From positions 1 to 62,289 of the IMG/VR virus record IMGVR_UViG_3300006921_003544: a DNA stretch of 62,289 nucleotides; one strand, written 5' to 3'. This document shows, one piece after another, positions 1 through 62,289 of the stretch; position 1 is the first letter of the stretch; the number at the start of each line of letters is the position of its first letter. The translations under genes and the position numbers were made by a program. Below the pieces are notes generated by a model. The model was not told the origin of the DNA. It searched no databases and saw only the letters and a program-made list of their open reading frames with translations. The DNA comes from a virus (lineage: Duplodnaviria; Caudoviricetes).

Positions 1-37
1 CTATATTTCCAATTAAACATAATATAGGAGAAAAGTA

Positions 38-1174
38 ATGGACAAATTACTAAAAGAAGCAATCGCTGATGCTAAAGCTGTTAGAGAAACTGCTATAGCA
101 AACGCAAAACTAGCTCTTGAAGAAGCGTTTACGCCAAAACTTCAATCTATGTTATCTGCAAAAATCCGTGAAGAAGAAGAAGAGGAAGTTGAAGATGTAC
201 CGGTTGAAGAACCAGTAGCTGAACCAGCTTTAGATTCTGAAGAAGAAGGGACTTACGAAGGAGAAGAAATGGAAATGTCTACTGGTGATGAAGAAGGCCA
301 CGAAGATGAAGAAATGGAAACTGCTGAAGAAGAAGAAATGGAAGCTCCAGCAATGGACGCAGCTGAAGAAGAAGGTGAAGAAATGGCACCGGAAATGGAT
401 GCGGCTGAAGAAGAAGAAGCTCCTGCAGACGATATGGAACTTGAAGCAATCATTAGAGAACTTGAAGATGAAATGGGAACTGAAGAAGAAATGGAAGATG
501 AAGAACCAGTAGCAGAACAATCTGATTCATCAGGTGTTGGTAACGGCGACAATAAAGTTGTTGTAGCTGACGGCGATGATGAAGAAAAAGCAGAGACTGA
601 AACTTCACCTGGAAACACCATGGGATCTGAAGACGAAAACATGGACAAGATTTCTGAGAATGCAGAAGAAGGCGAAGAAGAACCAGTTGATCTAGAAGAA
701 ATCATCAAATCATTATCAGAAGACCAGTATACTGCTGGTGTAGATGACGGTGAAGCAGGTGAATCAGTAGAACAACCTGAGTCTCCAGTGGCAGAAGAAA
801 CTAAAAAACTGAAAGAAGCGTATGCTACTATCAGATTTATGAAAGATAAACTTTCTGAAGTTAATTTGCTAAACGCTAAACTATTATTTACAAACAAATT
901 GTTTAGAAATAATGGTCTTGACGAAGGTCAAAAACTAAGAGTGATCGAAACTTTTGATAGAGCGGGATCAGTTAGAGAAGTAAAATTAGTTTACTCTACA
1001 TTAGCTGAATCGCTTAAATACGATGCAAAAGCGACGAAGAAAGTTAAAAAAATTACAGAAGGTTTAGCATCAAAACCTTCAAAATCAACAAAACCTGCTG
1101 CTAAAGCAACACCTCTTAACGAAGGTAATGTAATGGCTGATAGGTTTAAGAAACTAGCTGGATTGATAAAATAA
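38..1174 (+). CDS. Prohead core/scaffold protein (T4 gp22-like)
   Basis: Very acidic, Glu-rich 378-aa ORF with helical termini, immediately upstream of the major capsid gene; AGGAG RBS before the ATG. Confidence 0.7.
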   Translation: MDKLLKEAIADAKAVRETAIANAKLALEEAFTPKLQSMLSAKIREEEEEEVEDVPVEEPVAEPALDSEEEGTYEGEEMEMSTGDEEGHEDEEMETAEEEEMEAPAMDAAEEEGEEMAPEMDAAEEEEAPADDMELEAIIRELEDEMGTEEEMEDEEPVAEQSDSSGVGNGDNKVVVADGDDEEKAETETSPGNTMGSEDENMDKISENAEEGEEEPVDLEEIIKSLSEDQYTAGVDDGEAGESVEQPESPVAEETKKLKEAYATIRFMKDKLSEVNLLNAKLLFTNKLFRNNGLDEGQKLRVIETFDRAGSVREVKLVYSTLAESLKYDAKATKKVKKITEGLASKPSKSTKPAAKATPLNEGNVMADRFKKLAGLIK

Positions 1175-1207
1175 TATCAACAGCTATAATTTATTAGGAG
1201 ATAATAT

Positions 1208-2947
1208 ATGAACGTTTCAGGACTAATACAAGATGCTGGTAATACATACAACAAGCAACTTGACAAGACTCGTGCATTAGTAGGAAAATGGGATAAGACC
1301 GGATTATTAGAAGGTATTGACCATGATTATGACAAGCACGGAATGGCCGTTCTTCTAGAAAACCAAGCTCGTCAATTGATTGATGAAGCTTCAACTGGTG
1401 GCAGAGGCACAGGCGCTTCTGGTTACGAGGAATGGTCGGGCGTTGCTCTTCCATTGGTAAGAAGAATTTTTGCCGAAATCGCTGCAAAAGATTTTGTTAG
1501 CGTACAACCAATGAACTTACCATCAGGTCTAGTTTTCTGGTTAGATTTCAAATATGGTGGTTCAGTAGCTGGAGGAGCATTAAATGGTGCCTTCACTTTG
1601 AACGACACAACACAAACTCAAGCGGGTACTTTACATGGTACTACTGACGCTGCTGGTGATCCAACTGGTGGTTTATATGGTGCAGGCTCGTACGGTTTTT
1701 CTATTAACAATATAGCAATTGATGACTTAGGTACAGTAGATGATCAATGTGCAACTGCAGCTGTAACTACAGCTCCACAGTTATTCTCAGGATCTTCTGC
1801 TTTAGCTACTGACGCAGTATTTAACTGGGATTCAGATTTCTCTGCATCTTATCAATCTACACAAGGTGCAACAGGAACTGGTGATGATACTATTAAGGTA
1901 ATTAGAGTATTAGCATCTGATATCACTGATATGGACAAGGAAGGTATAAGAGCATTTGTTCTTAAATCTAACGGTACTGGTGAAATCGCTGCTACTTTCC
2001 CTCAATTTACTAAATTAGTTGCTGCTGACGGTTCAGCTGGAACAACTCACGTACAGTTTGTTGTATCTGGTTCTATAACTGGTGGTGAAACTGACTTAGG
2101 TATTGAATACCACAAAGCTCCAACTGATGTTAACAGAGGTGACTTTGAGCAAGATCAAGCAGGAACTCATGCAAATGCTGAAACTGACTTAGGTATTCCA
2201 GAAATTGATGTACAATTAAGAAGTGAAGCAATCGTTGCTAAGACTAGAAAGCTGAAAGCTGTATGGACTCCTGAGTTCGCACAAGACTTAAACGCTTACC
2301 ACTCTATCGACGCTGAAGCTGAATTAACTTCTATGTTATCTGAGTACGTTTCTATGGAAATTGACTTAGAAATCTTAGACATGTTATTCAGAAATGCTTT
2401 AACTAAAGACTACTGGTCAGCTAAAATTGGTGAAACTTATGATGCTGGAACTTCAACATTCTCAGCAGCTGCTGCAGGACCTGAAGCTTATAATCAAGGT
2501 ACTTGGTTCCAAACTTTAGGTACTAAGATCCAAAAAGTTTCTAATACTATTCACCAAAAAACTATGCGTGGTGGTGCAAACTTCTTAGTTTGTTCTCCAA
2601 AAGTTGCAACTATTCTAGAATCAATTCCAGGATATGCTGCTGATACTGATGGAAACAAATCTGACTTTGCAATGGGTGTTCAAAAAGTTGGTGCTCTTAA
2701 TTCAAGATACCAAGTTTACAAAAACCCTTACATGTTAGAAAACCAAATCTTAATGGGCTTTAGAGGTGGACAATTCTTGGAAACAGGTGCTGTTTATGCT
2801 CCATATGTTCCATTGATTATGACTCCTCTAGTTTACGATCCGAAAAACTTCACTCCAAGAAAAGGTGTGATGACGCGTTATGCGAAAAAGATCGTTAGAC
2901 CAGAATTCTATGGTGTTGTACAGATTAAAGGTTTAGACGCTATTTAA
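1208..2947 (+). CDS. Major capsid protein (T4 gp23-like)
   Basis: gp23 motifs VQPMNLPSGLVF, AKTRKLKAVWTPEFAQDL, YAPYVPL, FTPRKGVMTRY; AGGAG RBS. Confidence 0.95.
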   Translation: MNVSGLIQDAGNTYNKQLDKTRALVGKWDKTGLLEGIDHDYDKHGMAVLLENQARQLIDEASTGGRGTGASGYEEWSGVALPLVRRIFAEIAAKDFVSVQPMNLPSGLVFWLDFKYGGSVAGGALNGAFTLNDTTQTQAGTLHGTTDAAGDPTGGLYGAGSYGFSINNIAIDDLGTVDDQCATAAVTTAPQLFSGSSALATDAVFNWDSDFSASYQSTQGATGTGDDTIKVIRVLASDITDMDKEGIRAFVLKSNGTGEIAATFPQFTKLVAADGSAGTTHVQFVVSGSITGGETDLGIEYHKAPTDVNRGDFEQDQAGTHANAETDLGIPEIDVQLRSEAIVAKTRKLKAVWTPEFAQDLNAYHSIDAEAELTSMLSEYVSMEIDLEILDMLFRNALTKDYWSAKIGETYDAGTSTFSAAAAGPEAYNQGTWFQTLGTKIQKVSNTIHQKTMRGGANFLVCSPKVATILESIPGYAADTDGNKSDFAMGVQKVGALNSRYQVYKNPYMLENQILMGFRGGQFLETGAVYAPYVPLIMTPLVYDPKNFTPRKGVMTRYAKKIVRPEFYGVVQIKGLDAI

Positions 2948-2977
2948 TAGTTAACTATTGATAATTGATTTATTAAG

Positions 2978-3005
2978 AGACCCGCCTAGTGCGGGTCTTT
3001 TTTTT
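2978..3005 (+). terminator. Rho-independent terminator after the capsid gene
   Basis: Stem AGACCCGC, loop CTAGT, stem GCGGGTCT, then a T run. Confidence 0.85.
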
Positions 3006-3027
3006 GCTTGTATATACGTATATTTTG

Positions 3028-3036
3028 ATATTTATA
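3028..3036 (+). promoter_or_regulatory. Putative late-promoter motif ATATTTATA upstream of phoH
   Basis: Same 9-mer recurs in intergenic gaps before structural genes (3768, 7888, 10563, 12330). Confidence 0.5.
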
Positions 3037-3089
3037 CTAAAGGATATATTATCCTTGTAATCCTAAACCCAAATAATAGGAGAGTTCAC

Positions 3090-3767
3090 ATGGCAAAGTA
3101 CAAATTCGCAAACGATCGTCCAAAAAACAACAAAAAAGGTTACAGATTCTTACTATCACTTAACGAAGAACAAAAAAAAGCAAAAGGAGAGATTTACCAC
3201 AACACAATTTCAACAATTATCGGAAAAGCAGGTTCTGGAAAAACATTACTAGCGTGTCAAATTGCACTACATCAATTACTTGAAAAACACATAACAAAAA
3301 TAATAATAACAAGACCAACAGTGTCTAAAGAAGATATGGGACATCTACCTGGAAACATTAAAGAAAAGATGGATCCATGGGTAGCTCCGATATATTCAAA
3401 CATGTATCAGTTATTAAGAAAGGAAAGAATTGATAAAATGATTCAAGATGGGCAAATAGAAATAGTGCCGGTATCGTATATGAGAGGTAGAACATTCTTA
3501 AACAGTTGTGTTATTGTTGATGAATGTCAGAATCTAGATAACCAACAAACCTTCATGATTGTGCAAAGAATCGGTAAAGGAAGTAGAATGATGTTCTGTG
3601 GAGATAGTGATCAGGTGGATTTGAAGCGACAGATGGATAGTGGATTAGCATTCTTGTCAAAAATTACAAATGTAGAAGGATTACATACGATTAAACTGTT
3701 AGAAAATCATAGACACCCAATACTAGATAATTTGATTCCAAAATATACTGAAAAGGGTATATCATAG
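3090..3767 (+). CDS. phoH: PhoH-like ATPase
   Basis: GKAGSGKT P-loop, ITRP, GHLPG, YMRGRTF, DECQN, GDSDQVDL. Start moved to ATG 3090, which has an AGGAG RBS; the longer 2958 start runs through the terminator. Confidence 0.9.
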   Translation: MAKYKFANDRPKNNKKGYRFLLSLNEEQKKAKGEIYHNTISTIIGKAGSGKTLLACQIALHQLLEKHITKIIITRPTVSKEDMGHLPGNIKEKMDPWVAPIYSNMYQLLRKERIDKMIQDGQIEIVPVSYMRGRTFLNSCVIVDECQNLDNQQTFMIVQRIGKGSRMMFCGDSDQVDLKRQMDSGLAFLSKITNVEGLHTIKLLENHRHPILDNLIPKYTEKGIS

Positions 3768-3776
3768 ATATTTATA
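3768..3776 (+). promoter_or_regulatory. Putative late-promoter motif ATATTTATA upstream of the neck gene
   Basis: Recurrent intergenic 9-mer. Confidence 0.5.
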
Positions 3777-3807
3777 TATACACAAACTAGACTCTAAAGG
3801 GAAGTAT

Positions 3808-4959
3808 ATGGCAACTACAAGAATATGGGATGGAACAGCAACGTTCACTAGTGGATCGAGTACTCCATTCGGTTTATACGATTCAGATAGTGAATTTCAA
3901 ACGGAAGCAGTATCAACAGCAAAATGGTGTTGCAAAAGAATGGGATATCCTATTGTAGATATTGAATTAAATCAAGACGGATTATTTGCATGTTTCGAAG
4001 AAGCAGTATCAGAATATGGAGCGCAGATAAACTTTCTCAATATTAAAGATAATTTACTGCAAATGCGTGGATCATCAACTGGAAATGAATTGTCAGGTAA
4101 TAATATTACACCATCTTTAGCTAGAGTGATTGAATTATCACAAGGATATGGATCTGAAGCAGGTGTGGGTGGAAACATTGATTATTTTAGTGGATCCATT
4201 TCTGTAACAAGTGGTAGTCAAGTATACGATCTTGATGATTCGTCAGTAACAACATACGAATCAGGAACACCTGGAACAGATAGTATTGAAATAAAAAGAG
4301 TATTTCACCAAGAGAGTCCAGCTATATCTAGATTCTTTGACCCATTCATGGGAACAGGACAAGGATCGCAAGCTATGTTAAATCAGTTTGGATTTGGAGG
4401 ATCTGCAGCAACTAGCTTTTTAATGATGCCAATGAATGCAGATTTGTTAAGAATACAAGCAATTGAATTTAACGACCTCATTAGAAAATCAGCATATACG
4501 TTTGAATTGGTAAACAATAAATTGAAAGTATTCCCATCTCCGCAAGAAAACTATACAATGTATTTTCATTACATCAGAACAAGTCAAAGGAAACCAAGTG
4601 TATCAGGAGTTGGTAGTATAAGCGATTTTAGTGACATACCATACAACGCATTAACGTATAGTTCAATAAACGATGCGGGAAAACAGTGGATACGAAAATA
4701 TGCATTAGCTAGTTCAAAAGAATTGCTAGGAACAATTAGAAGTAAATATGGATCCATTCCAATTCCAGGAGCTGAAACCACTTTGGATGGAGATACTCTT
4801 AGGTCTGAAGCTGCGACTGAAAAGTCAGAGTTAATTGTTCAACTTAGAGAAGATTTAGAATTAGCATCAAAACGGAATTTAATGGAACGTGAAAAGGAAA
4901 TATCTGAATTCCAACAAGAACAACTTAACAGAGTTCCATTACATATATACATGGGGTAA
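3808..4959 (+). CDS. Neck/head-tail adaptor (T4 gp13-like)
   Basis: RMGYPIVDIEL near the N-terminus; WIRKYALA..KELLG.IRSKY..IPIPG..TLDG at the C-terminus; position in the head-tail block. Confidence 0.8.
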   Translation: MATTRIWDGTATFTSGSSTPFGLYDSDSEFQTEAVSTAKWCCKRMGYPIVDIELNQDGLFACFEEAVSEYGAQINFLNIKDNLLQMRGSSTGNELSGNNITPSLARVIELSQGYGSEAGVGGNIDYFSGSISVTSGSQVYDLDDSSVTTYESGTPGTDSIEIKRVFHQESPAISRFFDPFMGTGQGSQAMLNQFGFGGSAATSFLMMPMNADLLRIQAIEFNDLIRKSAYTFELVNNKLKVFPSPQENYTMYFHYIRTSQRKPSVSGVGSISDFSDIPYNALTYSSINDAGKQWIRKYALASSKELLGTIRSKYGSIPIPGAETTLDGDTLRSEAATEKSELIVQLREDLELASKRNLMEREKEISEFQQEQLNRVPLHIYMG

Positions 4960-4962
4960 TTT

Positions 4963-5568
4963 ATGGCTTTATTTGGAGGAGATAGAGATGTAGCACTTGT
5001 ACGCACTCTTAATAGAGAGCTGCTAAATAATATCGTAGATACTACTATCGATATATTCAAGATATCCCTATATGATACTAATACTAATTTATACGGTGAA
5101 TCGTTAAGAAAAATATACAAACCAGGAGTTAGAGTAGCCAGTTTAATCACTCACGAAGACCAAGCATGGTCTTCAGATGAATTCGGACCGGATATGACTC
5201 AAACCGCGATGTTTGCATTTCTAAAATATGAGTTAGAAACGGTAGCTGATGTAGTATTGGAAGTAGGTGATGTAATAGCTTGGGATGAAAAGTATTGGGA
5301 AGTGGATGGTGTAACTGAAAATCAATATTTTATGGGTAAACACGAAAAGACTACAACTGCAAAAGAAGATAGAAACATTGGTGATATGGTAGTAGGAGAT
5401 CCAGAATACGGAACACCGCTACAGATAGGAGGATATCAAGAAGTATTCGGATCTAGTTTATCTATAATAGTTAATACTCACCAATCGAGACGAAGCAAGT
5501 TGAAGATAGAAGAAATACGAAATGGTTTCAATAGAACGACCAAGGGATTGGGGATTAGAGGAATATAA
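4963..5568 (+). CDS. Neck/head closure protein (T4 gp14-like)
   Basis: Follows the gp13-like gene; NLYGES motif and GDVI.W...YWEV. Confidence 0.65.
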   Translation: MALFGGDRDVALVRTLNRELLNNIVDTTIDIFKISLYDTNTNLYGESLRKIYKPGVRVASLITHEDQAWSSDEFGPDMTQTAMFAFLKYELETVADVVLEVGDVIAWDEKYWEVDGVTENQYFMGKHEKTTTAKEDRNIGDMVVGDPEYGTPLQIGGYQEVFGSSLSIIVNTHQSRRSKLKIEEIRNGFNRTTKGLGIRGI

Positions 5569-7283
5569 TGTCAGATCGAAAGAGAGAAATAAGAGGATCA
5601 GCTATGGGAGCTGTAGTGACGGGAACTGACCCTCTAAATAAGTTAACAGGTGCACCTCAATCTAATATTGCAACTAACCGTGGTGATCAAGTAAAACGGG
5701 ATGATACTGTTAAGAATTATTATCTAGGTCTGTATGATATAGATGAATGTATTCAATATTATTTTGATAATATAATTCAACCGACGGTAGATGATGGCGA
5801 TGAATACGTAAAAGTACCAATGATATACGGATCACCAGAAAGATGGGTATCTGTACAAGAAAATGGATATCTTAGAGATCAACAAGGAAAACTGCAAATA
5901 CCTGCGATTGTTTATAGAAGAACAAGTGTTGCAAAGAATAGAAATTTAAGTAACAAATTAGATGCTAATAACCCACACTTTCACTATACATTTCAAAAAC
6001 AATACAATAATAGAAACAGATATGATAACTTCGCAGTATTAAATGATATAAAACCAAGCACTGAAAATTATAACGTCGTAATACCAGATTTCGTCACATT
6101 AACGTATGAATGTATTATATGGACAGAATATGTAGAGCAAATGAATAAAATAGTTGAATCTATAAACTATGCAGAAGATTCATATTGGGGAGATCCAGAA
6201 AAATTTAAGTTTAGAGCGTTAGTTGAAGATTTCTCATCGGAAACAGAATTAGCAGCAGATGTAGATAGAACAGTCAGAACAGCATTTACCATTAGTATGG
6301 AAGGATACATAATTCCAGATTCTATGAATAAAGCTCTTGCAGATCAAGAAGTAAAAACATTCGGACCAGTACAAACGGTATTTAATACTAGGGCTGTAGT
6401 TGAACAAGGTGGTCAGTTAATTGAAATTGAGGAAAGTCCTCCAACCACAATACCGGAAGAAGTTGTATTCGAGAATAATTATGCAGTAGAATTTGATGGA
6501 GTAGATGATTGTATAAATCTCGGAAATAATGCACTAATAAAACCTACTGATAATCTGACATATTCTATTTGGGCAAAACTGGCAGATTGGAGCGGACTTG
6601 GCCAACATCAGATAGTTGTACCGATAGGATGTGTTTCAACTGGAGGATGGAAGATAGAGCTCAGAGGAAGTTGGGCTCTAGGTGATGCCATCAAAGTTTC
6701 CAGTGATATACGAGTAACGGATACTGGTGCGGGATCAGGCGGATATCTACATACTATAGGTACCCTAGCACTTGACAGTCAATTTGATGTAAACGGATAC
6801 TCCACAGCTTTAGCTGATAGTAATGGATGGCATCACTTTGCTATGAGTTATCAAAAGGCAACAGGAGTGCACGCATTATACATGAATGGAGTACTAATAG
6901 GTCAAGGCCAAGCAGCAGCTGGAGCTGATATATCTTATCTTAATGCATCTGCGCAAGTAATGTTAGGAGGTGATTGGGCTTCTTCTACTTCTGTTGAATC
7001 GCCATTCGCTGGCCAGTTGGATGAAGTTGCTATATGGAATGACGTACTATCTGCAGATGAAATAGAAGCAATCTATAATAATAAAGTTCCATTTGATCTT
7101 ACATCTAATAATGGACTCTATGACAGTAGTGCATCATTACGAGGATATTGGAGAATGGGCGATCCTAGCGGAACCTGGTCTTTCCCAACGATCAAAGATG
7201 TACATACTGCACATCCATCATTTACGACTTACTTTGATGGAACTATGATTAACATGTCAGCAGATGATATTGTAGCAATTTGA
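5568..7283 (+). CDS. Tail terminator/sheath stabiliser (T4 gp15-like) fused to a C-terminal LamG/ConA-like domain
   Basis: N-half has KVPMIYGSPERW, PAI, and YECIIWTEYVEQMNKIVE; C-half has FDGVDD, WHHFAMSY, LYMNGV, GQLDEVAIWN, GYWRMGD. Confidence 0.75.
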   Translation: MSDRKREIRGSAMGAVVTGTDPLNKLTGAPQSNIATNRGDQVKRDDTVKNYYLGLYDIDECIQYYFDNIIQPTVDDGDEYVKVPMIYGSPERWVSVQENGYLRDQQGKLQIPAIVYRRTSVAKNRNLSNKLDANNPHFHYTFQKQYNNRNRYDNFAVLNDIKPSTENYNVVIPDFVTLTYECIIWTEYVEQMNKIVESINYAEDSYWGDPEKFKFRALVEDFSSETELAADVDRTVRTAFTISMEGYIIPDSMNKALADQEVKTFGPVQTVFNTRAVVEQGGQLIEIEESPPTTIPEEVVFENNYAVEFDGVDDCINLGNNALIKPTDNLTYSIWAKLADWSGLGQHQIVVPIGCVSTGGWKIELRGSWALGDAIKVSSDIRVTDTGAGSGGYLHTIGTLALDSQFDVNGYSTALADSNGWHHFAMSYQKATGVHALYMNGVLIGQGQAAAGADISYLNASAQVMLGGDWASSTSVESPFAGQLDEVAIWNDVLSADEIEAIYNNKVPFDLTSNNGLYDSSASLRGYWRMGDPSGTWSFPTIKDVHTAHPSFTTYFDGTMINMSADDIVAI

Positions 7284-7291
7284 GATAATAT

Positions 7292-7513
7292 ATGATTTAT
7301 GTAATATATAATATGGCTGATGTAGCAGCAATTGAATTCGATAAAATACAACAAGAAAGCCAAGATACTTTGAGGCTATCAAACGATAAAACTAAAACCG
7401 TTCTTAAATTCAAAGGTGAAATGCCAGATTTTTTATCTGGTCTGCCACAGTACAATCATTCGGATATTTTATCATTGATGAATACCGCAGAATGGACAAC
7501 AAATCCTGAATAA
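7292..7513 (+). CDS. Small hypothetical protein following the LamG domain
   Basis: 73-aa ORF with a GAG-type RBS and phage-like codon use. Confidence 0.6.
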   Translation: MIYVIYNMADVAAIEFDKIQQESQDTLRLSNDKTKTVLKFKGEMPDFLSGLPQYNHSDILSLMNTAEWTTNPE

Positions 7514-7579
7514 GATCAGGTGTTTGGTTCAACTGTTATATATGTATATACAATAAAACTATAATAAGGGAGTTATAAA

Positions 7580-7861
7580 ATGGCAACAGAAGAAAAAAAG
7601 TTTGATTCAGAAGAATTAGCAAAGATTAAAGATTTACAAACAAAATATCAAACCATCACTGCTAAGATGGGACAATTAGAAGTAGATCGACTATTATTAG
7701 AACAAGCAATGCAAAGATTGGACAATTCAAAAGGTGAATTAACAGCAGAATATGAAGCTACTCAATCTGACGAAAAACAATTCGTTTCAGATCTAAATGG
7801 TAAATATGGTGCAGGTAATGTTAATATCCAAACGGGTGTATTTACTCCAAACGAAGCTTAA
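7580..7861 (+). CDS. Small coiled-coil protein, possible tail chaperone
   Basis: Heptad-rich 93 aa ending KYGAGNVNIQTGVF; GGAG RBS. Confidence 0.6.
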   Translation: MATEEKKFDSEELAKIKDLQTKYQTITAKMGQLEVDRLLLEQAMQRLDNSKGELTAEYEATQSDEKQFVSDLNGKYGAGNVNIQTGVFTPNEA

Positions 7862-7887
7862 AATAATATGTTTTGATTTACTTCTGC

Positions 7888-7896
7888 ATATTTATA
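7888..7896 (+). promoter_or_regulatory. Putative late-promoter motif ATATTTATA upstream of the sheath gene
   Basis: Recurrent intergenic 9-mer, embedded in inverted repeats. Confidence 0.5.
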
Positions 7897-7945
7897 TGCG
7901 GTCGACGACCTATATAAATTATCGATAATTAGAGGAGTAAAAAAC

Positions 7946-10546
7946 ATGGCTGAAAGAATTGTAAGTCCTGGTGTATTCACCCGAGAAAAGGACCTTTCGT
8001 TTATACCACAAGGTGTTGCAGAAATAGGTGCAGCAGTAATTGGTACAACCCAAAAAGGCCCAGCGTTCTGGCCTACACAAGTAACATCCTATACTGAATT
8101 TGAATCCAAATTTGGTGGATTGGAAAGAAACCCAACAACATACGTTCCACATACTGTAAGAGAATATTTCGAACAAGGTGGAAATGTAATGACTGTAGTA
8201 AGAGTGTTAAGTTCTGCAGATGTGACTGTAACAAGTCCATTAGTGCTTAAAATTAACAACAAACTACCAGTAGCTGCAGCAACTGCAGTAACTAATACTT
8301 TTTTAAGTAATAGTAAAACACAAAATGTAGTTGCGGTATTATATCCAACAGAACATGAGTTATCAACTAAAGAAATAGATCTTTCCGGATCTTACCTAAC
8401 TCCAGCGGATGCTGTTTTAGCAGCTCCAGCTCTTGAAGCTAATACTCCATCAGCATCATTACAAAACTTCGTACTTAATTTATCAGGATCTGGTAATATA
8501 GCTGCAGGAACTTCAGTACCAGCAAAAGTATCAGGATCAGGTGATGGAACTGCAGGTGCAGCAGGTAGATTATATGGAATATCAGCATCTTTATTATCAT
8601 CAGATAATAACTCAATCGATACGGTATTAGGTACAAGTCCTAATTCAAATAAAGAAGCATATGTAAAATACTACAATAAAAATTTCTCAACTATTGATGA
8701 TGTTAAATCTAATTCCTTTACAATGACAAAAGCTGTAGATCACGTTTACGCTGACGGATATAAAGGAGCTACAACTCCATGGATCACAAACCAACACACT
8801 GGTTCAGCTGCGAATAACCTATTCAAATTACATCACTTAGGTCATGGTGAAACTACAAACTATGAGTTAAAAGTTTCAATACTAAACATGAAAGCGGCAA
8901 ATGGTGGAACGGATACAAAATATCCAACGTTTGATTTACAAATTAGAACGATCAAACAAACTGGTTTACCATTTGATACACCATATACGTATGATGCAAC
9001 AGATGATAATAGTGCAAACGTAATAGAGGAACATACTGGATTAACATTAGACCCAAGAGATGCAAATTATATTGCAAGAAGAATTGGTGATAGATACTAC
9101 AAAATCAATGATGAAGGTAAAGTAATTGGTGTTAACACGTATCCAAATGTATCTAGATATGTAAGAGTAGAAGTATCCAATGGGGTAAGCACACAAGGAA
9201 TACCAGTAACAGATGCTCCATTTGGATATAGAGCGATTGAACAAGCAATTCCAACAACAAACGATCTATACATGCCTTCAGCATCGTTTGTAACAAAACA
9301 AGAAGAAACTACAGACGTTTATGAACCGGGTGTATTCTACGGATTTAATTTCGATTTCGATGCAACTGATAATGTAAACTACTTAGCGCCAATACCTTCA
9401 ACGGCAAATGGTGTAGGAACAAATGTAGACTTCAACTTATCTAACATGCAAGGTCATGTATCAGCATCAGATGTATTGACAGGAAATGTAGCAAATGCTG
9501 GACATATGATCTCAATGGGATCTCAAACTCATCAACTGCAAAGAAGATTTATGGTTCCTTTCCAAGGTGGCCAAGATGGAAAACACCCTGCACAGGTTTC
9601 TTTGACTGGTAAGAGTATGGGTACAACGAATACATTCGGAATGGACTTTACAGATTCTACATCAGAAGGAACAAAAGCATATAAAAAAGCAATAAATGCT
9701 TTATCAAACGCAGATGAATTTGACATCAACTTATTATCAATGCCAGGAATTATTACAGACAATTGTCCTGCAACGATTACTCATGCGATCAATAAGACTG
9801 AACAAAGAGGTGATTGCTTCTTAATCTTTGATGTAGCAAAATATGACGATTCCCCAACACAAGTAGTATCAACAATTATTGCAGATGCAGTAACAGACGC
9901 AGCTAATTATGATTCAAGCTATGCAGGTACTTACTTCCCATGGTTAATGTATAATGATGCGGTAAATAATATAGTAACACCATTGCCACCATCAGCTATA
10001 ATGCCAAGTGTATTCGCAGGAAATGATTCAGGCGGTGGAGAACCATGGTTCGCACCAGCTGGTCTTAATAGAGGACTATTAACTGCAATCACTGAAGCAA
10101 CTACAAGGTTAACTCACGGTGAAAGAGATACTTTATATGAAGGTAGAGTAAACCCAATTGCAACATTCCCTAATCAAGGAGTTTGTGTATGGGGTCAAAA
10201 AACTTTACAAAAGAAAAGATCAGCACTTGATAGAATTAACGTAAGAAGATTGTTAATAGCATTGAAAAAATTCATTGCATCGACTTCAAGATTCTTAGTA
10301 TTCGAACAAAACACCGCAGCAACGAGAAATAGATTCTTAGGTACTGTTAATCCATACTTAGAAAGCGTACAACAAAGAAGCGGTTTACATGCATTCAAAG
10401 TAGTAATGGATGATACTAACAATACCCCAGATGTAGTAGATAGAAACAAATTAGTAGGTAATATAATGATCCAACCAACAAGAACGGCAGAATTTATTGT
10501 ATTAGACTTCACAGTATTACCAACAGGAGCTACTTTTCCAGAGTAA
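7946..10546 (+). CDS. Tail sheath protein (T4 gp18-like)
   Basis: SPGVFTREKD N-terminus; WFAPAGLNRG, VNPI, WGQKTL, DRINVRRL, PTRTAEFI. Confidence 0.95.
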   Translation: MAERIVSPGVFTREKDLSFIPQGVAEIGAAVIGTTQKGPAFWPTQVTSYTEFESKFGGLERNPTTYVPHTVREYFEQGGNVMTVVRVLSSADVTVTSPLVLKINNKLPVAAATAVTNTFLSNSKTQNVVAVLYPTEHELSTKEIDLSGSYLTPADAVLAAPALEANTPSASLQNFVLNLSGSGNIAAGTSVPAKVSGSGDGTAGAAGRLYGISASLLSSDNNSIDTVLGTSPNSNKEAYVKYYNKNFSTIDDVKSNSFTMTKAVDHVYADGYKGATTPWITNQHTGSAANNLFKLHHLGHGETTNYELKVSILNMKAANGGTDTKYPTFDLQIRTIKQTGLPFDTPYTYDATDDNSANVIEEHTGLTLDPRDANYIARRIGDRYYKINDEGKVIGVNTYPNVSRYVRVEVSNGVSTQGIPVTDAPFGYRAIEQAIPTTNDLYMPSASFVTKQEETTDVYEPGVFYGFNFDFDATDNVNYLAPIPSTANGVGTNVDFNLSNMQGHVSASDVLTGNVANAGHMISMGSQTHQLQRRFMVPFQGGQDGKHPAQVSLTGKSMGTTNTFGMDFTDSTSEGTKAYKKAINALSNADEFDINLLSMPGIITDNCPATITHAINKTEQRGDCFLIFDVAKYDDSPTQVVSTIIADAVTDAANYDSSYAGTYFPWLMYNDAVNNIVTPLPPSAIMPSVFAGNDSGGGEPWFAPAGLNRGLLTAITEATTRLTHGERDTLYEGRVNPIATFPNQGVCVWGQKTLQKKRSALDRINVRRLLIALKKFIASTSRFLVFEQNTAATRNRFLGTVNPYLESVQQRSGLHAFKVVMDDTNNTPDVVDRNKLVGNIMIQPTRTAEFIVLDFTVLPTGATFPE

Positions 10547-10562
10547 AAACTGAGGAAGATAG

Positions 10563-10571
10563 ATATTTATA
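10563..10571 (+). promoter_or_regulatory. Putative late-promoter motif ATATTTATA upstream of the tube gene
   Basis: Recurrent intergenic 9-mer. Confidence 0.5.
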
Positions 10572-10589
10572 TTAAAGAGGAGAACTTAG

Positions 10590-11078
10590 ATGGCACAATT
10601 ATTAGACTCAAATGAAATATTCTTTACACCCTTTGAACCAAAGGTTGCGAATAGGTTCATTATGTTTATTGAAGGTATCCCAGCTTATCTTGTAAAGAAA
10701 GCATCAAGACCTACGGTAACATTTGAAGAGGTTGTATTAGATCACATCAACGTACAAAGAAAAATTAAAGGTAAAGCGACGTGGTCAGATGTAACTGTAG
10801 AATTATATGATCCGGTTGTTCCATCAGCTGCACAAGCTGTAATGGAGTGGGTTAGATTACACCACGAATCGGTAACAGGTAGAGCAGGATATTCAGATTT
10901 TTATAAAAAAGATGTAACTTTTAACATGCTAGGACCAGTAGGTGATAAAGTTGAAGAATGGACACTAAAAGGTGCTTACATCGGAGAAGCAGGATTTGGT
11001 GAAATGGATTGGTCAACTCAAGATCCAATGTCAATCTCATTAACATTGAAATACGACTACGCAATACTACAATTCTAA
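10590..11078 (+). CDS. Tail tube protein (T4 gp19-like)
   Basis: 162 aa directly after the sheath; NRF, GKATWSDVTVELYD, WTLKGAY, LTLKYDYA. Confidence 0.9.
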   Translation: MAQLLDSNEIFFTPFEPKVANRFIMFIEGIPAYLVKKASRPTVTFEEVVLDHINVQRKIKGKATWSDVTVELYDPVVPSAAQAVMEWVRLHHESVTGRAGYSDFYKKDVTFNMLGPVGDKVEEWTLKGAYIGEAGFGEMDWSTQDPMSISLTLKYDYAILQF

Positions 11079-11127
11079 AAAACTATTTATAATTGTACTC
11101 ATGCAAAAGAACCCAATTATATAAAAG

Positions 11128-11154
11128 AAATGCCCAAAAACTTGGGCATTTTTT
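11128..11154 (+). terminator. Rho-independent terminator after the tube gene
   Basis: Stem AAATGCCCAA, loop AAAC, stem TTGGGCATTT, then a T run. Confidence 0.8.
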
Positions 11155-11205
11155 GTATGCATACATATGTATATATAGAACAATATCAATAAAGGAGAAT
11201 AAGTT

Positions 11206-12033
11206 ATGGCACAACACCAAATGACAGATGAAGAGTTAAAACAAAAACTCGTAGCAGATTCAATTCAATCAGAAACATATAAATTTCCAACAGAGGAAGT
11301 TGAATTACCAAGTAAAGGACATTTCTACTCAGATGATAGTCCACTATCGATAGGAAAGATAGAAATGAAATATCCAACAGCAAAAGAAGAGGATATTCTT
11401 ACTTCACAAAATCTTATAAAAAATGGTACAGTAATTGACAAATTCATGCAGTCTATTATCGTATCAAAAATTAACTACAATGATTTATTGATCGGTGATA
11501 AGAACTCTCTTATGATAGCGGGACGTATATTAGCATATGGCGCTGAGTATCCAATAGAATCAATATGCCCTGAATGTGGTGCAAAATCTACTGAAGTAGT
11601 TAATTTATCTGAAGTAGAGGATAGAGATATAGACTTTGAGTCCTACACAAAGGGAGCCAAAGTATTCGAATTCAAACTTCCAGCATCGAAGCGATCTATT
11701 ACATACCAGTTAATGACACATGGAATAGAGCGTAAGGTAGAAGATGCCTTAAAAATAGCTAAGAAGAGATCAAAACGAACTGGAGTAGATCCAGAATTAA
11801 CTACACGAATGAAGATGTGTATTTTATCCGTTGATGGTAATGATGATAGATCTCATGTTGATAATTTCATTGAAACGGAATTCTTATCAAGGGATGCACA
11901 AGCATTTAGAAACCAAATAAAATCCCATACCCCAGATGCAAACATGGTGTATGATTATGAGTGTGGCCAGTGTGGTTACGAGGAGGTGTCGGATTTCCCG
12001 ATCAACGCCGGGTTTTTTTGGCCTACATCCTGA
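11206..12033 (+). CDS. Baseplate hub/tail assembly chaperone (T4 gp26-like, Zn-binding)
   Basis: ELPSKG, TAKEEDIL, two CxxC pairs (CPEC, CGQC), ends FFWPTS; lies between tube and tape measure. Confidence 0.75.
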   Translation: MAQHQMTDEELKQKLVADSIQSETYKFPTEEVELPSKGHFYSDDSPLSIGKIEMKYPTAKEEDILTSQNLIKNGTVIDKFMQSIIVSKINYNDLLIGDKNSLMIAGRILAYGAEYPIESICPECGAKSTEVVNLSEVEDRDIDFESYTKGAKVFEFKLPASKRSITYQLMTHGIERKVEDALKIAKKRSKRTGVDPELTTRMKMCILSVDGNDDRSHVDNFIETEFLSRDAQAFRNQIKSHTPDANMVYDYECGQCGYEEVSDFPINAGFFWPTS

Positions 12034-12313
12034 TCACAGACAAGATCTATTCCAACAAATATTTGACCTAACCTATTATGGCAAGGGGTTCACTCACAAT
12101 GAGGTATATCATATGCCTATTTGGATGAGGCGTAATTACCTTCAACTTGTAGTGAAAGCGGTAAAGCATCAGAATGAAGCTAACGACAACGCTCACAAAA
12201 AAGATAGCCATAAATTCGCAACAGATCAGCAAAATTCTAAGACTAGAATACAACGTCCTGATATTAAAACGAAAAAAAATATCATGGTGAATCCTAAGCT
12301 AACGAGACGTTGA
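12011..12313 (+). CDS. Second tail-chaperone domain (T4 gp51-like), probably reached by a +1 frameshift from the upstream gene
   Basis: +1 frame reads GFFGLHPD..LTYYGKGFTHNEVYHMPIWMRRNYL; no RBS-linked start before this block; joins the upstream ORF at GGG TTT TTT T. Confidence 0.6.
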   Translation, partial: GFFGLHPDHRQDLFQQIFDLTYYGKGFTHNEVYHMPIWMRRNYLQLVVKAVKHQNEANDNAHKKDSHKFATDQQNSKTRIQRPDIKTKKNIMVNPKLTRR

Positions 12314-12329
12314 TTATTGTAGCTCCTCG

Positions 12330-12338
12330 ATATTTATA
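12330..12338 (+). promoter_or_regulatory. Putative late-promoter motif ATATTTATA upstream of the tape measure gene
   Basis: Recurrent intergenic 9-mer. Confidence 0.5.
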
Positions 12339-12355
12339 TATGCGCGGAGAATACA

Positions 12356-14395
12356 ATGGAAGAATCTAAATTCAAATCATTTATGTCTAGTGCCGTATCG
12401 GGCACTAAGAAATTTGGAGCAGCAGCTAAAAATGCAGGAACCAGTGTTAAAAATAACATTGGAAAATCCATGAGTAGTGTAGCTGAGACGACAAAAGACA
12501 TAGTTAATCAATCTGGAGAAATTGGAGCTAAACTAGCTGCAGTGGGGGGAGCCGTTGTCGCAGGAATAATGAATCCAATGAAAGGACTCGTTGGTCTATT
12601 CGCATTATCATTAAAATATGCAACAGAATGGGAAGTTAGAGCGACCGCAACAGCTCGAGCTACCGGTTTAGTTGGTGAAAATCTCGGTGAAGCACAGAGG
12701 CAAGTTACTGGACTACATGAAAGGTATAGACACTTTGGTGAATCCATTGATGGTAGTATTCAAACAATTCAAGGAATGAATAACGCTCTAGGTAATGTTG
12801 ATTATGCAACAGCTCAAATGGCAGATCATATAACTAGATTCTCCATTGGAGCTGGTATTGGTAAAGATATATCAGCAAAAATTATGTCTAATATTATGTT
12901 GACGCAAGGTGCCACTGAAAAGACGGCAATGCAAGCTCAGAATTTTGCAAAAGACTTATCAAATGCAGCAGGTGTACCAATTAACTTGGTAATGGATGAT
13001 CTTGCAAATATATCAGATGATGTACATGGATTCTTAGGATCGAATCCTAAAGAATTAGTAAAAGCTACTGTAGAAGCCAGACGTTTAGGTCTATCATTAG
13101 AATCCACAGCAAAGATAGCTAATGGATTATTAGATTTTGAATCAAGTATAGAAGCAGAAATGGAAGCTCAGGTTCTTACTGGTAAAACTCTTAATTTTGA
13201 TAAAGCTAGACAATTAGCTATGGACGGAGATCAAGTAGGAGCTGCAAAAGAGATGTTAAGACAGGTAGGTGGATTATCTGAATTCAATAAAATGAATGTT
13301 GTGCAAAAGCAAGCATTAGCAAAAGCTACTAATATGTCTGTAGGAGAGATGAAAAAGGCTCTTGGTACTGGAGAAAAAGAAGCAGATCTAGAAGAACAAA
13401 GAGCTGAAGATATGGCAAAAGCTCAAATGGATCAAGCTAAAGGTGTAAAAATAATTGCAACTACAATGGAAGGCTTAAATGCCACACTTCATAGGTTAGG
13501 AAAAGTTCTTGGTGATATTCTAATGCCGTATGCTCAAAAATTTATGAAGTTTTTAGGCTCAGAAGACGCAACAACTATGATAGCAGATGTTGAAACATTT
13601 GTAGTAACTAAACTTACTCCTGCGATTAGAGAAATAGTAGGCTGGCTTGGACAGGTTTGGGATTGGTTAACTGTAGTAGGAGCTGATGGTGAAACTAATA
13701 TTGGTAAGATCTTTGACGCCTTCGCAGCAGTGGGAAGTTTCTTAGGAAATTTAATAATGCAAATAGCAGCATTCAATGAAAAAGTTGGTGCTGGAGCTGC
13801 CAGCGTCGCAAGGTTTGTATTTAAGACTTGGGATGGCATGATAAAACTACTTACGAAAGCTTTCCCAAAAGGAATCAAAGGTATGTTTGGAATGGCGGCA
13901 AAGGCAGTTGGTAAAGCTGGATCAGTACTTCTAAAGGTATTCAAAAAAGTACCAATTATTGGAGCATTGATAAGTTTTGGATTCGCAGTTTCTAAATTCA
14001 GAAAAGGTGATATGCTTGGAGCTGGTATGGAAATAGCTTCTGGTTTAGCATCATTTATTCCAGGAGTAGGAACTGGTATATCCATGGCTATAGACACAGC
14101 CAGTATGGTTCGTGATGTATCAGCATCAGATGATGAAGCAGCCGATTTCATATCTCGTGGCGGTAGAATGCAAAAATTCCGTAAAGATGATTTAGTTATT
14201 GGAGGAACAAAGTTAGATGGCTTATTGAGACAAGCTAATGCTACTGTAGGAGGAGGTGGAGGAGGAGATAATACAGCTATTCTGACAGCGTTAAATAATA
14301 TTGCGAATTTGTTATCGCAACCAGGTGAAGTAATAATGGATGGTAAGAAAGTAGGTGAAACTATCGCTATGTCAAAAAGCTACGTGGGGAACTAA
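12356..14395 (+). CDS. Tape measure protein
   Basis: Ala/Gly/Met-rich helical 679 aa after the tail chaperones; LLDFESSIEAEMEAQVLTGK; C-terminal V.MDGKKVG. Confidence 0.8.
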   Translation: MEESKFKSFMSSAVSGTKKFGAAAKNAGTSVKNNIGKSMSSVAETTKDIVNQSGEIGAKLAAVGGAVVAGIMNPMKGLVGLFALSLKYATEWEVRATATARATGLVGENLGEAQRQVTGLHERYRHFGESIDGSIQTIQGMNNALGNVDYATAQMADHITRFSIGAGIGKDISAKIMSNIMLTQGATEKTAMQAQNFAKDLSNAAGVPINLVMDDLANISDDVHGFLGSNPKELVKATVEARRLGLSLESTAKIANGLLDFESSIEAEMEAQVLTGKTLNFDKARQLAMDGDQVGAAKEMLRQVGGLSEFNKMNVVQKQALAKATNMSVGEMKKALGTGEKEADLEEQRAEDMAKAQMDQAKGVKIIATTMEGLNATLHRLGKVLGDILMPYAQKFMKFLGSEDATTMIADVETFVVTKLTPAIREIVGWLGQVWDWLTVVGADGETNIGKIFDAFAAVGSFLGNLIMQIAAFNEKVGAGAASVARFVFKTWDGMIKLLTKAFPKGIKGMFGMAAKAVGKAGSVLLKVFKKVPIIGALISFGFAVSKFRKGDMLGAGMEIASGLASFIPGVGTGISMAIDTASMVRDVSASDDEAADFISRGGRMQKFRKDDLVIGGTKLDGLLRQANATVGGGGGGDNTAILTALNNIANLLSQPGEVIMDGKKVGETIAMSKSYVGN

Positions 14396-17300
14396 ATGGC
14401 ACTTAAAAATTTAACATCAGATCTATCAGACTATTTCAAGAAAGAACCATCCAAACCAACCGGAAGGTTCCAACAACCGGATAGAGAGATGTCTGATCTA
14501 GATGTCCATGGTAAATTAGAAACTTACAAACGACCAGAAATTAAATCAGATCCTGCAGGAAATCCAATAATTCCAACTAATTTTGATCAACCCGACACAA
14601 AAACACGATACACAGACAATTTTGAATCTAAACTAATTAGATTAGCGTCTGTTGATATAACTCAAACTTCACTAGAAGGAAGATTTGAAACCAGCCCAGT
14701 AAAAGTTAATGAAATATCTATATCTGGCAATAATGAAACCAGCACATATGATCCAGAACAAACTAATCCAAAAGGTAGGAATGAGGAATCTAATATAGTA
14801 ATACCAACCATAGCTACAGATGGAAGATTTGAAGTCAGTGGAATAGATCCAGTAATATCAGTATTAAAGGGTAGATTTGAAACTAGTAATATAGAACCAA
14901 TTCAATCTGTTCTAGAAGGATATCAAGTTAAAACAGATGGAAATGGTAATAAACTTCCAAGTCATATAGAAATAGAAAATACAACTACATTCGGAATCCA
15001 GAATGAAGGAGATCTTACTCCAGCAATATATCAATATGGAAAAGCAGTAAAATCTGATGGATCATTAGTTAGTATTAACGATTCGGATTCGCATACATTC
15101 TCAGAAAGACCTGTAAAATCAGGTGGAGCATTACCATATTCTTCACTTCTAGATGTTACTGGAAATCCATCATCATATTCAACTTCATTAAATTCTATAA
15201 ATGGTATTGGAACATTCCACATTCATACAACGACTGGAACCAACACTGCTATTTCTAGTAATTTAGCGTTTGATAATGTACAATCTACTTCGACAGGCCA
15301 AGCACCTGAAAATTACTACTGGTCATCACAAGGAATAGCATCGATAAATCAACCATTTAGAGTAGGATATCATATCGATGCAACAACTGAAATACACGAT
15401 AAAATAAACAATAAATATACCACTGATTTTAATACTATAGGATTTATAGAACCAGATGGAAGCACACAGCATAGATTGCAAGATATAAGTGCAATAAACA
15501 TAGCACCAGCTACGTACATATCACAACTAACTCCATCACCACTTAATTATGTAATTCCATTCGATGCTACAGATGCAAACTCAGTAACATTTAATTTTGG
15601 ATATGATATAATAACAAATGCGATATCTAATAATCAAGGACAAACATTCACAGTACTTAGTTCAGCAACATCACCATATAGTGATATCACTATTACAGGA
15701 TTACATTCTGGAAATATAGATACTCTACACGCCAATAACGCTTCAGTATTTGGATTAGATATGGTACAATCTTTTATTGTAGATGGACAAGACACGATAA
15801 CACCAATATCAGAAGTAACTATTACTGGTGGAAAAGATTCGTTTACAACGGATACGTTGGAAGATAGTCAAACGATTGGTACTCCATTATTTGGTGGAAA
15901 AACATACGAACAAGTTGGGAAAACTAATCCTACAGTCGCAACTGATGTAGTAACTCTAGCTGATCAGATAGAACTAGGTAATAGTTTGATAGACGATCAT
16001 TATACGGTTGGATTCACACCAAACATGTCGCAAACATTTGGTGGAGGAGAGGAGGGATCCAAGTATTTAGGAATTGAAAACGACACATACACACATCCAG
16101 GAATATCAAATAGATATAGTCATAAATCGATCGTTGAATCAGCTTTCGGTCAAGGTTCAACTTTCGCAACCGCAAATACAGGTACTCCTACTGCAATATC
16201 ATACGATGTAAATAGCCATCTAACACCAGTGGCTCTTAGAACTTTTACAATAAACTCAACTGGACCGATAAATAATATTCAATTGGTAAATGGTACTGAT
16301 GAAGTAGAATTTCAAGAAAATTTCTCAAGTGCCAGAACGGGACAAGTTGGTGGTGCATACATACACCGTTTAGGACCGTATGGAATGGATACTACTATCA
16401 CAGGAGTTGCAGGATTAAGTAGTGATATGCAGAATGAACTACCTAAACTATACAACGATGGATCAGGTATAACACAATATGGAATACCATTAGGAGACAA
16501 ACCTAAATCATATGAAAAGAATTTTGAAGATAATACTGTAGACGAAGGAACTTCATACGGAAGCTATATAATAGATAAGATTAAATCAGGAGCAGATGAA
16601 AAATGGTATGAGAGTGCATTCCCAGCTCTATCTGGTAAGAATTTGTCATCTGCAAAAGCAGGTTTTGATGAACTTAAAAAAATGATGAAGCGAAAAAAGA
16701 CTTATAGAATATGGGAAACTCACAATTCATATACTTTGCAAGGAAATCAAGGTCTTCATAAAGGTTTAGAGCATTTCGGAATAGTCTCAGGTGGAAGCTC
16801 ATTAGCAGATGGATGGTTCCCTGAATTTACTAATATAGCTCAAGCGGGTAATACAACAGCCAATAGATATTATTCTGTTCTTGGATATCCAGGATTGATG
16901 GTAGCTTATGGAGTTGCAAGTTCTGGAGCTGTTTCACATTTAGACTTTAGAGCGTTAATCAATGATCCATTAGCAACTTTCTATGGAGAATCTACCATTG
17001 CAAATTATGATGTAAATAATTTGGTATCTAGAGGAGGTTCTTACAATCAAGGAAGACCTGGACTAGCACGTAGAGATTATAGACAAGCTACGACTAAAAC
17101 AAAGCCTTATGGAGGAGATGCAATTACTCAACAAGCTATCACTGGTGTAGACATTAAAGCGATGGAAAAAGAATATGGAGATTTGATAAAATTCTATATC
17201 AAAGATCCTATAGGGAAAAAGACGTTAAGATTTAGATCATACATAACAGCTATAAATGATTCGGTAGGTGCAACGTGGACTGGTGTAAAATATTTAGGTC

Positions 17301-17983
17301 GTCCAAATAATTTATTTCTATATGAAGGAGCATCTGATAGAAAACTAAGTTTTAACCTTAAAGTAGCTGCTTTATCTAGATATGATGTAAAGATGATGTG
17401 GACAAAGGTGAATTATTTAACTAGTTTATGTTATCCCCACATTGATGAGGCTACTCAACAAATGAAAGGGCCAGTCGTTGGATTGACTTTAGGAGATTGG
17501 TTTAATGATGAACCAGGATTTTTCGATTCGGTTAACATTACAGTCGATACTTCAGCTCCGTGGGATATAAACCTAGAAGATCATAACTATAGACAAGGGC
17601 TTGGAGGACAGCTATTAGATAGTGCAATGAAAGGTGGAATATCAGGATTAGTAAACACAGGTCTAAATAAATTAAAGGATGTTGCAAAGGGGACATTGGG
17701 TAATCAAGCTATCGATAAAGATGGTAGACAAGTAGCCCAACTTCCTCAGGTTATTGATATTACATTAGGATTCACATCAATGGCTTCAGCCAATAGAAAA
17801 GTAGGAGGAGATATGTTTGGATTCATGGATGCGGATGGAGCATGGGTTACTGATAAAGAAGGAAAAGCGGATGGTAAATTCCCAAAACCATCACTACTAG
17901 ATCGAGTTATGGGAGGAGGACCTGGATCATTTGCAAGCTCGGGTGCTGGAAAAGTTCTAGGTGGTGTGTTGGGTAGGAGATAA
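14396..17983 (+). CDS. Large baseplate/tube-initiator-like protein with a long N-terminal extension
   Basis: C-terminal tube-fold-like block FRSYITAINDSVGATW..KYLGRP...Y.G..RKLSFNLKV; sits between tape measure and LysM genes. Confidence 0.55.
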   Translation: MALKNLTSDLSDYFKKEPSKPTGRFQQPDREMSDLDVHGKLETYKRPEIKSDPAGNPIIPTNFDQPDTKTRYTDNFESKLIRLASVDITQTSLEGRFETSPVKVNEISISGNNETSTYDPEQTNPKGRNEESNIVIPTIATDGRFEVSGIDPVISVLKGRFETSNIEPIQSVLEGYQVKTDGNGNKLPSHIEIENTTTFGIQNEGDLTPAIYQYGKAVKSDGSLVSINDSDSHTFSERPVKSGGALPYSSLLDVTGNPSSYSTSLNSINGIGTFHIHTTTGTNTAISSNLAFDNVQSTSTGQAPENYYWSSQGIASINQPFRVGYHIDATTEIHDKINNKYTTDFNTIGFIEPDGSTQHRLQDISAINIAPATYISQLTPSPLNYVIPFDATDANSVTFNFGYDIITNAISNNQGQTFTVLSSATSPYSDITITGLHSGNIDTLHANNASVFGLDMVQSFIVDGQDTITPISEVTITGGKDSFTTDTLEDSQTIGTPLFGGKTYEQVGKTNPTVATDVVTLADQIELGNSLIDDHYTVGFTPNMSQTFGGGEEGSKYLGIENDTYTHPGISNRYSHKSIVESAFGQGSTFATANTGTPTAISYDVNSHLTPVALRTFTINSTGPINNIQLVNGTDEVEFQENFSSARTGQVGGAYIHRLGPYGMDTTITGVAGLSSDMQNELPKLYNDGSGITQYGIPLGDKPKSYEKNFEDNTVDEGTSYGSYIIDKIKSGADEKWYESAFPALSGKNLSSAKAGFDELKKMMKRKKTYRIWETHNSYTLQGNQGLHKGLEHFGIVSGGSSLADGWFPEFTNIAQAGNTTANRYYSVLGYPGLMVAYGVASSGAVSHLDFRALINDPLATFYGESTIANYDVNNLVSRGGSYNQGRPGLARRDYRQATTKTKPYGGDAITQQAITGVDIKAMEKEYGDLIKFYIKDPIGKKTLRFRSYITAINDSVGATWTGVKYLGRPNNLFLYEGASDRKLSFNLKVAALSRYDVKMMWTKVNYLTSLCYPHIDEATQQMKGPVVGLTLGDWFNDEPGFFDSVNITVDTSAPWDINLEDHNYRQGLGGQLLDSAMKGGISGLVNTGLNKLKDVAKGTLGNQAIDKDGRQVAQLPQVIDITLGFTSMASANRKVGGDMFGFMDADGAWVTDKEGKADGKFPKPSLLDRVMGGGPGSFASSGAGKVLGGVLGRR
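14678..14926 (+). repeat. 48-nt (16-aa) degenerate tandem repeat inside the CDS
   Basis: G-R/N-F/N-E units start at 14678, 14726, 14774, 14822, 14870, with a remnant at 14918. Confidence 0.75.
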
Positions 17984-17986
17984 TAT

Positions 17987-18289
17987 ATGAATAGATATGA
18001 ATTTAACAATCCCATTATTAAAAAAGATAAGAAACGTATACAAGGACAAACTGTATACCCACCAATCATGCCAAGATCTACAGATCTATATGTGACGGTA
18101 AGAGATGGACAAAGATTAGATACAATAGCTAATGAGTATTATGGAGATCCTTCAAAATGGTGGATTATTGCTCAAGCAAATAATATAACAGGTGGTACCC
18201 TGTTTACAAAACCGGGATCTCAAATTAGGATCCCACAAGAAGTAGGAAAAATTAACGCAGATTTACAAAAATTAAATCAGGAAAGATAG
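17987..18289 (+). CDS. LysM-domain baseplate wedge protein (gp53/tail X-like)
   Basis: GQRLDTIANEYYGDPSKWWIIAQANNI..PGSQIRIP. Confidence 0.85.
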   Translation: MNRYEFNNPIIKKDKKRIQGQTVYPPIMPRSTDLYVTVRDGQRLDTIANEYYGDPSKWWIIAQANNITGGTLFTKPGSQIRIPQEVGKINADLQKLNQER

Positions 18290-18292
18290 GTT

Positions 18293-21200
18293 ATGGCATT
18301 ATTTTTATCACCAATCCCAGAAACGGTGCTGAATGAATTAGAGAAACGTGCACAGGTATTAGGTAATTCATCGGGAGGAACACGATTAGATTTATCAAGC
18401 GGTATATCCGGAGCAAGTGAGTGGAAGCTTAGTAGAACACCGTGGGTTAGAGCAGCTTCATTCGCAGTTCTTAGGGATAGTATGAATAATTCGTTCAGAA
18501 CTTTTTGGGCGAACAATGGAGGAACTATAGATGAAGCAAGAGAGAAGTGGCCATCTTTTGGAGAAGAACATATATATCCTCATCCACGAAAAAACCACCA
18601 CAGATTAAAAAATGTTTTATATGGAGGAGGATTGAAAGATATGATGAATACATCTTTAGACCCTACTACCTATACAAATATATTAGACGATTATGCAACC
18701 TATAATAGTGGATTCGAAGGAAATTTCGGAAATAAACTTGAAGGGTATAAAACCAACCGAGGAGGACCAGGAAGTGATAAGAATTCACGAGCAGGGGTAC
18801 CGACTCCAGGTATAACTAACATCTCTATTGAGAATGTTGGCCAATTAGGATCATTGAAAAAAATTGATATGTCGGTACAATGTCACGACTTCGCTCAATT
18901 ACAAATGATAGAATCATTATTTATGGCACCTGGCATAACATGTTTATTGGAATGGGGATGGTCAGTAGATTCATCTGGAGGAAATGTTCAACAAAACTTG
19001 GTAGATATAACTGATAATGAAGTTTTATCAAATGTAACAAAACTACATTCAACATTGTTAGATAAATCAAAGTCATTAAATTATTCTTATGAAGGAGCAA
19101 TTGCAACAATAACAAATTATACTTGGTCAGCAAAAGAAAATGGATCTTTCGATTGTAGGATATCAATGAGATCTCGTGGTGAAGCTATGCTGGGAACTCA
19201 GATTAAATCAGCTCATGCTCCTTTATTTCATTCAATAGGAAAAATTTCGACTAGATATAATGCATTAAAATTTAATATAGAACCGAAGGATAGAAAGGAA
19301 ACTCAACATTCTAGAACAGGAATTGCATATGATGCTAATGGAAATATAGCACAACAACATTTAGAATCAAAAATGGGAACTCTCCCAAACCAATATTATC
19401 CATCATTCCATGCCGCAGCATTATCAGTAGGACTAAACGGAAAGATAGCAGGACAGACGGGCGATCTTAGTATTCTAGGTGCTGAAAATGTTTCAATGCC
19501 AGCTTTTCCAAGATGGTATTATAAATATAAAATGCAACAAGCTGCAGCCGAACGAAATCGAATAGCGGATGCTGCCAAAAATTCAGTTACAAATGGAAAT
19601 AAAAATGCAGATGTTCAAAAGAAATTAGCAAAACAGATTGCACAAGAAACGATAGCAAATTATGTTGGAGATATCATAGCCCCAGCAGTTGCAAAAAATA
19701 GTGCAGGAAGTGGAGTAATGGCAAAAAGTACAGCAACTGTTGGAGCAACATCGGGAGATGCTGAGAGTGGTATCAATAACCAACATAAGTATGGTGGTGA
19801 CCTAAAGACAAATTATGGATTATCTAAAAAACCAGCTTCTGTTGGTGAGACGTATTATGGTCAAATGATTGCTCCATCAACTTGGGGTTCTCATTATAAG
19901 AGAACATCCGGCCCCAGTGTTGGAGGTTATGGTACGTGGTTCTATTTTATAGGATCGACGAAGGCACCTTGGACAGACTCCAAACGATCTAGATCGTTAT
20001 TAGGACAATCATATAGTGATGTGGATGTACAAGGTTTAGGGAAAGGAACTTATAATGACGTATTTTATGGAGGAACAGGAGCTCCATCAGTTCAAGCAAT
20101 GTACCGAGAAGAGATTACAATTGGAGGTAAAAAATATAGATTATTAACTGGAGCATATCTTCCGTGGGGAACTGGTGGTCCTTGGGCCAGCAACTGGTCA
20201 GATACAATTAACTCTCCATTAAGAACATATGATGACAATCCTTCAAAAGGAGGTAATCTTATTAAAGGCTTCTATGATTACTACAGATACGTCCATACCA
20301 ACTACGGTAGTGAAAATCAACCATCTTCTGAAGTGTATGCAGGAAAGATGGATAAGACTCTTTCCGGTGCAAAAAAAGCATCTTTCGTTTCTCATCCAAT
20401 GCTCCATGTTGTTTCAAAAGTGTTTCCGGGATTCTATTCGGGTGGTAAGGGAAGTGGACAGATCAAAACCTATACAGGTAAACACATCGGTAGTTCTGGT
20501 AATGCATTACCAAGTGCAGCTGGCCCGTTAAGCACTTTAGGGCAAGCACTTAAAAGTGCATGCAAACATGCAGGAGATGCAGCAACGTTAGGATTCGAAG
20601 CAGGTTTTGATAAGGATATAGAAAATTATATAACTAAACATTTCGGATCGATTCCTGGTAGTTCAACTGTAGCTAATTATATTGGAGGTGTTAATCCAAT
20701 TACAAAAACTAACTATTACACCAATGATACAGAGATATCACCAGCCCAATCAGCTTGGCAAGAAATGGATGTGATGGTAGGAGCTGGAGGAGCTAAGAAT
20801 AATGGATACGGACTACCAAATTATTTAACGGGTGGTAATGTAGGTAGATATCTAGGAGCAATACATGTACAGTATCCATCGATAGGTATTCATGGGAGAT
20901 TAAGATCTGGTATAGATATGCATTCAATGGCAGGTGGTGCTTGGAGAAGAGCTCAAGACAAAAATTCATTCGGGTTGTATCATGCAGGATCAACAGCCCC
21001 TGCAGGATATTCAGCTGTAGGTCAAGATTATGGTACCAAAGCAGGTTGGCTTTCCGGATCAGGACGTGAAACAATAAGAATTAGAACTCTACCTTCAGGA
21101 ATAAATTCACCTTTCATAGATTATCCTATGCCTTTATTTGGCCATTATTCTAGATTAAATTCAGATGGAACTTTCAGGCTCGTAGGTGATATTGCTGATG

Positions 21201-23065
21201 CAAAGAAAAAATTTATGAATGAAGTCCGTGAAAAGAAGAAGAATGCAGCCTTAGCTAAAAAATTAGCATTCGCAGATGCGTACTCACAATATGAGGAATA
21301 TAGAAAAATTACTGATGGGGAAATATTCATACCATTCAGTGTGTTAGAACAAATTGTCAATGATAATATAGCTATAGAGTCTAAATCAGGACATAAACTA
21401 GTGAAATTTGATAGTGGGGATCATAGATTAGCAGGTGAACCGAGAGAGACTCCAGAAGATTGTACTGACTTGGGGAGAAAGATAAGTGTAGAAAACTTCC
21501 AAAAGAAGATCCTCGATTATAATGATGGAGGCTATAATGTAGATATAAATGATATGACTGCTAACAATGTACCGGTAGGTTCAGTTGGGATACAACCGAT
21601 AAATTTAGAATCAAGATTGTCAGATTATCAAGGTGAAGAAAAGAAAACATTAGAGGATGGATCAGAACCAGCAGCTATTGATACATCGGTATATGGATAT
21701 AATTATGGATTTTCAGATGCATCTAATAATCTTTCTACTTACTTCTATGGAATTGGAAGTGGAGTACCTACTGAAATGTATCAAACAGTAAGTTTGCCGA
21801 GTAAAATATGTAATCATAAGTACTTAGCATCAACTGATCCGAGAGTGTGTATATTACCAGGTCAGACGGGAATAGTAACTTCTCCAGGAGACACAGCATT
21901 TAAGCCAGAACTATATGGAGATGATGCAGCAAATACCATGCTCGCAGATTTATCGGGATATAAAAGATTCACAGACGATCCAGATAGGAAATATGGATAC
22001 TTATCTCACATACTGATAAATACTGAATTTATATATGATTGTTTTGATCAAGCAACTACGATCAAAGACGCAATGCAAAAAGTATTGGATGGTATATCTG
22101 GAGCATGTGGTAATATATGGAATTTCAAGTTTATGATAGACGGTGGTGTAGATTCAGGAACGACTCGAATAGTGGATGCTAATTATTCAAATTTAATGTG
22201 TGATTTAGTAGCTGAATTCCCTGTAATGAGAACTGATAGTATGGTAAGAGGTTATTCATTGGAAAGTAAGATACCTAATGCCATGGCAGTACAAGCATTA
22301 TATGGAAATAATACTATGAATGATGATGGATCCGTTCCAAACAGTCTTTATGAGCTAGGAAATATGTTTGTCGATATTGCACATGAAAACGTCTCGGTAC
22401 CCATAGTATCATCTGAAACGGAAGAAAGTGATGATATATTTGTAGTCCCAAAATCACCCGAAAAACGTGTACAATCATTAGGACATACCTTATCATTCCA
22501 TATACATGAAAATTTATCAGAAGAACATATCAACAATGCAGATAGAATTTTGAAAACGATATTAAATGATAGAAATAATGCAAATGCAGGAGACAACGCA
22601 TTATTAGATCATAATATAATTCCATTGAAGATGTCGTTCGAGATAGATGGGTTGAGCGGCATTCACTTCGGACATGCAGTTACAGCAACTCATCTTCCAC
22701 AACGATATAAAGACACTATATGTTTTCAAGTTACAAACGTAAAGCATGACGTCTCGACATCTGGTTGGAAAACTACAATAGAAGCTATAATGCGTAGACG
22801 ACCTACTGATATGGGAGTTTATACTATAGGACAAGGAGGAGGAGCCTTCAATAAACAAGAAGGAATAAACTTTAAGAAACTAAGTAAGGATCAATTACAA
22901 TTTACTAGAAGTCCTATATCGTGGTATCATGAAGAATCAGCTGCCCAGAAAGAAATAGATGCAAATATAGGAGGAATGTCAATAAATATAAACGGTAATG
23001 TATCTTATAATGATGTTGACGAAACTAATGAAGCTAAAACTAACAAACCTGAAGGTGGAGTATAA
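18293..23065 (+). CDS. Large baseplate hub-like structural protein with a central insertion
   Basis: 1590 aa after the LysM gene; N-block PGITCLLEWGW..ITNYTW..GSFDC; C-block FEIDGLSGIHFG..FQVTNVKHDV..GWKTTIEA. Confidence 0.55.
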   Translation: MALFLSPIPETVLNELEKRAQVLGNSSGGTRLDLSSGISGASEWKLSRTPWVRAASFAVLRDSMNNSFRTFWANNGGTIDEAREKWPSFGEEHIYPHPRKNHHRLKNVLYGGGLKDMMNTSLDPTTYTNILDDYATYNSGFEGNFGNKLEGYKTNRGGPGSDKNSRAGVPTPGITNISIENVGQLGSLKKIDMSVQCHDFAQLQMIESLFMAPGITCLLEWGWSVDSSGGNVQQNLVDITDNEVLSNVTKLHSTLLDKSKSLNYSYEGAIATITNYTWSAKENGSFDCRISMRSRGEAMLGTQIKSAHAPLFHSIGKISTRYNALKFNIEPKDRKETQHSRTGIAYDANGNIAQQHLESKMGTLPNQYYPSFHAAALSVGLNGKIAGQTGDLSILGAENVSMPAFPRWYYKYKMQQAAAERNRIADAAKNSVTNGNKNADVQKKLAKQIAQETIANYVGDIIAPAVAKNSAGSGVMAKSTATVGATSGDAESGINNQHKYGGDLKTNYGLSKKPASVGETYYGQMIAPSTWGSHYKRTSGPSVGGYGTWFYFIGSTKAPWTDSKRSRSLLGQSYSDVDVQGLGKGTYNDVFYGGTGAPSVQAMYREEITIGGKKYRLLTGAYLPWGTGGPWASNWSDTINSPLRTYDDNPSKGGNLIKGFYDYYRYVHTNYGSENQPSSEVYAGKMDKTLSGAKKASFVSHPMLHVVSKVFPGFYSGGKGSGQIKTYTGKHIGSSGNALPSAAGPLSTLGQALKSACKHAGDAATLGFEAGFDKDIENYITKHFGSIPGSSTVANYIGGVNPITKTNYYTNDTEISPAQSAWQEMDVMVGAGGAKNNGYGLPNYLTGGNVGRYLGAIHVQYPSIGIHGRLRSGIDMHSMAGGAWRRAQDKNSFGLYHAGSTAPAGYSAVGQDYGTKAGWLSGSGRETIRIRTLPSGINSPFIDYPMPLFGHYSRLNSDGTFRLVGDIADAKKKFMNEVREKKKNAALAKKLAFADAYSQYEEYRKITDGEIFIPFSVLEQIVNDNIAIESKSGHKLVKFDSGDHRLAGEPRETPEDCTDLGRKISVENFQKKILDYNDGGYNVDINDMTANNVPVGSVGIQPINLESRLSDYQGEEKKTLEDGSEPAAIDTSVYGYNYGFSDASNNLSTYFYGIGSGVPTEMYQTVSLPSKICNHKYLASTDPRVCILPGQTGIVTSPGDTAFKPELYGDDAANTMLADLSGYKRFTDDPDRKYGYLSHILINTEFIYDCFDQATTIKDAMQKVLDGISGACGNIWNFKFMIDGGVDSGTTRIVDANYSNLMCDLVAEFPVMRTDSMVRGYSLESKIPNAMAVQALYGNNTMNDDGSVPNSLYELGNMFVDIAHENVSVPIVSSETEESDDIFVVPKSPEKRVQSLGHTLSFHIHENLSEEHINNADRILKTILNDRNNANAGDNALLDHNIIPLKMSFEIDGLSGIHFGHAVTATHLPQRYKDTICFQVTNVKHDVSTSGWKTTIEAIMRRRPTDMGVYTIGQGGGAFNKQEGINFKKLSKDQLQFTRSPISWYHEESAAQKEIDANIGGMSININGNVSYNDVDETNEAKTNKPEGGV

Positions 23066-23071
23066 TACAAC

Positions 23072-23743
23072 ATGAGCAACTACGAATATAATAAAATAAT
23101 AGACAATTCAGCTGAAATGACGGATCACAGAAAGTTTAATTCTCCAATACATAATCCGATGATACCTACTAGAGCTGAATATAAAATGGGGCATTTCCTT
23201 AGATATTTTGTTATATCAGAAATAGATAATCGTGTAGTGGAAATTGATGACAAACAACATCAAAATGTAGCTAATCCGAAAAAAGGTATAAGTCCACATT
23301 TATGGAAGGCTGTATCAATCGATTGGAAATTGAAAGGACCTAGATTCGATAAAGTAAAAGATGGTGTAATACAGTCAAAAGGTGTATTCACGGTCAATAA
23401 AAAAAGAGTGGATAAATTACTCAAACATAATCCAAAATTATCAGCTGCGGTAAACGACTATACATTATTTGCAAATCTCGAGCTCGAAATGCAAGAAAAT
23501 TTAGAATCAACTCCGGGACTTTTAGTATACAAGAATGATATCAATACAGAATATTCAGGGTTGTATCACATACATCCAACTCATGGACCTATGGAAGGGC
23601 CTTATCACACAGATGTGGATCATGCAAGGTTAGAGTATAAATCGAACATTGACCCAGATGATATATTGAAGGATAATGTAGGTGTATCAGAATCTCCAAC
23701 ACTAAGTCCAGATGATTCGGGAGGAGATAGAGGAGGGTATTAG
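23072..23743 (+). CDS. Hypothetical protein, probably virion-associated
   Basis: 223-aa ORF closing the structural block; GGAG RBS. Confidence 0.6.
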   Translation: MSNYEYNKIIDNSAEMTDHRKFNSPIHNPMIPTRAEYKMGHFLRYFVISEIDNRVVEIDDKQHQNVANPKKGISPHLWKAVSIDWKLKGPRFDKVKDGVIQSKGVFTVNKKRVDKLLKHNPKLSAAVNDYTLFANLELEMQENLESTPGLLVYKNDINTEYSGLYHIHPTHGPMEGPYHTDVDHARLEYKSNIDPDDILKDNVGVSESPTLSPDDSGGDRGGY

Positions 23744-23772
23744 TTGCATATTCGAAAATAATTTCGTATATT
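23743..23772 (+). promoter_or_regulatory. Early/middle promoter GTTGCA-N13-TTTCGTATATT (TTGCAN-N17-TATATT)
   Basis: One of six copies with identical spacing; precedes the polA-like gene. Confidence 0.75.
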
Positions 23773-23788
23773 AGATAAAATTTAGGTT

Positions 23789-25084
23789 ATGAATATAATA
23801 GAATCACAAGAATCTTTGATAGATGCATTGGATGGATTGGATAATTCCATCATAATCCCTATATATTGTAACGATATACAACACCCGATGAACAACAATA
23901 TCAGCTTATTGATATTCATATCTGAAGACATACAAATAATACCAATCAACCACCCAGAGGCAGTATGGTTAGCAGATTTAACTATAATAGATAAACATCT
24001 AGCAGATAAAACTTTATTTACAATAGATAAGAAAAGTGTAATGTATTTTCTCAATTGTAATCTAATAGATATTAACATGATCGAATGGATCGAGTGTGGT
24101 AAGACGGTAGATTTAGAACAACACAACACAACATCTCATGATTTCATATCATCTAGGTTCTGGAATAGATCAGATACCAATCAAATAATTCCAATATCTA
24201 AACATCTTGAGAAAGTACAATCGATAAAAAACGAATTGACACGAATAACCAATATATATCTTAAAAAGAACGAATACTTCAATGCATATAATGATATAAC
24301 AATTCCAATATTACATGAAATCGAGAAGCAAGGATTATATACCGAAGCTGGATACGAATATACGCAATATAATCCATATACGACTACTGGAAGACCATCT
24401 AATCGATTCCAAAACATAAATTATGCAGCTCTCAATAAAGAGGATGGATCTAGAGAGCGATTTGTAAGTAGATTTTCAAATGGTAAGCTTATAGAGATGG
24501 ATTTTGATGCTTATCATATAAGACTAATAGCAGATGTGTTGGATCATGAATTACCAACCGGATCAGTTCATGAATATCTTGGCAAGCAATATTTTGGAAA
24601 AGATACTCTTACCAAAGATGAATATAATGAATCTAAAGAAATAAGTTTTCGTATATTATATGGTGGAGTCCCAAAAGAATTCTTGCAAATTGAATTCTTC
24701 GCAAAAGTAGATAAGCTGATTAAAAAGTTATGGCATGAATTTAACACGGAAAACTCAATTCCCACATATTTATTTAAGAGGCCGATGTATAAGAATGTGT
24801 TAACTAGTATGACACCACAGAAATTATTCAATTATTACATCCAATCACTTGAAACCGAGAATAACATCTCGATTTTATCGGAAATTTACAAGGTTATGCA
24901 GAAATATCGCTCAAAACTCGTGCTATATACGTATGATTCCTTCTTATTTGACTTTGATTTGTCCGACGAACAGATATTTATAAACGATGTAATAGACTCC
25001 ATCAAGTTTCCAGTTAAAGTGAAACATGGCTATAATTACAATAACATGACGGACATTAAATATGAACTTGAAACAACTCATTGA
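23789..25084 (+). CDS. Short divergent family A DNA polymerase-like protein
   Basis: TTTGRPS; motif A DFDAYHIR; motif B KEISFRILYG; NYYIQS; motif C YTYDS; only 431 aa. Confidence 0.8.
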   Translation: MNIIESQESLIDALDGLDNSIIIPIYCNDIQHPMNNNISLLIFISEDIQIIPINHPEAVWLADLTIIDKHLADKTLFTIDKKSVMYFLNCNLIDINMIEWIECGKTVDLEQHNTTSHDFISSRFWNRSDTNQIIPISKHLEKVQSIKNELTRITNIYLKKNEYFNAYNDITIPILHEIEKQGLYTEAGYEYTQYNPYTTTGRPSNRFQNINYAALNKEDGSRERFVSRFSNGKLIEMDFDAYHIRLIADVLDHELPTGSVHEYLGKQYFGKDTLTKDEYNESKEISFRILYGGVPKEFLQIEFFAKVDKLIKKLWHEFNTENSIPTYLFKRPMYKNVLTSMTPQKLFNYYIQSLETENNISILSEIYKVMQKYRSKLVLYTYDSFLFDFDLSDEQIFINDVIDSIKFPVKVKHGYNYNNMTDIKYELETTH

Positions 25085-27260
25085 TGAAGTAATTGAAGAT
25101 TGGTTTTATCTACATCCACACGGATTTGCAGATGAACCGTATAACATACAAGATTTAAGAGTATTGCGCGAAACACTTCAATCTAAAAAGTATCCAACTC
25201 AAGTAATAGAAGAAACGATTGAATTTCTAACTGAAAAAGCAAAACATTTAGTTAAGAATAAAGAATCTGGACGAGTGTATGCAGTACAAAATATAAATCC
25301 AGATATCCACGATGTTCTCAAAAAGAATGCATCACCAGAAGATATAGAAGCAGCCAGCAAAGGATCTAAATCCACCAGCAAACAAAATGACGATACCCCC
25401 GAAAAAGACGCTCCAAAAGATGTTGAAGTAAAAAGATCATCAACTGGAGTTCATGGTAACTTAGAAGATGGAGATAATCAAGACAAGCATGATGTATTAG
25501 AACATGGGTATAAAGGCTCAAAAGCATATTACAAGAAAAATAAGATAAAGGATCCATATACTGGAGAAATTAAGAAGCCAGCACCTGGAAGTGCAGGTTC
25601 AGCGTTCAATGAGATAGTATCAGGAGAAGGTATGCATATACTTGATAACAACCCTGATATGTCTGAAGAAGAATTAGCTGATAAGATGTATAATGAATTT
25701 GGTAAAACTGCACTAGGTCAAGAACAAAGTTATTCAGGACAAGTAAAAGACGATATACCAGCTAGATTTTGGGAAGCTAGGAACAAAGCCAAAGGAAGCG
25801 GTACTATTGATAACCCTGAGAATCCAGAAGCATTCAAATTAGCTGAACGGCAAATAGCTACATATTCAAAATGTTTAATCGTAGCCAGAGCAGCAAAAGA
25901 CAAACACTCTATTTCACAAGAAAGAATATCAAATCTACAAGAAAGTGGTAATTTTGGTACTCCAAAAAACACACAAACTTTCTACGGTACAGCCAAATCA
26001 CTTGCAGCCCAGAAAAAAGCAGTAGCAAATGCTAAAAAAGTAATAATGCCTGATGGAACTACCCTACGAAAAGAAGATGTAGAATTGTTGATCCAAGAAT
26101 CAGGTAAAACGCTTAATCCATCAGATACAGCAACCTTTGTCATGGATGAAAATGGAACTCTACTGATTCAATTTCACTCAGACAAGACTGATCCATCGGA
26201 TCCACAAGGTAGTAAAACATTAAGTAATGATATGGCTGATTTAGAGAAAAGAATTGACGCAAATACAACATTATCTCCAGAAAAGAAAGCTGCTGCTCAG
26301 AAGGTGGTAGAAAATCACAACAGTCAAATGATTGCAATTGAAACGACATACAATGACCAAACTGCTGCAATAGCTGGATCTCTTGAAAATTATGATTTAG
26401 ATGAACAAGTAGAAGTCCTTGAAGCGGAAATGAAAAAAAATAAAAAGAACTATTTAGATCAAGCACTTTTAGATAGCAAGGGTCAGTTAAAACCAAAATA
26501 CCAAGCTCATATACCAGAAGGTGCAGATCCTCAAAATATGTCTAATAAAGAGAAGATACAAGCAATACGATCATTCATAAAAACACCAACTCCAGATGAT
26601 GCAAAATTTGCGGATGGAAAAAAAGCAGACGATCTAAAGGTGATATCAAAAATAGCTGAAAAACTATCTAAAAAAATGGGGAAGGATGCACCAGATGATA
26701 TCAACATAAAAAAAGTATTAGCTAAACGACGAAATCAAGTAGTTGATATACATAGAGATCGTAAGAATAAATTAAATCAAGTAGATTCAGGACCACCACC
26801 ATTAGGAGATCTGGAAGAAGCTCAAGAAGTAACAGAAGGATTCCATTTGGATATATTAGATGATAATAAATATGATGCAAATGAACCAGATCAAAAGAAG
26901 CGTTTGAAAGCTATAATGTCAAATGCATTTGATATTCATATGGGTGGTACGGTAGCTAATAGAGATACACTGAGAGCAGCACTGGGAGTAAACAGTTTAC
27001 AAGAATTCAAAGATAAATTCAGAGTAAAAGAAGAAGAAAAACTCACATATGGTCCAGGAGGAGAAAAAGGTGGAATTGTAACTGGTAAAGTTGTATTTAC
27101 ATATGTTATCGCAGAAGAAGGTGGAGAACCGATTGAACTAGGTCGAAAGACTTACAGATCGTCTGACGGACCTACTGGAACTACAAGAACTATTATACAA
27201 TATGCTCAAGCGATGCAGGCAAGAATAAAAGCTGCGCAATCAGTTAGGAGTGACAAATAA
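25062..27260 (+). CDS. Large hypothetical protein, Lys/Asp/Glu-rich
   Basis: 732-aa ORF with no recognised catalytic motif. Confidence 0.6.
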   Translation: MNLKQLIDEVIEDWFYLHPHGFADEPYNIQDLRVLRETLQSKKYPTQVIEETIEFLTEKAKHLVKNKESGRVYAVQNINPDIHDVLKKNASPEDIEAASKGSKSTSKQNDDTPEKDAPKDVEVKRSSTGVHGNLEDGDNQDKHDVLEHGYKGSKAYYKKNKIKDPYTGEIKKPAPGSAGSAFNEIVSGEGMHILDNNPDMSEEELADKMYNEFGKTALGQEQSYSGQVKDDIPARFWEARNKAKGSGTIDNPENPEAFKLAERQIATYSKCLIVARAAKDKHSISQERISNLQESGNFGTPKNTQTFYGTAKSLAAQKKAVANAKKVIMPDGTTLRKEDVELLIQESGKTLNPSDTATFVMDENGTLLIQFHSDKTDPSDPQGSKTLSNDMADLEKRIDANTTLSPEKKAAAQKVVENHNSQMIAIETTYNDQTAAIAGSLENYDLDEQVEVLEAEMKKNKKNYLDQALLDSKGQLKPKYQAHIPEGADPQNMSNKEKIQAIRSFIKTPTPDDAKFADGKKADDLKVISKIAEKLSKKMGKDAPDDINIKKVLAKRRNQVVDIHRDRKNKLNQVDSGPPPLGDLEEAQEVTEGFHLDILDDNKYDANEPDQKKRLKAIMSNAFDIHMGGTVANRDTLRAALGVNSLQEFKDKFRVKEEEKLTYGPGGEKGGIVTGKVVFTYVIAEEGGEPIELGRKTYRSSDGPTGTTRTIIQYAQAMQARIKAAQSVRSDK

Positions 27261-27661
27261 TGAGAACACAGCTACTATGTACATTCGCACAAAAACCACA
27301 CTTAGCAGATACAGTAGATATCATTATCCAAACATACACGGTTTTATATAATAAGATCTTTGTATTAAGAGAAGCTGGAAGTGCTAATGATCTAATGTGC
27401 ACATACAACATAGATGCATCTCGCGATTTTACTATAATGGAAAATACCATATCACTACACCGTAAGAAAAACACAAACACGTTATATACTATAAACGCAT
27501 TAAACAATCTGATTAAGTTGTTAAATAATGGAGTTCTTGACGTAACATATCAAGTAGATTGGGATAATTATAAGAATACAATGCTCGTTACAAATGATGA
27601 TGGACTTCGAAGAATTAACACTGAAATCGAAGACGTAATTTATATCAAGAAAAACAACTAA
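27260..27661 (+). CDS. Hypothetical protein
   Basis: 133-aa ORF coupled by TAATG, with an AGGAG RBS. Confidence 0.65.
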   Translation: MRTQLLCTFAQKPHLADTVDIIIQTYTVLYNKIFVLREAGSANDLMCTYNIDASRDFTIMENTISLHRKKNTNTLYTINALNNLIKLLNNGVLDVTYQVDWDNYKNTMLVTNDDGLRRINTEIEDVIYIKKNN

Positions 27662-27664
27662 TCT

Positions 27665-27694
27665 GTTGCAAACTTCAATTTAATTTCGTATATT
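27665..27694 (+). promoter_or_regulatory. Early/middle promoter GTTGCA-N13-TTTCGTATATT
   Basis: Repeat copy upstream of the membrane-protein gene. Confidence 0.75.
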
Positions 27695-27718
27695 TAGTCT
27701 AAATAAAAGGCAAAGACT

Positions 27719-28063
27719 ATGGCAAATTTTATATATGGAATATTATTATTCTTTATTGGTCAGATATTGATCTGGTATCAAACAAATGCACAATTCATCA
27801 ATAAATGGGCAAAAGATCATCCATTCTTAATGGCATGTATATTCTCAATACCAATATCATACGCATTCATCGTTGCAACTAAATATGTTGTAATGTATTT
27901 CGATGGGTCATTATGGCCAGGTAGATTTATAGGATTTGCAACTGGAATTTCGTCATTTGCAATATTAACGAGCATTCATATGAATGAGGGAATAAATTCA
28001 AAAACGATGGTTTCGTTAGTACTTGCATGTGCTTTAGTGGCAATTCAAATTTTATGGAAATAA
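27719..28063 (+). CDS. Small multi-pass membrane protein (about 4 TM, SMR/DMT-like size)
   Basis: Four hydrophobic segments in 114 aa. Confidence 0.6.
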   Translation: MANFIYGILLFFIGQILIWYQTNAQFINKWAKDHPFLMACIFSIPISYAFIVATKYVVMYFDGSLWPGRFIGFATGISSFAILTSIHMNEGINSKTMVSLVLACALVAIQILWK

Positions 28064-28064
28064 A

Positions 28065-28094
28065 GTTGCAAACACAGATTTTATTTCGTATATT
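28065..28094 (+). promoter_or_regulatory. Early/middle promoter GTTGCA-N13-TTTCGTATATT
   Basis: Repeat copy upstream of the ssDNA-binding protein gene. Confidence 0.75.
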
Positions 28095-28181
28095 TAATGT
28101 AAATCATTCTAGAAGCCTATTTATATAGGTAACTAATGACTAAATAATTTTATTAACTAATTAACAAACGGAGATTAAAAA

Positions 28182-28952
28182 ATGGCAATTGACTTAGACG
28201 CTATTCGCAAGAAATTAAATAACTTGCAATCACAGACTACAAGAACTTCAAACTTGTGGAAGCCTGAACCAGGCAAACAACAAATCAGAATCGTACCTTA
28301 TCAACACAACAAGGATAATCCTTTCATTGAATTGTACTTTCACTACAACTTAGGACAAAAGAACTACTTGTCACCAGTAACATTTGGTAAAGCAGATCCA
28401 GTAACGGAATTTGCAGAGCAATTAAAAGCTACCGGTAATAAAGATGATTGGCAAATGGCTAGAAAGCTTGATCCAACTTTAAGAACTTATGTCCCTGTCT
28501 TAGTAAGAGGACAAGAATCAGAAGGTGTTAAGTTTTGGGGATTTGGTAAGACTGTTTATCAAGAGCTACTAAGTTTTATCGCTGATCCAGATTATGGTGA
28601 CATCACAGATTTACAAGCAGGAAGAGACATTACAGTTGAATTCTTAACAAAAGAAGAAACTGGAAAAAATTTCCCACAAACTACAATCCGTGTGAAACCT
28701 AATCAAACCGCTGCAACAGACAATAAAGATGTTGCAAATATGATAATGGATGGTCAAAAGAATATTACTGATATTTTCAAAGAAGTATCATACGATGATC
28801 TTAAACAAGCATTAGCAGAATGGTTAGAACCAGGATCAGGTGATGAGACTCCAGTAGGACAATCGGCACCAGCTTCAACGCAAACATCAACACAATCGTC
28901 GACTAAGAAAGTAGATGATGTTAACGATGCATTTGATGAATTATTTAAGTAA
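28182..28952 (+). CDS. Single-stranded DNA-binding protein (T4 gp32-like)
   Basis: LWKP...IRIVP, GVKFWGFGKTVY, GRDITV, acidic tail DDVNDAFDELF; adjacent to UvsX. Confidence 0.85.
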   Translation: MAIDLDAIRKKLNNLQSQTTRTSNLWKPEPGKQQIRIVPYQHNKDNPFIELYFHYNLGQKNYLSPVTFGKADPVTEFAEQLKATGNKDDWQMARKLDPTLRTYVPVLVRGQESEGVKFWGFGKTVYQELLSFIADPDYGDITDLQAGRDITVEFLTKEETGKNFPQTTIRVKPNQTAATDNKDVANMIMDGQKNITDIFKEVSYDDLKQALAEWLEPGSGDETPVGQSAPASTQTSTQSSTKKVDDVNDAFDELFK

Positions 28953-28962
28953 GAGGTAAGTT

Positions 28963-30093
28963 ATGGCAAAAGATAAAGCAGGAGTCAGGGATGAACTGGC
29001 TACGGTGCTCGCAGCATCGTTGAATAAACAATTCAAAGATTATAAAGTAGCACATTTCTTAGATGGATCAGAAGATACTCCAACTGATTTAACAGAGTGG
29101 ATTTCGACTGGATCATCTACGCTTGATCTAGCTATTGCAAACAGACCTCATGGTGGAATACCAGTTGGTAGAATTACCGAAATAACTGGTCTTGAAGCAT
29201 CGGGTAAGTCATTACTCGCTGCTCACCTACTTGCTAATACTCAAAAGAAAGATGGCTTAGCGGTTTATATTGATACTGAAAACGCAATGAACGAAGAGTT
29301 CTTACGTGCTATTGGTATGGATGTATCAAAGATGTTATATGTACAATTGGAAACGATTGAAGATATCTTTGAATCAATTGAAAATATCATAAACAAAGTT
29401 AGAGAGTCTAGTAAAGACAGATTGGTAACGATCGTCGTAGACTCATTAGCTGGAGCATCTACGAAAGTAGAAATGGAAGCGGATTATGAGAAAGACGGTT
29501 GGGCAACTTCAAAAGCTATAATTCTATCAAAAGCAATGAGAAAAGTTACTCAGATGATCGGTAGACAAAGAATATGTCTAGTGTTCACAAACCAGCTTCG
29601 TCAGAAGTTGGGAGTAATGTTCGGTGATCCATGGACAACATCAGGTGGTAAAGCAGTAGGGTTTCACTCAAGCTGTAGACTTCGATTAAAATCTATGGGA
29701 CAACTGAAAACAAAAGTTGACAAGCAAGATGTAGTAGTTGGAATGAAAACGAGTGCTCAAGTTATCAAAAATAGAATGGGACCACCTTTGAGAAAAGCTG
29801 AATTTGAAATTCTATTTGAGAGTGGAGTGGATGATTATGGTGGATGGTTGAATGTATTGAAAAACCACAAGTTAGTTACGCAATCAGGTGCGTGGTACGG
29901 ATATACAGATACTGATACCGGAGAAATTCATAAATTCTTATCCAAAGATTGGAAAGGATTGCTTGAGGGCAATGAAGATCTAAAAAATCAAATCTATCAA
30001 AAAATGTGTGATGTTAGTATTATGAAATACAAAACAGACAAATTGGGGGTAGATGATATTGATCTGAGTGATGAACCAGTACCAGAAGGATAG
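28963..30093 (+). CDS. uvsX: RecA/UvsX recombinase
   Basis: ISTGS..LD, GRITEITGLEASGKS, YIDTE, VVDS, FTNQLR, SGG.A, KNR. Confidence 0.95.
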   Translation: MAKDKAGVRDELATVLAASLNKQFKDYKVAHFLDGSEDTPTDLTEWISTGSSTLDLAIANRPHGGIPVGRITEITGLEASGKSLLAAHLLANTQKKDGLAVYIDTENAMNEEFLRAIGMDVSKMLYVQLETIEDIFESIENIINKVRESSKDRLVTIVVDSLAGASTKVEMEADYEKDGWATSKAIILSKAMRKVTQMIGRQRICLVFTNQLRQKLGVMFGDPWTTSGGKAVGFHSSCRLRLKSMGQLKTKVDKQDVVVGMKTSAQVIKNRMGPPLRKAEFEILFESGVDDYGGWLNVLKNHKLVTQSGAWYGYTDTDTGEIHKFLSKDWKGLLEGNEDLKNQIYQKMCDVSIMKYKTDKLGVDDIDLSDEPVPEG

Positions 30094-30105
30094 AGAATAA
30101 AGGTT

Positions 30106-31143
30106 ATGAAAAACAAGTATTTTTCTATATTGGATTCGTTAAAGGAAAACGAGGCTGTTAGTAGCAATATCAATGATAGGATATTAGTTATTGACGGCCT
30201 CAATACCTTCATACGATCTTGGTCAGTATCTCCAGCAACAAATGATGATGGAATTCATGTTGGTGGTATTAGTGGATTTCTAATGTCTATAGGGGCTGCA
30301 ATCAAAAAGATTAAACCTACAAGAGTTATTATATGTTTTGATGGTAAAGGTGGTAGTCAGAGAAGACGTAAACTGTTTCCTGCTTATAAAGGAAATAGAA
30401 AACCATCACAAAAACTAAACAGAGCATATCAAGCTGGTGGAGGATCATTAACCGATCAACAAGAAAACATGAAAATGCAACTTGGAAGGTTGATAAACTA
30501 TTTAGACACACTACCAGTAACGTGTATGTCTATAGAAAATATAGAAGCAGATGATGCAATGGCATACATAACACAACAAGTGCTTCCAGAATCTAGACAT
30601 TTCATTATGTCATCAGATAAAGACTTTTTACAACTAATCGACGAAAGAATAGGTGTGTGGAGTCCTACAAAAAAGAAAATGTACTTCAAAGACGATATCT
30701 TAGAAGAGTTTGGAATATCAGCTCCAAATTATTTAATGTATAGAGTTTTAAGTGGAGATAAGTCAGATAACATTCCAGGTATTCCAGGAGTAGGACTAAA
30801 ATCTTTACTTAAAAGAGTACCAGAGCTATCAGAAGAACAAAAAGTTACAATAGAAGATCTCATTAAGCTTTCAGCAGACAGTAAGATAAAAATGTTAAAT
30901 GCAATCAATGAGAACTACGACTTACTAGAATTAAATCACAAACTAATGCAACTCCACGATGTAGATATATCAGGACGAGCAAAAGAAACAATTAGAAATA
31001 TTGTACACAATCCAATTCCATCTTTGAATAAACCAAAATTCCAGTTAATGTTGGTAGAAGATAAGATGAACACAGCTATTAGAAATCATGAATTTTGGCT
31101 AAAAGAAGTTTTTATGCCATTACATGCTTTTTCATTAGTTTAG
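30106..31143 (+). CDS. 5'-3' exonuclease / RNase H (FEN family)
   Basis: IDGLN, FDG, YKGNR, EADD, SSDKDFLQL, GDKSDNIPGIPGVG. Confidence 0.9.
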   Translation: MKNKYFSILDSLKENEAVSSNINDRILVIDGLNTFIRSWSVSPATNDDGIHVGGISGFLMSIGAAIKKIKPTRVIICFDGKGGSQRRRKLFPAYKGNRKPSQKLNRAYQAGGGSLTDQQENMKMQLGRLINYLDTLPVTCMSIENIEADDAMAYITQQVLPESRHFIMSSDKDFLQLIDERIGVWSPTKKKMYFKDDILEEFGISAPNYLMYRVLSGDKSDNIPGIPGVGLKSLLKRVPELSEEQKVTIEDLIKLSADSKIKMLNAINENYDLLELNHKLMQLHDVDISGRAKETIRNIVHNPIPSLNKPKFQLMLVEDKMNTAIRNHEFWLKEVFMPLHAFSLV

Positions 31144-31172
31144 TTGCATACTACAAATATTTTTCTTATATT
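31143..31172 (+). promoter_or_regulatory. Early/middle promoter GTTGCA-N13-TTTCTTATATT
   Basis: Repeat copy ending 8 nt before the helicase ATG. Confidence 0.7.
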
Positions 31173-31180
31173 AAGAGCAT

Positions 31181-32539
31181 ATGTCAGATACATTCTTAAA
31201 ATACGGATATAGCTTTCAATCGAAATTGATAGCTTGTTTATTCAAAGATAAACCATTCTTACAACAGATTATGGATATTCTAGATCCTGAATATTTTGAA
31301 TCAGAAGCCAATAAGTGGATGATGTCCACAATCACAGATTATTATATAGAATTCAAATCACAACCAACATTAGAAGTAATGAAGGTAAAATTAGAAGATA
31401 TTGGGAATGATGTTCTTAAAACTGAGATTGTTCAACATCTTAAAGATGCAGTGCGGAACTTTGAAGCTTCAGACCTTGATTTTGTTAAGGATGAAACTAT
31501 AAAATTCTGTAAGAATCAAAAGATAAAACAAGCTATAACTCAATCAGTTGAGTTGCTGCAATTTGGAGATTATGATGGTATAAAAACCAAAATTGACGAA
31601 GCAATGAAGGCAGGAGGCGATAAAGACATTGGACATGATTACAATGTTGATATAGATGCTCGGTATGAAGAAAGTTTACGTAAGACCGTCAAGACAGGAT
31701 GGGAAGTAATAGATGATATGGCTGATGGAGGATTAGGAGCAGGTGAATTAGGAGTATTCGTAGCCCCAGCTGGTATCGGTAAATCTTGGGGATTAGTCAA
31801 TGTAGCAGCCAATGCAGTAAAAGCAGGTAAGACGGTAGTTCATTATACATTAGAATTAAATCAAGCGTATGTCGGATTAAGATTTGATTCTGTATTTACT
31901 GGTATAGCAGCGCAAAATTTGAAGTTTCATAAAGAGGATGTTGAAAAACGGGTGAATAAACTCAAAGGGCAATTGATAGTGAAATATTTTCCAACAAAGG
32001 GTGCTACTGTGAACACTATTCGTGCACATATTGATAAGTGCACCATACAAGGATTTAAGCCGGATATAGTGATAGTAGATTATGCGGATCTATTAAGAGG
32101 TAATGGTAAAGAAGTAAGACATGAACTTGGTAATATCTATGAAGACCTTAGAGGTATGGCAGGAGAATATGAAATACCAGTTTGGACAGCATCTCAAGCA
32201 AATAGATCTGCATTAGAGGAGGATGTTATTGGAGCAGAGAAAATAGCAGAATCTTATTCAAAGATTATGACAGCTGATTTTGTAATATCACTGTCAAGAA
32301 AAGTGGAAGACAAAATAGCAGGAACTGGAAGGTGGCATGTTATTAAAAATAGGTTTGGACCTGATGGAATTACGTTGCCAAGTAAAATGAATACGTCAAA
32401 CGGACAAATTCACATATACGAAGGAGCTTCAGCTCAAGGTCAAGATGCGCAAAAGCAAATGGATGGTGGACAAGAATTTCTACGTAAAAGATTAGCAAAT
32501 AAATTTATGGAATTAAAGGAGAAACCTTCGGATGAATAG
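31181..32539 (+). CDS. Replicative DnaB-like helicase (T4 gp41-like)
   Basis: APAGIGKS, YTLEL, VDYADLL, WTASQANR, KNRFG. Confidence 0.92.
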   Translation: MSDTFLKYGYSFQSKLIACLFKDKPFLQQIMDILDPEYFESEANKWMMSTITDYYIEFKSQPTLEVMKVKLEDIGNDVLKTEIVQHLKDAVRNFEASDLDFVKDETIKFCKNQKIKQAITQSVELLQFGDYDGIKTKIDEAMKAGGDKDIGHDYNVDIDARYEESLRKTVKTGWEVIDDMADGGLGAGELGVFVAPAGIGKSWGLVNVAANAVKAGKTVVHYTLELNQAYVGLRFDSVFTGIAAQNLKFHKEDVEKRVNKLKGQLIVKYFPTKGATVNTIRAHIDKCTIQGFKPDIVIVDYADLLRGNGKEVRHELGNIYEDLRGMAGEYEIPVWTASQANRSALEEDVIGAEKIAESYSKIMTADFVISLSRKVEDKIAGTGRWHVIKNRFGPDGITLPSKMNTSNGQIHIYEGASAQGQDAQKQMDGGQEFLRKRLANKFMELKEKPSDE

Positions 32540-32626
32540 AGCTATATACATATATACACATAATTATTATATACACAACGGTTATACCGAAATAATAAAA
32601 TCAAGAAAAAATAGAGGAACATTATA

Positions 32627-34486
32627 ATGGAAATTTCAAACAAAATTCTATCAGACATTACTGTCTATATGAAGTACGCAAAGTTTATCCCAGACTTAAA
32701 TAGGAGAGAGACGTGGGAAGAGTTAGTAACGCGAAACAAGCAAATGCACCAAAAGAAATATCCAGCTTTGAAGCAAGATATTGAAGATGTGTATAAATTT
32801 GTATATGATAAGAAAATACTTCCTTCAATGAGAAGTATGCAATTTGCTGGTAAACCAATTGAAATTTCTCCAAATAGAGTTTATAACTGTGCATACCTTC
32901 CAATAGATTCAATCGAATCATTTAGTGAATGTATGTTTTTACTCTTAGGTGGAACGGGTGTAGGATATTCAGTACAAAAACACCATGTTGCAACACTTCC
33001 TATGATACAAAAACCATATCCTAAAAGAAAGAAAAGATATCTGATTAGTGATAGTATTGAAGGATGGGCTGATGCAGTAAAAGTTCTTATGAAATCCTAT
33101 ATGAATGGTGGTGGTAGTAGAGTTGAATTTGATTATTCAGATATTAGACCAAAAGGAGCTAGACTTGTAACATCAGGTGGTAAAGCACCAGGACCTCAAC
33201 CACTAAAAGAGTGTTTAGTTAAGATCGATGGAATGTTGAAGGAAAAAGAATCAGGAGATCAACTATCAACGATTGAAGTCCATGACATTGTATGCCATAT
33301 TGCTGATGCAGTTTTAGCTGGTGGTATTAGAAGAGCTGCATTGATTAGTTTATTTAGTGCAGACGATGATCAGATGATTGGTTGTAAAAGTGGTAACTGG
33401 TGGGAATTGAATCCACAAAGAGGTAGAGCAAATAATTCAGCATGTTTAATGAGACATAAAATAACCAAAGACTTCTTTATGGATTTATGGAAAAGAGTTG
33501 AACTATCAGGAGCAGGTGAACCAGGAATTTATCTAAACAATGATAAAGACTGGGGAACTAATCCATGTTGTGAAATTGCATTAAGACCTTATCAATTCTG
33601 TAATTTATGTGAAGTAAATGCGAGTGATATTGACTCGCAAGAAGATTACGAAGCAAGAGTTAAAGCTGCAGCTTTTATTGGAACACTCCAAGCAGGATAT
33701 ACTAATTTTCACTATTTAAGAGAAATATGGCAAGATACTACTGAAAAGGATGCATTGATCGGAATCTCAATGACAGGTATAGGTTCAGGAACAGTTTTAG
33801 GATATGATATGAAATCAGCTGCTAAGATTGTAAAGAAAGAGAATTCAAGAGTAGCAAAGTTAATAGGAATCAAATCATCAGCAAGATGTACCACTGTAAA
33901 ACCTGCAGGTACGACTTCTTTAACATTAGGAACTTCATCAGGTATTCATGCATGGCATAACGATTATTATATTAGAAGAATTAGAGTTGGTAAGAATGAA
34001 TCAATATACAAATATTTATTTGAATTCCACCCAGAACTAGTAGAGGATGAGTATTTCAGTCCGCATGATACAGCGGTAATTCAAATTCCACAAAAAGCGC
34101 CGGAGGGTTCAATATTAAGAACTGAATCTCCGTTTCAATTATTGGAAAGAGTTAAGAAAGTTGCAACTGAATGGGTATCACCAGGACATAGGAATGGATC
34201 AAATACCCACAACGTTTCAGCAACAGTTTCTTTGAGAGATAATGAGTGGGATTATGCAGGAGAATGGATGTGGGAAAACAGAAAACATTACAATGGATTA
34301 TCAGTACTACCATATAATGGAGGCTCCTACACTCAAGCTCCATTTGAAGACATTACAGAAGAAAAATATAACGAGATGTTAAAATCGTTAACTGAGATAG
34401 ATTTATCTAGTATAGTAGAAGAAAAAGATGAAACTGATCTAAAAGGCGAATTGGCATGTGCAGGTGGTGCTTGTGAAATTGTATAA
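32627..34486 (+). CDS. nrdJ: Class II (adenosylcobalamin-dependent) ribonucleotide reductase
   Basis: PSMR, NCAY, GTGVG, GGIRRAA, NPCCEI, CNLCEV, VKPAGT, C-terminal CAGGAC; no nrdB alongside. Confidence 0.9.
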   Translation: MEISNKILSDITVYMKYAKFIPDLNRRETWEELVTRNKQMHQKKYPALKQDIEDVYKFVYDKKILPSMRSMQFAGKPIEISPNRVYNCAYLPIDSIESFSECMFLLLGGTGVGYSVQKHHVATLPMIQKPYPKRKKRYLISDSIEGWADAVKVLMKSYMNGGGSRVEFDYSDIRPKGARLVTSGGKAPGPQPLKECLVKIDGMLKEKESGDQLSTIEVHDIVCHIADAVLAGGIRRAALISLFSADDDQMIGCKSGNWWELNPQRGRANNSACLMRHKITKDFFMDLWKRVELSGAGEPGIYLNNDKDWGTNPCCEIALRPYQFCNLCEVNASDIDSQEDYEARVKAAAFIGTLQAGYTNFHYLREIWQDTTEKDALIGISMTGIGSGTVLGYDMKSAAKIVKKENSRVAKLIGIKSSARCTTVKPAGTTSLTLGTSSGIHAWHNDYYIRRIRVGKNESIYKYLFEFHPELVEDEYFSPHDTAVIQIPQKAPEGSILRTESPFQLLERVKKVATEWVSPGHRNGSNTHNVSATVSLRDNEWDYAGEWMWENRKHYNGLSVLPYNGGSYTQAPFEDITEEKYNEMLKSLTEIDLSSIVEEKDETDLKGELACAGGACEIV

Positions 34487-34548
34487 ATTGGATTGGATCC
34501 AACAGTTATATTATGAGGAAATGTTACGTAATAATACGGAGAAATCTC

Positions 34549-34743
34549 ATGATAAACATGAACGATATGACCAGACGATTGAAGGAAATCGAAAAGGAAA
34601 TAGAGGATTATCAAAACGAATGCAAACACAAAAATCAGACGATCAGGACGGTGAAAGTAGGAGAAACGAGATGGGTATGTGATAAATGCCACATAGCTTT
34701 GAAATGGCCAACACCAACTGAATTAGAAAAATGGATCAAATAA
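34549..34743 (+). CDS. Small Zn-ribbon protein
   Basis: Coiled coil followed by CKH...CDKC; GGAG RBS before ATG 34549. Confidence 0.55.
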   Translation: MINMNDMTRRLKEIEKEIEDYQNECKHKNQTIRTVKVGETRWVCDKCHIALKWPTPTELEKWIK

Positions 34744-35072
34744 AAATTATAAAAATAAAAACTAACGCTCAAAATTTACATGGGTGGATAGCTTTAAGTA
34801 TAACAGATATGCCAGTTGGCCACATCTTTATGAATGAAGATATTGGAAATAAGATTAAATTTCAAGATGCTTGGGTTCATGATGAATATAGAATGAAAGG
34901 AGTTTATACCGCTCTATTCAATACTAGATGGGAATGGGTAAAAAAGAAGTATCCAGGATGGACTGCGTATGCTTGGTGTAAAGACTCAAGTAAACCTCTA
35001 TATTCAAAGAATGGATTTGAAGAAGGTGAGATATGCACCTATATGGAAAAAAAAGTAGATAATGTTGTATAA
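34731..35072 (+). CDS. GNAT-family acetyltransferase
   Basis: WVHDEYRMKGVYTAL acetyl-CoA loop and LYSKNGF. Confidence 0.75.
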   Translation: MDQIKIIKIKTNAQNLHGWIALSITDMPVGHIFMNEDIGNKIKFQDAWVHDEYRMKGVYTALFNTRWEWVKKKYPGWTAYAWCKDSSKPLYSKNGFEEGEICTYMEKKVDNVV

Positions 35073-35093
35073 ATGAATTATATTTCTTATATT
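35064..35093 (+). promoter_or_regulatory. Early/middle promoter GTTGTA-N13-TTTCTTATATT at the head of the deazaguanine operon
   Basis: Repeat copy with the same spacing, upstream of folE. Confidence 0.7.
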
Positions 35094-35125
35094 TAAGTTA
35101 TATAAAATAAAAAAAGAAAAAGGTT

Positions 35126-35764
35126 ATGGATTTATTAAAAAAGGCAAATGGTAATCTTCCACGTACGGAAGAGGAAAAACAAAAAATGATAGAACAAGCA
35201 GCTGTACATTACGGACAGTTTCTTGAAGCACTTGGATTTGATTGGAAAGCAGATAAGCATAGCGATCGAACTCCACAAAGAGTTGCAAAAGCGTGGGTAA
35301 ATGATCTAATAATGGGATCGATATCAGAACCGCCAGTCATTACAGCGTTTCCAAATGATGAAGGTTATACTGGTTTGATATGTCAAACACGTATTCCAGT
35401 TATGAGTATGTGTGCACATCACAACTTAACATTCTCAGGAGTAGCTCATGTAGCTTATATTCCAGGAAAATCAAAAAATGATTTGGTAGTTGGTTTAAGT
35501 AAGTTGAATCGTATCGTTGACTTTTATTCAAGAAGACCTAACATTCAAGAATCACTAACAAAACAAATACATGATCACGTTGAGAAATTATGTGAAGGAC
35601 ATAGAGGGGTTGCAGTGGTTATAGAATCACAGCACAACTGTGTGAAGTGTAGAGGTATTAAACATGATTCAGTTATGAAGACTGCTCAAATGTCAGGAAG
35701 ATTTATTGAAACAGAAATGACAAGACAAGAGTTCTTTGCTTTAATTGATCAAAGTAGATACTAA
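35126..35764 (+). CDS. folE: GTP cyclohydrolase I
   Basis: [38 protein letters not shown]. Confidence 0.95.
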
Positions 35765-35766
35765 AA

Positions 35767-36543
35767 ATGGCAATGAAACGAATCACAGATTATGATAAAA
35801 TCTTACCGGTACTAGAAGTATATAGATGTGTTCAATCCGAAGGAAGTAGGTTTGGACGTCCGACAATAGCAGTTAGAACAACCGGATGTACTCACCGTTG
35901 CTACTTTGGTGAAGGAGGATGGTGTGATTCATGGTACACCTCTATACATCCAGAAAAAGGAACATTTACATTTAATGATATAGTCAAAATATATGACGAG
36001 AATCCACAAGTAAAAGAAATGATGTTAACGGGTGGATCACCAACAATGCATCCAGCGTTGGTTAATGAGTTAACACACCTTGCATATGAAAGAAATATTA
36101 TTATCACTATCGAAACTGAAGGATCTCATTATATTGAAACCGATTATCCTATCGACTTGTTGTCTCTTAGCCCTAAGTTTAGTAATTCCGTTCCTGTTGT
36201 TGGGGCTATTACTCCAGCTGGGAAAGTTATTGACGAAAGATTCATAAAGACACATAATAGATTAAGACAAAATACGGATGCAATTAAAAAGATGATAGCA
36301 TTCCATAAAGACTATCATTTCAAACCAGTTTGGGATGGAACAGAATCAAACTTGCAAGAGATAGAAGCATATAGAATTGAGTTGGATATCCCAAAAGATA
36401 AAACTTATATCATGCCTGCAGGTGATACGAGAGAAACGTTAATTGAAATGTATCCGTTAGTATTCGAAATGGTAGCAGAACATGGTTATAATATGACGGG
36501 TAGAGATCATATAGTAGCCTATGACACAGAGAGAGGAGTATAA
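35767..36543 (+). CDS. queE: 7-carboxy-7-deazaguanine synthase (radical SAM)
   Basis: QSEG..GRP..VRTTGC, CTHRCYFGEGGWCD, LTGGSP, IETEG, SLSPK; lies between folE and queD. Confidence 0.9.
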   Translation: MAMKRITDYDKILPVLEVYRCVQSEGSRFGRPTIAVRTTGCTHRCYFGEGGWCDSWYTSIHPEKGTFTFNDIVKIYDENPQVKEMMLTGGSPTMHPALVNELTHLAYERNIIITIETEGSHYIETDYPIDLLSLSPKFSNSVPVVGAITPAGKVIDERFIKTHNRLRQNTDAIKKMIAFHKDYHFKPVWDGTESNLQEIEAYRIELDIPKDKTYIMPAGDTRETLIEMYPLVFEMVAEHGYNMTGRDHIVAYDTERGV

Positions 36544-36544
36544 A

Positions 36545-37033
36545 ATGGCAAAATACCAATCAACAAAACTATTTGATAATTATTCAGTAGCATTAAGACA
36601 GCATAAGGCTGCACATTCACATTGTGAATTACTTCACGGATATGCATTAAAGTTCAAAGTATGGTTTGAATCTAATGAACCATTGGAAGAAAAGCAATTA
36701 GATGAAATGAATTGGATCATGGACTATGGTGGATTCAAAGATACAGATGCAGAACCAACTCCAGGAAATGGATTAAAAAAATGGATGAACCATATGTGGG
36801 ATCATACATGTTTAATAGAGAAAGATGATCCACAGTTAGAATCATTTAAGATGATGGAAGAGTTAGGAGTTTTATCGTTAAGAGTAATGGATAAAATGGG
36901 AGCCGAATCATGTGCTAAATTAGTCTATGATAAGTTTAATGAACGAATGGCTTTGACAGGTGGTGGTAGAGTAAAAGTGGTAAAGGTAGAGTGTTGGGAA
37001 GCTGACAGAAATTCATCAATATACACAGAGTAA
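36545..37033 (+). CDS. queD: 6-carboxy-tetrahydropterin synthase
   Basis: HCELLHGY, WIMDYG, WDH, GAE, VECWE; start at 36545 has a GAGGAG RBS. Confidence 0.88.
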   Translation: MAKYQSTKLFDNYSVALRQHKAAHSHCELLHGYALKFKVWFESNEPLEEKQLDEMNWIMDYGGFKDTDAEPTPGNGLKKWMNHMWDHTCLIEKDDPQLESFKMMEELGVLSLRVMDKMGAESCAKLVYDKFNERMALTGGGRVKVVKVECWEADRNSSIYTE

Positions 37034-37034
37034 T

Positions 37035-37574
37035 ATGAAATTAGAAAAGATATTTAGCATGGAACAAATGATAACACAAGATCAGATTCAATCAAGAGTT
37101 AAAGAATTAGCACAACAAATAGAACAACATGAGGATAAATATAATCACGACCTACCTCCAGTATTCATATGTATTTTGAATGGAGCAGTTATGTTTTTTT
37201 CAGATCTTATGAAAAATTATCATGGACTATGTGAGATGGACTTTCTTAGAGCAAAGTCGTATAATGGAAGAGATAACTCCGGAGGAGTTAAAATATTAAA
37301 GGACATAGAAGTTGCTATTCAAGGAAAAAATGTGTATATTATAGAAGATATTATTGATACTGGTGAAACAATGAAGGAGATATATTTACATCTCAGTTCA
37401 CAATTACCAAGCAGTATCAATATTGTAACATTATTAAAACGAAAGGAAGACGATCATCCAATGGACTTTTATGGGTTCGAAATCAATGACGAATGGGTAG
37501 TTGGTTATGGACTAGACGACAATGGATTGAGTAGAAATCTTCCTGCTATTTACAAATTAGAACAAGGAGAATAA
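37035..37574 (+). CDS. hpt: Hypoxanthine/guanine phosphoribosyltransferase
   Basis: ILNGAVMF, SY loop, PRPP motif IIEDIIDTGET, VVGYGLD, RNLP. Confidence 0.9.
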   Translation: MKLEKIFSMEQMITQDQIQSRVKELAQQIEQHEDKYNHDLPPVFICILNGAVMFFSDLMKNYHGLCEMDFLRAKSYNGRDNSGGVKILKDIEVAIQGKNVYIIEDIIDTGETMKEIYLHLSSQLPSSINIVTLLKRKEDDHPMDFYGFEINDEWVVGYGLDDNGLSRNLPAIYKLEQGE

Positions 37575-37576
37575 AA

Positions 37577-37726
37577 ATGGTAAATTGGATAAACGGTTTT
37601 GATGCCGGAAACAAAAAAGAAAAGTATTATTTGGAATGTAGAATCGGAACATTCACTGTGTTAGAAATAAAGTGGGAGCCGGGTAAATTTAGATTCATGG
37701 TAGTTAATTTAGGATTCGAGATATAA
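37577..37726 (+). CDS. Small hypothetical protein (49 aa, absent from the ORF track)
   Basis: Hand translation MVNWINGFDAGNKKEKYYLECRIGTFTVLEIKWEPGKFRFMVVNLGFEI; AAGGAG RBS; fills the gap exactly. Confidence 0.65.
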   Translation: MVNWINGFDAGNKKEKYYLECRIGTFTVLEIKWEPGKFRFMVVNLGFEI

Positions 37727-37727
37727 T

Positions 37728-38222
37728 ATGTTATTAAATGCAAATCAAGTAGAGCAAATGCTTATTACAAATGGTAAAGGTAAGAAAGCTCAAGTAGGTT
37801 ATGATTTAACCGTAACAGATGTAAAATCGATTAGAGGTGGAATGTTATTTGCAGATAAAACGGTTTTAGATCGTTATGATGAAGTTAAGTTAACGACTGT
37901 CGAAAAAGCACAAGGAGATGAGAGAAATGTCTGGGTATTAACTCCTGGAGTTTATAGCGTTACTTTTGAGCAAGGATGTAAATTAGACGATAAGACTACA
38001 GCTTTTATTAGACAGAGATCATCTATTCTAAGAATGGGTGGTACTGTGACTAGCGGTGTATATGATCCAGGATTTGAAGTTGATCAGATGGGAGGTGTAA
38101 TGACACTTACTAAGACTGTTGTATTAGAACACGGAGCTAGACTAGCTCAGATTATAATGTTTGAAAACAATTCTGCTGAACTATACGACGGCCAGTGGCA
38201 AAAAGATAAAGACGTTAAGTAG
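37728..38222 (+). CDS. Trimeric dUTPase / dCTP deaminase family protein
   Basis: GYDL, RSS, YDPGF, GARLAQ, YDGQWQ. Confidence 0.8.
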   Translation: MLLNANQVEQMLITNGKGKKAQVGYDLTVTDVKSIRGGMLFADKTVLDRYDEVKLTTVEKAQGDERNVWVLTPGVYSVTFEQGCKLDDKTTAFIRQRSSILRMGGTVTSGVYDPGFEVDQMGGVMTLTKTVVLEHGARLAQIIMFENNSAELYDGQWQKDKDVK

Positions 38223-38223
38223 T

Positions 38224-38571
38224 ATGAGAACAAATGTTATAGCAAAGTTAGAGATAGAAGGATTACATAATTGGCCAGATGCTCAAAAAGTATTTCCTGA
38301 AGTAGGATTCTTATCAAGTATGCATAGGCATAAATGGTTTATCACTGCTAAGAAAGAAGTGTTTCATGATGATAGAGATGTAGAGTTCATTATGTTCAAA
38401 AGAGATATCGAAGAATGGCTAGGACATCAGTATTATAATCTAAAGTCTAGGACACATGAGTTTGGAGCCAAGTCATGTGAAATGTTGGCGAAAGAAATCA
38501 TGAATGAGTTTGGTTGTTGTTATGTATCGGTATTTGAAGATAACGAAAATGGTGCAGAAGTATATGTATAG
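38224..38571 (+). CDS. dpdL: QueD-like T-fold protein, DpdL-like (candidate CDG decarboxylase)
   Basis: EGLHNW, LSSMHRHKWF (LxxxHRHx-aromatic, as I recall the DpdL signature), SCEMLA, VSVFEDNENGA; sits in a folE/queD/queE operon lacking queC. Confidence 0.6.
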   Translation: MRTNVIAKLEIEGLHNWPDAQKVFPEVGFLSSMHRHKWFITAKKEVFHDDRDVEFIMFKRDIEEWLGHQYYNLKSRTHEFGAKSCEMLAKEIMNEFGCCYVSVFEDNENGAEVYV

Positions 38572-39025
38572 AGATCATATAATATTTGTTGCAGGAACAA
38601 TTTGTAGTGGAAAAACTTATGAAGCTAGATTATTAGCAGAGGATTTAGATTATGATCTCATAGAAATCTCAGATATAGTTAGAGGAATACTAGATACAAA
38701 TAAACGAGACAAACTGCAAGGACATCCAGAACTATCTACACAAATCATTTACCAAATTGGAGAACTCAGACGGACTACGAGGAAGAAAGGGGTGGTAATA
38801 AGTGGACCGAGACAAGTAGAGATCGTATCAGCATATCCAGAAGCAGAAATGATTTGGATGAATACATCTTTAGATATGTGTTTTGAACGATTTTGTAGTA
38901 GAGGAGATTCAAAGGATACTGAATTTGATCGAAATACGTTTGAAGAATATCTACTTAAAGATGATGAATTAGGATTACAAGAAGTTAAACAATATATGGA
39001 AAAGAAAAAATATGAAAAAAACTAA
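38564..39025 (+). CDS. P-loop nucleoside monophosphate kinase-like protein
   Basis: AGTICSGKT P-loop, ISDIVR, ISGPR, ERFCSRG lid-type motif. Confidence 0.7.
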   Translation: MYRDHIIFVAGTICSGKTYEARLLAEDLDYDLIEISDIVRGILDTNKRDKLQGHPELSTQIIYQIGELRRTTRKKGVVISGPRQVEIVSAYPEAEMIWMNTSLDMCFERFCSRGDSKDTEFDRNTFEEYLLKDDELGLQEVKQYMEKKKYEKN

Positions 39026-39857
39026 ATTTGGTTATATAGCTCCGGTAGAGTATTTAGACCTTATACCGGAAGATGCTGATTTTCACTTGATATTAGCACA
39101 TTTACTAAAAGACAAACAATATGCAGCTTACTATAGAGAGAAAGCTGATAGAGGCGATACTATTATTTGTGATAATGGTGCATTTGAATTCAAAAAGAGT
39201 TTAGATCCAGAACCACTTATGAAATTGATATCTGATAGCGGTGTGAAGCCAACTTATGTGGTAGCGCCAGATTATCCATTTGAACCGTGGAGCGTAACAT
39301 ATGATTCAACGGTCAATTTTATTGAAATGGCTAAAGGTGAAGACTATGAGATAATGGCAGTGCCTCAATCAGAGACGGGAAATTATAAAGGATGGTTGGA
39401 ATGTTATAAACGATTAGCAGAACTTCCTGAAGTTAAGGTTATGGGAATGTCTATATTAGGAATTCCTAACGCATTTTGCGGATTAACTGGAACCAAAGAT
39501 ATATCAGCTAATAGAATATTTGCAACTGCTTATATGTGTAGAGAAGGATTAGTTTCTCAAAGAAAAGATCTTTCACATCATTATTTAGGATTAGGAGATG
39601 GTCCAAGAGAATTGATTACTCAAAGAGCCTTAGGTGTAATGGATACCAATGATAGCTCATCACCGTTCTGGCACGCAATCAATGGTGTATTGTTAGATGA
39701 TAGTACAACTGGATTAGTTGGAGGAAAATCGGAATTAGAAGTTGACTTCCACATAGAGAAGGCAGCAAAGAAATTTAGTATTGATAATAAGCAGATGTCG
39801 GTAGAAAAAATGATCAAGTATAATATCGAATGGATGCGTAATATATTGGAGAAGTAG
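39012..39857 (+). CDS. Divergent TGT-fold guanine transglycosylase (DpdA-like)
   Basis: TGT-type motif series ICDNGAFE, APD, AVPQ, HHYLG, DTNDSS; context is a 7-deazaguanine operon. Confidence 0.6.
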   Translation: MKKTKFGYIAPVEYLDLIPEDADFHLILAHLLKDKQYAAYYREKADRGDTIICDNGAFEFKKSLDPEPLMKLISDSGVKPTYVVAPDYPFEPWSVTYDSTVNFIEMAKGEDYEIMAVPQSETGNYKGWLECYKRLAELPEVKVMGMSILGIPNAFCGLTGTKDISANRIFATAYMCREGLVSQRKDLSHHYLGLGDGPRELITQRALGVMDTNDSSSPFWHAINGVLLDDSTTGLVGGKSELEVDFHIEKAAKKFSIDNKQMSVEKMIKYNIEWMRNILEK

Positions 39858-39858
39858 T

Positions 39859-40014
39859 ATGGAACAACCAGATGCAAAGAAACATCAACAGATTAGTTTT
39901 GTTAAATCGGGTATTAGAATATTAGGGTATATCTTTATACCATTTAATGTAGATGTTGCAGTAACACTATTAGTAGTATCAGAAGCAGTAGGAATATTAG
40001 AAGAATTAGTTTAG
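39859..40014 (+). CDS. Small hydrophobic protein (51 aa, absent from the ORF track)
   Basis: Hand translation MEQPDAKKHQQISFVKSGIRILGYIFIPFNVDVAVTLLVVSEAVGILEELV; GGAG RBS; fills the gap before polB. Confidence 0.65.
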   Translation: MEQPDAKKHQQISFVKSGIRILGYIFIPFNVDVAVTLLVVSEAVGILEELV

Positions 40015-40017
40015 GTC

Positions 40018-42531
40018 ATGTATCAAAATATTTATGTAGATTATAAAACTCGTACGGTTCATATATGGGATGATCAATTAGGTCATGTTAAGAATCCGTT
40101 AAGTAAGTATCGATATGCTTATCTCAAAGATCCGAGAGGTCAGAGAAAAGCTATCGATGGTAAGACTGTACGAGTTGTTAAACGATGGTCAGAAGAAGAC
40201 GAACGATCGGGTAAACTATATGAATATGATGTTCCAATGGAAACTAAAGCGTTGATTCACGAATATGGAGATTCGGATTTTCCTTCAACAAATCATAGAG
40301 AAGTATTTTTTGATATTGAAACTGAAATACTACAAGGATTTCCAGATTGGAGAGATCCAATTAACAAGATCACAGCAATAGCTTGGTATGAGCGTTCAAT
40401 AGATAAGTATGGTGTATTCGTATTGGATGAAAAAGACCGTGTCAAAAGTGTATCAAAGGATAATTGTGAAGTTATCATTTGTAAGACTGAAGGAGAACTC
40501 TTATATAAATTCTTAGAAAAATATATTGAATTGGATCCAACTATTCTCACAGGATGGAATATTGAGGGGTTTGATGTACCATATCTTTATAATAGAATAA
40601 AAACTGTACTCGGTGATGATTATGCAAATTCGTTAAGTCCTATAGGAAAAGTTAATTATAGAGAACATTTAGATCGTTATTATATAGAGGGAGTTTCATG
40701 TTTAGATTATCTACCATTGTATCGAAAATATACTATCGGTGAACGATCTTCGTATAGATTAGATGCAATAGGACAGACTGAAGTAGGATTGGGTAAGATT
40801 GAATATGAAGGAACATTAGATGATTTGTTTGAGAAAGATATTGATAAATATATTGAATACAACTTAAATGACGTTGAAATTGTAAAACGGTTGGACGACA
40901 AATTAAAGTTCTTAGATCTAACAAGAGCTATATGCCATAAAGGTCATGTACGATATGAATACATCCATATTACATCTAACTATCTAGAGGGAGCGATTCT
41001 CACTTATTGTAATAGATTGGGAATTGTAACTAAAAATAAACCAGAAAAAAGAAAAAGAGAAGGTAAATTCTCAGGAGCATTTGTCAAGGTTCCTAATCCT
41101 GGCAGATATGATTGGATATATGATTTAGACTTAACATCGCTATATCCATCCATCATTATGTCGCTCAACATAAGTCCAGAAACAAAAATGGGTAAAGTGG
41201 TTGATTGGGATCAAGATGCATTCAATAAAAACAAAGATAGGAATTTTACAGTACAACTCGGTAAAACAAACAAGAAAATGCATATGACCGAATATAAAAA
41301 ATTCGTAGAGGAAAAGAATTATTCAGTATCAGCAAACGGAGTTATGTTTGATAAGTCGCGACCTGGATTAGTGCCATCTATTCTGAATGCATGGTTTCAA
41401 GAAAGAGTCGAGTATAAGAATCTAAGGAAAAGATATGAATCTGAAGGAGATACAGTTAAAGCTGAATTCTACGATCAAAAGCAGTACACTCAAAAGATAC
41501 TGCTTAATTCAATGTATGGTGTATTAGGATTGGCATCTTTTAGATTCTTTGACTTAGACAATGCAGAAGCTGTAACAACAACTGGACAGACGGTTATCAA
41601 GACTACAGCAAAGATAGGTGATCAATATTATAGCAAAGAGTTAGGAAAAGAAAAAGAACATTGTATCTACACAGATACAGATTCAGTATTCTTCTCAGCT
41701 CTTCCATTAGTTAAAAAACGGTATCCAAACATTGATGTGTTTGATGATAAAGTGATGTCTGAAAAGATTCTCATCATAGCAAAAGATGTACAAGATCATA
41801 TCAATACGACTTATGATGTAATGGCAAAGAAATTGTTTAATATCAACGATCATAGATTTGACATAAAGCAAGAAACCATTGCAAAAGCAGGTATATGGAT
41901 TGCTAAGAAAAGATATGCTCAATGGATAATTAACGTTGAAGGACATCCCGTTGATAAATTAGATGTAAAAGGTATTGATGTTGTAAGATCGAATTTTCCA
42001 GCAGCTCTTAGGACCTTTATGGCGGGAGTGTTGCAAGATATTTTACAAAACAAGACAAAAGATTATATAGACAATAAAGTGTTAGACTTCAGACAAGAGA
42101 TAGAAACGCTTCCTATATTAGATGTAGCAAAACCAACTGGTGTAAAAAATATTGAAAAATATACATTAGAGTATGATGGGTCGACTCGCACAGCAACACG
42201 CAAAGGATGTCCAGCTCATGTTAAGGCTGCTATATCATATAACGATATGATTACAGCTTTGAAGCAAACCCATCTTGGAGAGATTAGAGAGAAAGAAAAG
42301 ATCAAATGGGTGTATCTCAAACCAAATCCATATGGATATGATAGTTTGGCATTGAAAGGTTATGATGATCCGATTGAAATAGTTGAGTATATAGAAAAAT
42401 ATATTGATTATAATAAACACTTTCAATCAGATTTGGAAAATAAATTATTGGCTTTTTACACTGCATTACAGTGGGGTAAATTACCAGCTAAAAATACGAA
42501 AATGATTCAAAAATTCTTCGATTTTAGTTAA
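40018..42531 (+). CDS. Family B DNA polymerase (T4 gp43-like)
   Basis: Exo motifs FDIET, GWNIEGFD, YNLND; pol motifs DLTSLYPS, KILLNSMYG, YTDTDS, KKRY. Confidence 0.97.
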   Translation: MYQNIYVDYKTRTVHIWDDQLGHVKNPLSKYRYAYLKDPRGQRKAIDGKTVRVVKRWSEEDERSGKLYEYDVPMETKALIHEYGDSDFPSTNHREVFFDIETEILQGFPDWRDPINKITAIAWYERSIDKYGVFVLDEKDRVKSVSKDNCEVIICKTEGELLYKFLEKYIELDPTILTGWNIEGFDVPYLYNRIKTVLGDDYANSLSPIGKVNYREHLDRYYIEGVSCLDYLPLYRKYTIGERSSYRLDAIGQTEVGLGKIEYEGTLDDLFEKDIDKYIEYNLNDVEIVKRLDDKLKFLDLTRAICHKGHVRYEYIHITSNYLEGAILTYCNRLGIVTKNKPEKRKREGKFSGAFVKVPNPGRYDWIYDLDLTSLYPSIIMSLNISPETKMGKVVDWDQDAFNKNKDRNFTVQLGKTNKKMHMTEYKKFVEEKNYSVSANGVMFDKSRPGLVPSILNAWFQERVEYKNLRKRYESEGDTVKAEFYDQKQYTQKILLNSMYGVLGLASFRFFDLDNAEAVTTTGQTVIKTTAKIGDQYYSKELGKEKEHCIYTDTDSVFFSALPLVKKRYPNIDVFDDKVMSEKILIIAKDVQDHINTTYDVMAKKLFNINDHRFDIKQETIAKAGIWIAKKRYAQWIINVEGHPVDKLDVKGIDVVRSNFPAALRTFMAGVLQDILQNKTKDYIDNKVLDFRQEIETLPILDVAKPTGVKNIEKYTLEYDGSTRTATRKGCPAHVKAAISYNDMITALKQTHLGEIREKEKIKWVYLKPNPYGYDSLALKGYDDPIEIVEYIEKYIDYNKHFQSDLENKLLAFYTALQWGKLPAKNTKMIQKFFDFS

Positions 42532-42568
42532 CTTAATATATACTTATATATAGAAAATAAAGGTTATT

Positions 42569-43300
42569 ATGGACAAACAAAAATTAAATGGTTTTATAGA
42601 CAAATACTCATTAGGAGGTGGTGTCGAATCTGTAAAGTGGAATGTATCTAAAGAAGCGATGCAGACAAACTTTATATCAGATGATAAAACATTACTAGGT
42701 AATGTTAAATACAAGGGCATTGGATTCACGGAAGGTGATTATTGTATATACACAACCTCACAACTCAAAAAACTTATTAGCGTACTAGATACAGATATTA
42801 ACGTGTTAGTTAATCATCAAGAAGGACGCTCCTACTCTATAGGAATGACTGATAATACTACGATGTTAGAGTATATCTTATCAGAAGAAGCCATAATTCC
42901 AAAAGCTCCAAAGCTAAAACAAATACCAGAATTCACTGCAACAATTGTAATAGATGGCAACTTTGTATCTAGGTTTATTAGATCCAAAGCTGCATTATCA
43001 GATGAGACAAACTTTACGGTAGTAGCAGATGATCTTGGAGATAAGTTGCAAGTAATCATAGGACATTCAGATTCTATGGCAACTAATAAGATTATATTTG
43101 ACGTGCAAAACGCAAACACTGAAGTACCAGATTTAGAGCATATCTCATTCTCAGCTGATCATATGAAAGAAATATTATTAGCCAATCGAGATATGACTTC
43201 TGGTTTGATGGAAGTTAGTCCGGATGGATTAGCAAAAATAACAATAGAAGGACCAGATTTCAAATCTGTATATTATTTAGTACAAACGCAAAACAATTAA
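42569..43300 (+). CDS. Sliding clamp (T4 gp45/PCNA-like)
   Basis: 243 aa directly after polB; beta-rich with a C-terminal SVYYLV; clamp loader nearby. Confidence 0.7.
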   Translation: MDKQKLNGFIDKYSLGGGVESVKWNVSKEAMQTNFISDDKTLLGNVKYKGIGFTEGDYCIYTTSQLKKLISVLDTDINVLVNHQEGRSYSIGMTDNTTMLEYILSEEAIIPKAPKLKQIPEFTATIVIDGNFVSRFIRSKAALSDETNFTVVADDLGDKLQVIIGHSDSMATNKIIFDVQNANTEVPDLEHISFSADHMKEILLANRDMTSGLMEVSPDGLAKITIEGPDFKSVYYLVQTQNN

Positions 43301-43312
43301 AGGAGAGTAGTT

Positions 43313-45266
<1,954 letters not shown>

Positions 45267-45274
45267 AGATAATT

Positions 45275-45508
45275 ATGGAAATATATGTAAACGCAATAGT
45301 AAAAAAATGTGAAGCGGATAGAGCAATAGCAGTAGCTAATCTGAACACTTATCTAAAAAGTCCAGTAGGTGTCGGAGAGCATCCGAATATCGTAGGAGAA
45401 GTAGAAAAGTTGTTAGGAGATATAGCAACGGCTGATGGAAAATTAGAAGCGTTAAAATCGCTTATTAGTTCAAATCCTCCAGCTGATAATGTTGCAGAAT
45501 CCAAATAA
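45275..45508 (+). CDS. Small hypothetical protein
   Basis: 77-aa helical ORF containing PVGVGEHP. Confidence 0.6.
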   Translation: MEIYVNAIVKKCEADRAIAVANLNTYLKSPVGVGEHPNIVGEVEKLLGDIATADGKLEALKSLISSNPPADNVAESK

Positions 45509-45520
45509 TTTTCGTATATT
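45491..45520 (+). promoter_or_regulatory. Early/middle promoter GTTGCA-N13-TTTCGTATATT; predicted +1 falls at the clamp-loader ATG
   Basis: TATATT ends at 45520, ATG is at 45527, and there is no RBS between them. Confidence 0.7.
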
Positions 45521-45526
45521 GTATAT

Positions 45527-46438
45527 ATGAATATAGAAAATACACTTTGGGTAGAGAAGTATCGACCTGATACTTTAGATGGATACATCGGATCAGAAGC
45601 TGTGGTTTCAAAGGTTCAGTCATATTTAGCAAGTGGGGATATTCCTCATTTGCTATTATATGGCAAAGCTGGAACTGGAAAAACTACATTAGGTAAGATT
45701 GTTGTTAATAATATCGACTGTGATCATATGTACATAAATGCATCTGATGAAAATAATGTTGATACAGTTAGAACTAAGATTAGAGATTTTGCAAGTTCAA
45801 TGGGATTCAATCCATTGAAAGTCATCATATTGGATGAAGCAGATTATCTAACTCCTAATGCTCAAGCAGCATTGAGAAATCTAATGGAGACGTTTTCAAA
45901 AACAACTAGATTCATTCTAACGTGTAATTATGTTGAAAAGATTATTGATCCGATCCAAAGTAGATGTCAAGTATTTGGAATAACTCCACCATCTAAAAAA
46001 GATGTTGCAATGAGATTGAAGGATATATGCACTCAAGAGAATATAGAGGAAGGCTTTGCACCAGCGATAGTGCAGATAGTTAATACAACATATCCAGATA
46101 TTCGTAGAGGTATAAACGCATTACAAAGACAGATTGTAGATGGAAAATTAGTTATAGATGAGATATCAATGCTCCAAGCTGATTGGATGAATGATTTATT
46201 AAAATCTATGCAAGCCAATGAAAGTATATCAAAAATGAGACAAATTGTTGTAGATAGTAAATCTACAGACTTCACAGATGTATATAGATTCTTATATGAT
46301 AATATGGATGAATACACAACTCAAACAGCTGAAGCTATAATGTATATAGCAGAAGCACAATATAAAGATGTTATGGTAGTTGATAAGGAAATCAACATTA
46401 TGGCATTATTAGTAAAACTAAAGGAGACGTTAAAATGA
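45527..46438 (+). CDS. Clamp loader large subunit (T4 gp44/RFC small-like AAA+)
   Basis: WVEKYRP, GKAGTGKTT, NASDE, LDEAD, QAALR, SRC. Confidence 0.95.
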   Translation: MNIENTLWVEKYRPDTLDGYIGSEAVVSKVQSYLASGDIPHLLLYGKAGTGKTTLGKIVVNNIDCDHMYINASDENNVDTVRTKIRDFASSMGFNPLKVIILDEADYLTPNAQAALRNLMETFSKTTRFILTCNYVEKIIDPIQSRCQVFGITPPSKKDVAMRLKDICTQENIEEGFAPAIVQIVNTTYPDIRRGINALQRQIVDGKLVIDEISMLQADWMNDLLKSMQANESISKMRQIVVDSKSTDFTDVYRFLYDNMDEYTTQTAEAIMYIAEAQYKDVMVVDKEINIMALLVKLKETLK

Positions 46439-46707
46439 AAGTAGTAAATAACCGAGGGAAAAGTAGAAGCAACCCACAACCAGAACAACCAGCACTAAAC
46501 ATCAATCCTGATGATTTAGAAGATGTTGTATGTGAGCAGTGTAAGAATCCAACATTTGTACCAGCATCACTATTCAAAAAACTGCCAGCATCGTTATCAC
46601 CATCAGGGAAAGCAACATTGGTACCTATTCAAGTATTCGAATGCTCAGCTTGTAAATGGGTAAACGAAGAATTTGTACCGAAGATGCCATCTAAAGAAAA
46701 TGAGTAA
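46435..46707 (+). CDS. Small Zn-ribbon protein
   Basis: CEQC and CSAC pairs; ATGA overlap with the upstream gene. Confidence 0.65.
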   Translation: MKVVNNRGKSRSNPQPEQPALNINPDDLEDVVCEQCKNPTFVPASLFKKLPASLSPSGKATLVPIQVFECSACKWVNEEFVPKMPSKENE

Positions 46708-47143
46708 AAGTATAATTGAGCATATCAACAACATAACTGTAAATAAGCTACCAGCAGATAATTACTCAGAGAGTGATTGGAAATCCTGGAGCTCATTTAT
46801 GGTCAGTAGATGGCTCTCTATGAACTCGGGATTATTAGAGTTAGTAAACGAAGTACAATCGCTAAATCTAACAGATAAGAAGCAGTTGTATAAATTATAC
46901 TCAAATATACTTCCTAAGAAAAAAATGTTTAGTAAGTACATAAAAGCTAAGAAGACTGACAAATATCATCCAGAACTAATTACATATCTATCTAAACATT
47001 TTGAGGTAGGAAAAACTGAAATAAAATCATACTTATCGTTGCTTTTTCGAGAAAAAAGGGGGATATTGTATATTGAAAATATACTCAAAACTTACGGAGT
47101 AGATAATAAACAAATTAAAAAGCTGATAAAGATAAAGAAATGA
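46700..47143 (+). CDS. Clamp loader small subunit (T4 gp62-like)
   Basis: FMVSRWLSM...VNE...LPKKKMFSKYIK; close to the gp44-like gene. Confidence 0.65.
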   Translation: MSKSIIEHINNITVNKLPADNYSESDWKSWSSFMVSRWLSMNSGLLELVNEVQSLNLTDKKQLYKLYSNILPKKKMFSKYIKAKKTDKYHPELITYLSKHFEVGKTEIKSYLSLLFREKRGILYIENILKTYGVDNKQIKKLIKIKK

Positions 47144-47478
47144 CTAATAGTAGACAAGAGCTCCAAGCTCAATATCCAGGAATAGCGAAAGCATATGAAA
47201 GAATTCAACTTGAGCAATATGAATTATTTGCAAAAAAGATGATGGACTATGGTAAAGGTAATATATCTGTAGGATCTAATTTAGAAACCGATCAAGAAGT
47301 TCATGTAGCGTTAACTGGTTTATGGTTCAGAATGAATGATAAGATTCAACGACTAAAACAATTAGTCCTACTAAAGAAAGAAGCTAGAGTAGAATCAGAA
47401 TCTATAAAAGATACGTTTCAAGATTTATCTATATATGGAATAATATCACAAATGGTAAGCAATGGCGACTGGAAATAA
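47140..47478 (+). CDS. DUF1599 / nucleotide-modification-associated domain 1 protein
   Basis: KMMDYG, RMNDKIQRL, ESIKDTFQDLSIYGII. Confidence 0.7.
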   Translation: MTNSRQELQAQYPGIAKAYERIQLEQYELFAKKMMDYGKGNISVGSNLETDQEVHVALTGLWFRMNDKIQRLKQLVLLKKEARVESESIKDTFQDLSIYGIISQMVSNGDWK

Positions 47479-48358
47479 AATATCATATTCACAGTATACT
47501 CAATATGCTAATTGTCCACGTCAGTGGAAGCTTAATTATGTAGATAAATTATCAGAGTATACTCAATCTATACATACGTTATTTGGAACAGCATTTCATA
47601 ATACATTGCAAGCGTATCTAACTATCATGTATAATGAATCTGCAGTATCAGCTAATAAGGAGGATTGGAATACTATACTTAAAAATTTCATGGCAAAGGA
47701 ATACAAAAAAGCTTGTGCAATGGGACAAGATCCAAAGTTTACCAATGCAGCAGATATGGGTGAATTCTACGAACATGGAATCTTGATATTAGATCATGTA
47801 ATAAAGAACCGAGGCACATATTTCCAAAAGAAAAATCACGAGCTAATAGGTGTAGAAGTACCATTACTTGTTCCCATGGAAGCTAATAAAAATATAAAGT
47901 TTAGAGGGTATATCGATCTTATTATTAAAGATACTAGAGACAATACGTATAAAATTATTGATATAAAAACATCCACTATGGGATGGAATAAATATCAAAA
48001 AGCGGATAAAACCAAAACTGCTCAATTGGTATTGTATAAATCTTATTATGCAAAACAATTTAATGTACCGGTAGAAAATATTAGAATAGAATACTTTATT
48101 GTTAAACGTAAACTTTATGAAAATCTCGACTTTCCACAAAAGAGAGTACAAATATTTAATCCTGCATCTGGAAAGCCTACTATGAATAAAGTAAATGGAT
48201 CGGTAGATGAGTTCATTCGAACGGCTTTTAATGAAGATGGCTCGTATAATACAGACCGTAAGTATCCAGCAATTAAAGGTAAGAATAATAAGAATTGTAA
48301 GTATTGCGACTTCAAGACGAGACCAGACTTATGTCCTTCATCGGAGAGATTAGTATAA
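47462..48358 (+). CDS. PD-(D/E)XK exonuclease (RecB/Cas4-like, probable Fe-S cluster)
   Basis: SYS..CP, GTAFH, GYIDL, IIDIKT, QLVLY, C-terminal CKYC...C. Confidence 0.85.
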   Translation: MATGNKISYSQYTQYANCPRQWKLNYVDKLSEYTQSIHTLFGTAFHNTLQAYLTIMYNESAVSANKEDWNTILKNFMAKEYKKACAMGQDPKFTNAADMGEFYEHGILILDHVIKNRGTYFQKKNHELIGVEVPLLVPMEANKNIKFRGYIDLIIKDTRDNTYKIIDIKTSTMGWNKYQKADKTKTAQLVLYKSYYAKQFNVPVENIRIEYFIVKRKLYENLDFPQKRVQIFNPASGKPTMNKVNGSVDEFIRTAFNEDGSYNTDRKYPAIKGKNNKNCKYCDFKTRPDLCPSSERLV

Positions 48359-48756
48359 TGAAGGTTGGTATAGTGGGTAGTCGTAATTACGAAAACAAGC
48401 GCAAGATAAAAGAATGTATTTTCAAGTTAAAAAATAAATATGGATCTTTATTAGTAGCGTCGGGTGGGTGTAGGCAAGGAGCGGATAAGTATGCTAAAAA
48501 ATATGCATTAGAATTAGGATGTGAATATTTAGAATTTAATCCATCACATACTCCGAAAAACTTATACTCAGCATTACATGAAAACTACTATAATAAGACT
48601 TATAATCCAGGAAACTTTTTTACGAGAAATACTATGTTAGCAAAATATTGTGATGTTATGATAGCATTTATCCCAAATGGAGAAGATGCTAAAGGAACCA
48701 ATCATACCATTAAAGAAGCAAAGAAATATAATAAAAAAGTTGTGATAATTAGTTAG
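48358..48756 (+). CDS. SLOG/YspA-like nucleotide-binding protein
   Basis: IVGSR, SGGC.GAD, RN..LA..CD..IAF, GT.HTI; TAATG coupling. Confidence 0.75.
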   Translation: MKVGIVGSRNYENKRKIKECIFKLKNKYGSLLVASGGCRQGADKYAKKYALELGCEYLEFNPSHTPKNLYSALHENYYNKTYNPGNFFTRNTMLAKYCDVMIAFIPNGEDAKGTNHTIKEAKKYNKKVVIIS

Positions 48757-48799
48757 TTTTGTCCAACTCGTATATATGTATATATAAAGGGAGAAAGTT

Positions 48800-48988
48800 A
48801 TGATGGAAGAAATAAGACTCACGTCAGTTAAAATCAAAGAAGGACTGCGTAAAGATTTCAAAAAAACTTGTCTAGAAACAGATATAAATTTACAAAAATT
48901 AGTAAATAGATCGATATATTTATATGTCAATGATCAAGGGTTTAGAAAAAAAATAAACAAAGTAGACGTCTTAGGACGTAATTTATAG
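48800..48988 (+). CDS. Small ribbon-helix-helix-like protein
   Basis: LTSVKI strand followed by two helices (INLQKLVNRSIYLY); GGAG RBS. Confidence 0.55.
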   Translation: MMEEIRLTSVKIKEGLRKDFKKTCLETDINLQKLVNRSIYLYVNDQGFRKKINKVDVLGRNL

Positions 48989-49005
48989 AAAATTGAGGTT
49001 ATATT

Positions 49006-50487
49006 ATGGAATTAAAAAACTTACCGCAAGGGACGGTTAATGATGTCCCTAAGAAAAAGAAAATTTTATTATTATCAGATGACTTGAGAATGCACTCAGG
49101 CGTAGGAACCGTTTCACGTAATCTCGTGACTGGAACGTGCGACAAATATGATTGGGCTCAACTTGGAGGTGCAATCAAACATCCTGATGGAGGCAAAGTT
49201 GTAGATATTTCAAACGATCTTCGTAAAGAGTCGGGAGTACAAGATGCATATTGTAAAATTTATCCAACTAATGGATACGGAAATCCAGAGATATTACGAC
49301 AAGTAATGGAAATGGAAAAGCCTGACATGATTATACATTTCACAGATCCAAGATTTTGGGAATGGTTATATCAAATGGAACATGAATTAAGACAAACAAT
49401 ACCTTTAGGGTATCTAAATATTTGGGATGACTTACCTTTCCCTCATTGGAATGAAAATGCATACGAATCATGTGATTTACTAATGGCAATTTCAAAACAA
49501 ACATATAATATCAACAAACACGTTTGCCAAAGAAAGCCTAGGATAGAAGGGGTAGATTTGCAATACGTTCCTCATGGAATTGACGAAACAATATTCTACC
49601 CAATACATGAAGACCATCAGGAATGGAATAATATGCAGAACTTCAAGATGTCTTTACTCGAGAACCATTCAGATTGTGATATGATATTTACGTTTAATAG
49701 CAGAAATATCAGAAGAAAGATGGTATCAGATGCATTATTAGCATATCGATTGTTTTGCGACTCTTTATCAAAAGAGGACGCTGACAAATGCTTATTCTTA
49801 TTACACACCGATGTTGTAGATCCTAATGGAACAGATTTAGCAGCATGTGCACGAGCTATTTGTCCAGACTATAAGGTTGGATTCTCATCTCAAAAGATTG
49901 ACGCGACAACGCTAAACTACTTTTACAATATATCAGATTGTGGAGTAAATACCAGCTCAGCGGAAGGATTTGGGTTGAGTTGTATGGAAACTATAATGTC
50001 GGGAACTCCAGTAATTGTAAACACGACTGGTGGATTGCAAGATCAATGTGGTTTTACTAAAGATGACGGTTCTTTAATTAAAGAAACTGACTATAATGAT
50101 AAATGGCCTAGTAATAGTAACGGTCGATATAAAGAACATGGAGAGTGGGCTTTTCCAGTATGGCCACAAATAAACTTACAAGGTTCTCCACAAACTCCAT
50201 ATATCTATGATAGTAGAGCAAGTGTAATAGACATTGCAAAGCGAATGCGTGAGGTATATAAGTTAGGATCTGATGAAAGATCCAAGAGAGGTTTAGCAGG
50301 AAGAAAGTGGGCAATAAATAATGGATTCACAAAAGTTAGTATGTGCAATGATTTGGTACGCTCAATTGAAACATGTTTTGAGAACTTCAAACCGAGAACT
50401 CGTTTTGGTATGATGGATATGTCAACACCAGCACCAACATATCCTGCAGGTATAATTTTTGATAGTATAATAGAGGGAGATAAATAA
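49006..50487 (+). CDS. GT-B (GT4-like) glycosyltransferase
   Basis: SGVGTV, VPHGID, RNIRRK, EGFGLSCME, GGLQDQ. Confidence 0.85.
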   Translation: MELKNLPQGTVNDVPKKKKILLLSDDLRMHSGVGTVSRNLVTGTCDKYDWAQLGGAIKHPDGGKVVDISNDLRKESGVQDAYCKIYPTNGYGNPEILRQVMEMEKPDMIIHFTDPRFWEWLYQMEHELRQTIPLGYLNIWDDLPFPHWNENAYESCDLLMAISKQTYNINKHVCQRKPRIEGVDLQYVPHGIDETIFYPIHEDHQEWNNMQNFKMSLLENHSDCDMIFTFNSRNIRRKMVSDALLAYRLFCDSLSKEDADKCLFLLHTDVVDPNGTDLAACARAICPDYKVGFSSQKIDATTLNYFYNISDCGVNTSSAEGFGLSCMETIMSGTPVIVNTTGGLQDQCGFTKDDGSLIKETDYNDKWPSNSNGRYKEHGEWAFPVWPQINLQGSPQTPYIYDSRASVIDIAKRMREVYKLGSDERSKRGLAGRKWAINNGFTKVSMCNDLVRSIETCFENFKPRTRFGMMDMSTPAPTYPAGIIFDSIIEGDK

Positions 50488-51776
50488 TGAGACCGTTTTT
50501 AATATTTCAAGGACCAGTAGCAACAAGATCAGGATATGGAGACCATGCGAGAGATTTACTTAGAAGTTTAATTGCCATGGATAAATATGATATAAAAGTG
50601 ATTAGTTTGAGGTGGGGTAGTACTCCAATGAATGCACTTACTGAAGATGATAAAGACATTAGCGATTTAATACATCATCAGTCAAGTGGTAATATCCCAA
50701 AGCCTGACATCTTTGTACAACTATCAGTGCCGAATGAATTCCAACCACTAGGACATTATAATATAGGAATAACAGCTGGTATGGAAACGACGTTAGTGCA
50801 CGAAGAATGGATTCAAGGATGTAATAGAATGAATCTTGTAATAGTACCGTCAAAGCATTCAAAGCAAGTATTTATAGACACAGTATATTCACGAATGGAG
50901 AATGGTGTAGAGACAGCAAAATTGCAAGTTACAACGCCAATAGAAGTCTTACTTGAAGGTGTTGATCTAAATACGTATTTTCAAACTGATGAAATTGAAC
51001 CATCTATATCATCTACATTAGATGCGATACCAGAAGACTTTTGCTTCTTGCAAATGGGACACTGGCTAGCAGGTGATCATACACACGATCGAAAAGATAT
51101 AGGAGGGTGTGTAGAATCATTTTGTAAAGCTTTCAATGATAAAAAGACAAGACCAGCGATGATATTGAAGACATCACACGCAACATTTAGTGTGATTGAT
51201 AGAGAGCAGATGCTACAGAAGATCCGAAATATTAGAAATACATTCTCAAATCCACCAAATATATATTTTCTCCACGGAGAGCTAACAGATCAAGAGGTCA
51301 ATTCATTATACAATCATCCAAAAGTAAAAGCAATGGTATCATTTACACATGGTGAAGGATATGGAAGACCGCTAGCTGAATTTAGTACTAGTGGAAAACC
51401 AATCATAGCAACATGGTGGTCAGGACATAAAGATTTCTTAAAACACTCAGTCAGACTTGTCGGTCAATTAGCTGAAGTACATGAAAGTGCAGTTTGGGAT
51501 AAAGTCATACTAAAACAATCTCAATGGTTTTATGTAAATTATAAGTTTGCAATCAAGACTATGAAGGATGTATTTAATAATTATAAAAAAGTATTAGAAA
51601 TAGGACGTAGACAACGTCATTATATCAATAAGATGGGCAATATGGACGTCATGACTAAAATATTTAAGGAAATATTAAAGAAGCATATTCCACAACAATC
51701 TCAACAAATGGAGATGAAATTGCCGTCGTTTGATTCAGTGGAGTTACCAACTCTACAAAAAGCGGGAGAAAAATAA
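50487..51776 (+). CDS. GT-B (GT4-like) glycosyltransferase
   Basis: SGYG, VPSKHS, DRKD, GEGYGRPLAE, SGHKDF. Confidence 0.85.
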   Translation: MRPFLIFQGPVATRSGYGDHARDLLRSLIAMDKYDIKVISLRWGSTPMNALTEDDKDISDLIHHQSSGNIPKPDIFVQLSVPNEFQPLGHYNIGITAGMETTLVHEEWIQGCNRMNLVIVPSKHSKQVFIDTVYSRMENGVETAKLQVTTPIEVLLEGVDLNTYFQTDEIEPSISSTLDAIPEDFCFLQMGHWLAGDHTHDRKDIGGCVESFCKAFNDKKTRPAMILKTSHATFSVIDREQMLQKIRNIRNTFSNPPNIYFLHGELTDQEVNSLYNHPKVKAMVSFTHGEGYGRPLAEFSTSGKPIIATWWSGHKDFLKHSVRLVGQLAEVHESAVWDKVILKQSQWFYVNYKFAIKTMKDVFNNYKKVLEIGRRQRHYINKMGNMDVMTKIFKEILKKHIPQQSQQMEMKLPSFDSVELPTLQKAGEK

Positions 51777-52243
51777 TGAGCAGAGTAAAAATAACATGTC
51801 CAGTAGATGGATTAGGTAATTGTTTCCAAGAGAGATTGGATGAAGGTGATACATATATGTCATTCGATTGTGGATACGCATCTAATGAACATTATAAAAT
51901 AGGATCAGAAGCAGTGGAAGCTGTACTATCAAAAGCACCACAATTGGTTCAAGATTTAGCATTCGAAGATGAAGCAAGAGGGATTGTCTGGATCCCATCA
52001 GTAATACAAATTCCAAATAAAGGTATAGTATTCCCCGATGGTGAAAACAAAGATAGGTGGGGATATAGATTTGCAGCAGAAATAGAGATCCCAGAAGATG
52101 AACAAAAGGATTGGCCAATTGAAGGAAAAGACGGTGAATTCTATAAAGCTAGATTAGATATGGAAAATAGTACATCATACGAAAGTTGGCAGTTTGCAGA
52201 CGCAATTGCTAATTTAGGATTAGTATTAGATGAGGTAAAATAA
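51776..52243 (+). CDS. Hypothetical protein
   Basis: 155-aa ORF, TAATG-coupled. Confidence 0.6.
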   Translation: MSRVKITCPVDGLGNCFQERLDEGDTYMSFDCGYASNEHYKIGSEAVEAVLSKAPQLVQDLAFEDEARGIVWIPSVIQIPNKGIVFPDGENKDRWGYRFAAEIEIPEDEQKDWPIEGKDGEFYKARLDMENSTSYESWQFADAIANLGLVLDEVK

Positions 52244-52863
52244 TGCATCCAGGAATACATTCTAAAGTAAAATTTTCATTAAATAAGACAAAGGTACAAC
52301 CGGGAATGATTGTTGAATTCATGTACCAAAGCTCGTATAATAGAACTGGAAAGAGACCAACAGGTCCGAGAAACGTAAAACGGTTACTATGGGTTTTGGA
52401 TCCATATTTTGGAAGACAGCAAGGTGGAGGAGATGATGTAGATTCTCGTGGATTTTATATGTGGGGAATAGATTTAGAAAAAATATCAGCACCTCTATTC
52501 GTCCAGTTAGGACCAAAGAAATATGGTATTGAGTATTGGGGACCAAAACCAGGAGAACCAATTGCAAAAGGATCATCGGTAAAACAGACTCTAAAGTTTC
52601 CACATATTATTCCAATCATCGATGTCCCAGGACAGAATGGCCAAGCTAAATGGGCAGCTATTAAAGGTCAAAAAATGTTAGTAGAGAATTATAGAAGTTA
52701 CGATATTGATAGAATCAAAGGGTGTCAGGTAGTGCAATATAATTTTACTGATTCAAAATTCAAGGTCAACCTATCAGGAAAGTCTACAACATCTATGCCA
52801 AAAACGGGTGATGTAGATATAGGAAAAGGTGCATCTTCAAAATTTACTGCAGGATTACAATAA
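52243..52863 (+). CDS. Hypothetical basic protein, weak resemblance to T4 gp2 DNA end protector
   Basis: PGMIVEFMY...WGIDL...YRSY pattern; resemblance only. Confidence 0.4.
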   Translation: MHPGIHSKVKFSLNKTKVQPGMIVEFMYQSSYNRTGKRPTGPRNVKRLLWVLDPYFGRQQGGGDDVDSRGFYMWGIDLEKISAPLFVQLGPKKYGIEYWGPKPGEPIAKGSSVKQTLKFPHIIPIIDVPGQNGQAKWAAIKGQKMLVENYRSYDIDRIKGCQVVQYNFTDSKFKVNLSGKSTTSMPKTGDVDIGKGASSKFTAGLQ

Positions 52864-52876
52864 AAGGAAATAGGTT

Positions 52877-53500
52877 ATGAAAATCAGTTATGCGATACTG
52901 GCATGTAATGAAGCTAAAGAGCTGAATGAGCTCCTAACAGCATTAGTTACAGATATCAGAAAGTTAGATGAAATTATAGTTGTATTGGATGAAACTAATC
53001 ACAGTAAAAAAGTACAATTCGTATGTGAATCATATGCTAGAGATAATTCTCTACAATGGTTTACACATCCTCTTAATAAAGACTTTGCAGCACAAAAGAA
53101 TTTTCTAACAAGTAAGTGTTCTGGAGATTGGATTATAAATTTAGATGCAGATGAGTTGCTAACACCAGATTTAATTCGTATATTACCACAAATAATCGAA
53201 ATGAATGAAGAAGTGGATGCTGTGTGGATGCCAAGGATAAATACTGTAGAAGGAATAACACCAGAACATGTTGAAAAATGGAATTGGCAATTAAATGATA
53301 AAGGTTGGATCAATTGGCCAGATGCGCAAATGAGAATGTATAGGAATAACGGATTTATAAAATGGACACAACCTGTACATGAAAGGTTAGTAGGACATAA
53401 GTCTTTTGGTAGACTTCCATTCGATCCAAAATATGCTATACATCATCACAAGACAATTTCAAAGCAAGAATTGCAAAACGAATTTTATAGAGGAATATAA
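52877..53500 (+). CDS. GT2-family glycosyltransferase
   Basis: ISYAI..CNE, DFAAQKN, LDADE, WPD.Q.R, VHE. Confidence 0.88.
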   Translation: MKISYAILACNEAKELNELLTALVTDIRKLDEIIVVLDETNHSKKVQFVCESYARDNSLQWFTHPLNKDFAAQKNFLTSKCSGDWIINLDADELLTPDLIRILPQIIEMNEEVDAVWMPRINTVEGITPEHVEKWNWQLNDKGWINWPDAQMRMYRNNGFIKWTQPVHERLVGHKSFGRLPFDPKYAIHHHKTISKQELQNEFYRGI

Positions 53501-54375
53501 TGAAAGATTTGGTTATAGGTGCAATTGGTGATTACCAATTCGATCAAATTCAAAATTGGGTAAATTCATTAAATCAAAGTGGATTCGAAGGAGATAAGAT
53601 TTTGATATCGTACAATTCGAATCAAGAGCTTGTTGAGAAATTAACTGAAAACGGTATCGAAGTTTACAGCATGCATGCTGATGCTAAAGGACAACGAGTA
53701 GAACGATTTATAACGAATAGTGGTGAAGTAAATGCATCAAATGCTCATTTATTGGTACATAATGTAAGATTCTTTCACATGTGGCAATTATTAAAACAAT
53801 TTCAAACAGAAGGACGAACATTCAAAAGAATAATCCACACAGATGTAAGAGATGTTATATTTCAAAATAACCCAAGTGATTGGTTAGATATGAATATGAG
53901 ATCTGAAATTGTATCACCATCAGAAAGTGTAAAGTATTGGGATGAACCTTGGAATAGAGATAATTTTAGAAGATCGTTTGGAGATGTAACTTTTATGTTC
54001 CAAGCTCATGAAATGTTAGTATCCAATGTTGGATCATTTGCAGCTAAATATGATACTGGAATTGATCTATGCCTTCACATATACTTGCTAACAGTCGGAC
54101 AGTGGCACACAGATCAACCAGCTTTCAATCTTATAGTCAATACTGTATATAAGGATAGAACTCAGTGGGCAGGAACGAAAGAGCATTGGGCTGCACAAAT
54201 AGGAGCTTTGATTGAAGCTAGACCTAAACTAGGAGATGCAGTTTTAGAACCAGCTCCAACAATGAATGAGGATGGATTAGTAGTAAACGAAAATGGTAAT
54301 GTATTTCCACTACTACATCAATATGAACGAGTACCTGGATGGTATGATAAACTTACGGAAAAATATTCAAAATGA
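53500..54375 (+). CDS. GT-A-like putative glycosyltransferase
   Basis: TDVRDVIFQ.NP, DQPAFN, HQYER; cluster context. Confidence 0.6.
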   Translation: MKDLVIGAIGDYQFDQIQNWVNSLNQSGFEGDKILISYNSNQELVEKLTENGIEVYSMHADAKGQRVERFITNSGEVNASNAHLLVHNVRFFHMWQLLKQFQTEGRTFKRIIHTDVRDVIFQNNPSDWLDMNMRSEIVSPSESVKYWDEPWNRDNFRRSFGDVTFMFQAHEMLVSNVGSFAAKYDTGIDLCLHIYLLTVGQWHTDQPAFNLIVNTVYKDRTQWAGTKEHWAAQIGALIEARPKLGDAVLEPAPTMNEDGLVVNENGNVFPLLHQYERVPGWYDKLTEKYSK

Positions 54376-55070
54376 AGTATTCGATTATAATCACATATAG
54401 GGATCGTGAGGAACATCTTAAAAAATTACTACCACGATTAGAGGAAAGATTCAAAGGAACAGAATATGAGATCATTATATCAGAACAGTTGAGTGATGGT
54501 AAATTTAGAAAAAATACATTATACAATATAGCAGGTGATTATGCAAAAGGCGACACTCTAATATTTCACGATGTAGACCACTACCCATCAGATAATGTAT
54601 CGTATGATGTTGTAGATAATAAGCCAACATATCCAGTTAGGAATGTTGTGTTTTTAGATAAAGATGATCAACCGGTAGGAAGAATGCATGTGCCATTAGG
54701 GTATAATAATTTTCACATTGATGTGGGTGATCACTCTGGAGGAGTATTTATTCTTTCACGTGAGCATTGGAATACAATGAAAGGTCTGAATTCAATGTAT
54801 GTTGGTTGGGGTAAAGAAGATGATGATACCCGTGCAAGAGCTCGACATAAACTGCAAACGGATTGGCATAGAAATAAAGATGGAAAATTTTACGCATTCC
54901 ATCATGAAGACAATAAACCACTAGACACGGATCCAGACTTCATAAATAATGAAAAACTTCTACATGAAGGTGGACAATATGCAGATGTTGATTTCAGAAT
55001 AGAAGATTCTAAAGAACAATTTGATATACATAATAACGGACGAATAGTATGGATAAAAGTACATATATAG
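54372..55070 (+). CDS. GT7-like (beta-1,4-galactosyltransferase-type) glycosyltransferase
   Basis: YRDREEHL, FHDVD, GG, GWGKEDDD. Confidence 0.85.
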   Translation: MKYSIIITYRDREEHLKKLLPRLEERFKGTEYEIIISEQLSDGKFRKNTLYNIAGDYAKGDTLIFHDVDHYPSDNVSYDVVDNKPTYPVRNVVFLDKDDQPVGRMHVPLGYNNFHIDVGDHSGGVFILSREHWNTMKGLNSMYVGWGKEDDDTRARARHKLQTDWHRNKDGKFYAFHHEDNKPLDTDPDFINNEKLLHEGGQYADVDFRIEDSKEQFDIHNNGRIVWIKVHI

Positions 55071-57043
55071 CAACACCGACAACGACGGATACTAGTAAGA
55101 AATTAGTATATATGTTTGAACTATCAGATGTGATGGCTGATCAAGTATACCTCCCATACTCATCCGGACTAGTTTGGTCTTATCTACAAAAAGATAAAAA
55201 TCTACGGGATAATTACCAATTAGGAGATTATTTTTACCACAATGATGAAGTGGAAACAATCATATCTAAAATTAAAGATCCGGATGTATTAGCATTCTCA
55301 AGCTTCTTATGGAATTGGAATGTAAATAATGAAATAGCAAAGGAAGTAAAAAGAAGATATCCAAATTGCTTAATTATCTTTGGTGGCCAACACCAACCGT
55401 TACCAGATAGACAGCAAGATTTCTTTAGAGAATATCCGTGGTGTGATATCATGGTGCATGGAGAAGGTGAGATCACATTTGCAGAAATTCTGACAGAACA
55501 TCTTAACGATATTCCGAATTATAATGGAATTCCAGGAACCTCAATACAATGTAAAGAAACAAAGGATAGAATTAAAGCACCAGCAAGATCTCGAATCCAG
55601 GAATTACATGATATGCCTAGTCCATATTTAGATGGATTATTTGATTGGTTAGTTGAAAAGAATGAGAAGGATAATACTGGATTGACATTCCATGCAACAA
55701 TAGAAGGTACTCGTGGATGTCCATATTCATGTGCATTCTGTGAGATGTCTGGAAAATACTATCAGAAACTGAAATCGAATTATGGTCCCAAGTTCTTTGC
55801 AGAAATAGATTGGCTATCTAAAAATAAAATAGAATATGTAACAGATGCAAATTCTAATTTTGGAATATTCTATGATGAAGATACTAAAATTGCAAACTAT
55901 GTACTAGACAAAAAAGCAGAAACTGGATTTCCACAAGCATATAGAGTCACGTGGGCAAAAGGAAAAGCTGAGAAACTTCTAGAGCTAGCAAAGATTCTGC
56001 AGGATGGAGATTTACAAAAAGGAATGACGGTTGCTCTACAATCGTTCAGTAAGAAAGCGCTTAATGCTATCAAACGACGAAATATAGTTGAAGATAAATT
56101 AGAAGAAACTATTCAATTGTATGAATCGAAAGGCATATCTAGCTACATAGAATTGATATGGGGACTCCCTGGAGAAACATTGGAATCATTTATTGATGGG
56201 ATGGCTACTGTACCTGAGTTGGGATACCACAATTATTTAGATTGTCATTTGCTATCTGCACTTCCTAATACTCCTTTCGGTGAGCCAGCATATATAGCGG
56301 AGCATGGAATCAAGTGGGTAGAAACACAACCAAGATTTGCACATGTTGATATATCGACAAGATCTGAAAAGACAGCAACGATGTCAGAAAAATTTGTAAT
56401 AGCAACTAACGACATGTCGGCAGAAGATTACGTAGACGGCCATCAGTTTAGATGGTTATTGATATTTGGACATTATTTAGGATGCACACAGTTTATAGCT
56501 AGATTCATAACAAAACAATACAACATAACATACAAAGAGTTCTACACAAGACTAATGTCATATTGTATACACAATCCAGATACATTTATCGGTAAAGAAT
56601 ATTTAATGGTAAAGAATGACCTACATGAAACATTATACAATAATAGACATTGGGGAACTGTCATAGATGAGATATCGCCAATAAATTGGCTACCAGATGA
56701 AGCAACAGCAATTAAAGTTGCAATGGATCATGATAGTTTTCTAGATGATATGAGATGCTTTATATTGACATTAAACTTAGAAATTGAAGATGATTTATTA
56801 AATGATGTATTAAAATATCAAGACGATAGATTAGTGACATATAAAAAGACGTATCCATTCACGGAACCATTCAAATATAATATACATGATGTTATAGAAA
56901 ATGATCAACAACTTTGCATCAATAATCAGAAATTAGAATTTGATGGACCGACCTACGACGGACCTTTCAACTTTGCTCAGCAAGTAGTATGGTATGGACG
57001 AAGAGTTGCAAGATATAAAGCAAAAGTAAAGAAGGTATATTAG
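55049..57043 (+). CDS. Cobalamin-binding radical SAM enzyme (class B methyltransferase-like)
   Basis: N-terminal B12-binding block (FSSFLWN, IIFGG, GEGE); TRGCPYSCAFC; DANSNFG; GLPGET. Confidence 0.85.
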   Translation: MDKSTYIATPTTTDTSKKLVYMFELSDVMADQVYLPYSSGLVWSYLQKDKNLRDNYQLGDYFYHNDEVETIISKIKDPDVLAFSSFLWNWNVNNEIAKEVKRRYPNCLIIFGGQHQPLPDRQQDFFREYPWCDIMVHGEGEITFAEILTEHLNDIPNYNGIPGTSIQCKETKDRIKAPARSRIQELHDMPSPYLDGLFDWLVEKNEKDNTGLTFHATIEGTRGCPYSCAFCEMSGKYYQKLKSNYGPKFFAEIDWLSKNKIEYVTDANSNFGIFYDEDTKIANYVLDKKAETGFPQAYRVTWAKGKAEKLLELAKILQDGDLQKGMTVALQSFSKKALNAIKRRNIVEDKLEETIQLYESKGISSYIELIWGLPGETLESFIDGMATVPELGYHNYLDCHLLSALPNTPFGEPAYIAEHGIKWVETQPRFAHVDISTRSEKTATMSEKFVIATNDMSAEDYVDGHQFRWLLIFGHYLGCTQFIARFITKQYNITYKEFYTRLMSYCIHNPDTFIGKEYLMVKNDLHETLYNNRHWGTVIDEISPINWLPDEATAIKVAMDHDSFLDDMRCFILTLNLEIEDDLLNDVLKYQDDRLVTYKKTYPFTEPFKYNIHDVIENDQQLCINNQKLEFDGPTYDGPFNFAQQVVWYGRRVARYKAKVKKVY

Positions 57044-57784
57044 ATGAAGCAAATTAGAAATTGGTTAAATGATTATTTAATTGAAAATAACTTAAAAACA
57101 TTTGTAATAGGAATATCAGGTGGTATCGATTCTGCATTAACATCTACAATATGTGCAGAAACGGGACTAAACACTATCGTAGTTTCAATGCCAATACATC
57201 AACATCCAGATCAACTATCTAGAGCTCATAGACATATTAAATGGCTAAAGGATAAGTACAGCAACGTTTCAAGTATAGAGATAAATTTATCACATGTATA
57301 TGATACTTTTGAAATGATGTTTGCTGATAATGAAAACAAACTTGCATTGGCAAACTCAAGAGCAAGATTAAGAATGACTACTTTATATCAAATAGCTCAA
57401 ACTAATAATGGATTAGTAGTAGGAACGGGAAACAAGGTAGAAGATTTCGGAGTTGGATTCTTTACAAAATATGGTGATGGAGGAGTTGATATATCTCCAA
57501 TAGCTGATTTAATGAAATCGGAAGTTAGAGAGATGGCGAAGGAGTTAGAAATTATAGATGAGATTATCAAAGCTAAACCAACAGATGGTTTATGGGGAGA
57601 TGATCGGACAGATGAAGACCAATTAGGTGCAACATATGATGAGTTGGAATGGGCAATGGGATATGAAGAAGGCTTTACATTATCAGAAAGACAACAAGAA
57701 GTTTTAGATATATACAATAAATTTAATAAACAGAACCAACACAAAATGGTAAATATACCAGTTTGTAAAATAAGGAGAGCGTAA
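57044..57784 (+). CDS. nadE: NH3-dependent NAD+ synthetase
   Basis: GISGGIDSA, NSRARLRM, GTGNKVE, FFTKYGDG, PTDGLW, TDEDQLG, HK. Confidence 0.92.
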   Translation: MKQIRNWLNDYLIENNLKTFVIGISGGIDSALTSTICAETGLNTIVVSMPIHQHPDQLSRAHRHIKWLKDKYSNVSSIEINLSHVYDTFEMMFADNENKLALANSRARLRMTTLYQIAQTNNGLVVGTGNKVEDFGVGFFTKYGDGGVDISPIADLMKSEVREMAKELEIIDEIIKAKPTDGLWGDDRTDEDQLGATYDELEWAMGYEEGFTLSERQQEVLDIYNKFNKQNQHKMVNIPVCKIRRA

Positions 57785-57785
57785 A

Positions 57786-59018
57786 ATGAATGTAGGTTTT
57801 ATAGGATTAGGGAAATTAGGATTACCTTGTGCATTAGTGATTGATAGCAAAGGACATAATGTATTTGGATATGATATCAATCCACAAGTAAAAGATATAT
57901 TAGATACAGGAGAGATCCCATATAGGGAAGCAGGAACACCGGAATTATTACAAAACCATAACATACAATGGTCAAGCGTATCAGATGTAGTATCTAATTC
58001 AGATATTATATTTGTACCAATACAAACACCTCATGACGAGAGATTTGAAGGAACAACAAGACTACCAGAAGAAAGAGTAGATTTTGACTACACATATCTT
58101 AAAGCAGGTATGAAATCATTATCAGACGAAATTGAGAAACAGGGTGAAGATAAGATTGTTATAATCATATCAACAGTTCTACCAGGTACTGTTCGTAGAG
58201 AGATTAAACCTTTATTAAGTAGGCATGTAAAATTATGTTACAATCCATTCTTCATTGCAATGGGTACTACAAGACACGATTTTGAAAATCCTGAGTTTGT
58301 TTTATTCGGAATGGATGATGAGGAAGCGTATGACAAAGCAAAAGAATTATATGCAACAGTTCATGATAAACCAGTTTATAAATGTACCATTGAAGAAGCT
58401 GAAATGATTAAAGTAACATATAATACTTACATCACAATGAAAATTTGTTTAGCTAATGTAGTCATGGAAGCATCTCATAAATTAGATAATGTAAATTGTG
58501 ATAATGTTATGAAGGGATTATTTTTAGGAACAGAAAGATTGATAAGCTCTAAATATCTTATAGGTGGTATGGGAGATGGTGGAGGATGTCATCCTAGAGA
58601 TAATATTGCTTTATCATGGATGGCTAAGAAATTAGATATGAGATATGACTGGTATGAAAATCTAATGATCTGCAGAGAAGAGCAGACAGAATGGCTAGCA
58701 GATCTAATTATCGAGTATAAAAGTGACATGCCAATAACTATATTAGGAAAGTGTTTCAAGAAAGAAACGAATCTTACAGTTGGTAGTCCTTCTATCTTAC
58801 TTAAAAATTTATTAGAAGAAAGAGGTGAACAAGTTGATATGTATGATCCTTGGGTAGATGATCACGATATAGAGCTAACAGAACAATGTTATTTCATTGG
58901 AACAAATCACGATAAATTTCTAGATTATAAATTCCCACCAGGAGCAGTTGTTATCGATCCTTGGAGAATGATTGAAAAGCAAGATGGAGTTGCTGTAATA
59001 AGTGTAGGAAAATCATAG
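57786..59018 (+). CDS. UDP-glucose/GDP-mannose dehydrogenase family protein
   Basis: GLGKLG, QTP, STVLPGT, AEMIK, GGGCHPRD, FKKET. Confidence 0.9.
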   Translation: MNVGFIGLGKLGLPCALVIDSKGHNVFGYDINPQVKDILDTGEIPYREAGTPELLQNHNIQWSSVSDVVSNSDIIFVPIQTPHDERFEGTTRLPEERVDFDYTYLKAGMKSLSDEIEKQGEDKIVIIISTVLPGTVRREIKPLLSRHVKLCYNPFFIAMGTTRHDFENPEFVLFGMDDEEAYDKAKELYATVHDKPVYKCTIEEAEMIKVTYNTYITMKICLANVVMEASHKLDNVNCDNVMKGLFLGTERLISSKYLIGGMGDGGGCHPRDNIALSWMAKKLDMRYDWYENLMICREEQTEWLADLIIEYKSDMPITILGKCFKKETNLTVGSPSILLKNLLEERGEQVDMYDPWVDDHDIELTEQCYFIGTNHDKFLDYKFPPGAVVIDPWRMIEKQDGVAVISVGKS

Positions 59019-59911
59019 TGAGCAAACATAAAATATATTTATACAATCCAGGAAATTTTGGAGATCAGGAATTTCAAGGAGTTTGGCCAAACACCCACAG
59101 TCCTGAAATCGAATGGAGCAGATCTCCTCAAGATATAGCTGTATTCATAGATTCAGATGGACAGCACCATTGGGATGGAAGTAGATGGTTTCTTCCAAAC
59201 TTGCATAACGCTTATAACGAAGCAAATGCAAAGCTAAATATATTTGTTTTAATTGAACCTAGAGAACTTTGTCCTAGAAATTATGAATGGGTATTACAAT
59301 ACAAAGATTTCTTCAATGTAATATACACACCATATCCAGACTTCGGTGATGGATCTAGTAAATTTGTATATTGGAAAGGTGTTGGTAGAACTTACGTCCC
59401 AGAACAACATAGACAGATATATCCGAAGTTCAAAAATATAGCAGCTATATTTTCTGATCAGATGATAAACAACATGGATGGGTATACACTGAGACGTGAT
59501 ATAAAACAATCAGCAGTTCTCTTTCCAAGAGTAGACTTTAATAATCCACTAGAACTTTGGAATAAGCATGAGGGAGTAAAAGATTATAGGTATGAAATCG
59601 TAGTTAAGAATGAAGACTATCCAACATTTCAAGAAAAACTGATCGATTGTTTATTAGTAGGATCTATTCCAATTTACTGGACTTCGAAAACAGACTATCT
59701 GGAAGGAATATTTGATTTAGATGGTTTCGTTTTCTTTGAAAGTATTCAACAATTAGAACAAATGATCCGTGATGGTTTGTTTACGGCAGAACATTATGAA
59801 TCTAAAAAGAAAGCAATCGAATACAATTTCAATGCCGCGAAAAACTATACTTCTCTTGGGGACACTTTACTAAACCAAGGTATGAGAGAGCTAATCGAGA
59901 ATTCAAAATGA
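59018..59911 (+). CDS. GT10-like (fucosyltransferase-type) glycosyltransferase
   Basis: YRYEIVVKN...EKLIDCLLVGSIPIYW; GTG start overlaps the upstream TAG. Confidence 0.65.
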   Translation: MSKHKIYLYNPGNFGDQEFQGVWPNTHSPEIEWSRSPQDIAVFIDSDGQHHWDGSRWFLPNLHNAYNEANAKLNIFVLIEPRELCPRNYEWVLQYKDFFNVIYTPYPDFGDGSSKFVYWKGVGRTYVPEQHRQIYPKFKNIAAIFSDQMINNMDGYTLRRDIKQSAVLFPRVDFNNPLELWNKHEGVKDYRYEIVVKNEDYPTFQEKLIDCLLVGSIPIYWTSKTDYLEGIFDLDGFVFFESIQQLEQMIRDGLFTAEHYESKKKAIEYNFNAAKNYTSLGDTLLNQGMRELIENSK

Positions 59912-60561
59912 ATTTAGTAACGTTCTTAGCACCGATACGAATTTCGACAGGAGACGCAGACCAAAATTCTGTCAAATATAATTATGGCATAAAAGGTCTT
60001 GAACATACATTGAATAATATTCTAGAAAAATCATCATGGAAAAATATGGTAGATGGATATAAGTTTAATATATCGTTGAAAATAGACGAATGTGATGACT
60101 TAGCAAATGAATGGATATATGATGGATATGAGAAGTATAAGTCTTATGTTATGTATAATATCACTCCAAGAATTCCATCAGCACTCACGGAACCTCCAAG
60201 CAATCTTAGTCGAATGCATTATACACATTGCAATTATTGGTATCAAGATTGCTACGACATCGCACCTGTCAGTAGATATTATTGGATTTGGAATCAATGT
60301 AATGAAATAATGTCAGCTGATTGGGATCAAGTACTTCATGACTATAATGGATTAAGAGATAAAGTACTTTCTGGAACATATCCAACACGTGCTGGTGGAT
60401 GTTTATTTCCGATCGTTCCGAAAGAGCTTGTAGATGAAAATATTAAAGAAGGGTTGACAACTCCTATCGTAGGAACTTCTCCTGCAGATATTTACTGGGA
60501 GCAGAAAGGTTGGTATGGTAGTAGTGTTGATATACAAATAAATGGAGATGTTAAATTATGA
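59908..60561 (+). CDS. Hypothetical protein, possibly a divergent GT-A fold
   Basis: 217-aa ORF in the glycosylation cluster. Confidence 0.5.
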   Translation: MNLVTFLAPIRISTGDADQNSVKYNYGIKGLEHTLNNILEKSSWKNMVDGYKFNISLKIDECDDLANEWIYDGYEKYKSYVMYNITPRIPSALTEPPSNLSRMHYTHCNYWYQDCYDIAPVSRYYWIWNQCNEIMSADWDQVLHDYNGLRDKVLSGTYPTRAGGCLFPIVPKELVDENIKEGLTTPIVGTSPADIYWEQKGWYGSSVDIQINGDVKL

Positions 60562-61355
60562 AATATGTAATAACGGGATCGGAAGGATTCATAGGAAAAG
60601 CTGTACTAGAAGCACTCAAATTGAGAGGTGATTACGTATGGCAGATACATCAGGATAAAAACTTATATAACGACGACACTGCATTGGAAGGCATGATTGA
60701 ACAATGTGATGGTATATTTCATATAGGTGCAATTTCTGATACAACGGAGCATGATCCAAATTATATGCTATACTGGAATTATACAACTAGTAAAATATTA
60801 TTTGATCTAGCTAGGAAATATGATAAAAAAGTTGTATATTCTAGCTCCGCTGCTAATTACGGAAGTGGTGATGGTATACCAAATAATATATACGGATGGT
60901 CGAAATTATTGGCTGAGGAATATGGTATGAAAGCGTGTGAGAGATTTGTAGCATTGAGATATTTTAATGTCTACGGACCAGGAGAAAGTGATAAAGGTAA
61001 GATGGCATCAGTAGCATACCAAGCGCATAAAGCGGGAAAGTTCAAACTATTCCCAGGTGACATTAAACGAGATTTTGTATACGTACCAGATGTAGTACAT
61101 GCTAACCTTCATGCAATGACTCTCGAAAGAGGTGTATTTGATGTAGGAACTGGAACCGCAGAAACGTTTGAATCTTTAGTCGAAGGAATGGAAATATCAT
61201 ACACATATCACGATAAGAATATGATTCCAAAATGGTATCAGTACTTTACAAAGGCAGATCGATCAAAGTTTATGCCAGGATGGAAGCCTTATTGGAATGT
61301 ATTAAAAGGTACTGAAGATTATAGAGAAACGCTCGGTACTATGTGGGAGGGATAA
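60558..61355 (+). CDS. hldD: ADP-L-glycero-D-manno-heptose 6-epimerase-like SDR
   Basis: TGSEGFIG, GAISDT, SSAANYG, YGWSK, LRYFNVYGPGE..KGKMAS. Confidence 0.82.
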   Translation: MKYVITGSEGFIGKAVLEALKLRGDYVWQIHQDKNLYNDDTALEGMIEQCDGIFHIGAISDTTEHDPNYMLYWNYTTSKILFDLARKYDKKVVYSSSAANYGSGDGIPNNIYGWSKLLAEEYGMKACERFVALRYFNVYGPGESDKGKMASVAYQAHKAGKFKLFPGDIKRDFVYVPDVVHANLHAMTLERGVFDVGTGTAETFESLVEGMEISYTYHDKNMIPKWYQYFTKADRSKFMPGWKPYWNVLKGTEDYRETLGTMWEG

Positions 61356-61356
61356 A

Positions 61357-62121
61357 ATGAAGATATTAGTTATAGGAGATAGTTGTATTGATAGATTCGT
61401 GTATTGCGATATAAACAGAATTTGCCCAGAAGCGCCAGTTCCTGTGTTAAATCCTATAAAGGTTATAGAAAATAATGGAATGGCTGGAAATGTAGTAAAA
61501 AATTTAGAATCATTAGGAGCTAAGGTTGATTTAGTTACAAATAAAGAAACTATATTAAAGACAAGATATATTGATGATAAGTCTGGCCAGATGATTATGA
61601 GACTAGATGAAAATGACATATGTAAACCTATACAATCATTAGCAAGTACAGGAAAAGCAATGCCGCATCATATAATGAAGACATCTGACCATGATGCAAT
61701 AATTGTATCAGATTATTGTAAAGGATTTCTTCAAACATATGATATACAACAAATAACAGAAATGGCTAATTGTCCAATATTCTTAGATACAAAAAAGAAG
61801 TTGGGTGATTGGTGTAAAGGTATAGATTTTATTAAAATAAATAAACCTGAATGGCAACTTAATCCAGACTACAGTGAAACAAATGTTATAGTAACAGATG
61901 GTAAAAATGGGGCCACGTATTTAGATACAATATATCCAGTGGATGAAGAAGTCAACGTCTCTGACGTATCAGGAGCAGGTGATACATTTATGGCGGGGCT
62001 AGTATATAAGTATATTTATGGTATAAATGTAATGAAACAGCGTGATATTAGTTTAGCAATTAACTTTGCAAATAAATGTGCAAGTAAAGTAGTACAAGAA
62101 AGAGGAGTAACGACAATATGA
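61357..62121 (+). CDS. Heptose-7-phosphate kinase (HldE N-domain, PfkB family)
   Basis: RICPEAPVPV, GMAGNV, KTR, SDYCKG, DVSGAGDTF. Confidence 0.85.
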   Translation: MKILVIGDSCIDRFVYCDINRICPEAPVPVLNPIKVIENNGMAGNVVKNLESLGAKVDLVTNKETILKTRYIDDKSGQMIMRLDENDICKPIQSLASTGKAMPHHIMKTSDHDAIIVSDYCKGFLQTYDIQQITEMANCPIFLDTKKKLGDWCKGIDFIKINKPEWQLNPDYSETNVIVTDGKNGATYLDTIYPVDEEVNVSDVSGAGDTFMAGLVYKYIYGINVMKQRDISLAINFANKCASKVVQERGVTTI

Positions 62122-62289
62122 TAATTTGGACAAATGGATGTTTTGATGTTATACATAAAGGTCATGTTGAATTATTCAAATATGCAAAAAGTTTAGGTTC
62201 TAAGCTGTATGTAGGAATAGATTCGGATGATAAAGTAAGAAAAGATAAGGGTAGTGGAAGACCTTTTAATAACCAACACGATAGAAGAG
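62118..62289 (+). CDS. Heptose-1-phosphate adenylyltransferase (HldE C-domain); truncated by the window edge
   Basis: Hand translation MIIWTNGCFDVIHKGHVELFKYAKSLGSKLYVGIDSDDKVRKDKGSGRPFN; HxGH motif; ATGA overlap. Confidence 0.85.
   Translation, partial: MIIWTNGCFDVIHKGHVELFKYAKSLGSKLYVGIDSDDKVRKDKGSGRPFNNQHDRR

Follow-up and report, generated by a model that had tools for sequence, protein, structure and literature searches.

The analysed stretch of viral DNA (the window, 62,289 nucleotides) carries at positions 35126-39857 a single co-directional block of genes, and no terminators were found in a scan of this block. The genes follow each other in the order FolE, QueE, QueD, Hpt-type purine phosphoribosyltransferase (PRTase), a dUTPase/dCTP-deaminase (DCD)-fold gene, DpdL, a P-loop kinase and DpdA3, and then comes the gene of a family B DNA polymerase, PolB (Table 1). 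The surroundings form a replication and nucleotide module with gp32, UvsX, FEN, DnaB, ribonucleotide reductase (RNR), PolB and clamp loader. Promoter-like sites were no more frequent than in shuffled sequences. Judged from its genes alone, the block is a phiST-type 7-deazaguanine (dDG) system, i.e., a variant of an already known system which is new in its make-up.

Table 1. Predicted features of the 7-deazaguanine block and its context genes, with the matches supporting each assignment.
Feature	Position	Strand	Evidence
B12-dependent ribonucleotide reductase, most similar to the RTPR type that reduces NTPs (context gene)	32627..34486	+	TIGR02505 RTPR 267.7 bits, below cut-off 340; Pfam RNR barrel and RNR-II insertion domain
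FolE, GTP cyclohydrolase I	35126..35764	+	Pfam PF01227 6.9e-46; phrog_2197 1.2e-57
QueE	35767..36543	+	phrog_2076 QueE-like 1.6e-47; 61-66% identity to phiST and immuto QueE
QueD, CPH4 synthase	36521..37033	+	Pfam PTPS 4.8e-11; phrog_2389 2e-31
Hpt-type purine PRTase, phage-associated R136/W154 subclade	37035..37574	+	TIGR01203, PDB 4qri, residue signature, tree, dN/dS
dUTPase/DCD-fold NTP pyrophosphatase-like protein	37728..38222	+	Pfam DCD 1.1e-13; dUTPase 1e-5
DpdL, QueD paralogue	38224..38571	+	40% identity to phiST gp040, E 7e-19; phrog_17812 2.4e-24
Small P-loop kinase, homologue of phiST gp041 (CGPG_00066)	38549..39025	+	Pfam AAA_18 33.1 bits; phrog_19196 8.5e-10
DpdA3, TGT-fold transglycosylase	39012..39857	+	phrog_20335 4.2e-13; jackhmmer family; structure model
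PolB, family B DNA polymerase (context gene, next after DpdA3)	40018..42531	+	Pfam DNA_pol_B 4.3e-44; exonuclease domain 1.4e-21

FolE, QueD, QueE, DpdL and DpdA3 are common to the window and the dDG system of phiST (Cui et al., 2023; PMC10516641). In both, DpdL, kinase and DpdA3 stand in the same order with overlapping ends, followed by a DNA polymerase, DnaE in phiST and PolB in the window. Just upstream of DpdL both have an NTP pyrophosphatase, which is MazG-like in phiST and of the dUTPase/DCD fold in the window. The identities between the two phages are low, 29% for the kinase (over 87% of the query, E 5e-8) and 26% for DpdA3 against phiST gp042/CGPG_00065 (E 4e-11), both by tblastn. DpdL has been proposed as decarboxylase of 7-carboxy-7-deazaguanine (CDG) (PMC10516641, section 16). 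Its motif in the window, FLSSMHRHKW, reads L-SSM-HRH-K-W compared with L-SLN-HRH-L-F in phiST, and fits the QueD-paralogue pattern LxxxHRHxF (in place of CxxxHGH) save for W replacing F. DpdA3 of the window, phiST gp042 and immuto gp206 fell into one jackhmmer family. All 50 matches listed by Foldseek for the DpdA3 structure model (pLDDT 81, pTM 0.82) were tRNA-guanine transglycosylases, with E ~1e-7 and TM(query) 0.5-0.62, and a weak profile match to the DNA-guanine transglycosylase 7ui4 was obtained as well (E 0.026). In the published view DpdA3 inserts the base post-replicatively (PMC10516641, abstract and Discussion); those authors tried to test DpdA3 in E. coli, without success (PMC10516641, Discussion).

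The DCD-like gene had been left out by the initial annotation of this part of the window. It scored 77.4 bits against the dUTPase model NF002598, under the cut-off of 130, and matched PDB 9w59 with E 2.3e-6. Its family adjoins DpdA3 in 73 of 80 viral loci, and is thus a near-universal DpdA3 partner; of the seven DpdA3 loci without it, six extend less than 720 bp downstream and one is truncated on its upstream side. Besides the DCD-like gene next to DpdA3, the phages D479 and Ahp1 encode a canonical dUTPase at another site (63.5 and 85.2 bits, respectively), and the near-complete relative G009 has no dUTPase-family match other than the DCD-like gene.

A P-loop kinase had been placed by the initial annotation between the DpdL-like and TGT-like genes, and this was borne out. 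Its open reading frame runs from 38504 to 39025 with a likely start at 38549, is flanked by DpdL and DpdA3 homologues, and overlaps the end of the former by 23 nt and the start of the latter by 14 nt. The Walker A motif is GTICSGKT, with G16...G21 K22 T23 invariant in five of five aligned relatives. The AAA_18 score lies above the cut-off of 29.4 bits, and the best curated NMP-kinase model, TIGR02173 for (d)CMP kinase, gave 21.5 bits, far under its cut-off of 102.1. Since only the generic AAA_18 model passes, we filed the protein as a P-loop small-molecule kinase and not as an NMP kinase; it may work like one. The top Foldseek matches of the structure model (pLDDT 75) were UMP-CMP kinase 7e9v (E 3.3e-6) and adenylate kinase 3adk, and VIA-align placed shikimate kinases (Z 10.5, rmsd 3.7, 146 aligned) level with adenylate kinases (Z 9.8, rmsd 3.6-4.0, 143-146 aligned), with Z at 9-10.5 for the two groups. 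A substrate assignment from the fold was given up, as neither program separates NMP from shikimate or dephospho-CoA kinases. The kinase is under purifying selection (dN/dS 0.064 against the relative L008).

The kinase follows DpdL directly in 7/7 loci of the first set and 4/4 of the second, and the position between DpdL and DpdA3 is the same in the window, L008, phiST and MA9V-3. Deazaguanine phages other than phiST have been stated to lack homologues of CGPG_00066 (PMC10516641, section 16); contrary to this, we found such homologues in the window, L008, L017-L019, L107-L110 and MA9V-3. A recognisable kinase is present in only 11 of the 80 DpdA3 loci, four of the AAA_18 type and seven of the T4-type deoxynucleotide kinase (DNMK). 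Kinases of other families beside DpdA3 are the DNMK of D479 (36 bits) and Ahp1 (64 bits), a thymidylate-kinase-like gene in BSTP10, and AAA_28 in immuto. The T4-type enzyme acts on dNMPs and is not known to act on GMP. DUF3310 was considered as the missing kinase and rejected, its match to T7 gp1.7 reaching only 43% hhalign probability over the C-terminal 64 residues. The pairing of HPRT and kinase made by the initial annotation broke down on their distributions, which are independent: the kinase is absent from G008, a 92%-complete relative with both PRTase and DpdA3, and present in MA9V-3, where the PRTase is absent from the whole record. From gene content and layout, the kinase is predicted to be translationally coupled to DpdL and DpdA3, and not to be the partner of the PRTase.

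The PRTase (179 aa) starts 1 nt past the end of QueD and is a canonical-type HPRT with the EDIIDTG motif, as initially annotated. It scored 162.6 bits against the HGPRTase model TIGR01203, above the cut-off of 150 (the PRTase of the relative L013 gave 123.5 bits, under it), and E 2.9e-22 against Pfam Pribosyltran; the closest solved structure is HGXPRT 4qri (E 7e-38). Like bacterial Hpt, it shows a full-length HMM match, the PRPP-binding motif VYIIEDIIDTG (residues 100-110, EDIIDTG being 104-110), D108, the flexible-loop KSY and the C-terminal D...R motif. D105, D108, G110 and the PRPP motif are kept in 12/12 aligned viral relatives, and D108 and the PRPP motif in 117 of 119 close metagenomic homologues. 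We take D108 to be the catalytic Asp (base) facing purine N7. Unlike bacterial Hpt, the protein belongs to a clade of its own (support 100 SH-aLRT in a quick tree), with at most ~45% identity to cellular Hpt, a deletion of 3-5 residues after the Arg equivalent to TLLxK, and two substitutions, Arg (R136) for the Lys of TLLxK and Trp (W154) for the Phe before VGYG. Both substitutions occur in 16/16 cluster-associated PRTases and 119/119 close homologues, while all 72 other cellular homologues have K and F at these columns (segments read by eye); Lys and Phe are typical of the Hpt family, not defining. The two columns are presumably purine-contacting, so a shifted specificity is possible. As a proof of deazapurine specificity, the signature is weakened by its occurrence in five Flavobacteriales MAGs, where the gene stands out as the top HPRT-family match and the sole strong one (115.6-117.1 bits, against 47.5 bits at most for the runner-up); in one of them, L023, it stands among ordinary cellular genes. 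This is compatible with housekeeping salvage, and the PRTase was therefore filed as a divergent Hpt subclade inside the family. Purifying selection was evident here as well (dN/dS 0.115 against L008, the closest relative).

The slot of the PRTase is not bound to one family. A Gpt/XGPRT-like PRTase fills it in immuto (NF006613, 59.7 bits), in L109, where the gene order is as in the window, and in most other loci; the Gpt-like protein of L119 matched PDB 1vdm best (2e-18) and E. coli XGPRT with 4e-7. By family assignment this is a non-orthologous displacement, in which the common trait of the two types is the use of guanine-like 6-oxopurines. In phiST no Hpt-type PRTase was found; it has a Gpt-like one, gp064, ~17 kb from its deazaguanine cluster and near RNR, whereas the Hpt-type PRTase of the window lies within the operon.

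Co-occurrence of hpt with dpdA-like genes, named as a check in the initial annotation, turned out strong for the PRTase. The Hpt type lies within ~1 kb downstream of QueE in 13/13 viral loci with an Hpt-type relative, and a purine PRTase of either type is present in 27 of the 35 DpdA3 loci with QueE visible, absent in the other eight, and present in 31/80 DpdA3 loci overall; these counts are not independent events, since some of the viral loci are related to one another and many loci cover just a short fragment. A tblastn search of 50,697 phage records with the Gpt-like PRTase matched 22 records. Fifteen of these belong to immuto (4), the phiST group (5) and the Campylobacter CP220 group (6), and BUCT-ZZ01 and Brevundimonas MaInes have the PRTase adjoining QueE or FolE, so that at least 17 of the 22 are deazaguanine phages. 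The phiST, immuto and CP220 lineages are those reported as fully modified, with a measured 100% G replacement (PMC10516641, Table 1 and Discussion), and a purine PRTase was found in all three. DpdL-type loci and the QueC-type L013 alike retain the PRTase, regardless of the end product. Both near-complete PRTase-positive genomes, G008 (92%) and G009 (100%), have DpdA3, hence the predicted guanine-releasing step is present. Among five fragmentary PRTase-positive records only one had DpdA3, but those records are 11-34% complete, and the idea of the PRTase replacing DpdA3 was rejected because of the two near-complete genomes. No PF00156 match was found in the whole records of five DpdA3-like phages (D479, Ahp1, RHph_I1_18, Bakedbeans and MA9V-3), which together with the eight loci above makes the PRTase dispensable for some systems. 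Recycling of guanine and ribosylation of a deaza-base predict the co-occurrence equally.

How guanine is completely replaced in phiST, immuto and CP220 is an unsolved problem, and DpdL and DpdA3 are proposed enzymes yet to be reconstituted. In the window and about 100 related loci the known genes travel with a purine PRTase, with a dUTPase-fold or MazG pyrophosphatase, and often with a nucleotide kinase. None of these three enzyme kinds is mentioned in the main texts of the two key deazaguanine papers, where the words "phosphoribosyl" and "kinase" do not occur, and a literature search, with subscription papers such as the original Campylobacter phage study outside its scope, found no paper connecting PRTases or kinases with the deazaguanine DNA of phages. 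These three proteins make a short list of additions for reconstitution, and the recurrence of the PRTase in fully G-replacing phages reopens the question of how full replacement is reached. Enzymes making or selecting 7-deaza-dGTP would be useful tools, because this nucleotide is widely used in sequencing and PCR.

We put at about even the chance that the PRTase is a conserved accessory enzyme recycling the guanine expelled by DpdA3 to GMP, GTP and back to FolE, with the kinase and the pyrophosphatase on the nucleotide branch. FolE, QueD and QueE would turn GTP into CDG, DpdL is predicted to decarboxylate CDG to 7-deazaguanine, and DpdA3 would exchange guanine for this base. With PRPP, the PRTase would convert the guanine expelled at every exchange to GMP and then GTP, again feeding FolE. 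Such recycling has a stoichiometric rationale: it would clear a competitor of 7-deazaguanine for the transglycosylase and save the phage a second guanine nucleotide per modified position. Kinase and dUTPase-fold pyrophosphatase would handle the nucleotide made by the DpdL/DpdA3 branch, our best guess being 7-deaza-dGMP and the alternative GMP. Gene identities, conservation, synteny and co-occurrence are the observations underneath this reading, and every substrate in it is a predicted one. One of two schemes in the initial annotation had guanine from transglycosylation recycled to GTP by HPRT and kinase; its recycling half fits the PRTase best, because this is a canonical-scoring HPRT with the presumed N7 Asp kept, Hpt and Gpt types interchange in the slot, and DpdA3 is always present as the predicted source of released guanine, and the half that made the kinase a partner of the PRTase was given up.

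The kinase and the pyrophosphatase hint at a nucleotide-level, pre-replicative route. That DpdA3 acts on the nucleotide pool and not on DNA, complete replacement thus being pre-replicative, is in our estimation possible although doubtful. The dUTPase-fold (or MazG) enzyme would hydrolyse dGTP to dGMP, DpdA3 would replace the base of dGMP with 7-deazaguanine, and a dedicated kinase, which from phage to phage is of the AAA_18, DNMK, AAA_28 or thymidylate-kinase-like type, would lead toward 7-deaza-dGTP for the adjacent polymerase, with the purine PRTase turning expelled guanine into GTP for FolE. T4 replaces a base pre-replicatively by means of dCTPase gp56, dCMP hydroxymethylase gp42 and dNMP kinase gp1, and the same three gene kinds (NTP pyrophosphatase-like, base-changing enzyme, nucleotide kinase) stand side by side in the window, a likeness in gene kinds alone. 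The kinase beside DpdA3 in D479 and Ahp1 belongs to the T4 gp1 (DNMK) family itself. The T4 scheme differs in that the base-changing enzyme of the window is of the TGT fold, a family acting to our knowledge on polynucleotides only, and in that most DpdA3 loci are without a recognisable kinase. The pool reading is a concrete alternative to post-replicative insertion. If true, it would give the first TGT-family enzyme with a mononucleotide substrate and upset the published conclusion, according to which 7-deazaguanine modifications of phages are all made after replication; it could also be the reason why no dDG was obtained in E. coli from DpdL plus DpdA3 by themselves. The second scheme of the initial annotation, a deaza-base ribosylated by the PRTase and carried into DNA by kinase, NrdJ and PolB, would survive in this altered form, as a pre-replicative route through DpdA3, pyrophosphatase and kinase and not through HPRT, NrdJ and PolB.

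The initial annotation had argued from the N7 chemistry of HPRT in favour of guanine recycling, and the presumed N7-facing Asp is indeed kept. The exclusion of ribosylation loses weight through TubE, a homologue of purine PRTases that was shown to use CDG and PRPP but not 7-deazaguanine, with decarboxylation following ribosylation (PMC6112128). The TubE/ToyH (tubercidin/toyocamycin) PRTase likewise lies beside genes for GTP cyclohydrolase I, CPH4 synthase and CDG synthase; in contrast to the window, the TubE cluster is described without a transglycosylase and with a UbiD enzyme decarboxylating the nucleotide (PMC6112128). A TubE-like PRTase in the window would join CDG or another 7-deazaguanine base to PRPP, DpdL might decarboxylate the nucleotide, kinase, host NDP kinase and the RTPR-like reductase would yield 7-deaza-dGTP for incorporation by PolB, the DCD-like enzyme would destroy competing dGTP, and DpdA3 would have a secondary or different role. 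Besides the TubE precedent, this route is favoured by the invariant clade changes at columns holding K and F in the other cellular homologues, by the place of the PRTase among CDG-making genes, by CDG being common to DpdL-type and QueC-type clusters, and by the RTPR-like reductase, kinase and PolB in the same block. Complete replacement is in general typical of pre-replicative pathways and would fit too. We nevertheless consider the route rather unlikely: it leaves DpdA3, present in every near-complete PRTase-positive genome, without a role, D108 (the presumed N7-facing Asp) is invariant, the five cellular MAGs have the R/W type as their sole strong HPRT-family gene, two separate guanine PRTase families would both have to have shifted specificity, and a PRTase is lacking altogether in five DpdA3-like phages. 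A QueE search of 401 genomes of the class of G006 for PRTase-bearing deazapurine clusters matched only G006 itself.

The recycling scheme in its full initial form, with the kinase as a guanylate kinase taking the product of the PRTase from GMP to GDP and on to GTP, and DpdA3 acting on DNA after replication, has only a small chance in our view. No gene of the guanylate kinase family (PF00625) was found in the window, G008 or G009, a gap that a GMP kinase encoded by the phage would close (PRPP synthetase and DNMK genes were likewise not found in these three); the fold of the kinase is nucleotide-kinase-like, and DpdA3 is regarded as post-replicative in the literature (PMC10516641). Against this stand the kinase-less G008 and the PRTase-less MA9V-3, and the kinase tracks DpdL, not the PRTase. 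The substitute kinases beside DpdA3 are of the T4 deoxynucleotide type, and the near-universal DCD-like partner is given no role.

Least probable, and quite improbable, is that PRTase, kinase and DCD-like gene are a general purine salvage enzyme, a general dNMP/dTMP kinase and an ordinary dUTPase merely grouped with nucleotide and replication genes, as the module around the block, the sole dUTPase-family match of G009 and the distant phiST PRTase near RNR might suggest, since the Gpt-like PRTase is confined to 22 records, mostly of deazaguanine phages, the kinase family was found by tblastn in only 6 of the 50,697 phage records, all of them DpdA3 phages, D479 and Ahp1 retain a canonical dUTPase besides the DCD-like gene, and the latter is missing from DpdA3 loci mostly at cut-off fragments.

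The deazaguanine genes lay inside a T4-like replication set (window 28182-46438) comprising gp32, UvsX/RecA, FEN, DnaB, a B12-dependent reductase, PolB, GroES/GroEL and a clamp loader, on a record of 62,289 bases with an estimated completeness of about 32% (CheckV). Adjacent genes of the block were abutting or overlapping, except for a gap of 153 nt 3' of the phosphoribosyltransferase (PRTase) gene, and no terminator was found by a consensus scan of 34400-40100. The initial annotation had placed a PRTase and a P-loop kinase in 37035-39025; both open reading frames and their motifs were confirmed, while a dUTPase/DCD-fold gene between the two had been overlooked. A small GNAT acetyltransferase-like gene was situated at 34731-35072, between the reductase and FolE (Acetyltransf_7, 26.4 bits, just below the Pfam cut-off of 27). 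The phage GroES/GroEL pair downstream of PolB (43313-45266) was conserved in the compared loci L010, L014-L016 and L020.

Genes of the deazaguanine block and the adjoining polymerase gene
Gene	Position	Strand
FolE	35126-35764	+
QueE	35767-36543	+
QueD	36521-37033	+
PRTase	37035-37574	+
dUTPase/DCD-fold gene	37728-38222	+
DpdL	38224-38571	+
P-loop kinase	38549-39025 (ORF open from 38504)	+
DpdA3	39012-39857	+
51-codon ORF	39859-40014	+
PolB	40018-42531	+

The closest named relatives of the block were Cellulophaga phage phiST, Flavobacterium phage immuto and Chryseobacterium phage MA9V-3. In phiST the order is QueE-QueD-FolE, a MazG-like gene, gp040, gp041 and gp042, and then the polymerase. According to Cui et al. 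(2023, PMC10516641), dG in phiST DNA is completely replaced by 2'-deoxy-7-deazaguanosine (dDG); gp040 was named DpdL, a proposed decarboxylase of 7-carboxy-7-deazaguanine (CDG), and gp042 was named DpdA3, a distant TGT/DpdA homologue. An attempt to reconstitute the pathway in E. coli with FolE, QueD, QueE, DpdL and DpdA3 failed. The window DpdL was 40% identical to gp040 and contained the HRH motif, and the window DpdA3 fell into the same jackhmmer family as phiST gp042 and immuto gp206; for its model (pLDDT 81), all structures among the 50 Foldseek matches listed were TGT. In MA9V-3 (L003:7165-8046) the DpdL homologue was the C-terminal portion of a longer protein of 293 aa, whose additional N-terminal region belonged to no known family. 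In locus L009 (10017-10448, 10748-11800), a cytidylyltransferase-like gene preceded DpdL, and a weakly glycosyltransferase-like gene came after it in place of a kinase and DpdA3; no DpdA3 was found in this 71.6-kb fragment; L011 had the same core order. QueC adjoined DpdA3 in L013:2578-4006, a locus of the near-complete relative G008, indicating that the end product of G008 differs from dDG. Beside these two genes was a third one with a weak 2H-phosphoesterase/Acb1-like match (25 bits). In the window-like relative L110, a FolE2-type GTP cyclohydrolase gene (8838-9836; PF02649, 230 bits) was found just downstream of DpdA3, with neither FolE nor PRTase detected in the 13 kb covered.

The PRTase scored 162.6 bits with the HGPRTase equivalog model (cut-off 150), and its alignment to solved HPRTs ran end to end. 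Its dN/dS relative to the closest relative, L008, was 0.115, an approximate value with dS near saturation. All 13 distinct IMG/VR loci with an Hpt-type relative (43-85% identical) had this gene no more than about 1 kb downstream of QueE and accompanied by QueD, FolE or both; these loci were located by peptide patterns from the query and hence represent a related sample. Among the best 80 loci of the cellular collection, two (L030 and L049, binned into MAGs) had the phage-type cluster and 78 did not. A further scan, centred on DpdA3, took the 80 best loci out of at least 180 and sorted them into jackhmmer classes on our own ORF calls; much of the compared material is fragmentary, and loci that are related do not count as independent. 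The gene kind found most often with DpdA3 in these best 80 was the DCD-like gene (73), followed by DpdL (67), FolE (45), QueD (41), QueE (35), PRTase (31), DNMK kinase (7) and AAA_18 kinase (4). QueE was visible in 35 of these loci, and 27 of them contained a PRTase, a positive outcome for the check named earlier, co-occurrence of hpt with dpdA-like genes. PRTases of the same best 80 loci were mostly Gpt/XGPRT-like and short, at 142-161 aa, as was immuto gp211, and in L109, whose gene order was that of the window, a Gpt-like PRTase took the place of Hpt. A Gpt-like query matched 22 of 50,697 phage records, 15 of which were immuto (4), the phiST group (5) and Campylobacter phages CP220/CPt10/CP20/CC_R7 (6); immuto, phiST and CP220 are the three lineages reported as completely modified (PMC10516641). 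The PRTase was positioned two genes upstream of a radical-SAM gene in CP220, between QueE and QueD in BUCT-ZZ01, and beside FolE and a dNMP kinase gene in Brevundimonas MaInes; gene context covers the matches other than two PA5oct, two other records and a second Brevundimonas record. None of the known deazaguanine phages matched the Hpt-type query, and PF00156 had no match in the whole records of the DpdA3-like D479, Ahp1, RHph_I1_18, Bakedbeans and MA9V-3. In the literature searched, no paper connected deazaguanine in phage DNA with a PRTase or a kinase. Some of these genes may already be listed in the supplementary tables of PMC10516641.

What these data show directly is the genes and the families to which they belong, the selection on them, their synteny and their co-occurrence. 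TGT enzymes exchange guanine reversibly. One exchange by DpdA3 would expel one guanine and use one 7-deazaguanine at the cost of one GTP, and a guanine PRTase would close the guanine loop and hold the competing base low. Such closure would explain both why two unrelated guanine-type PRTase families occupy the same slot and why PRTases mark the fully substituted phages.

A recognisable kinase was absent from 69 of the 80 best DpdA3 loci (out of at least 180), as far as sequence was covered. The window kinase is a homologue of phiST gp041/CGPG_00066, which was set aside in print, other phages being said in PMC10516641 not to encode homologues. Homologues do exist in other phages, i.e., in the window and its relatives: the family occurred in six phage records (MA9V-3 and five of the phiST group) and in L008, L017-L019 and, within the scan of the 80 best DpdA3 loci out of at least 180, L107-L110, directly 3' of DpdL in every case found. 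The proposed pairing of HPRT and kinase was not supported, since their distributions were independent. Indeed, the 92%-complete G008 had PRTase, DpdA3 and QueC but lacked both kinase and DpdL, whereas MA9V-3 had the kinase and no PRTase. The kinase model (pLDDT 75) resembled UMP-CMP and adenylate kinases in Foldseek, these being tied with shikimate kinases in VIA-align. Other kinase types adjoined DpdA3 in D479 and Ahp1 (T4-type DNMK, with a weak match in Bakedbeans) and in immuto (AAA_28), and in Bacillus phage BSTP10 a thymidylate-kinase-like gene overlapped the DpdA3-like gene upstream, followed by PolA (DNA polymerase I). The 262-aa DpdA3-like protein of BSTP10 (L106, 4339-7695) is annotated as 'polynucleotide kinase' and has a weak DUF6610 match; Gat-QueC, QueD and FolE belong to the same cluster.

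Six of the seven DCD-less loci among the 80 best out of at least 180 had less than 720 bp downstream of DpdA3, and the seventh was cut upstream. A MazG/PRA-PH-type enzyme took the place of the DCD-like gene in phiST, immuto and L013. Vibrio phage D479 and Aeromonas phage Ahp1 contained a triplet of DpdA3-like, T4-type dNMP kinase and DCD-like genes. Both phages keep a canonical dUTPase elsewhere (63.5 and 85.2 bits, respectively) besides a second, DCD-like copy that scored only weakly (20.9 and 22 bits), which suggests that the DCD-like gene is not a plain dUTPase. The catalytic Glu of dCTP deaminases is in the motif TLE; because the window protein has TLT at this position, it is expected from its residues to be a hydrolase and not a deaminase. 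In T4, pre-replicative replacement follows a pattern of pyrophosphatase, base-changing enzyme and nucleotide kinase next to the polymerase. The T4-like gene pattern beside the polymerase makes DpdA3 acting on dGMP a possible, if rather doubtful, candidate by analogy. A modified-dGTP route was mentioned for Campylobacter phages (Hutinet et al., 2019, PMC6884629), and Cui et al. (2023, PMC10516641) later concluded that every modification of this kind is post-replicative. In 65 of the 80 best viral loci out of at least 180, e.g., L112:8824-9156, DpdA3 and the DCD-like gene flanked the gene of a small DUF3310 protein (80-120 aa; PF11753, 29.1 bits); in Rhizobium phage RHph_I1_18 (L004:6998-8266) this protein was fused to the DpdA3 C-terminus. 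It gave weak matches to PHROGs labelled 'nucleotide kinase' and to T7 gp1.7 over the last 64 residues of the latter (hhalign probability 43%, E 2.5e-4); cyanophages also commonly carry the family (464 records).

D105, D108 and G110 were invariant in the PRTase and 15 other cluster-associated sequences. In these sequences Arg took the place of the TLLxK Lys of 72 cellular homologues, and Trp that of their Phe; this R/W pair occurred in 119 of the 119 closest metagenomic homologues. The signature residues presumably serve in O6 contact, base stacking and N7 proton transfer, as in HPRT structures. A quick IQ-TREE tree of 89 distinct sequences (4 identical rows merged) placed 14 viral rows and 5 Flavobacteriales MAG rows in one clade (support 100), with the MAG rows nested among the phages as sister to L010 (support 96). 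In these five MAGs (contigs L022-L026, Flavobacteriales/Crocinitomicaceae) the phage-type R/W gene was the only strong HPRT-family gene, at about 116 bits against at most 47.5 for the next match, and in L023 its neighbours were ordinary cellular genes. The R/W type can, to judge from these scores, act as the sole HPRT of a cell, which argues against the signature proving a deazapurine substrate. The five copies may represent phage-to-cell replacement of a housekeeping hpt. The PRTase could alternatively follow the route of TubE, the tubercidin PRTase homologue, which takes CDG and PRPP as substrates (PMC6112128); we consider this rather unlikely. In an Alistipes MAG (L091:6001-7055) the gene directly after a canonical cellular hpt with Lys and Phe encoded a radical-SAM protein with 27% identity to the window QueE, a pair which probably belongs to ordinary queuosine biosynthesis.

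Follow-up and report, generated by a model that had tools for sequence, protein, structure and literature searches.

The window analysed here is a stretch of 62,289 nucleotides, an IMG/VR viral contig from an uncultured virus (IMGVR_UViG_3300006921_003544) estimated to be ~32% complete. Its genes of interest are as follows.

32627-34486: RNR-like gene
35126..35764, + strand: FolE, GTP cyclohydrolase I (PF01227, E 6.9e-46)
35767..36543, + strand: QueE-like radical SAM protein, 7-carboxy-7-deazaguanine synthase (PF04055, E 2.1e-7; position and size as for phiST QueE)
36521..37033, + strand: QueD, 6-carboxy-tetrahydropterin synthase family (PF01242, E 4.8e-11)
37035..37574, + strand: phosphoribosyltransferase (PRT), HPRT-like (PF00156, E 2.9e-22)
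37728..38222, + strand: dCTP-deaminase-like/dUTPase-fold protein (PF22769, E 1.1e-13; PF00692, E 1e-5)
38224..38571, + strand: DpdL, a QueD paralogue (38% identity to phiST CGPG_00067, E 4e-24; motif LSSMHRHKW)
38504..39025, + strand: AAA_18 P-loop small kinase (Pfam AAA_18, E 8.5e-8)
39012..39857, + strand: DpdA3-family 7-deazaguanine transglycosylase, 281 aa (by fold, family profile and conserved residues)
39859..40014, + strand: 51-aa hydrophobic ORF between DpdA3 and PolB (no Pfam match)
40018..42531, + strand: family B DNA polymerase, PolB (PF00136, E 4.3e-44; PF03104, E 1.4e-21)

The gene at 39012-39857 starts with ATG and encodes 281 residues followed by a stop codon, the opposite strand being closed. 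Its first 14 nt are overlapped by the 3' end of the kinase gene, the true start of which is likely M16, at 38549. The original prediction placed a kinase and a pyrophosphatase beside it, and these correspond to the AAA_18 protein and the dCTP-deaminase/dUTPase-fold protein, respectively. The latter matches PDB entry 9w59, a "probable dUTPase" (E 2.3e-6), and is proposed to be a dGTP (dNTP) pyrophosphatase. The kinase carries the conserved motifs G..CSGK and G.RQ, is 30% identical to phiST CGPG_00066 (E 4e-14), and is proposed to act on the modified nucleotide as a (d)NMP kinase. CGPG_00066 homologues are stated to be absent from other 7-deazaguanine phages in the available text of PMC10516641; one is present in the window, and the AAA_18 gene of phage MA9V-3 lies at the matching position. 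A Pfam search with DpdL gave no match; the published DpdL signature is LxxxHRHxF (PMC10516641, available text), and the protein is proposed to be a 7-carboxy-7-deazaguanine decarboxylase. Homologues of the 51-aa ORF were found by phmmer in 7/80 related loci and occupy the same position only in two (L003 and L004).

This arrangement closely follows that of Cellulophaga phage phiST. Both have the local order NTP pyrophosphatase, DpdL, AAA_18 kinase, DpdA3, small ORF, and a base pathway without QueC, for which nothing above cut-off was found in the window of this ~32% complete record. They differ in that the pyrophosphatase of the window has a dUTPase fold where phiST has MazG (phiST order: MazG, DpdL, AAA_18, DpdA3), and in that the window also has the PRT. 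Because the cluster has the phiST arrangement, the predicted modification is 2'-deoxy-7-deazaguanosine (dDG) in DNA. The string "ddG" in PMC13697223 denotes ddGTP and is irrelevant to dDG.

The 281-residue product had been read as a divergent TGT/DpdA-like barrel on the strength of five motifs, all of which are found in the expected order: DNGAFE at residue 54, APD at 85, VPQ at 117, HHYLG at 189 and DTNDSS at 211. These go beyond chance resemblance because D54, R168, H190 and D214 are invariant in 123/123 diverse homologues; in the same set, conservation is 90% or higher at N55, E59, D87, Q119, L192 and G193. The only cysteines are C53, C131, C156 and C176, so that nothing past residue 176 could supply the C-terminal zinc site that had been said to be missing. 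The structural zinc motif CxCxxC...H is indeed absent from the protein, and CxCxxC occurs in 0/123 family members. The isoelectric point says nothing about DNA binding, for which it was used as a proxy (family median 5.87 vs 5.97 for TGT).

Sequence libraries say little about this protein. PF01702 (TGT) matches neither it nor anything else in the window, and finds just 2/123 relatives at E <= 0.01; the miss is uninformative because PF01702 also fails on the validated DpdA1 of phage 9g. Searches of Pfam, NCBIfam and PDB by phmmer or hmmsearch, run with the protein alone and with two profiles, gave no link to TGT, and the only library match was PHROG 20335, a group of unknown function. Weak matches to DUF4369 and to inorganic pyrophosphatase fell below cut-off and were treated as chance.

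An AlphaFold2 model built with 46 homologues in the input reached pLDDT 95.8 and pTM 0.92, and the best 50 matches listed by Foldseek against PDB were all tRNA-guanine transglycosylases (E 1.7e-8). Alignment by VIA-align with Pyrococcus arcTGT and Zymomonas TGT gave Z 17.6 and an rmsd of 3.6 A over 243 aligned residues. In BFVD the second match was phiST M4SLA5 (TMq 0.78), followed by several phage "queuine tRNA-ribosyltransferases". As modelled, the protein of the window is a TGT-type (beta/alpha)8 barrel, which bears out the proposed fold. It is set apart from bacterial and archaeal TGT (PF01702) and from bDpdA by the lack of a Pfam match and of CxCxxC, and by being ~90 residues shorter; TGT and bDpdA, which have additional insertions, act on tRNA and DNA, respectively, and bDpdA requires the DpdB ATPase (PMC10164549, available text).

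The fold is that of tRNA enzymes, and DpdA3 might thus modify tRNA of the host or the phage as a classical TGT does, or be a non-catalytic barrel. Both ideas are very improbable. The zinc motif is absent, as are a PUA or other tRNA-binding domains on comparison with TGT; DpdA3 is always accompanied by DNA-replication and nucleotide genes; and the family occurs in the dADG phage CP220 but not in the dI phage NCTC12673. A non-catalytic role is further opposed by the aspartate pair D54/D214, the invariance of which argues for catalysis.

Both aspartates align with active-site residues of known enzymes, the comparison that had been proposed as a check on the assignment. In an hhalign comparison with 81 gammaproteobacterial Tgt sequences that was itself weak (probability 16%, E 0.0016), D54, D87, Q119 and D214 pair with D89, D143, Q187 and D264 of E. 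coli Tgt. Six DpdA1 sequences (Enterobacteria phage 9g gp03 and relatives) align with much higher probability (93.4%, E 2.4e-7): D54, D87, H190 and D214 fall opposite DpdA1 D72, D114, H196 and D215, and the motifs DxGAF and DSS(S)W coincide. The equivalent residues of bDpdA, Asp95 and Asp256, have been proposed as acid/base and nucleophile, respectively, in a reaction on DNA (PMC10164549, available text). By analogy of position, D54 is predicted to be the acid/base and D214 the nucleophile, with D87 and Q119 binding the base.

Sequence and structure comparisons place the gene in the published DpdA3 subfamily, as a new and divergent member. A homologue search returned 200 matches at E <= 0.001, mainly nameless metagenomic proteins, and in a set of 1.84 billion, 1214 cluster representatives matched. 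An 8-kb megablast query had no match in the phage collection. Among 50,697 phage records, tblastn matched 10, including Cellulophaga phage phiST and its relatives (26% identity over 78% of the query), MA9V-3 (Chryseobacterium), D479 and Bakedbeans (Vibrio), Ahp1 (Aeromonas) and RHph_I1_18 (Rhizobium), and all of the matched proteins bear the annotation hypothetical or DUF3310. The phiST match is CGPG_00065, 26% identical to the protein of the window (E 3e-18). A profile of the 123 diverse relatives matches CPT_0056 of Campylobacter phage CP220 (E 3e-46) and has no match in the deoxyinosine phage NCTC12673. The three proteins therefore form one HMM-coherent family, and that of the window is of the same length class as phiST DpdA3. 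A quick FastTree of the 123 relatives and five phage proteins has two main halves; the gene of the window sits in an 11-member clade of one, with D479 and RHph_I1_18, and phiST, MA9V-3 and CP220 DpdA3 lie in the other, so that on this tree it is separated from phiST by the main branch as well as by low identity.

CGPG_00065 is the founder of DpdA3, with an HHpred probability of 98.8% to PF01702 (Hutinet 2023, PMC10516641). According to the available text of that paper, DpdA3 also occurs in Campylobacter phages, and complete replacement of G is found in phiST (dDG), CP220 (dADG) and a Flavobacterium phage. Every phage with full 7-deazaguanine replacement carries DpdA3 as its signature gene; the subfamilies that act on DNA modify 0.1-30% of G, and complete replacement is seen only with DpdA3 (PMC10516641, available text). 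Attempts to test DpdA3 and DpdA4 members in E. coli failed, and co-expression of dpdL with its dpdA gave no detectable dDG; the ADG nucleoside has been found in infected Campylobacter (same source).

If the protein is a base exchanger, on what substrate does it act? The published proposal, in keeping with the inference that every 7-deazaguanine modification of DNA is post-replicative, is that DpdA3 works after replication (PMC10516641, available text). It would flip G out of phage DNA and insert 7-deazaguanine (DG), and the pyrophosphatases and kinases nearby would be a general nucleotide supply. The alternative raised in the original prediction, and favoured here on genomic context, is that DpdA3 swaps the base on a free deoxyguanosine nucleotide rather than on finished DNA; to this we assign a probability of about 0.5. 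dGMP is our best guess for the substrate, dG and dGTP being also possible. A literature search whose reach stopped short of the supplements of PMC10516641 found neither a published nucleotide-level role for DpdA3 nor an analysis of its neighbour module.

The original argument for a nucleotide substrate was the small size of the protein. This part does not stand, because DpdA1 of phage 9g and its relatives, an enzyme that acts on DNA, is as compact at 300-318 aa; the six aligned DpdA1 sequences also lack a visible TGT-type CxCxxC. The suggestion of a nucleotide substrate does gain comparative-genomic support from the genes that flank DpdA3, from which the substrate is still deduced indirectly.

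These genes were counted in uncultured viral contigs with Pfam-checked HMMs, within 5 kb of DpdA3 or DpdA1 and after dereplication of loci at 80% identity; the kinase-like class comprises P-loop proteins and DUF3310. Set 1 is the half of the DpdA3 tree that holds the window (80 loci reduced to 47), set 2 the other half (173 loci reduced to 103 clusters, 102 usable), and the control consists of DpdA1 loci (85 reduced to 35). Neighbours of DpdA3 were the basis of the census HMMs, and genome size confounds the contrast between DpdA3 and DpdA1, because the control is one narrow clade of ~60-kb phages with few nucleotide-metabolism genes; the counts below are to be read accordingly.

DpdA3 set 1: pyrophosphatase-like 45/47; kinase-like 40/47; both 38/47; neither 0/47
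DpdA3 set 2: pyrophosphatase-like 68/102; kinase-like 53/102; both 36/102; neither 17/102
DpdA1 control: pyrophosphatase-like 3/35; kinase-like 0/35; both 0/35; neither 32/35

Both classes thus accompany DpdA3 in 38/47 and 36/102 loci, vs none of the 35 DpdA1 loci, and on this ground the nucleotide substrate is favoured. An unbiased Pfam scan of the control, covering 100/182 neighbour-cluster representatives (multi-member clusters and singletons of ~100 aa or longer), returned FolE, Gat-QueC, QueE, QueD and ArcS-like proteins; by Pfam, there was no dUTPase, DCD, MazG, HD domain or nucleotide kinase among these 100. DpdA1 loci have FolE, QueD, QueE and (Gat-)QueC, no kinase-like gene, and a pyrophosphatase-like gene in only three cases; post-replicative modification by DpdA1 reaches 0.1-30% of G (PMC10516641, available text).

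Within set 1, a homologue of the dUTPase-fold protein of the window lies within 5 kb of DpdA3 in 45/47 loci, and DpdL in 42/47. When three genes on each side are considered, a DCD-like gene is found in 41/47 loci, DpdL in 36/47, a DUF3310 protein in 26/47 (at position +1 in 25 of these) and an AAA_18 kinase in 9/47, and DUF3310 and AAA_18 never co-occur. Among the DpdA3 loci, a PF18909 (dATP/dGTP diphosphohydrolase-type) or DUF1599 protein lies directly upstream (-1) of DpdA3 in six. By Pfam, the DpdA3 loci also contain the fusions MazG-DUF3310, DpdL-MazG and AAA_28-dUTPase.

Isolated phages, in which adjoining genes were taken from the annotated gene order, add further variety. In D479, DpdA3 is followed by a T4-type dNMP kinase (PF21448) and then a DCD-like gene; the genome also carries a canonical dUTPase as a separate gene. 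RHph_I1_18 has a DpdA3-DUF3310 fusion of 422 aa followed by a DCD-like gene, which may be the housekeeping dUTPase because it is the only dUTPase-fold gene found there. In MA9V-3 a DCD-like gene lies ~2 kb upstream, then come AAA_18 and DpdA3. CP220 has an HD and AAA_33 fusion, DpdA3 and an AAA_28 protein, a three-gene island amid capsid, sheath and tube/tail genes. The separate dUTPase of D479 and the position of the CP220 island were both counted on the side of a nucleotide substrate.

DUF3310 is the Pfam domain of T7 gp1.7 (E 4.5e-23, residues 122-184 of 196), a kinase with dTMP and dGMP as its substrates (PMC7693777 and PMC11897194, available text, citing Tran 2012). Its inclusion among the kinases is an uncertain extrapolation from this one protein, because just residues 122-184 of gp1.7 are covered and the domain is also found fused to MazG.

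Taken by fold, the dNTP hydrolases beside DpdA3 are dUTPase/DCD (the window, D479, RHph_I1_18, MA9V-3), MazG (phiST), HD (CP220) and PF18909/DUF1599, and the kinases are AAA_18 (the window, phiST, MA9V-3), PF21448 (D479), AAA_33 and AAA_28 (CP220) and DUF3310. The fusions that count here are DpdA3-DUF3310, DpdL-MazG, MazG-DUF3310, AAA_28-dUTPase and HD-AAA_33. A nucleotide substrate is preferred to the published model because pyrophosphatases of unrelated folds and unrelated kinases flank DpdA3 and are sometimes fused: unrelated folds in the same two slots would be expected around an enzyme acting on nucleotides, and not around one acting on DNA. Complete replacement, the failed reconstitution in E. 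coli from DpdA3 and DpdL alone and the ADG nucleoside also fit a reaction on nucleotides.

Insertion after replication nevertheless remains a serious contender, if on balance a somewhat less likely one. In its favour are its standing as the published proposal, the profile similarity of DpdA3 to the DNA-acting DpdA1, the use of the same aspartate pair on DNA by bDpdA (PMC10164549, available text), and the 17/102 set 2 loci with neither neighbour class within 5 kb. It leaves unexplained the recurrent non-homologous pyrophosphatase and kinase neighbours and their fusions, and the CP220 island amid structural genes. Complete replacement only with DpdA3, against 0.1-30% in the DNA-acting subfamilies, and the unsuccessful E. 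coli experiments also weigh on it (PMC10516641, available text). So does the comparison with bDpdA, which has a structural zinc and an Ins1/Ins8 DNA-binding crescent (PMC10164549, available text), the zinc motif being absent here. Further points were counted against a nucleotide substrate. The closest validated relative by profile, DpdA1, is DNA-acting and equally compact. In set 2 there are the 17/102 loci with neither class, and a kinase-like gene is lacking within 5 kb in 49/102. To our knowledge, moreover, every characterised member of the TGT/DpdA superfamily acts on a polynucleotide.

From the observed fold, family, conserved residues and gene context, we infer the following scheme, including its chemistry, its substrate and the role of every neighbour. 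FolE, QueD and QueE would convert GTP to 7-carboxy-7-deazaguanine, which DpdL would decarboxylate to DG. The dUTPase-fold enzyme would hydrolyse dGTP to dGMP, draining the dGTP pool as well. DpdA3 would then exchange guanine for DG by the double displacement of TGT, with D54 as acid/base, D214 as the nucleophile that forms a covalent ribosyl intermediate, and recognition of the base by D87 and Q119; on the nucleotide, the reaction would be dGMP + 7-deazaguanine -> dDGMP + guanine. Phosphorylation of dDGMP to dDGTP would fall to the neighbouring AAA_18 kinase and host NDK, and incorporation of dDGTP by phage PolB would yield fully DG-substituted DNA. The guanine released by DpdA3 could be salvaged by the neighbouring phosphoribosyltransferase.

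The PRT could also have a larger part. It is possible that it salvages guanine as above or makes a ribotide from 7-deazaguanine, and in the second case the ribotide could pass through a kinase and ribonucleotide reductase to the polymerase, leaving DpdA3 just to clear whatever G is left in DNA or in the nucleotide pool. Both the PRT and the RNR-like gene are present in the window, and PRT homologues lie near DpdA3 in 12/80 related loci. The same count makes this route unlikely, as all 80 loci carry DpdA3; use of DG by the PRT is, moreover, an assumption, and all phages that show full 7-deazaguanine replacement have DpdA3 as their signature gene (PMC10516641, available text).

Phage T4 offers a parallel in its dCTPase (gp56), dCMP hydroxymethylase (gp42) and dNMP kinase (gp1). 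The likeness to the exchange on free nucleotides proposed here would lie in the logic only, in which a canonical dNTP is cut to dNMP, modified and re-phosphorylated by a phage kinase. The proteins are unrelated, and base exchange here stands against base substitution in T4, so that this is an analogy and not homology.

Replacement of every guanine by a 7-deazaguanine is known only from DpdA3 phages, and the three-part module of dNTP hydrolase, DpdA3 and nucleotide kinase, the flanking parts of which occur as several unrelated folds and in fused forms, points to a route through the nucleotide pool. If this is correct, DpdA3 would be the first TGT-fold transglycosylase to act on a free deoxynucleotide, a new activity for the fold. 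The replacement of every G would then be explained by a modular pathway that precedes replication and combines a dGTP pyrophosphatase, the base exchanger and a dNMP kinase; its pyrophosphatase and kinase parts would have been repeatedly swapped between unrelated folds, and the module would provide an enzymatic route to 7-deaza-dGTP analogues.

In the half of the DpdA3 family that does not include the window, a protein that joins a family A DNA polymerase to a uracil-DNA glycosylase domain is encoded at 2523-4871 of the uncultured viral locus L338, and homologues of this protein are present in 62 of the 102 usable dereplicated loci. The usual place of this polymerase-uracil-DNA glycosylase fusion is directly downstream of DpdA3. 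Several loci of the same half carry a DUF1599 domain (nucleotide modification associated domain 1) directly upstream of DpdA3, and a 112-aa ORF in the window (47140-47478) gives a weak match to this domain (E 4e-5). Two further genes lie immediately upstream of the window's deazaguanine cluster:

32627-34486, divergent class II-like ribonucleotide reductase
34731-35072, small GNAT acetyltransferase

Kinase-like and pyrophosphatase-like neighbors also occur as natural fusions near DpdA3:

L244:4420-5001, L291:3104-3817, L292:4120-4992 and L300:3435-4463, comprising two MazG-DUF3310 fusions, one DpdL-MazG fusion (DpdL being a QueD paralog) and one AAA_28-dUTPase fusion

In addition, a single 370-aa ORF at the same coordinates in two loci (L008:6729-7841 and L020:6729-7841) was matched by both AAA_18 kinase and FolE queries and looks like a fusion of a kinase with GTP cyclohydrolase I.

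Vibrio phage D479 (OZ195776.1) carries two dUTPase-fold genes in one genome (126633-126923 and 49092-49511), and these were found to be a canonical dUTPase and a DCD-like gene adjoining DpdA3. Among the control loci, which are built around the DNA-acting relative DpdA1, one (L370) encodes a nucleoside 2-deoxyribosyltransferase at 3129-3527, ~1.5 kb from the DpdA1 gene.

At 43313-45266 the window encodes homologs of GroES and GroEL, which follow closely on PolB and a clamp-like ORF. The two genes recur together in related contigs: of the 80 loci from the window's half of the family, 8 have GroES and 7 have GroEL. Further downstream is a large block of sugar-metabolism genes:

49006-62121, several glycosyltransferases, a B12-binding radical SAM enzyme, an NAD synthase-like PP-loop protein, UDP-glucose dehydrogenase, an epimerase and a PfkB kinase

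This block could be a second glycosylation system, directed at either DNA or the surface.
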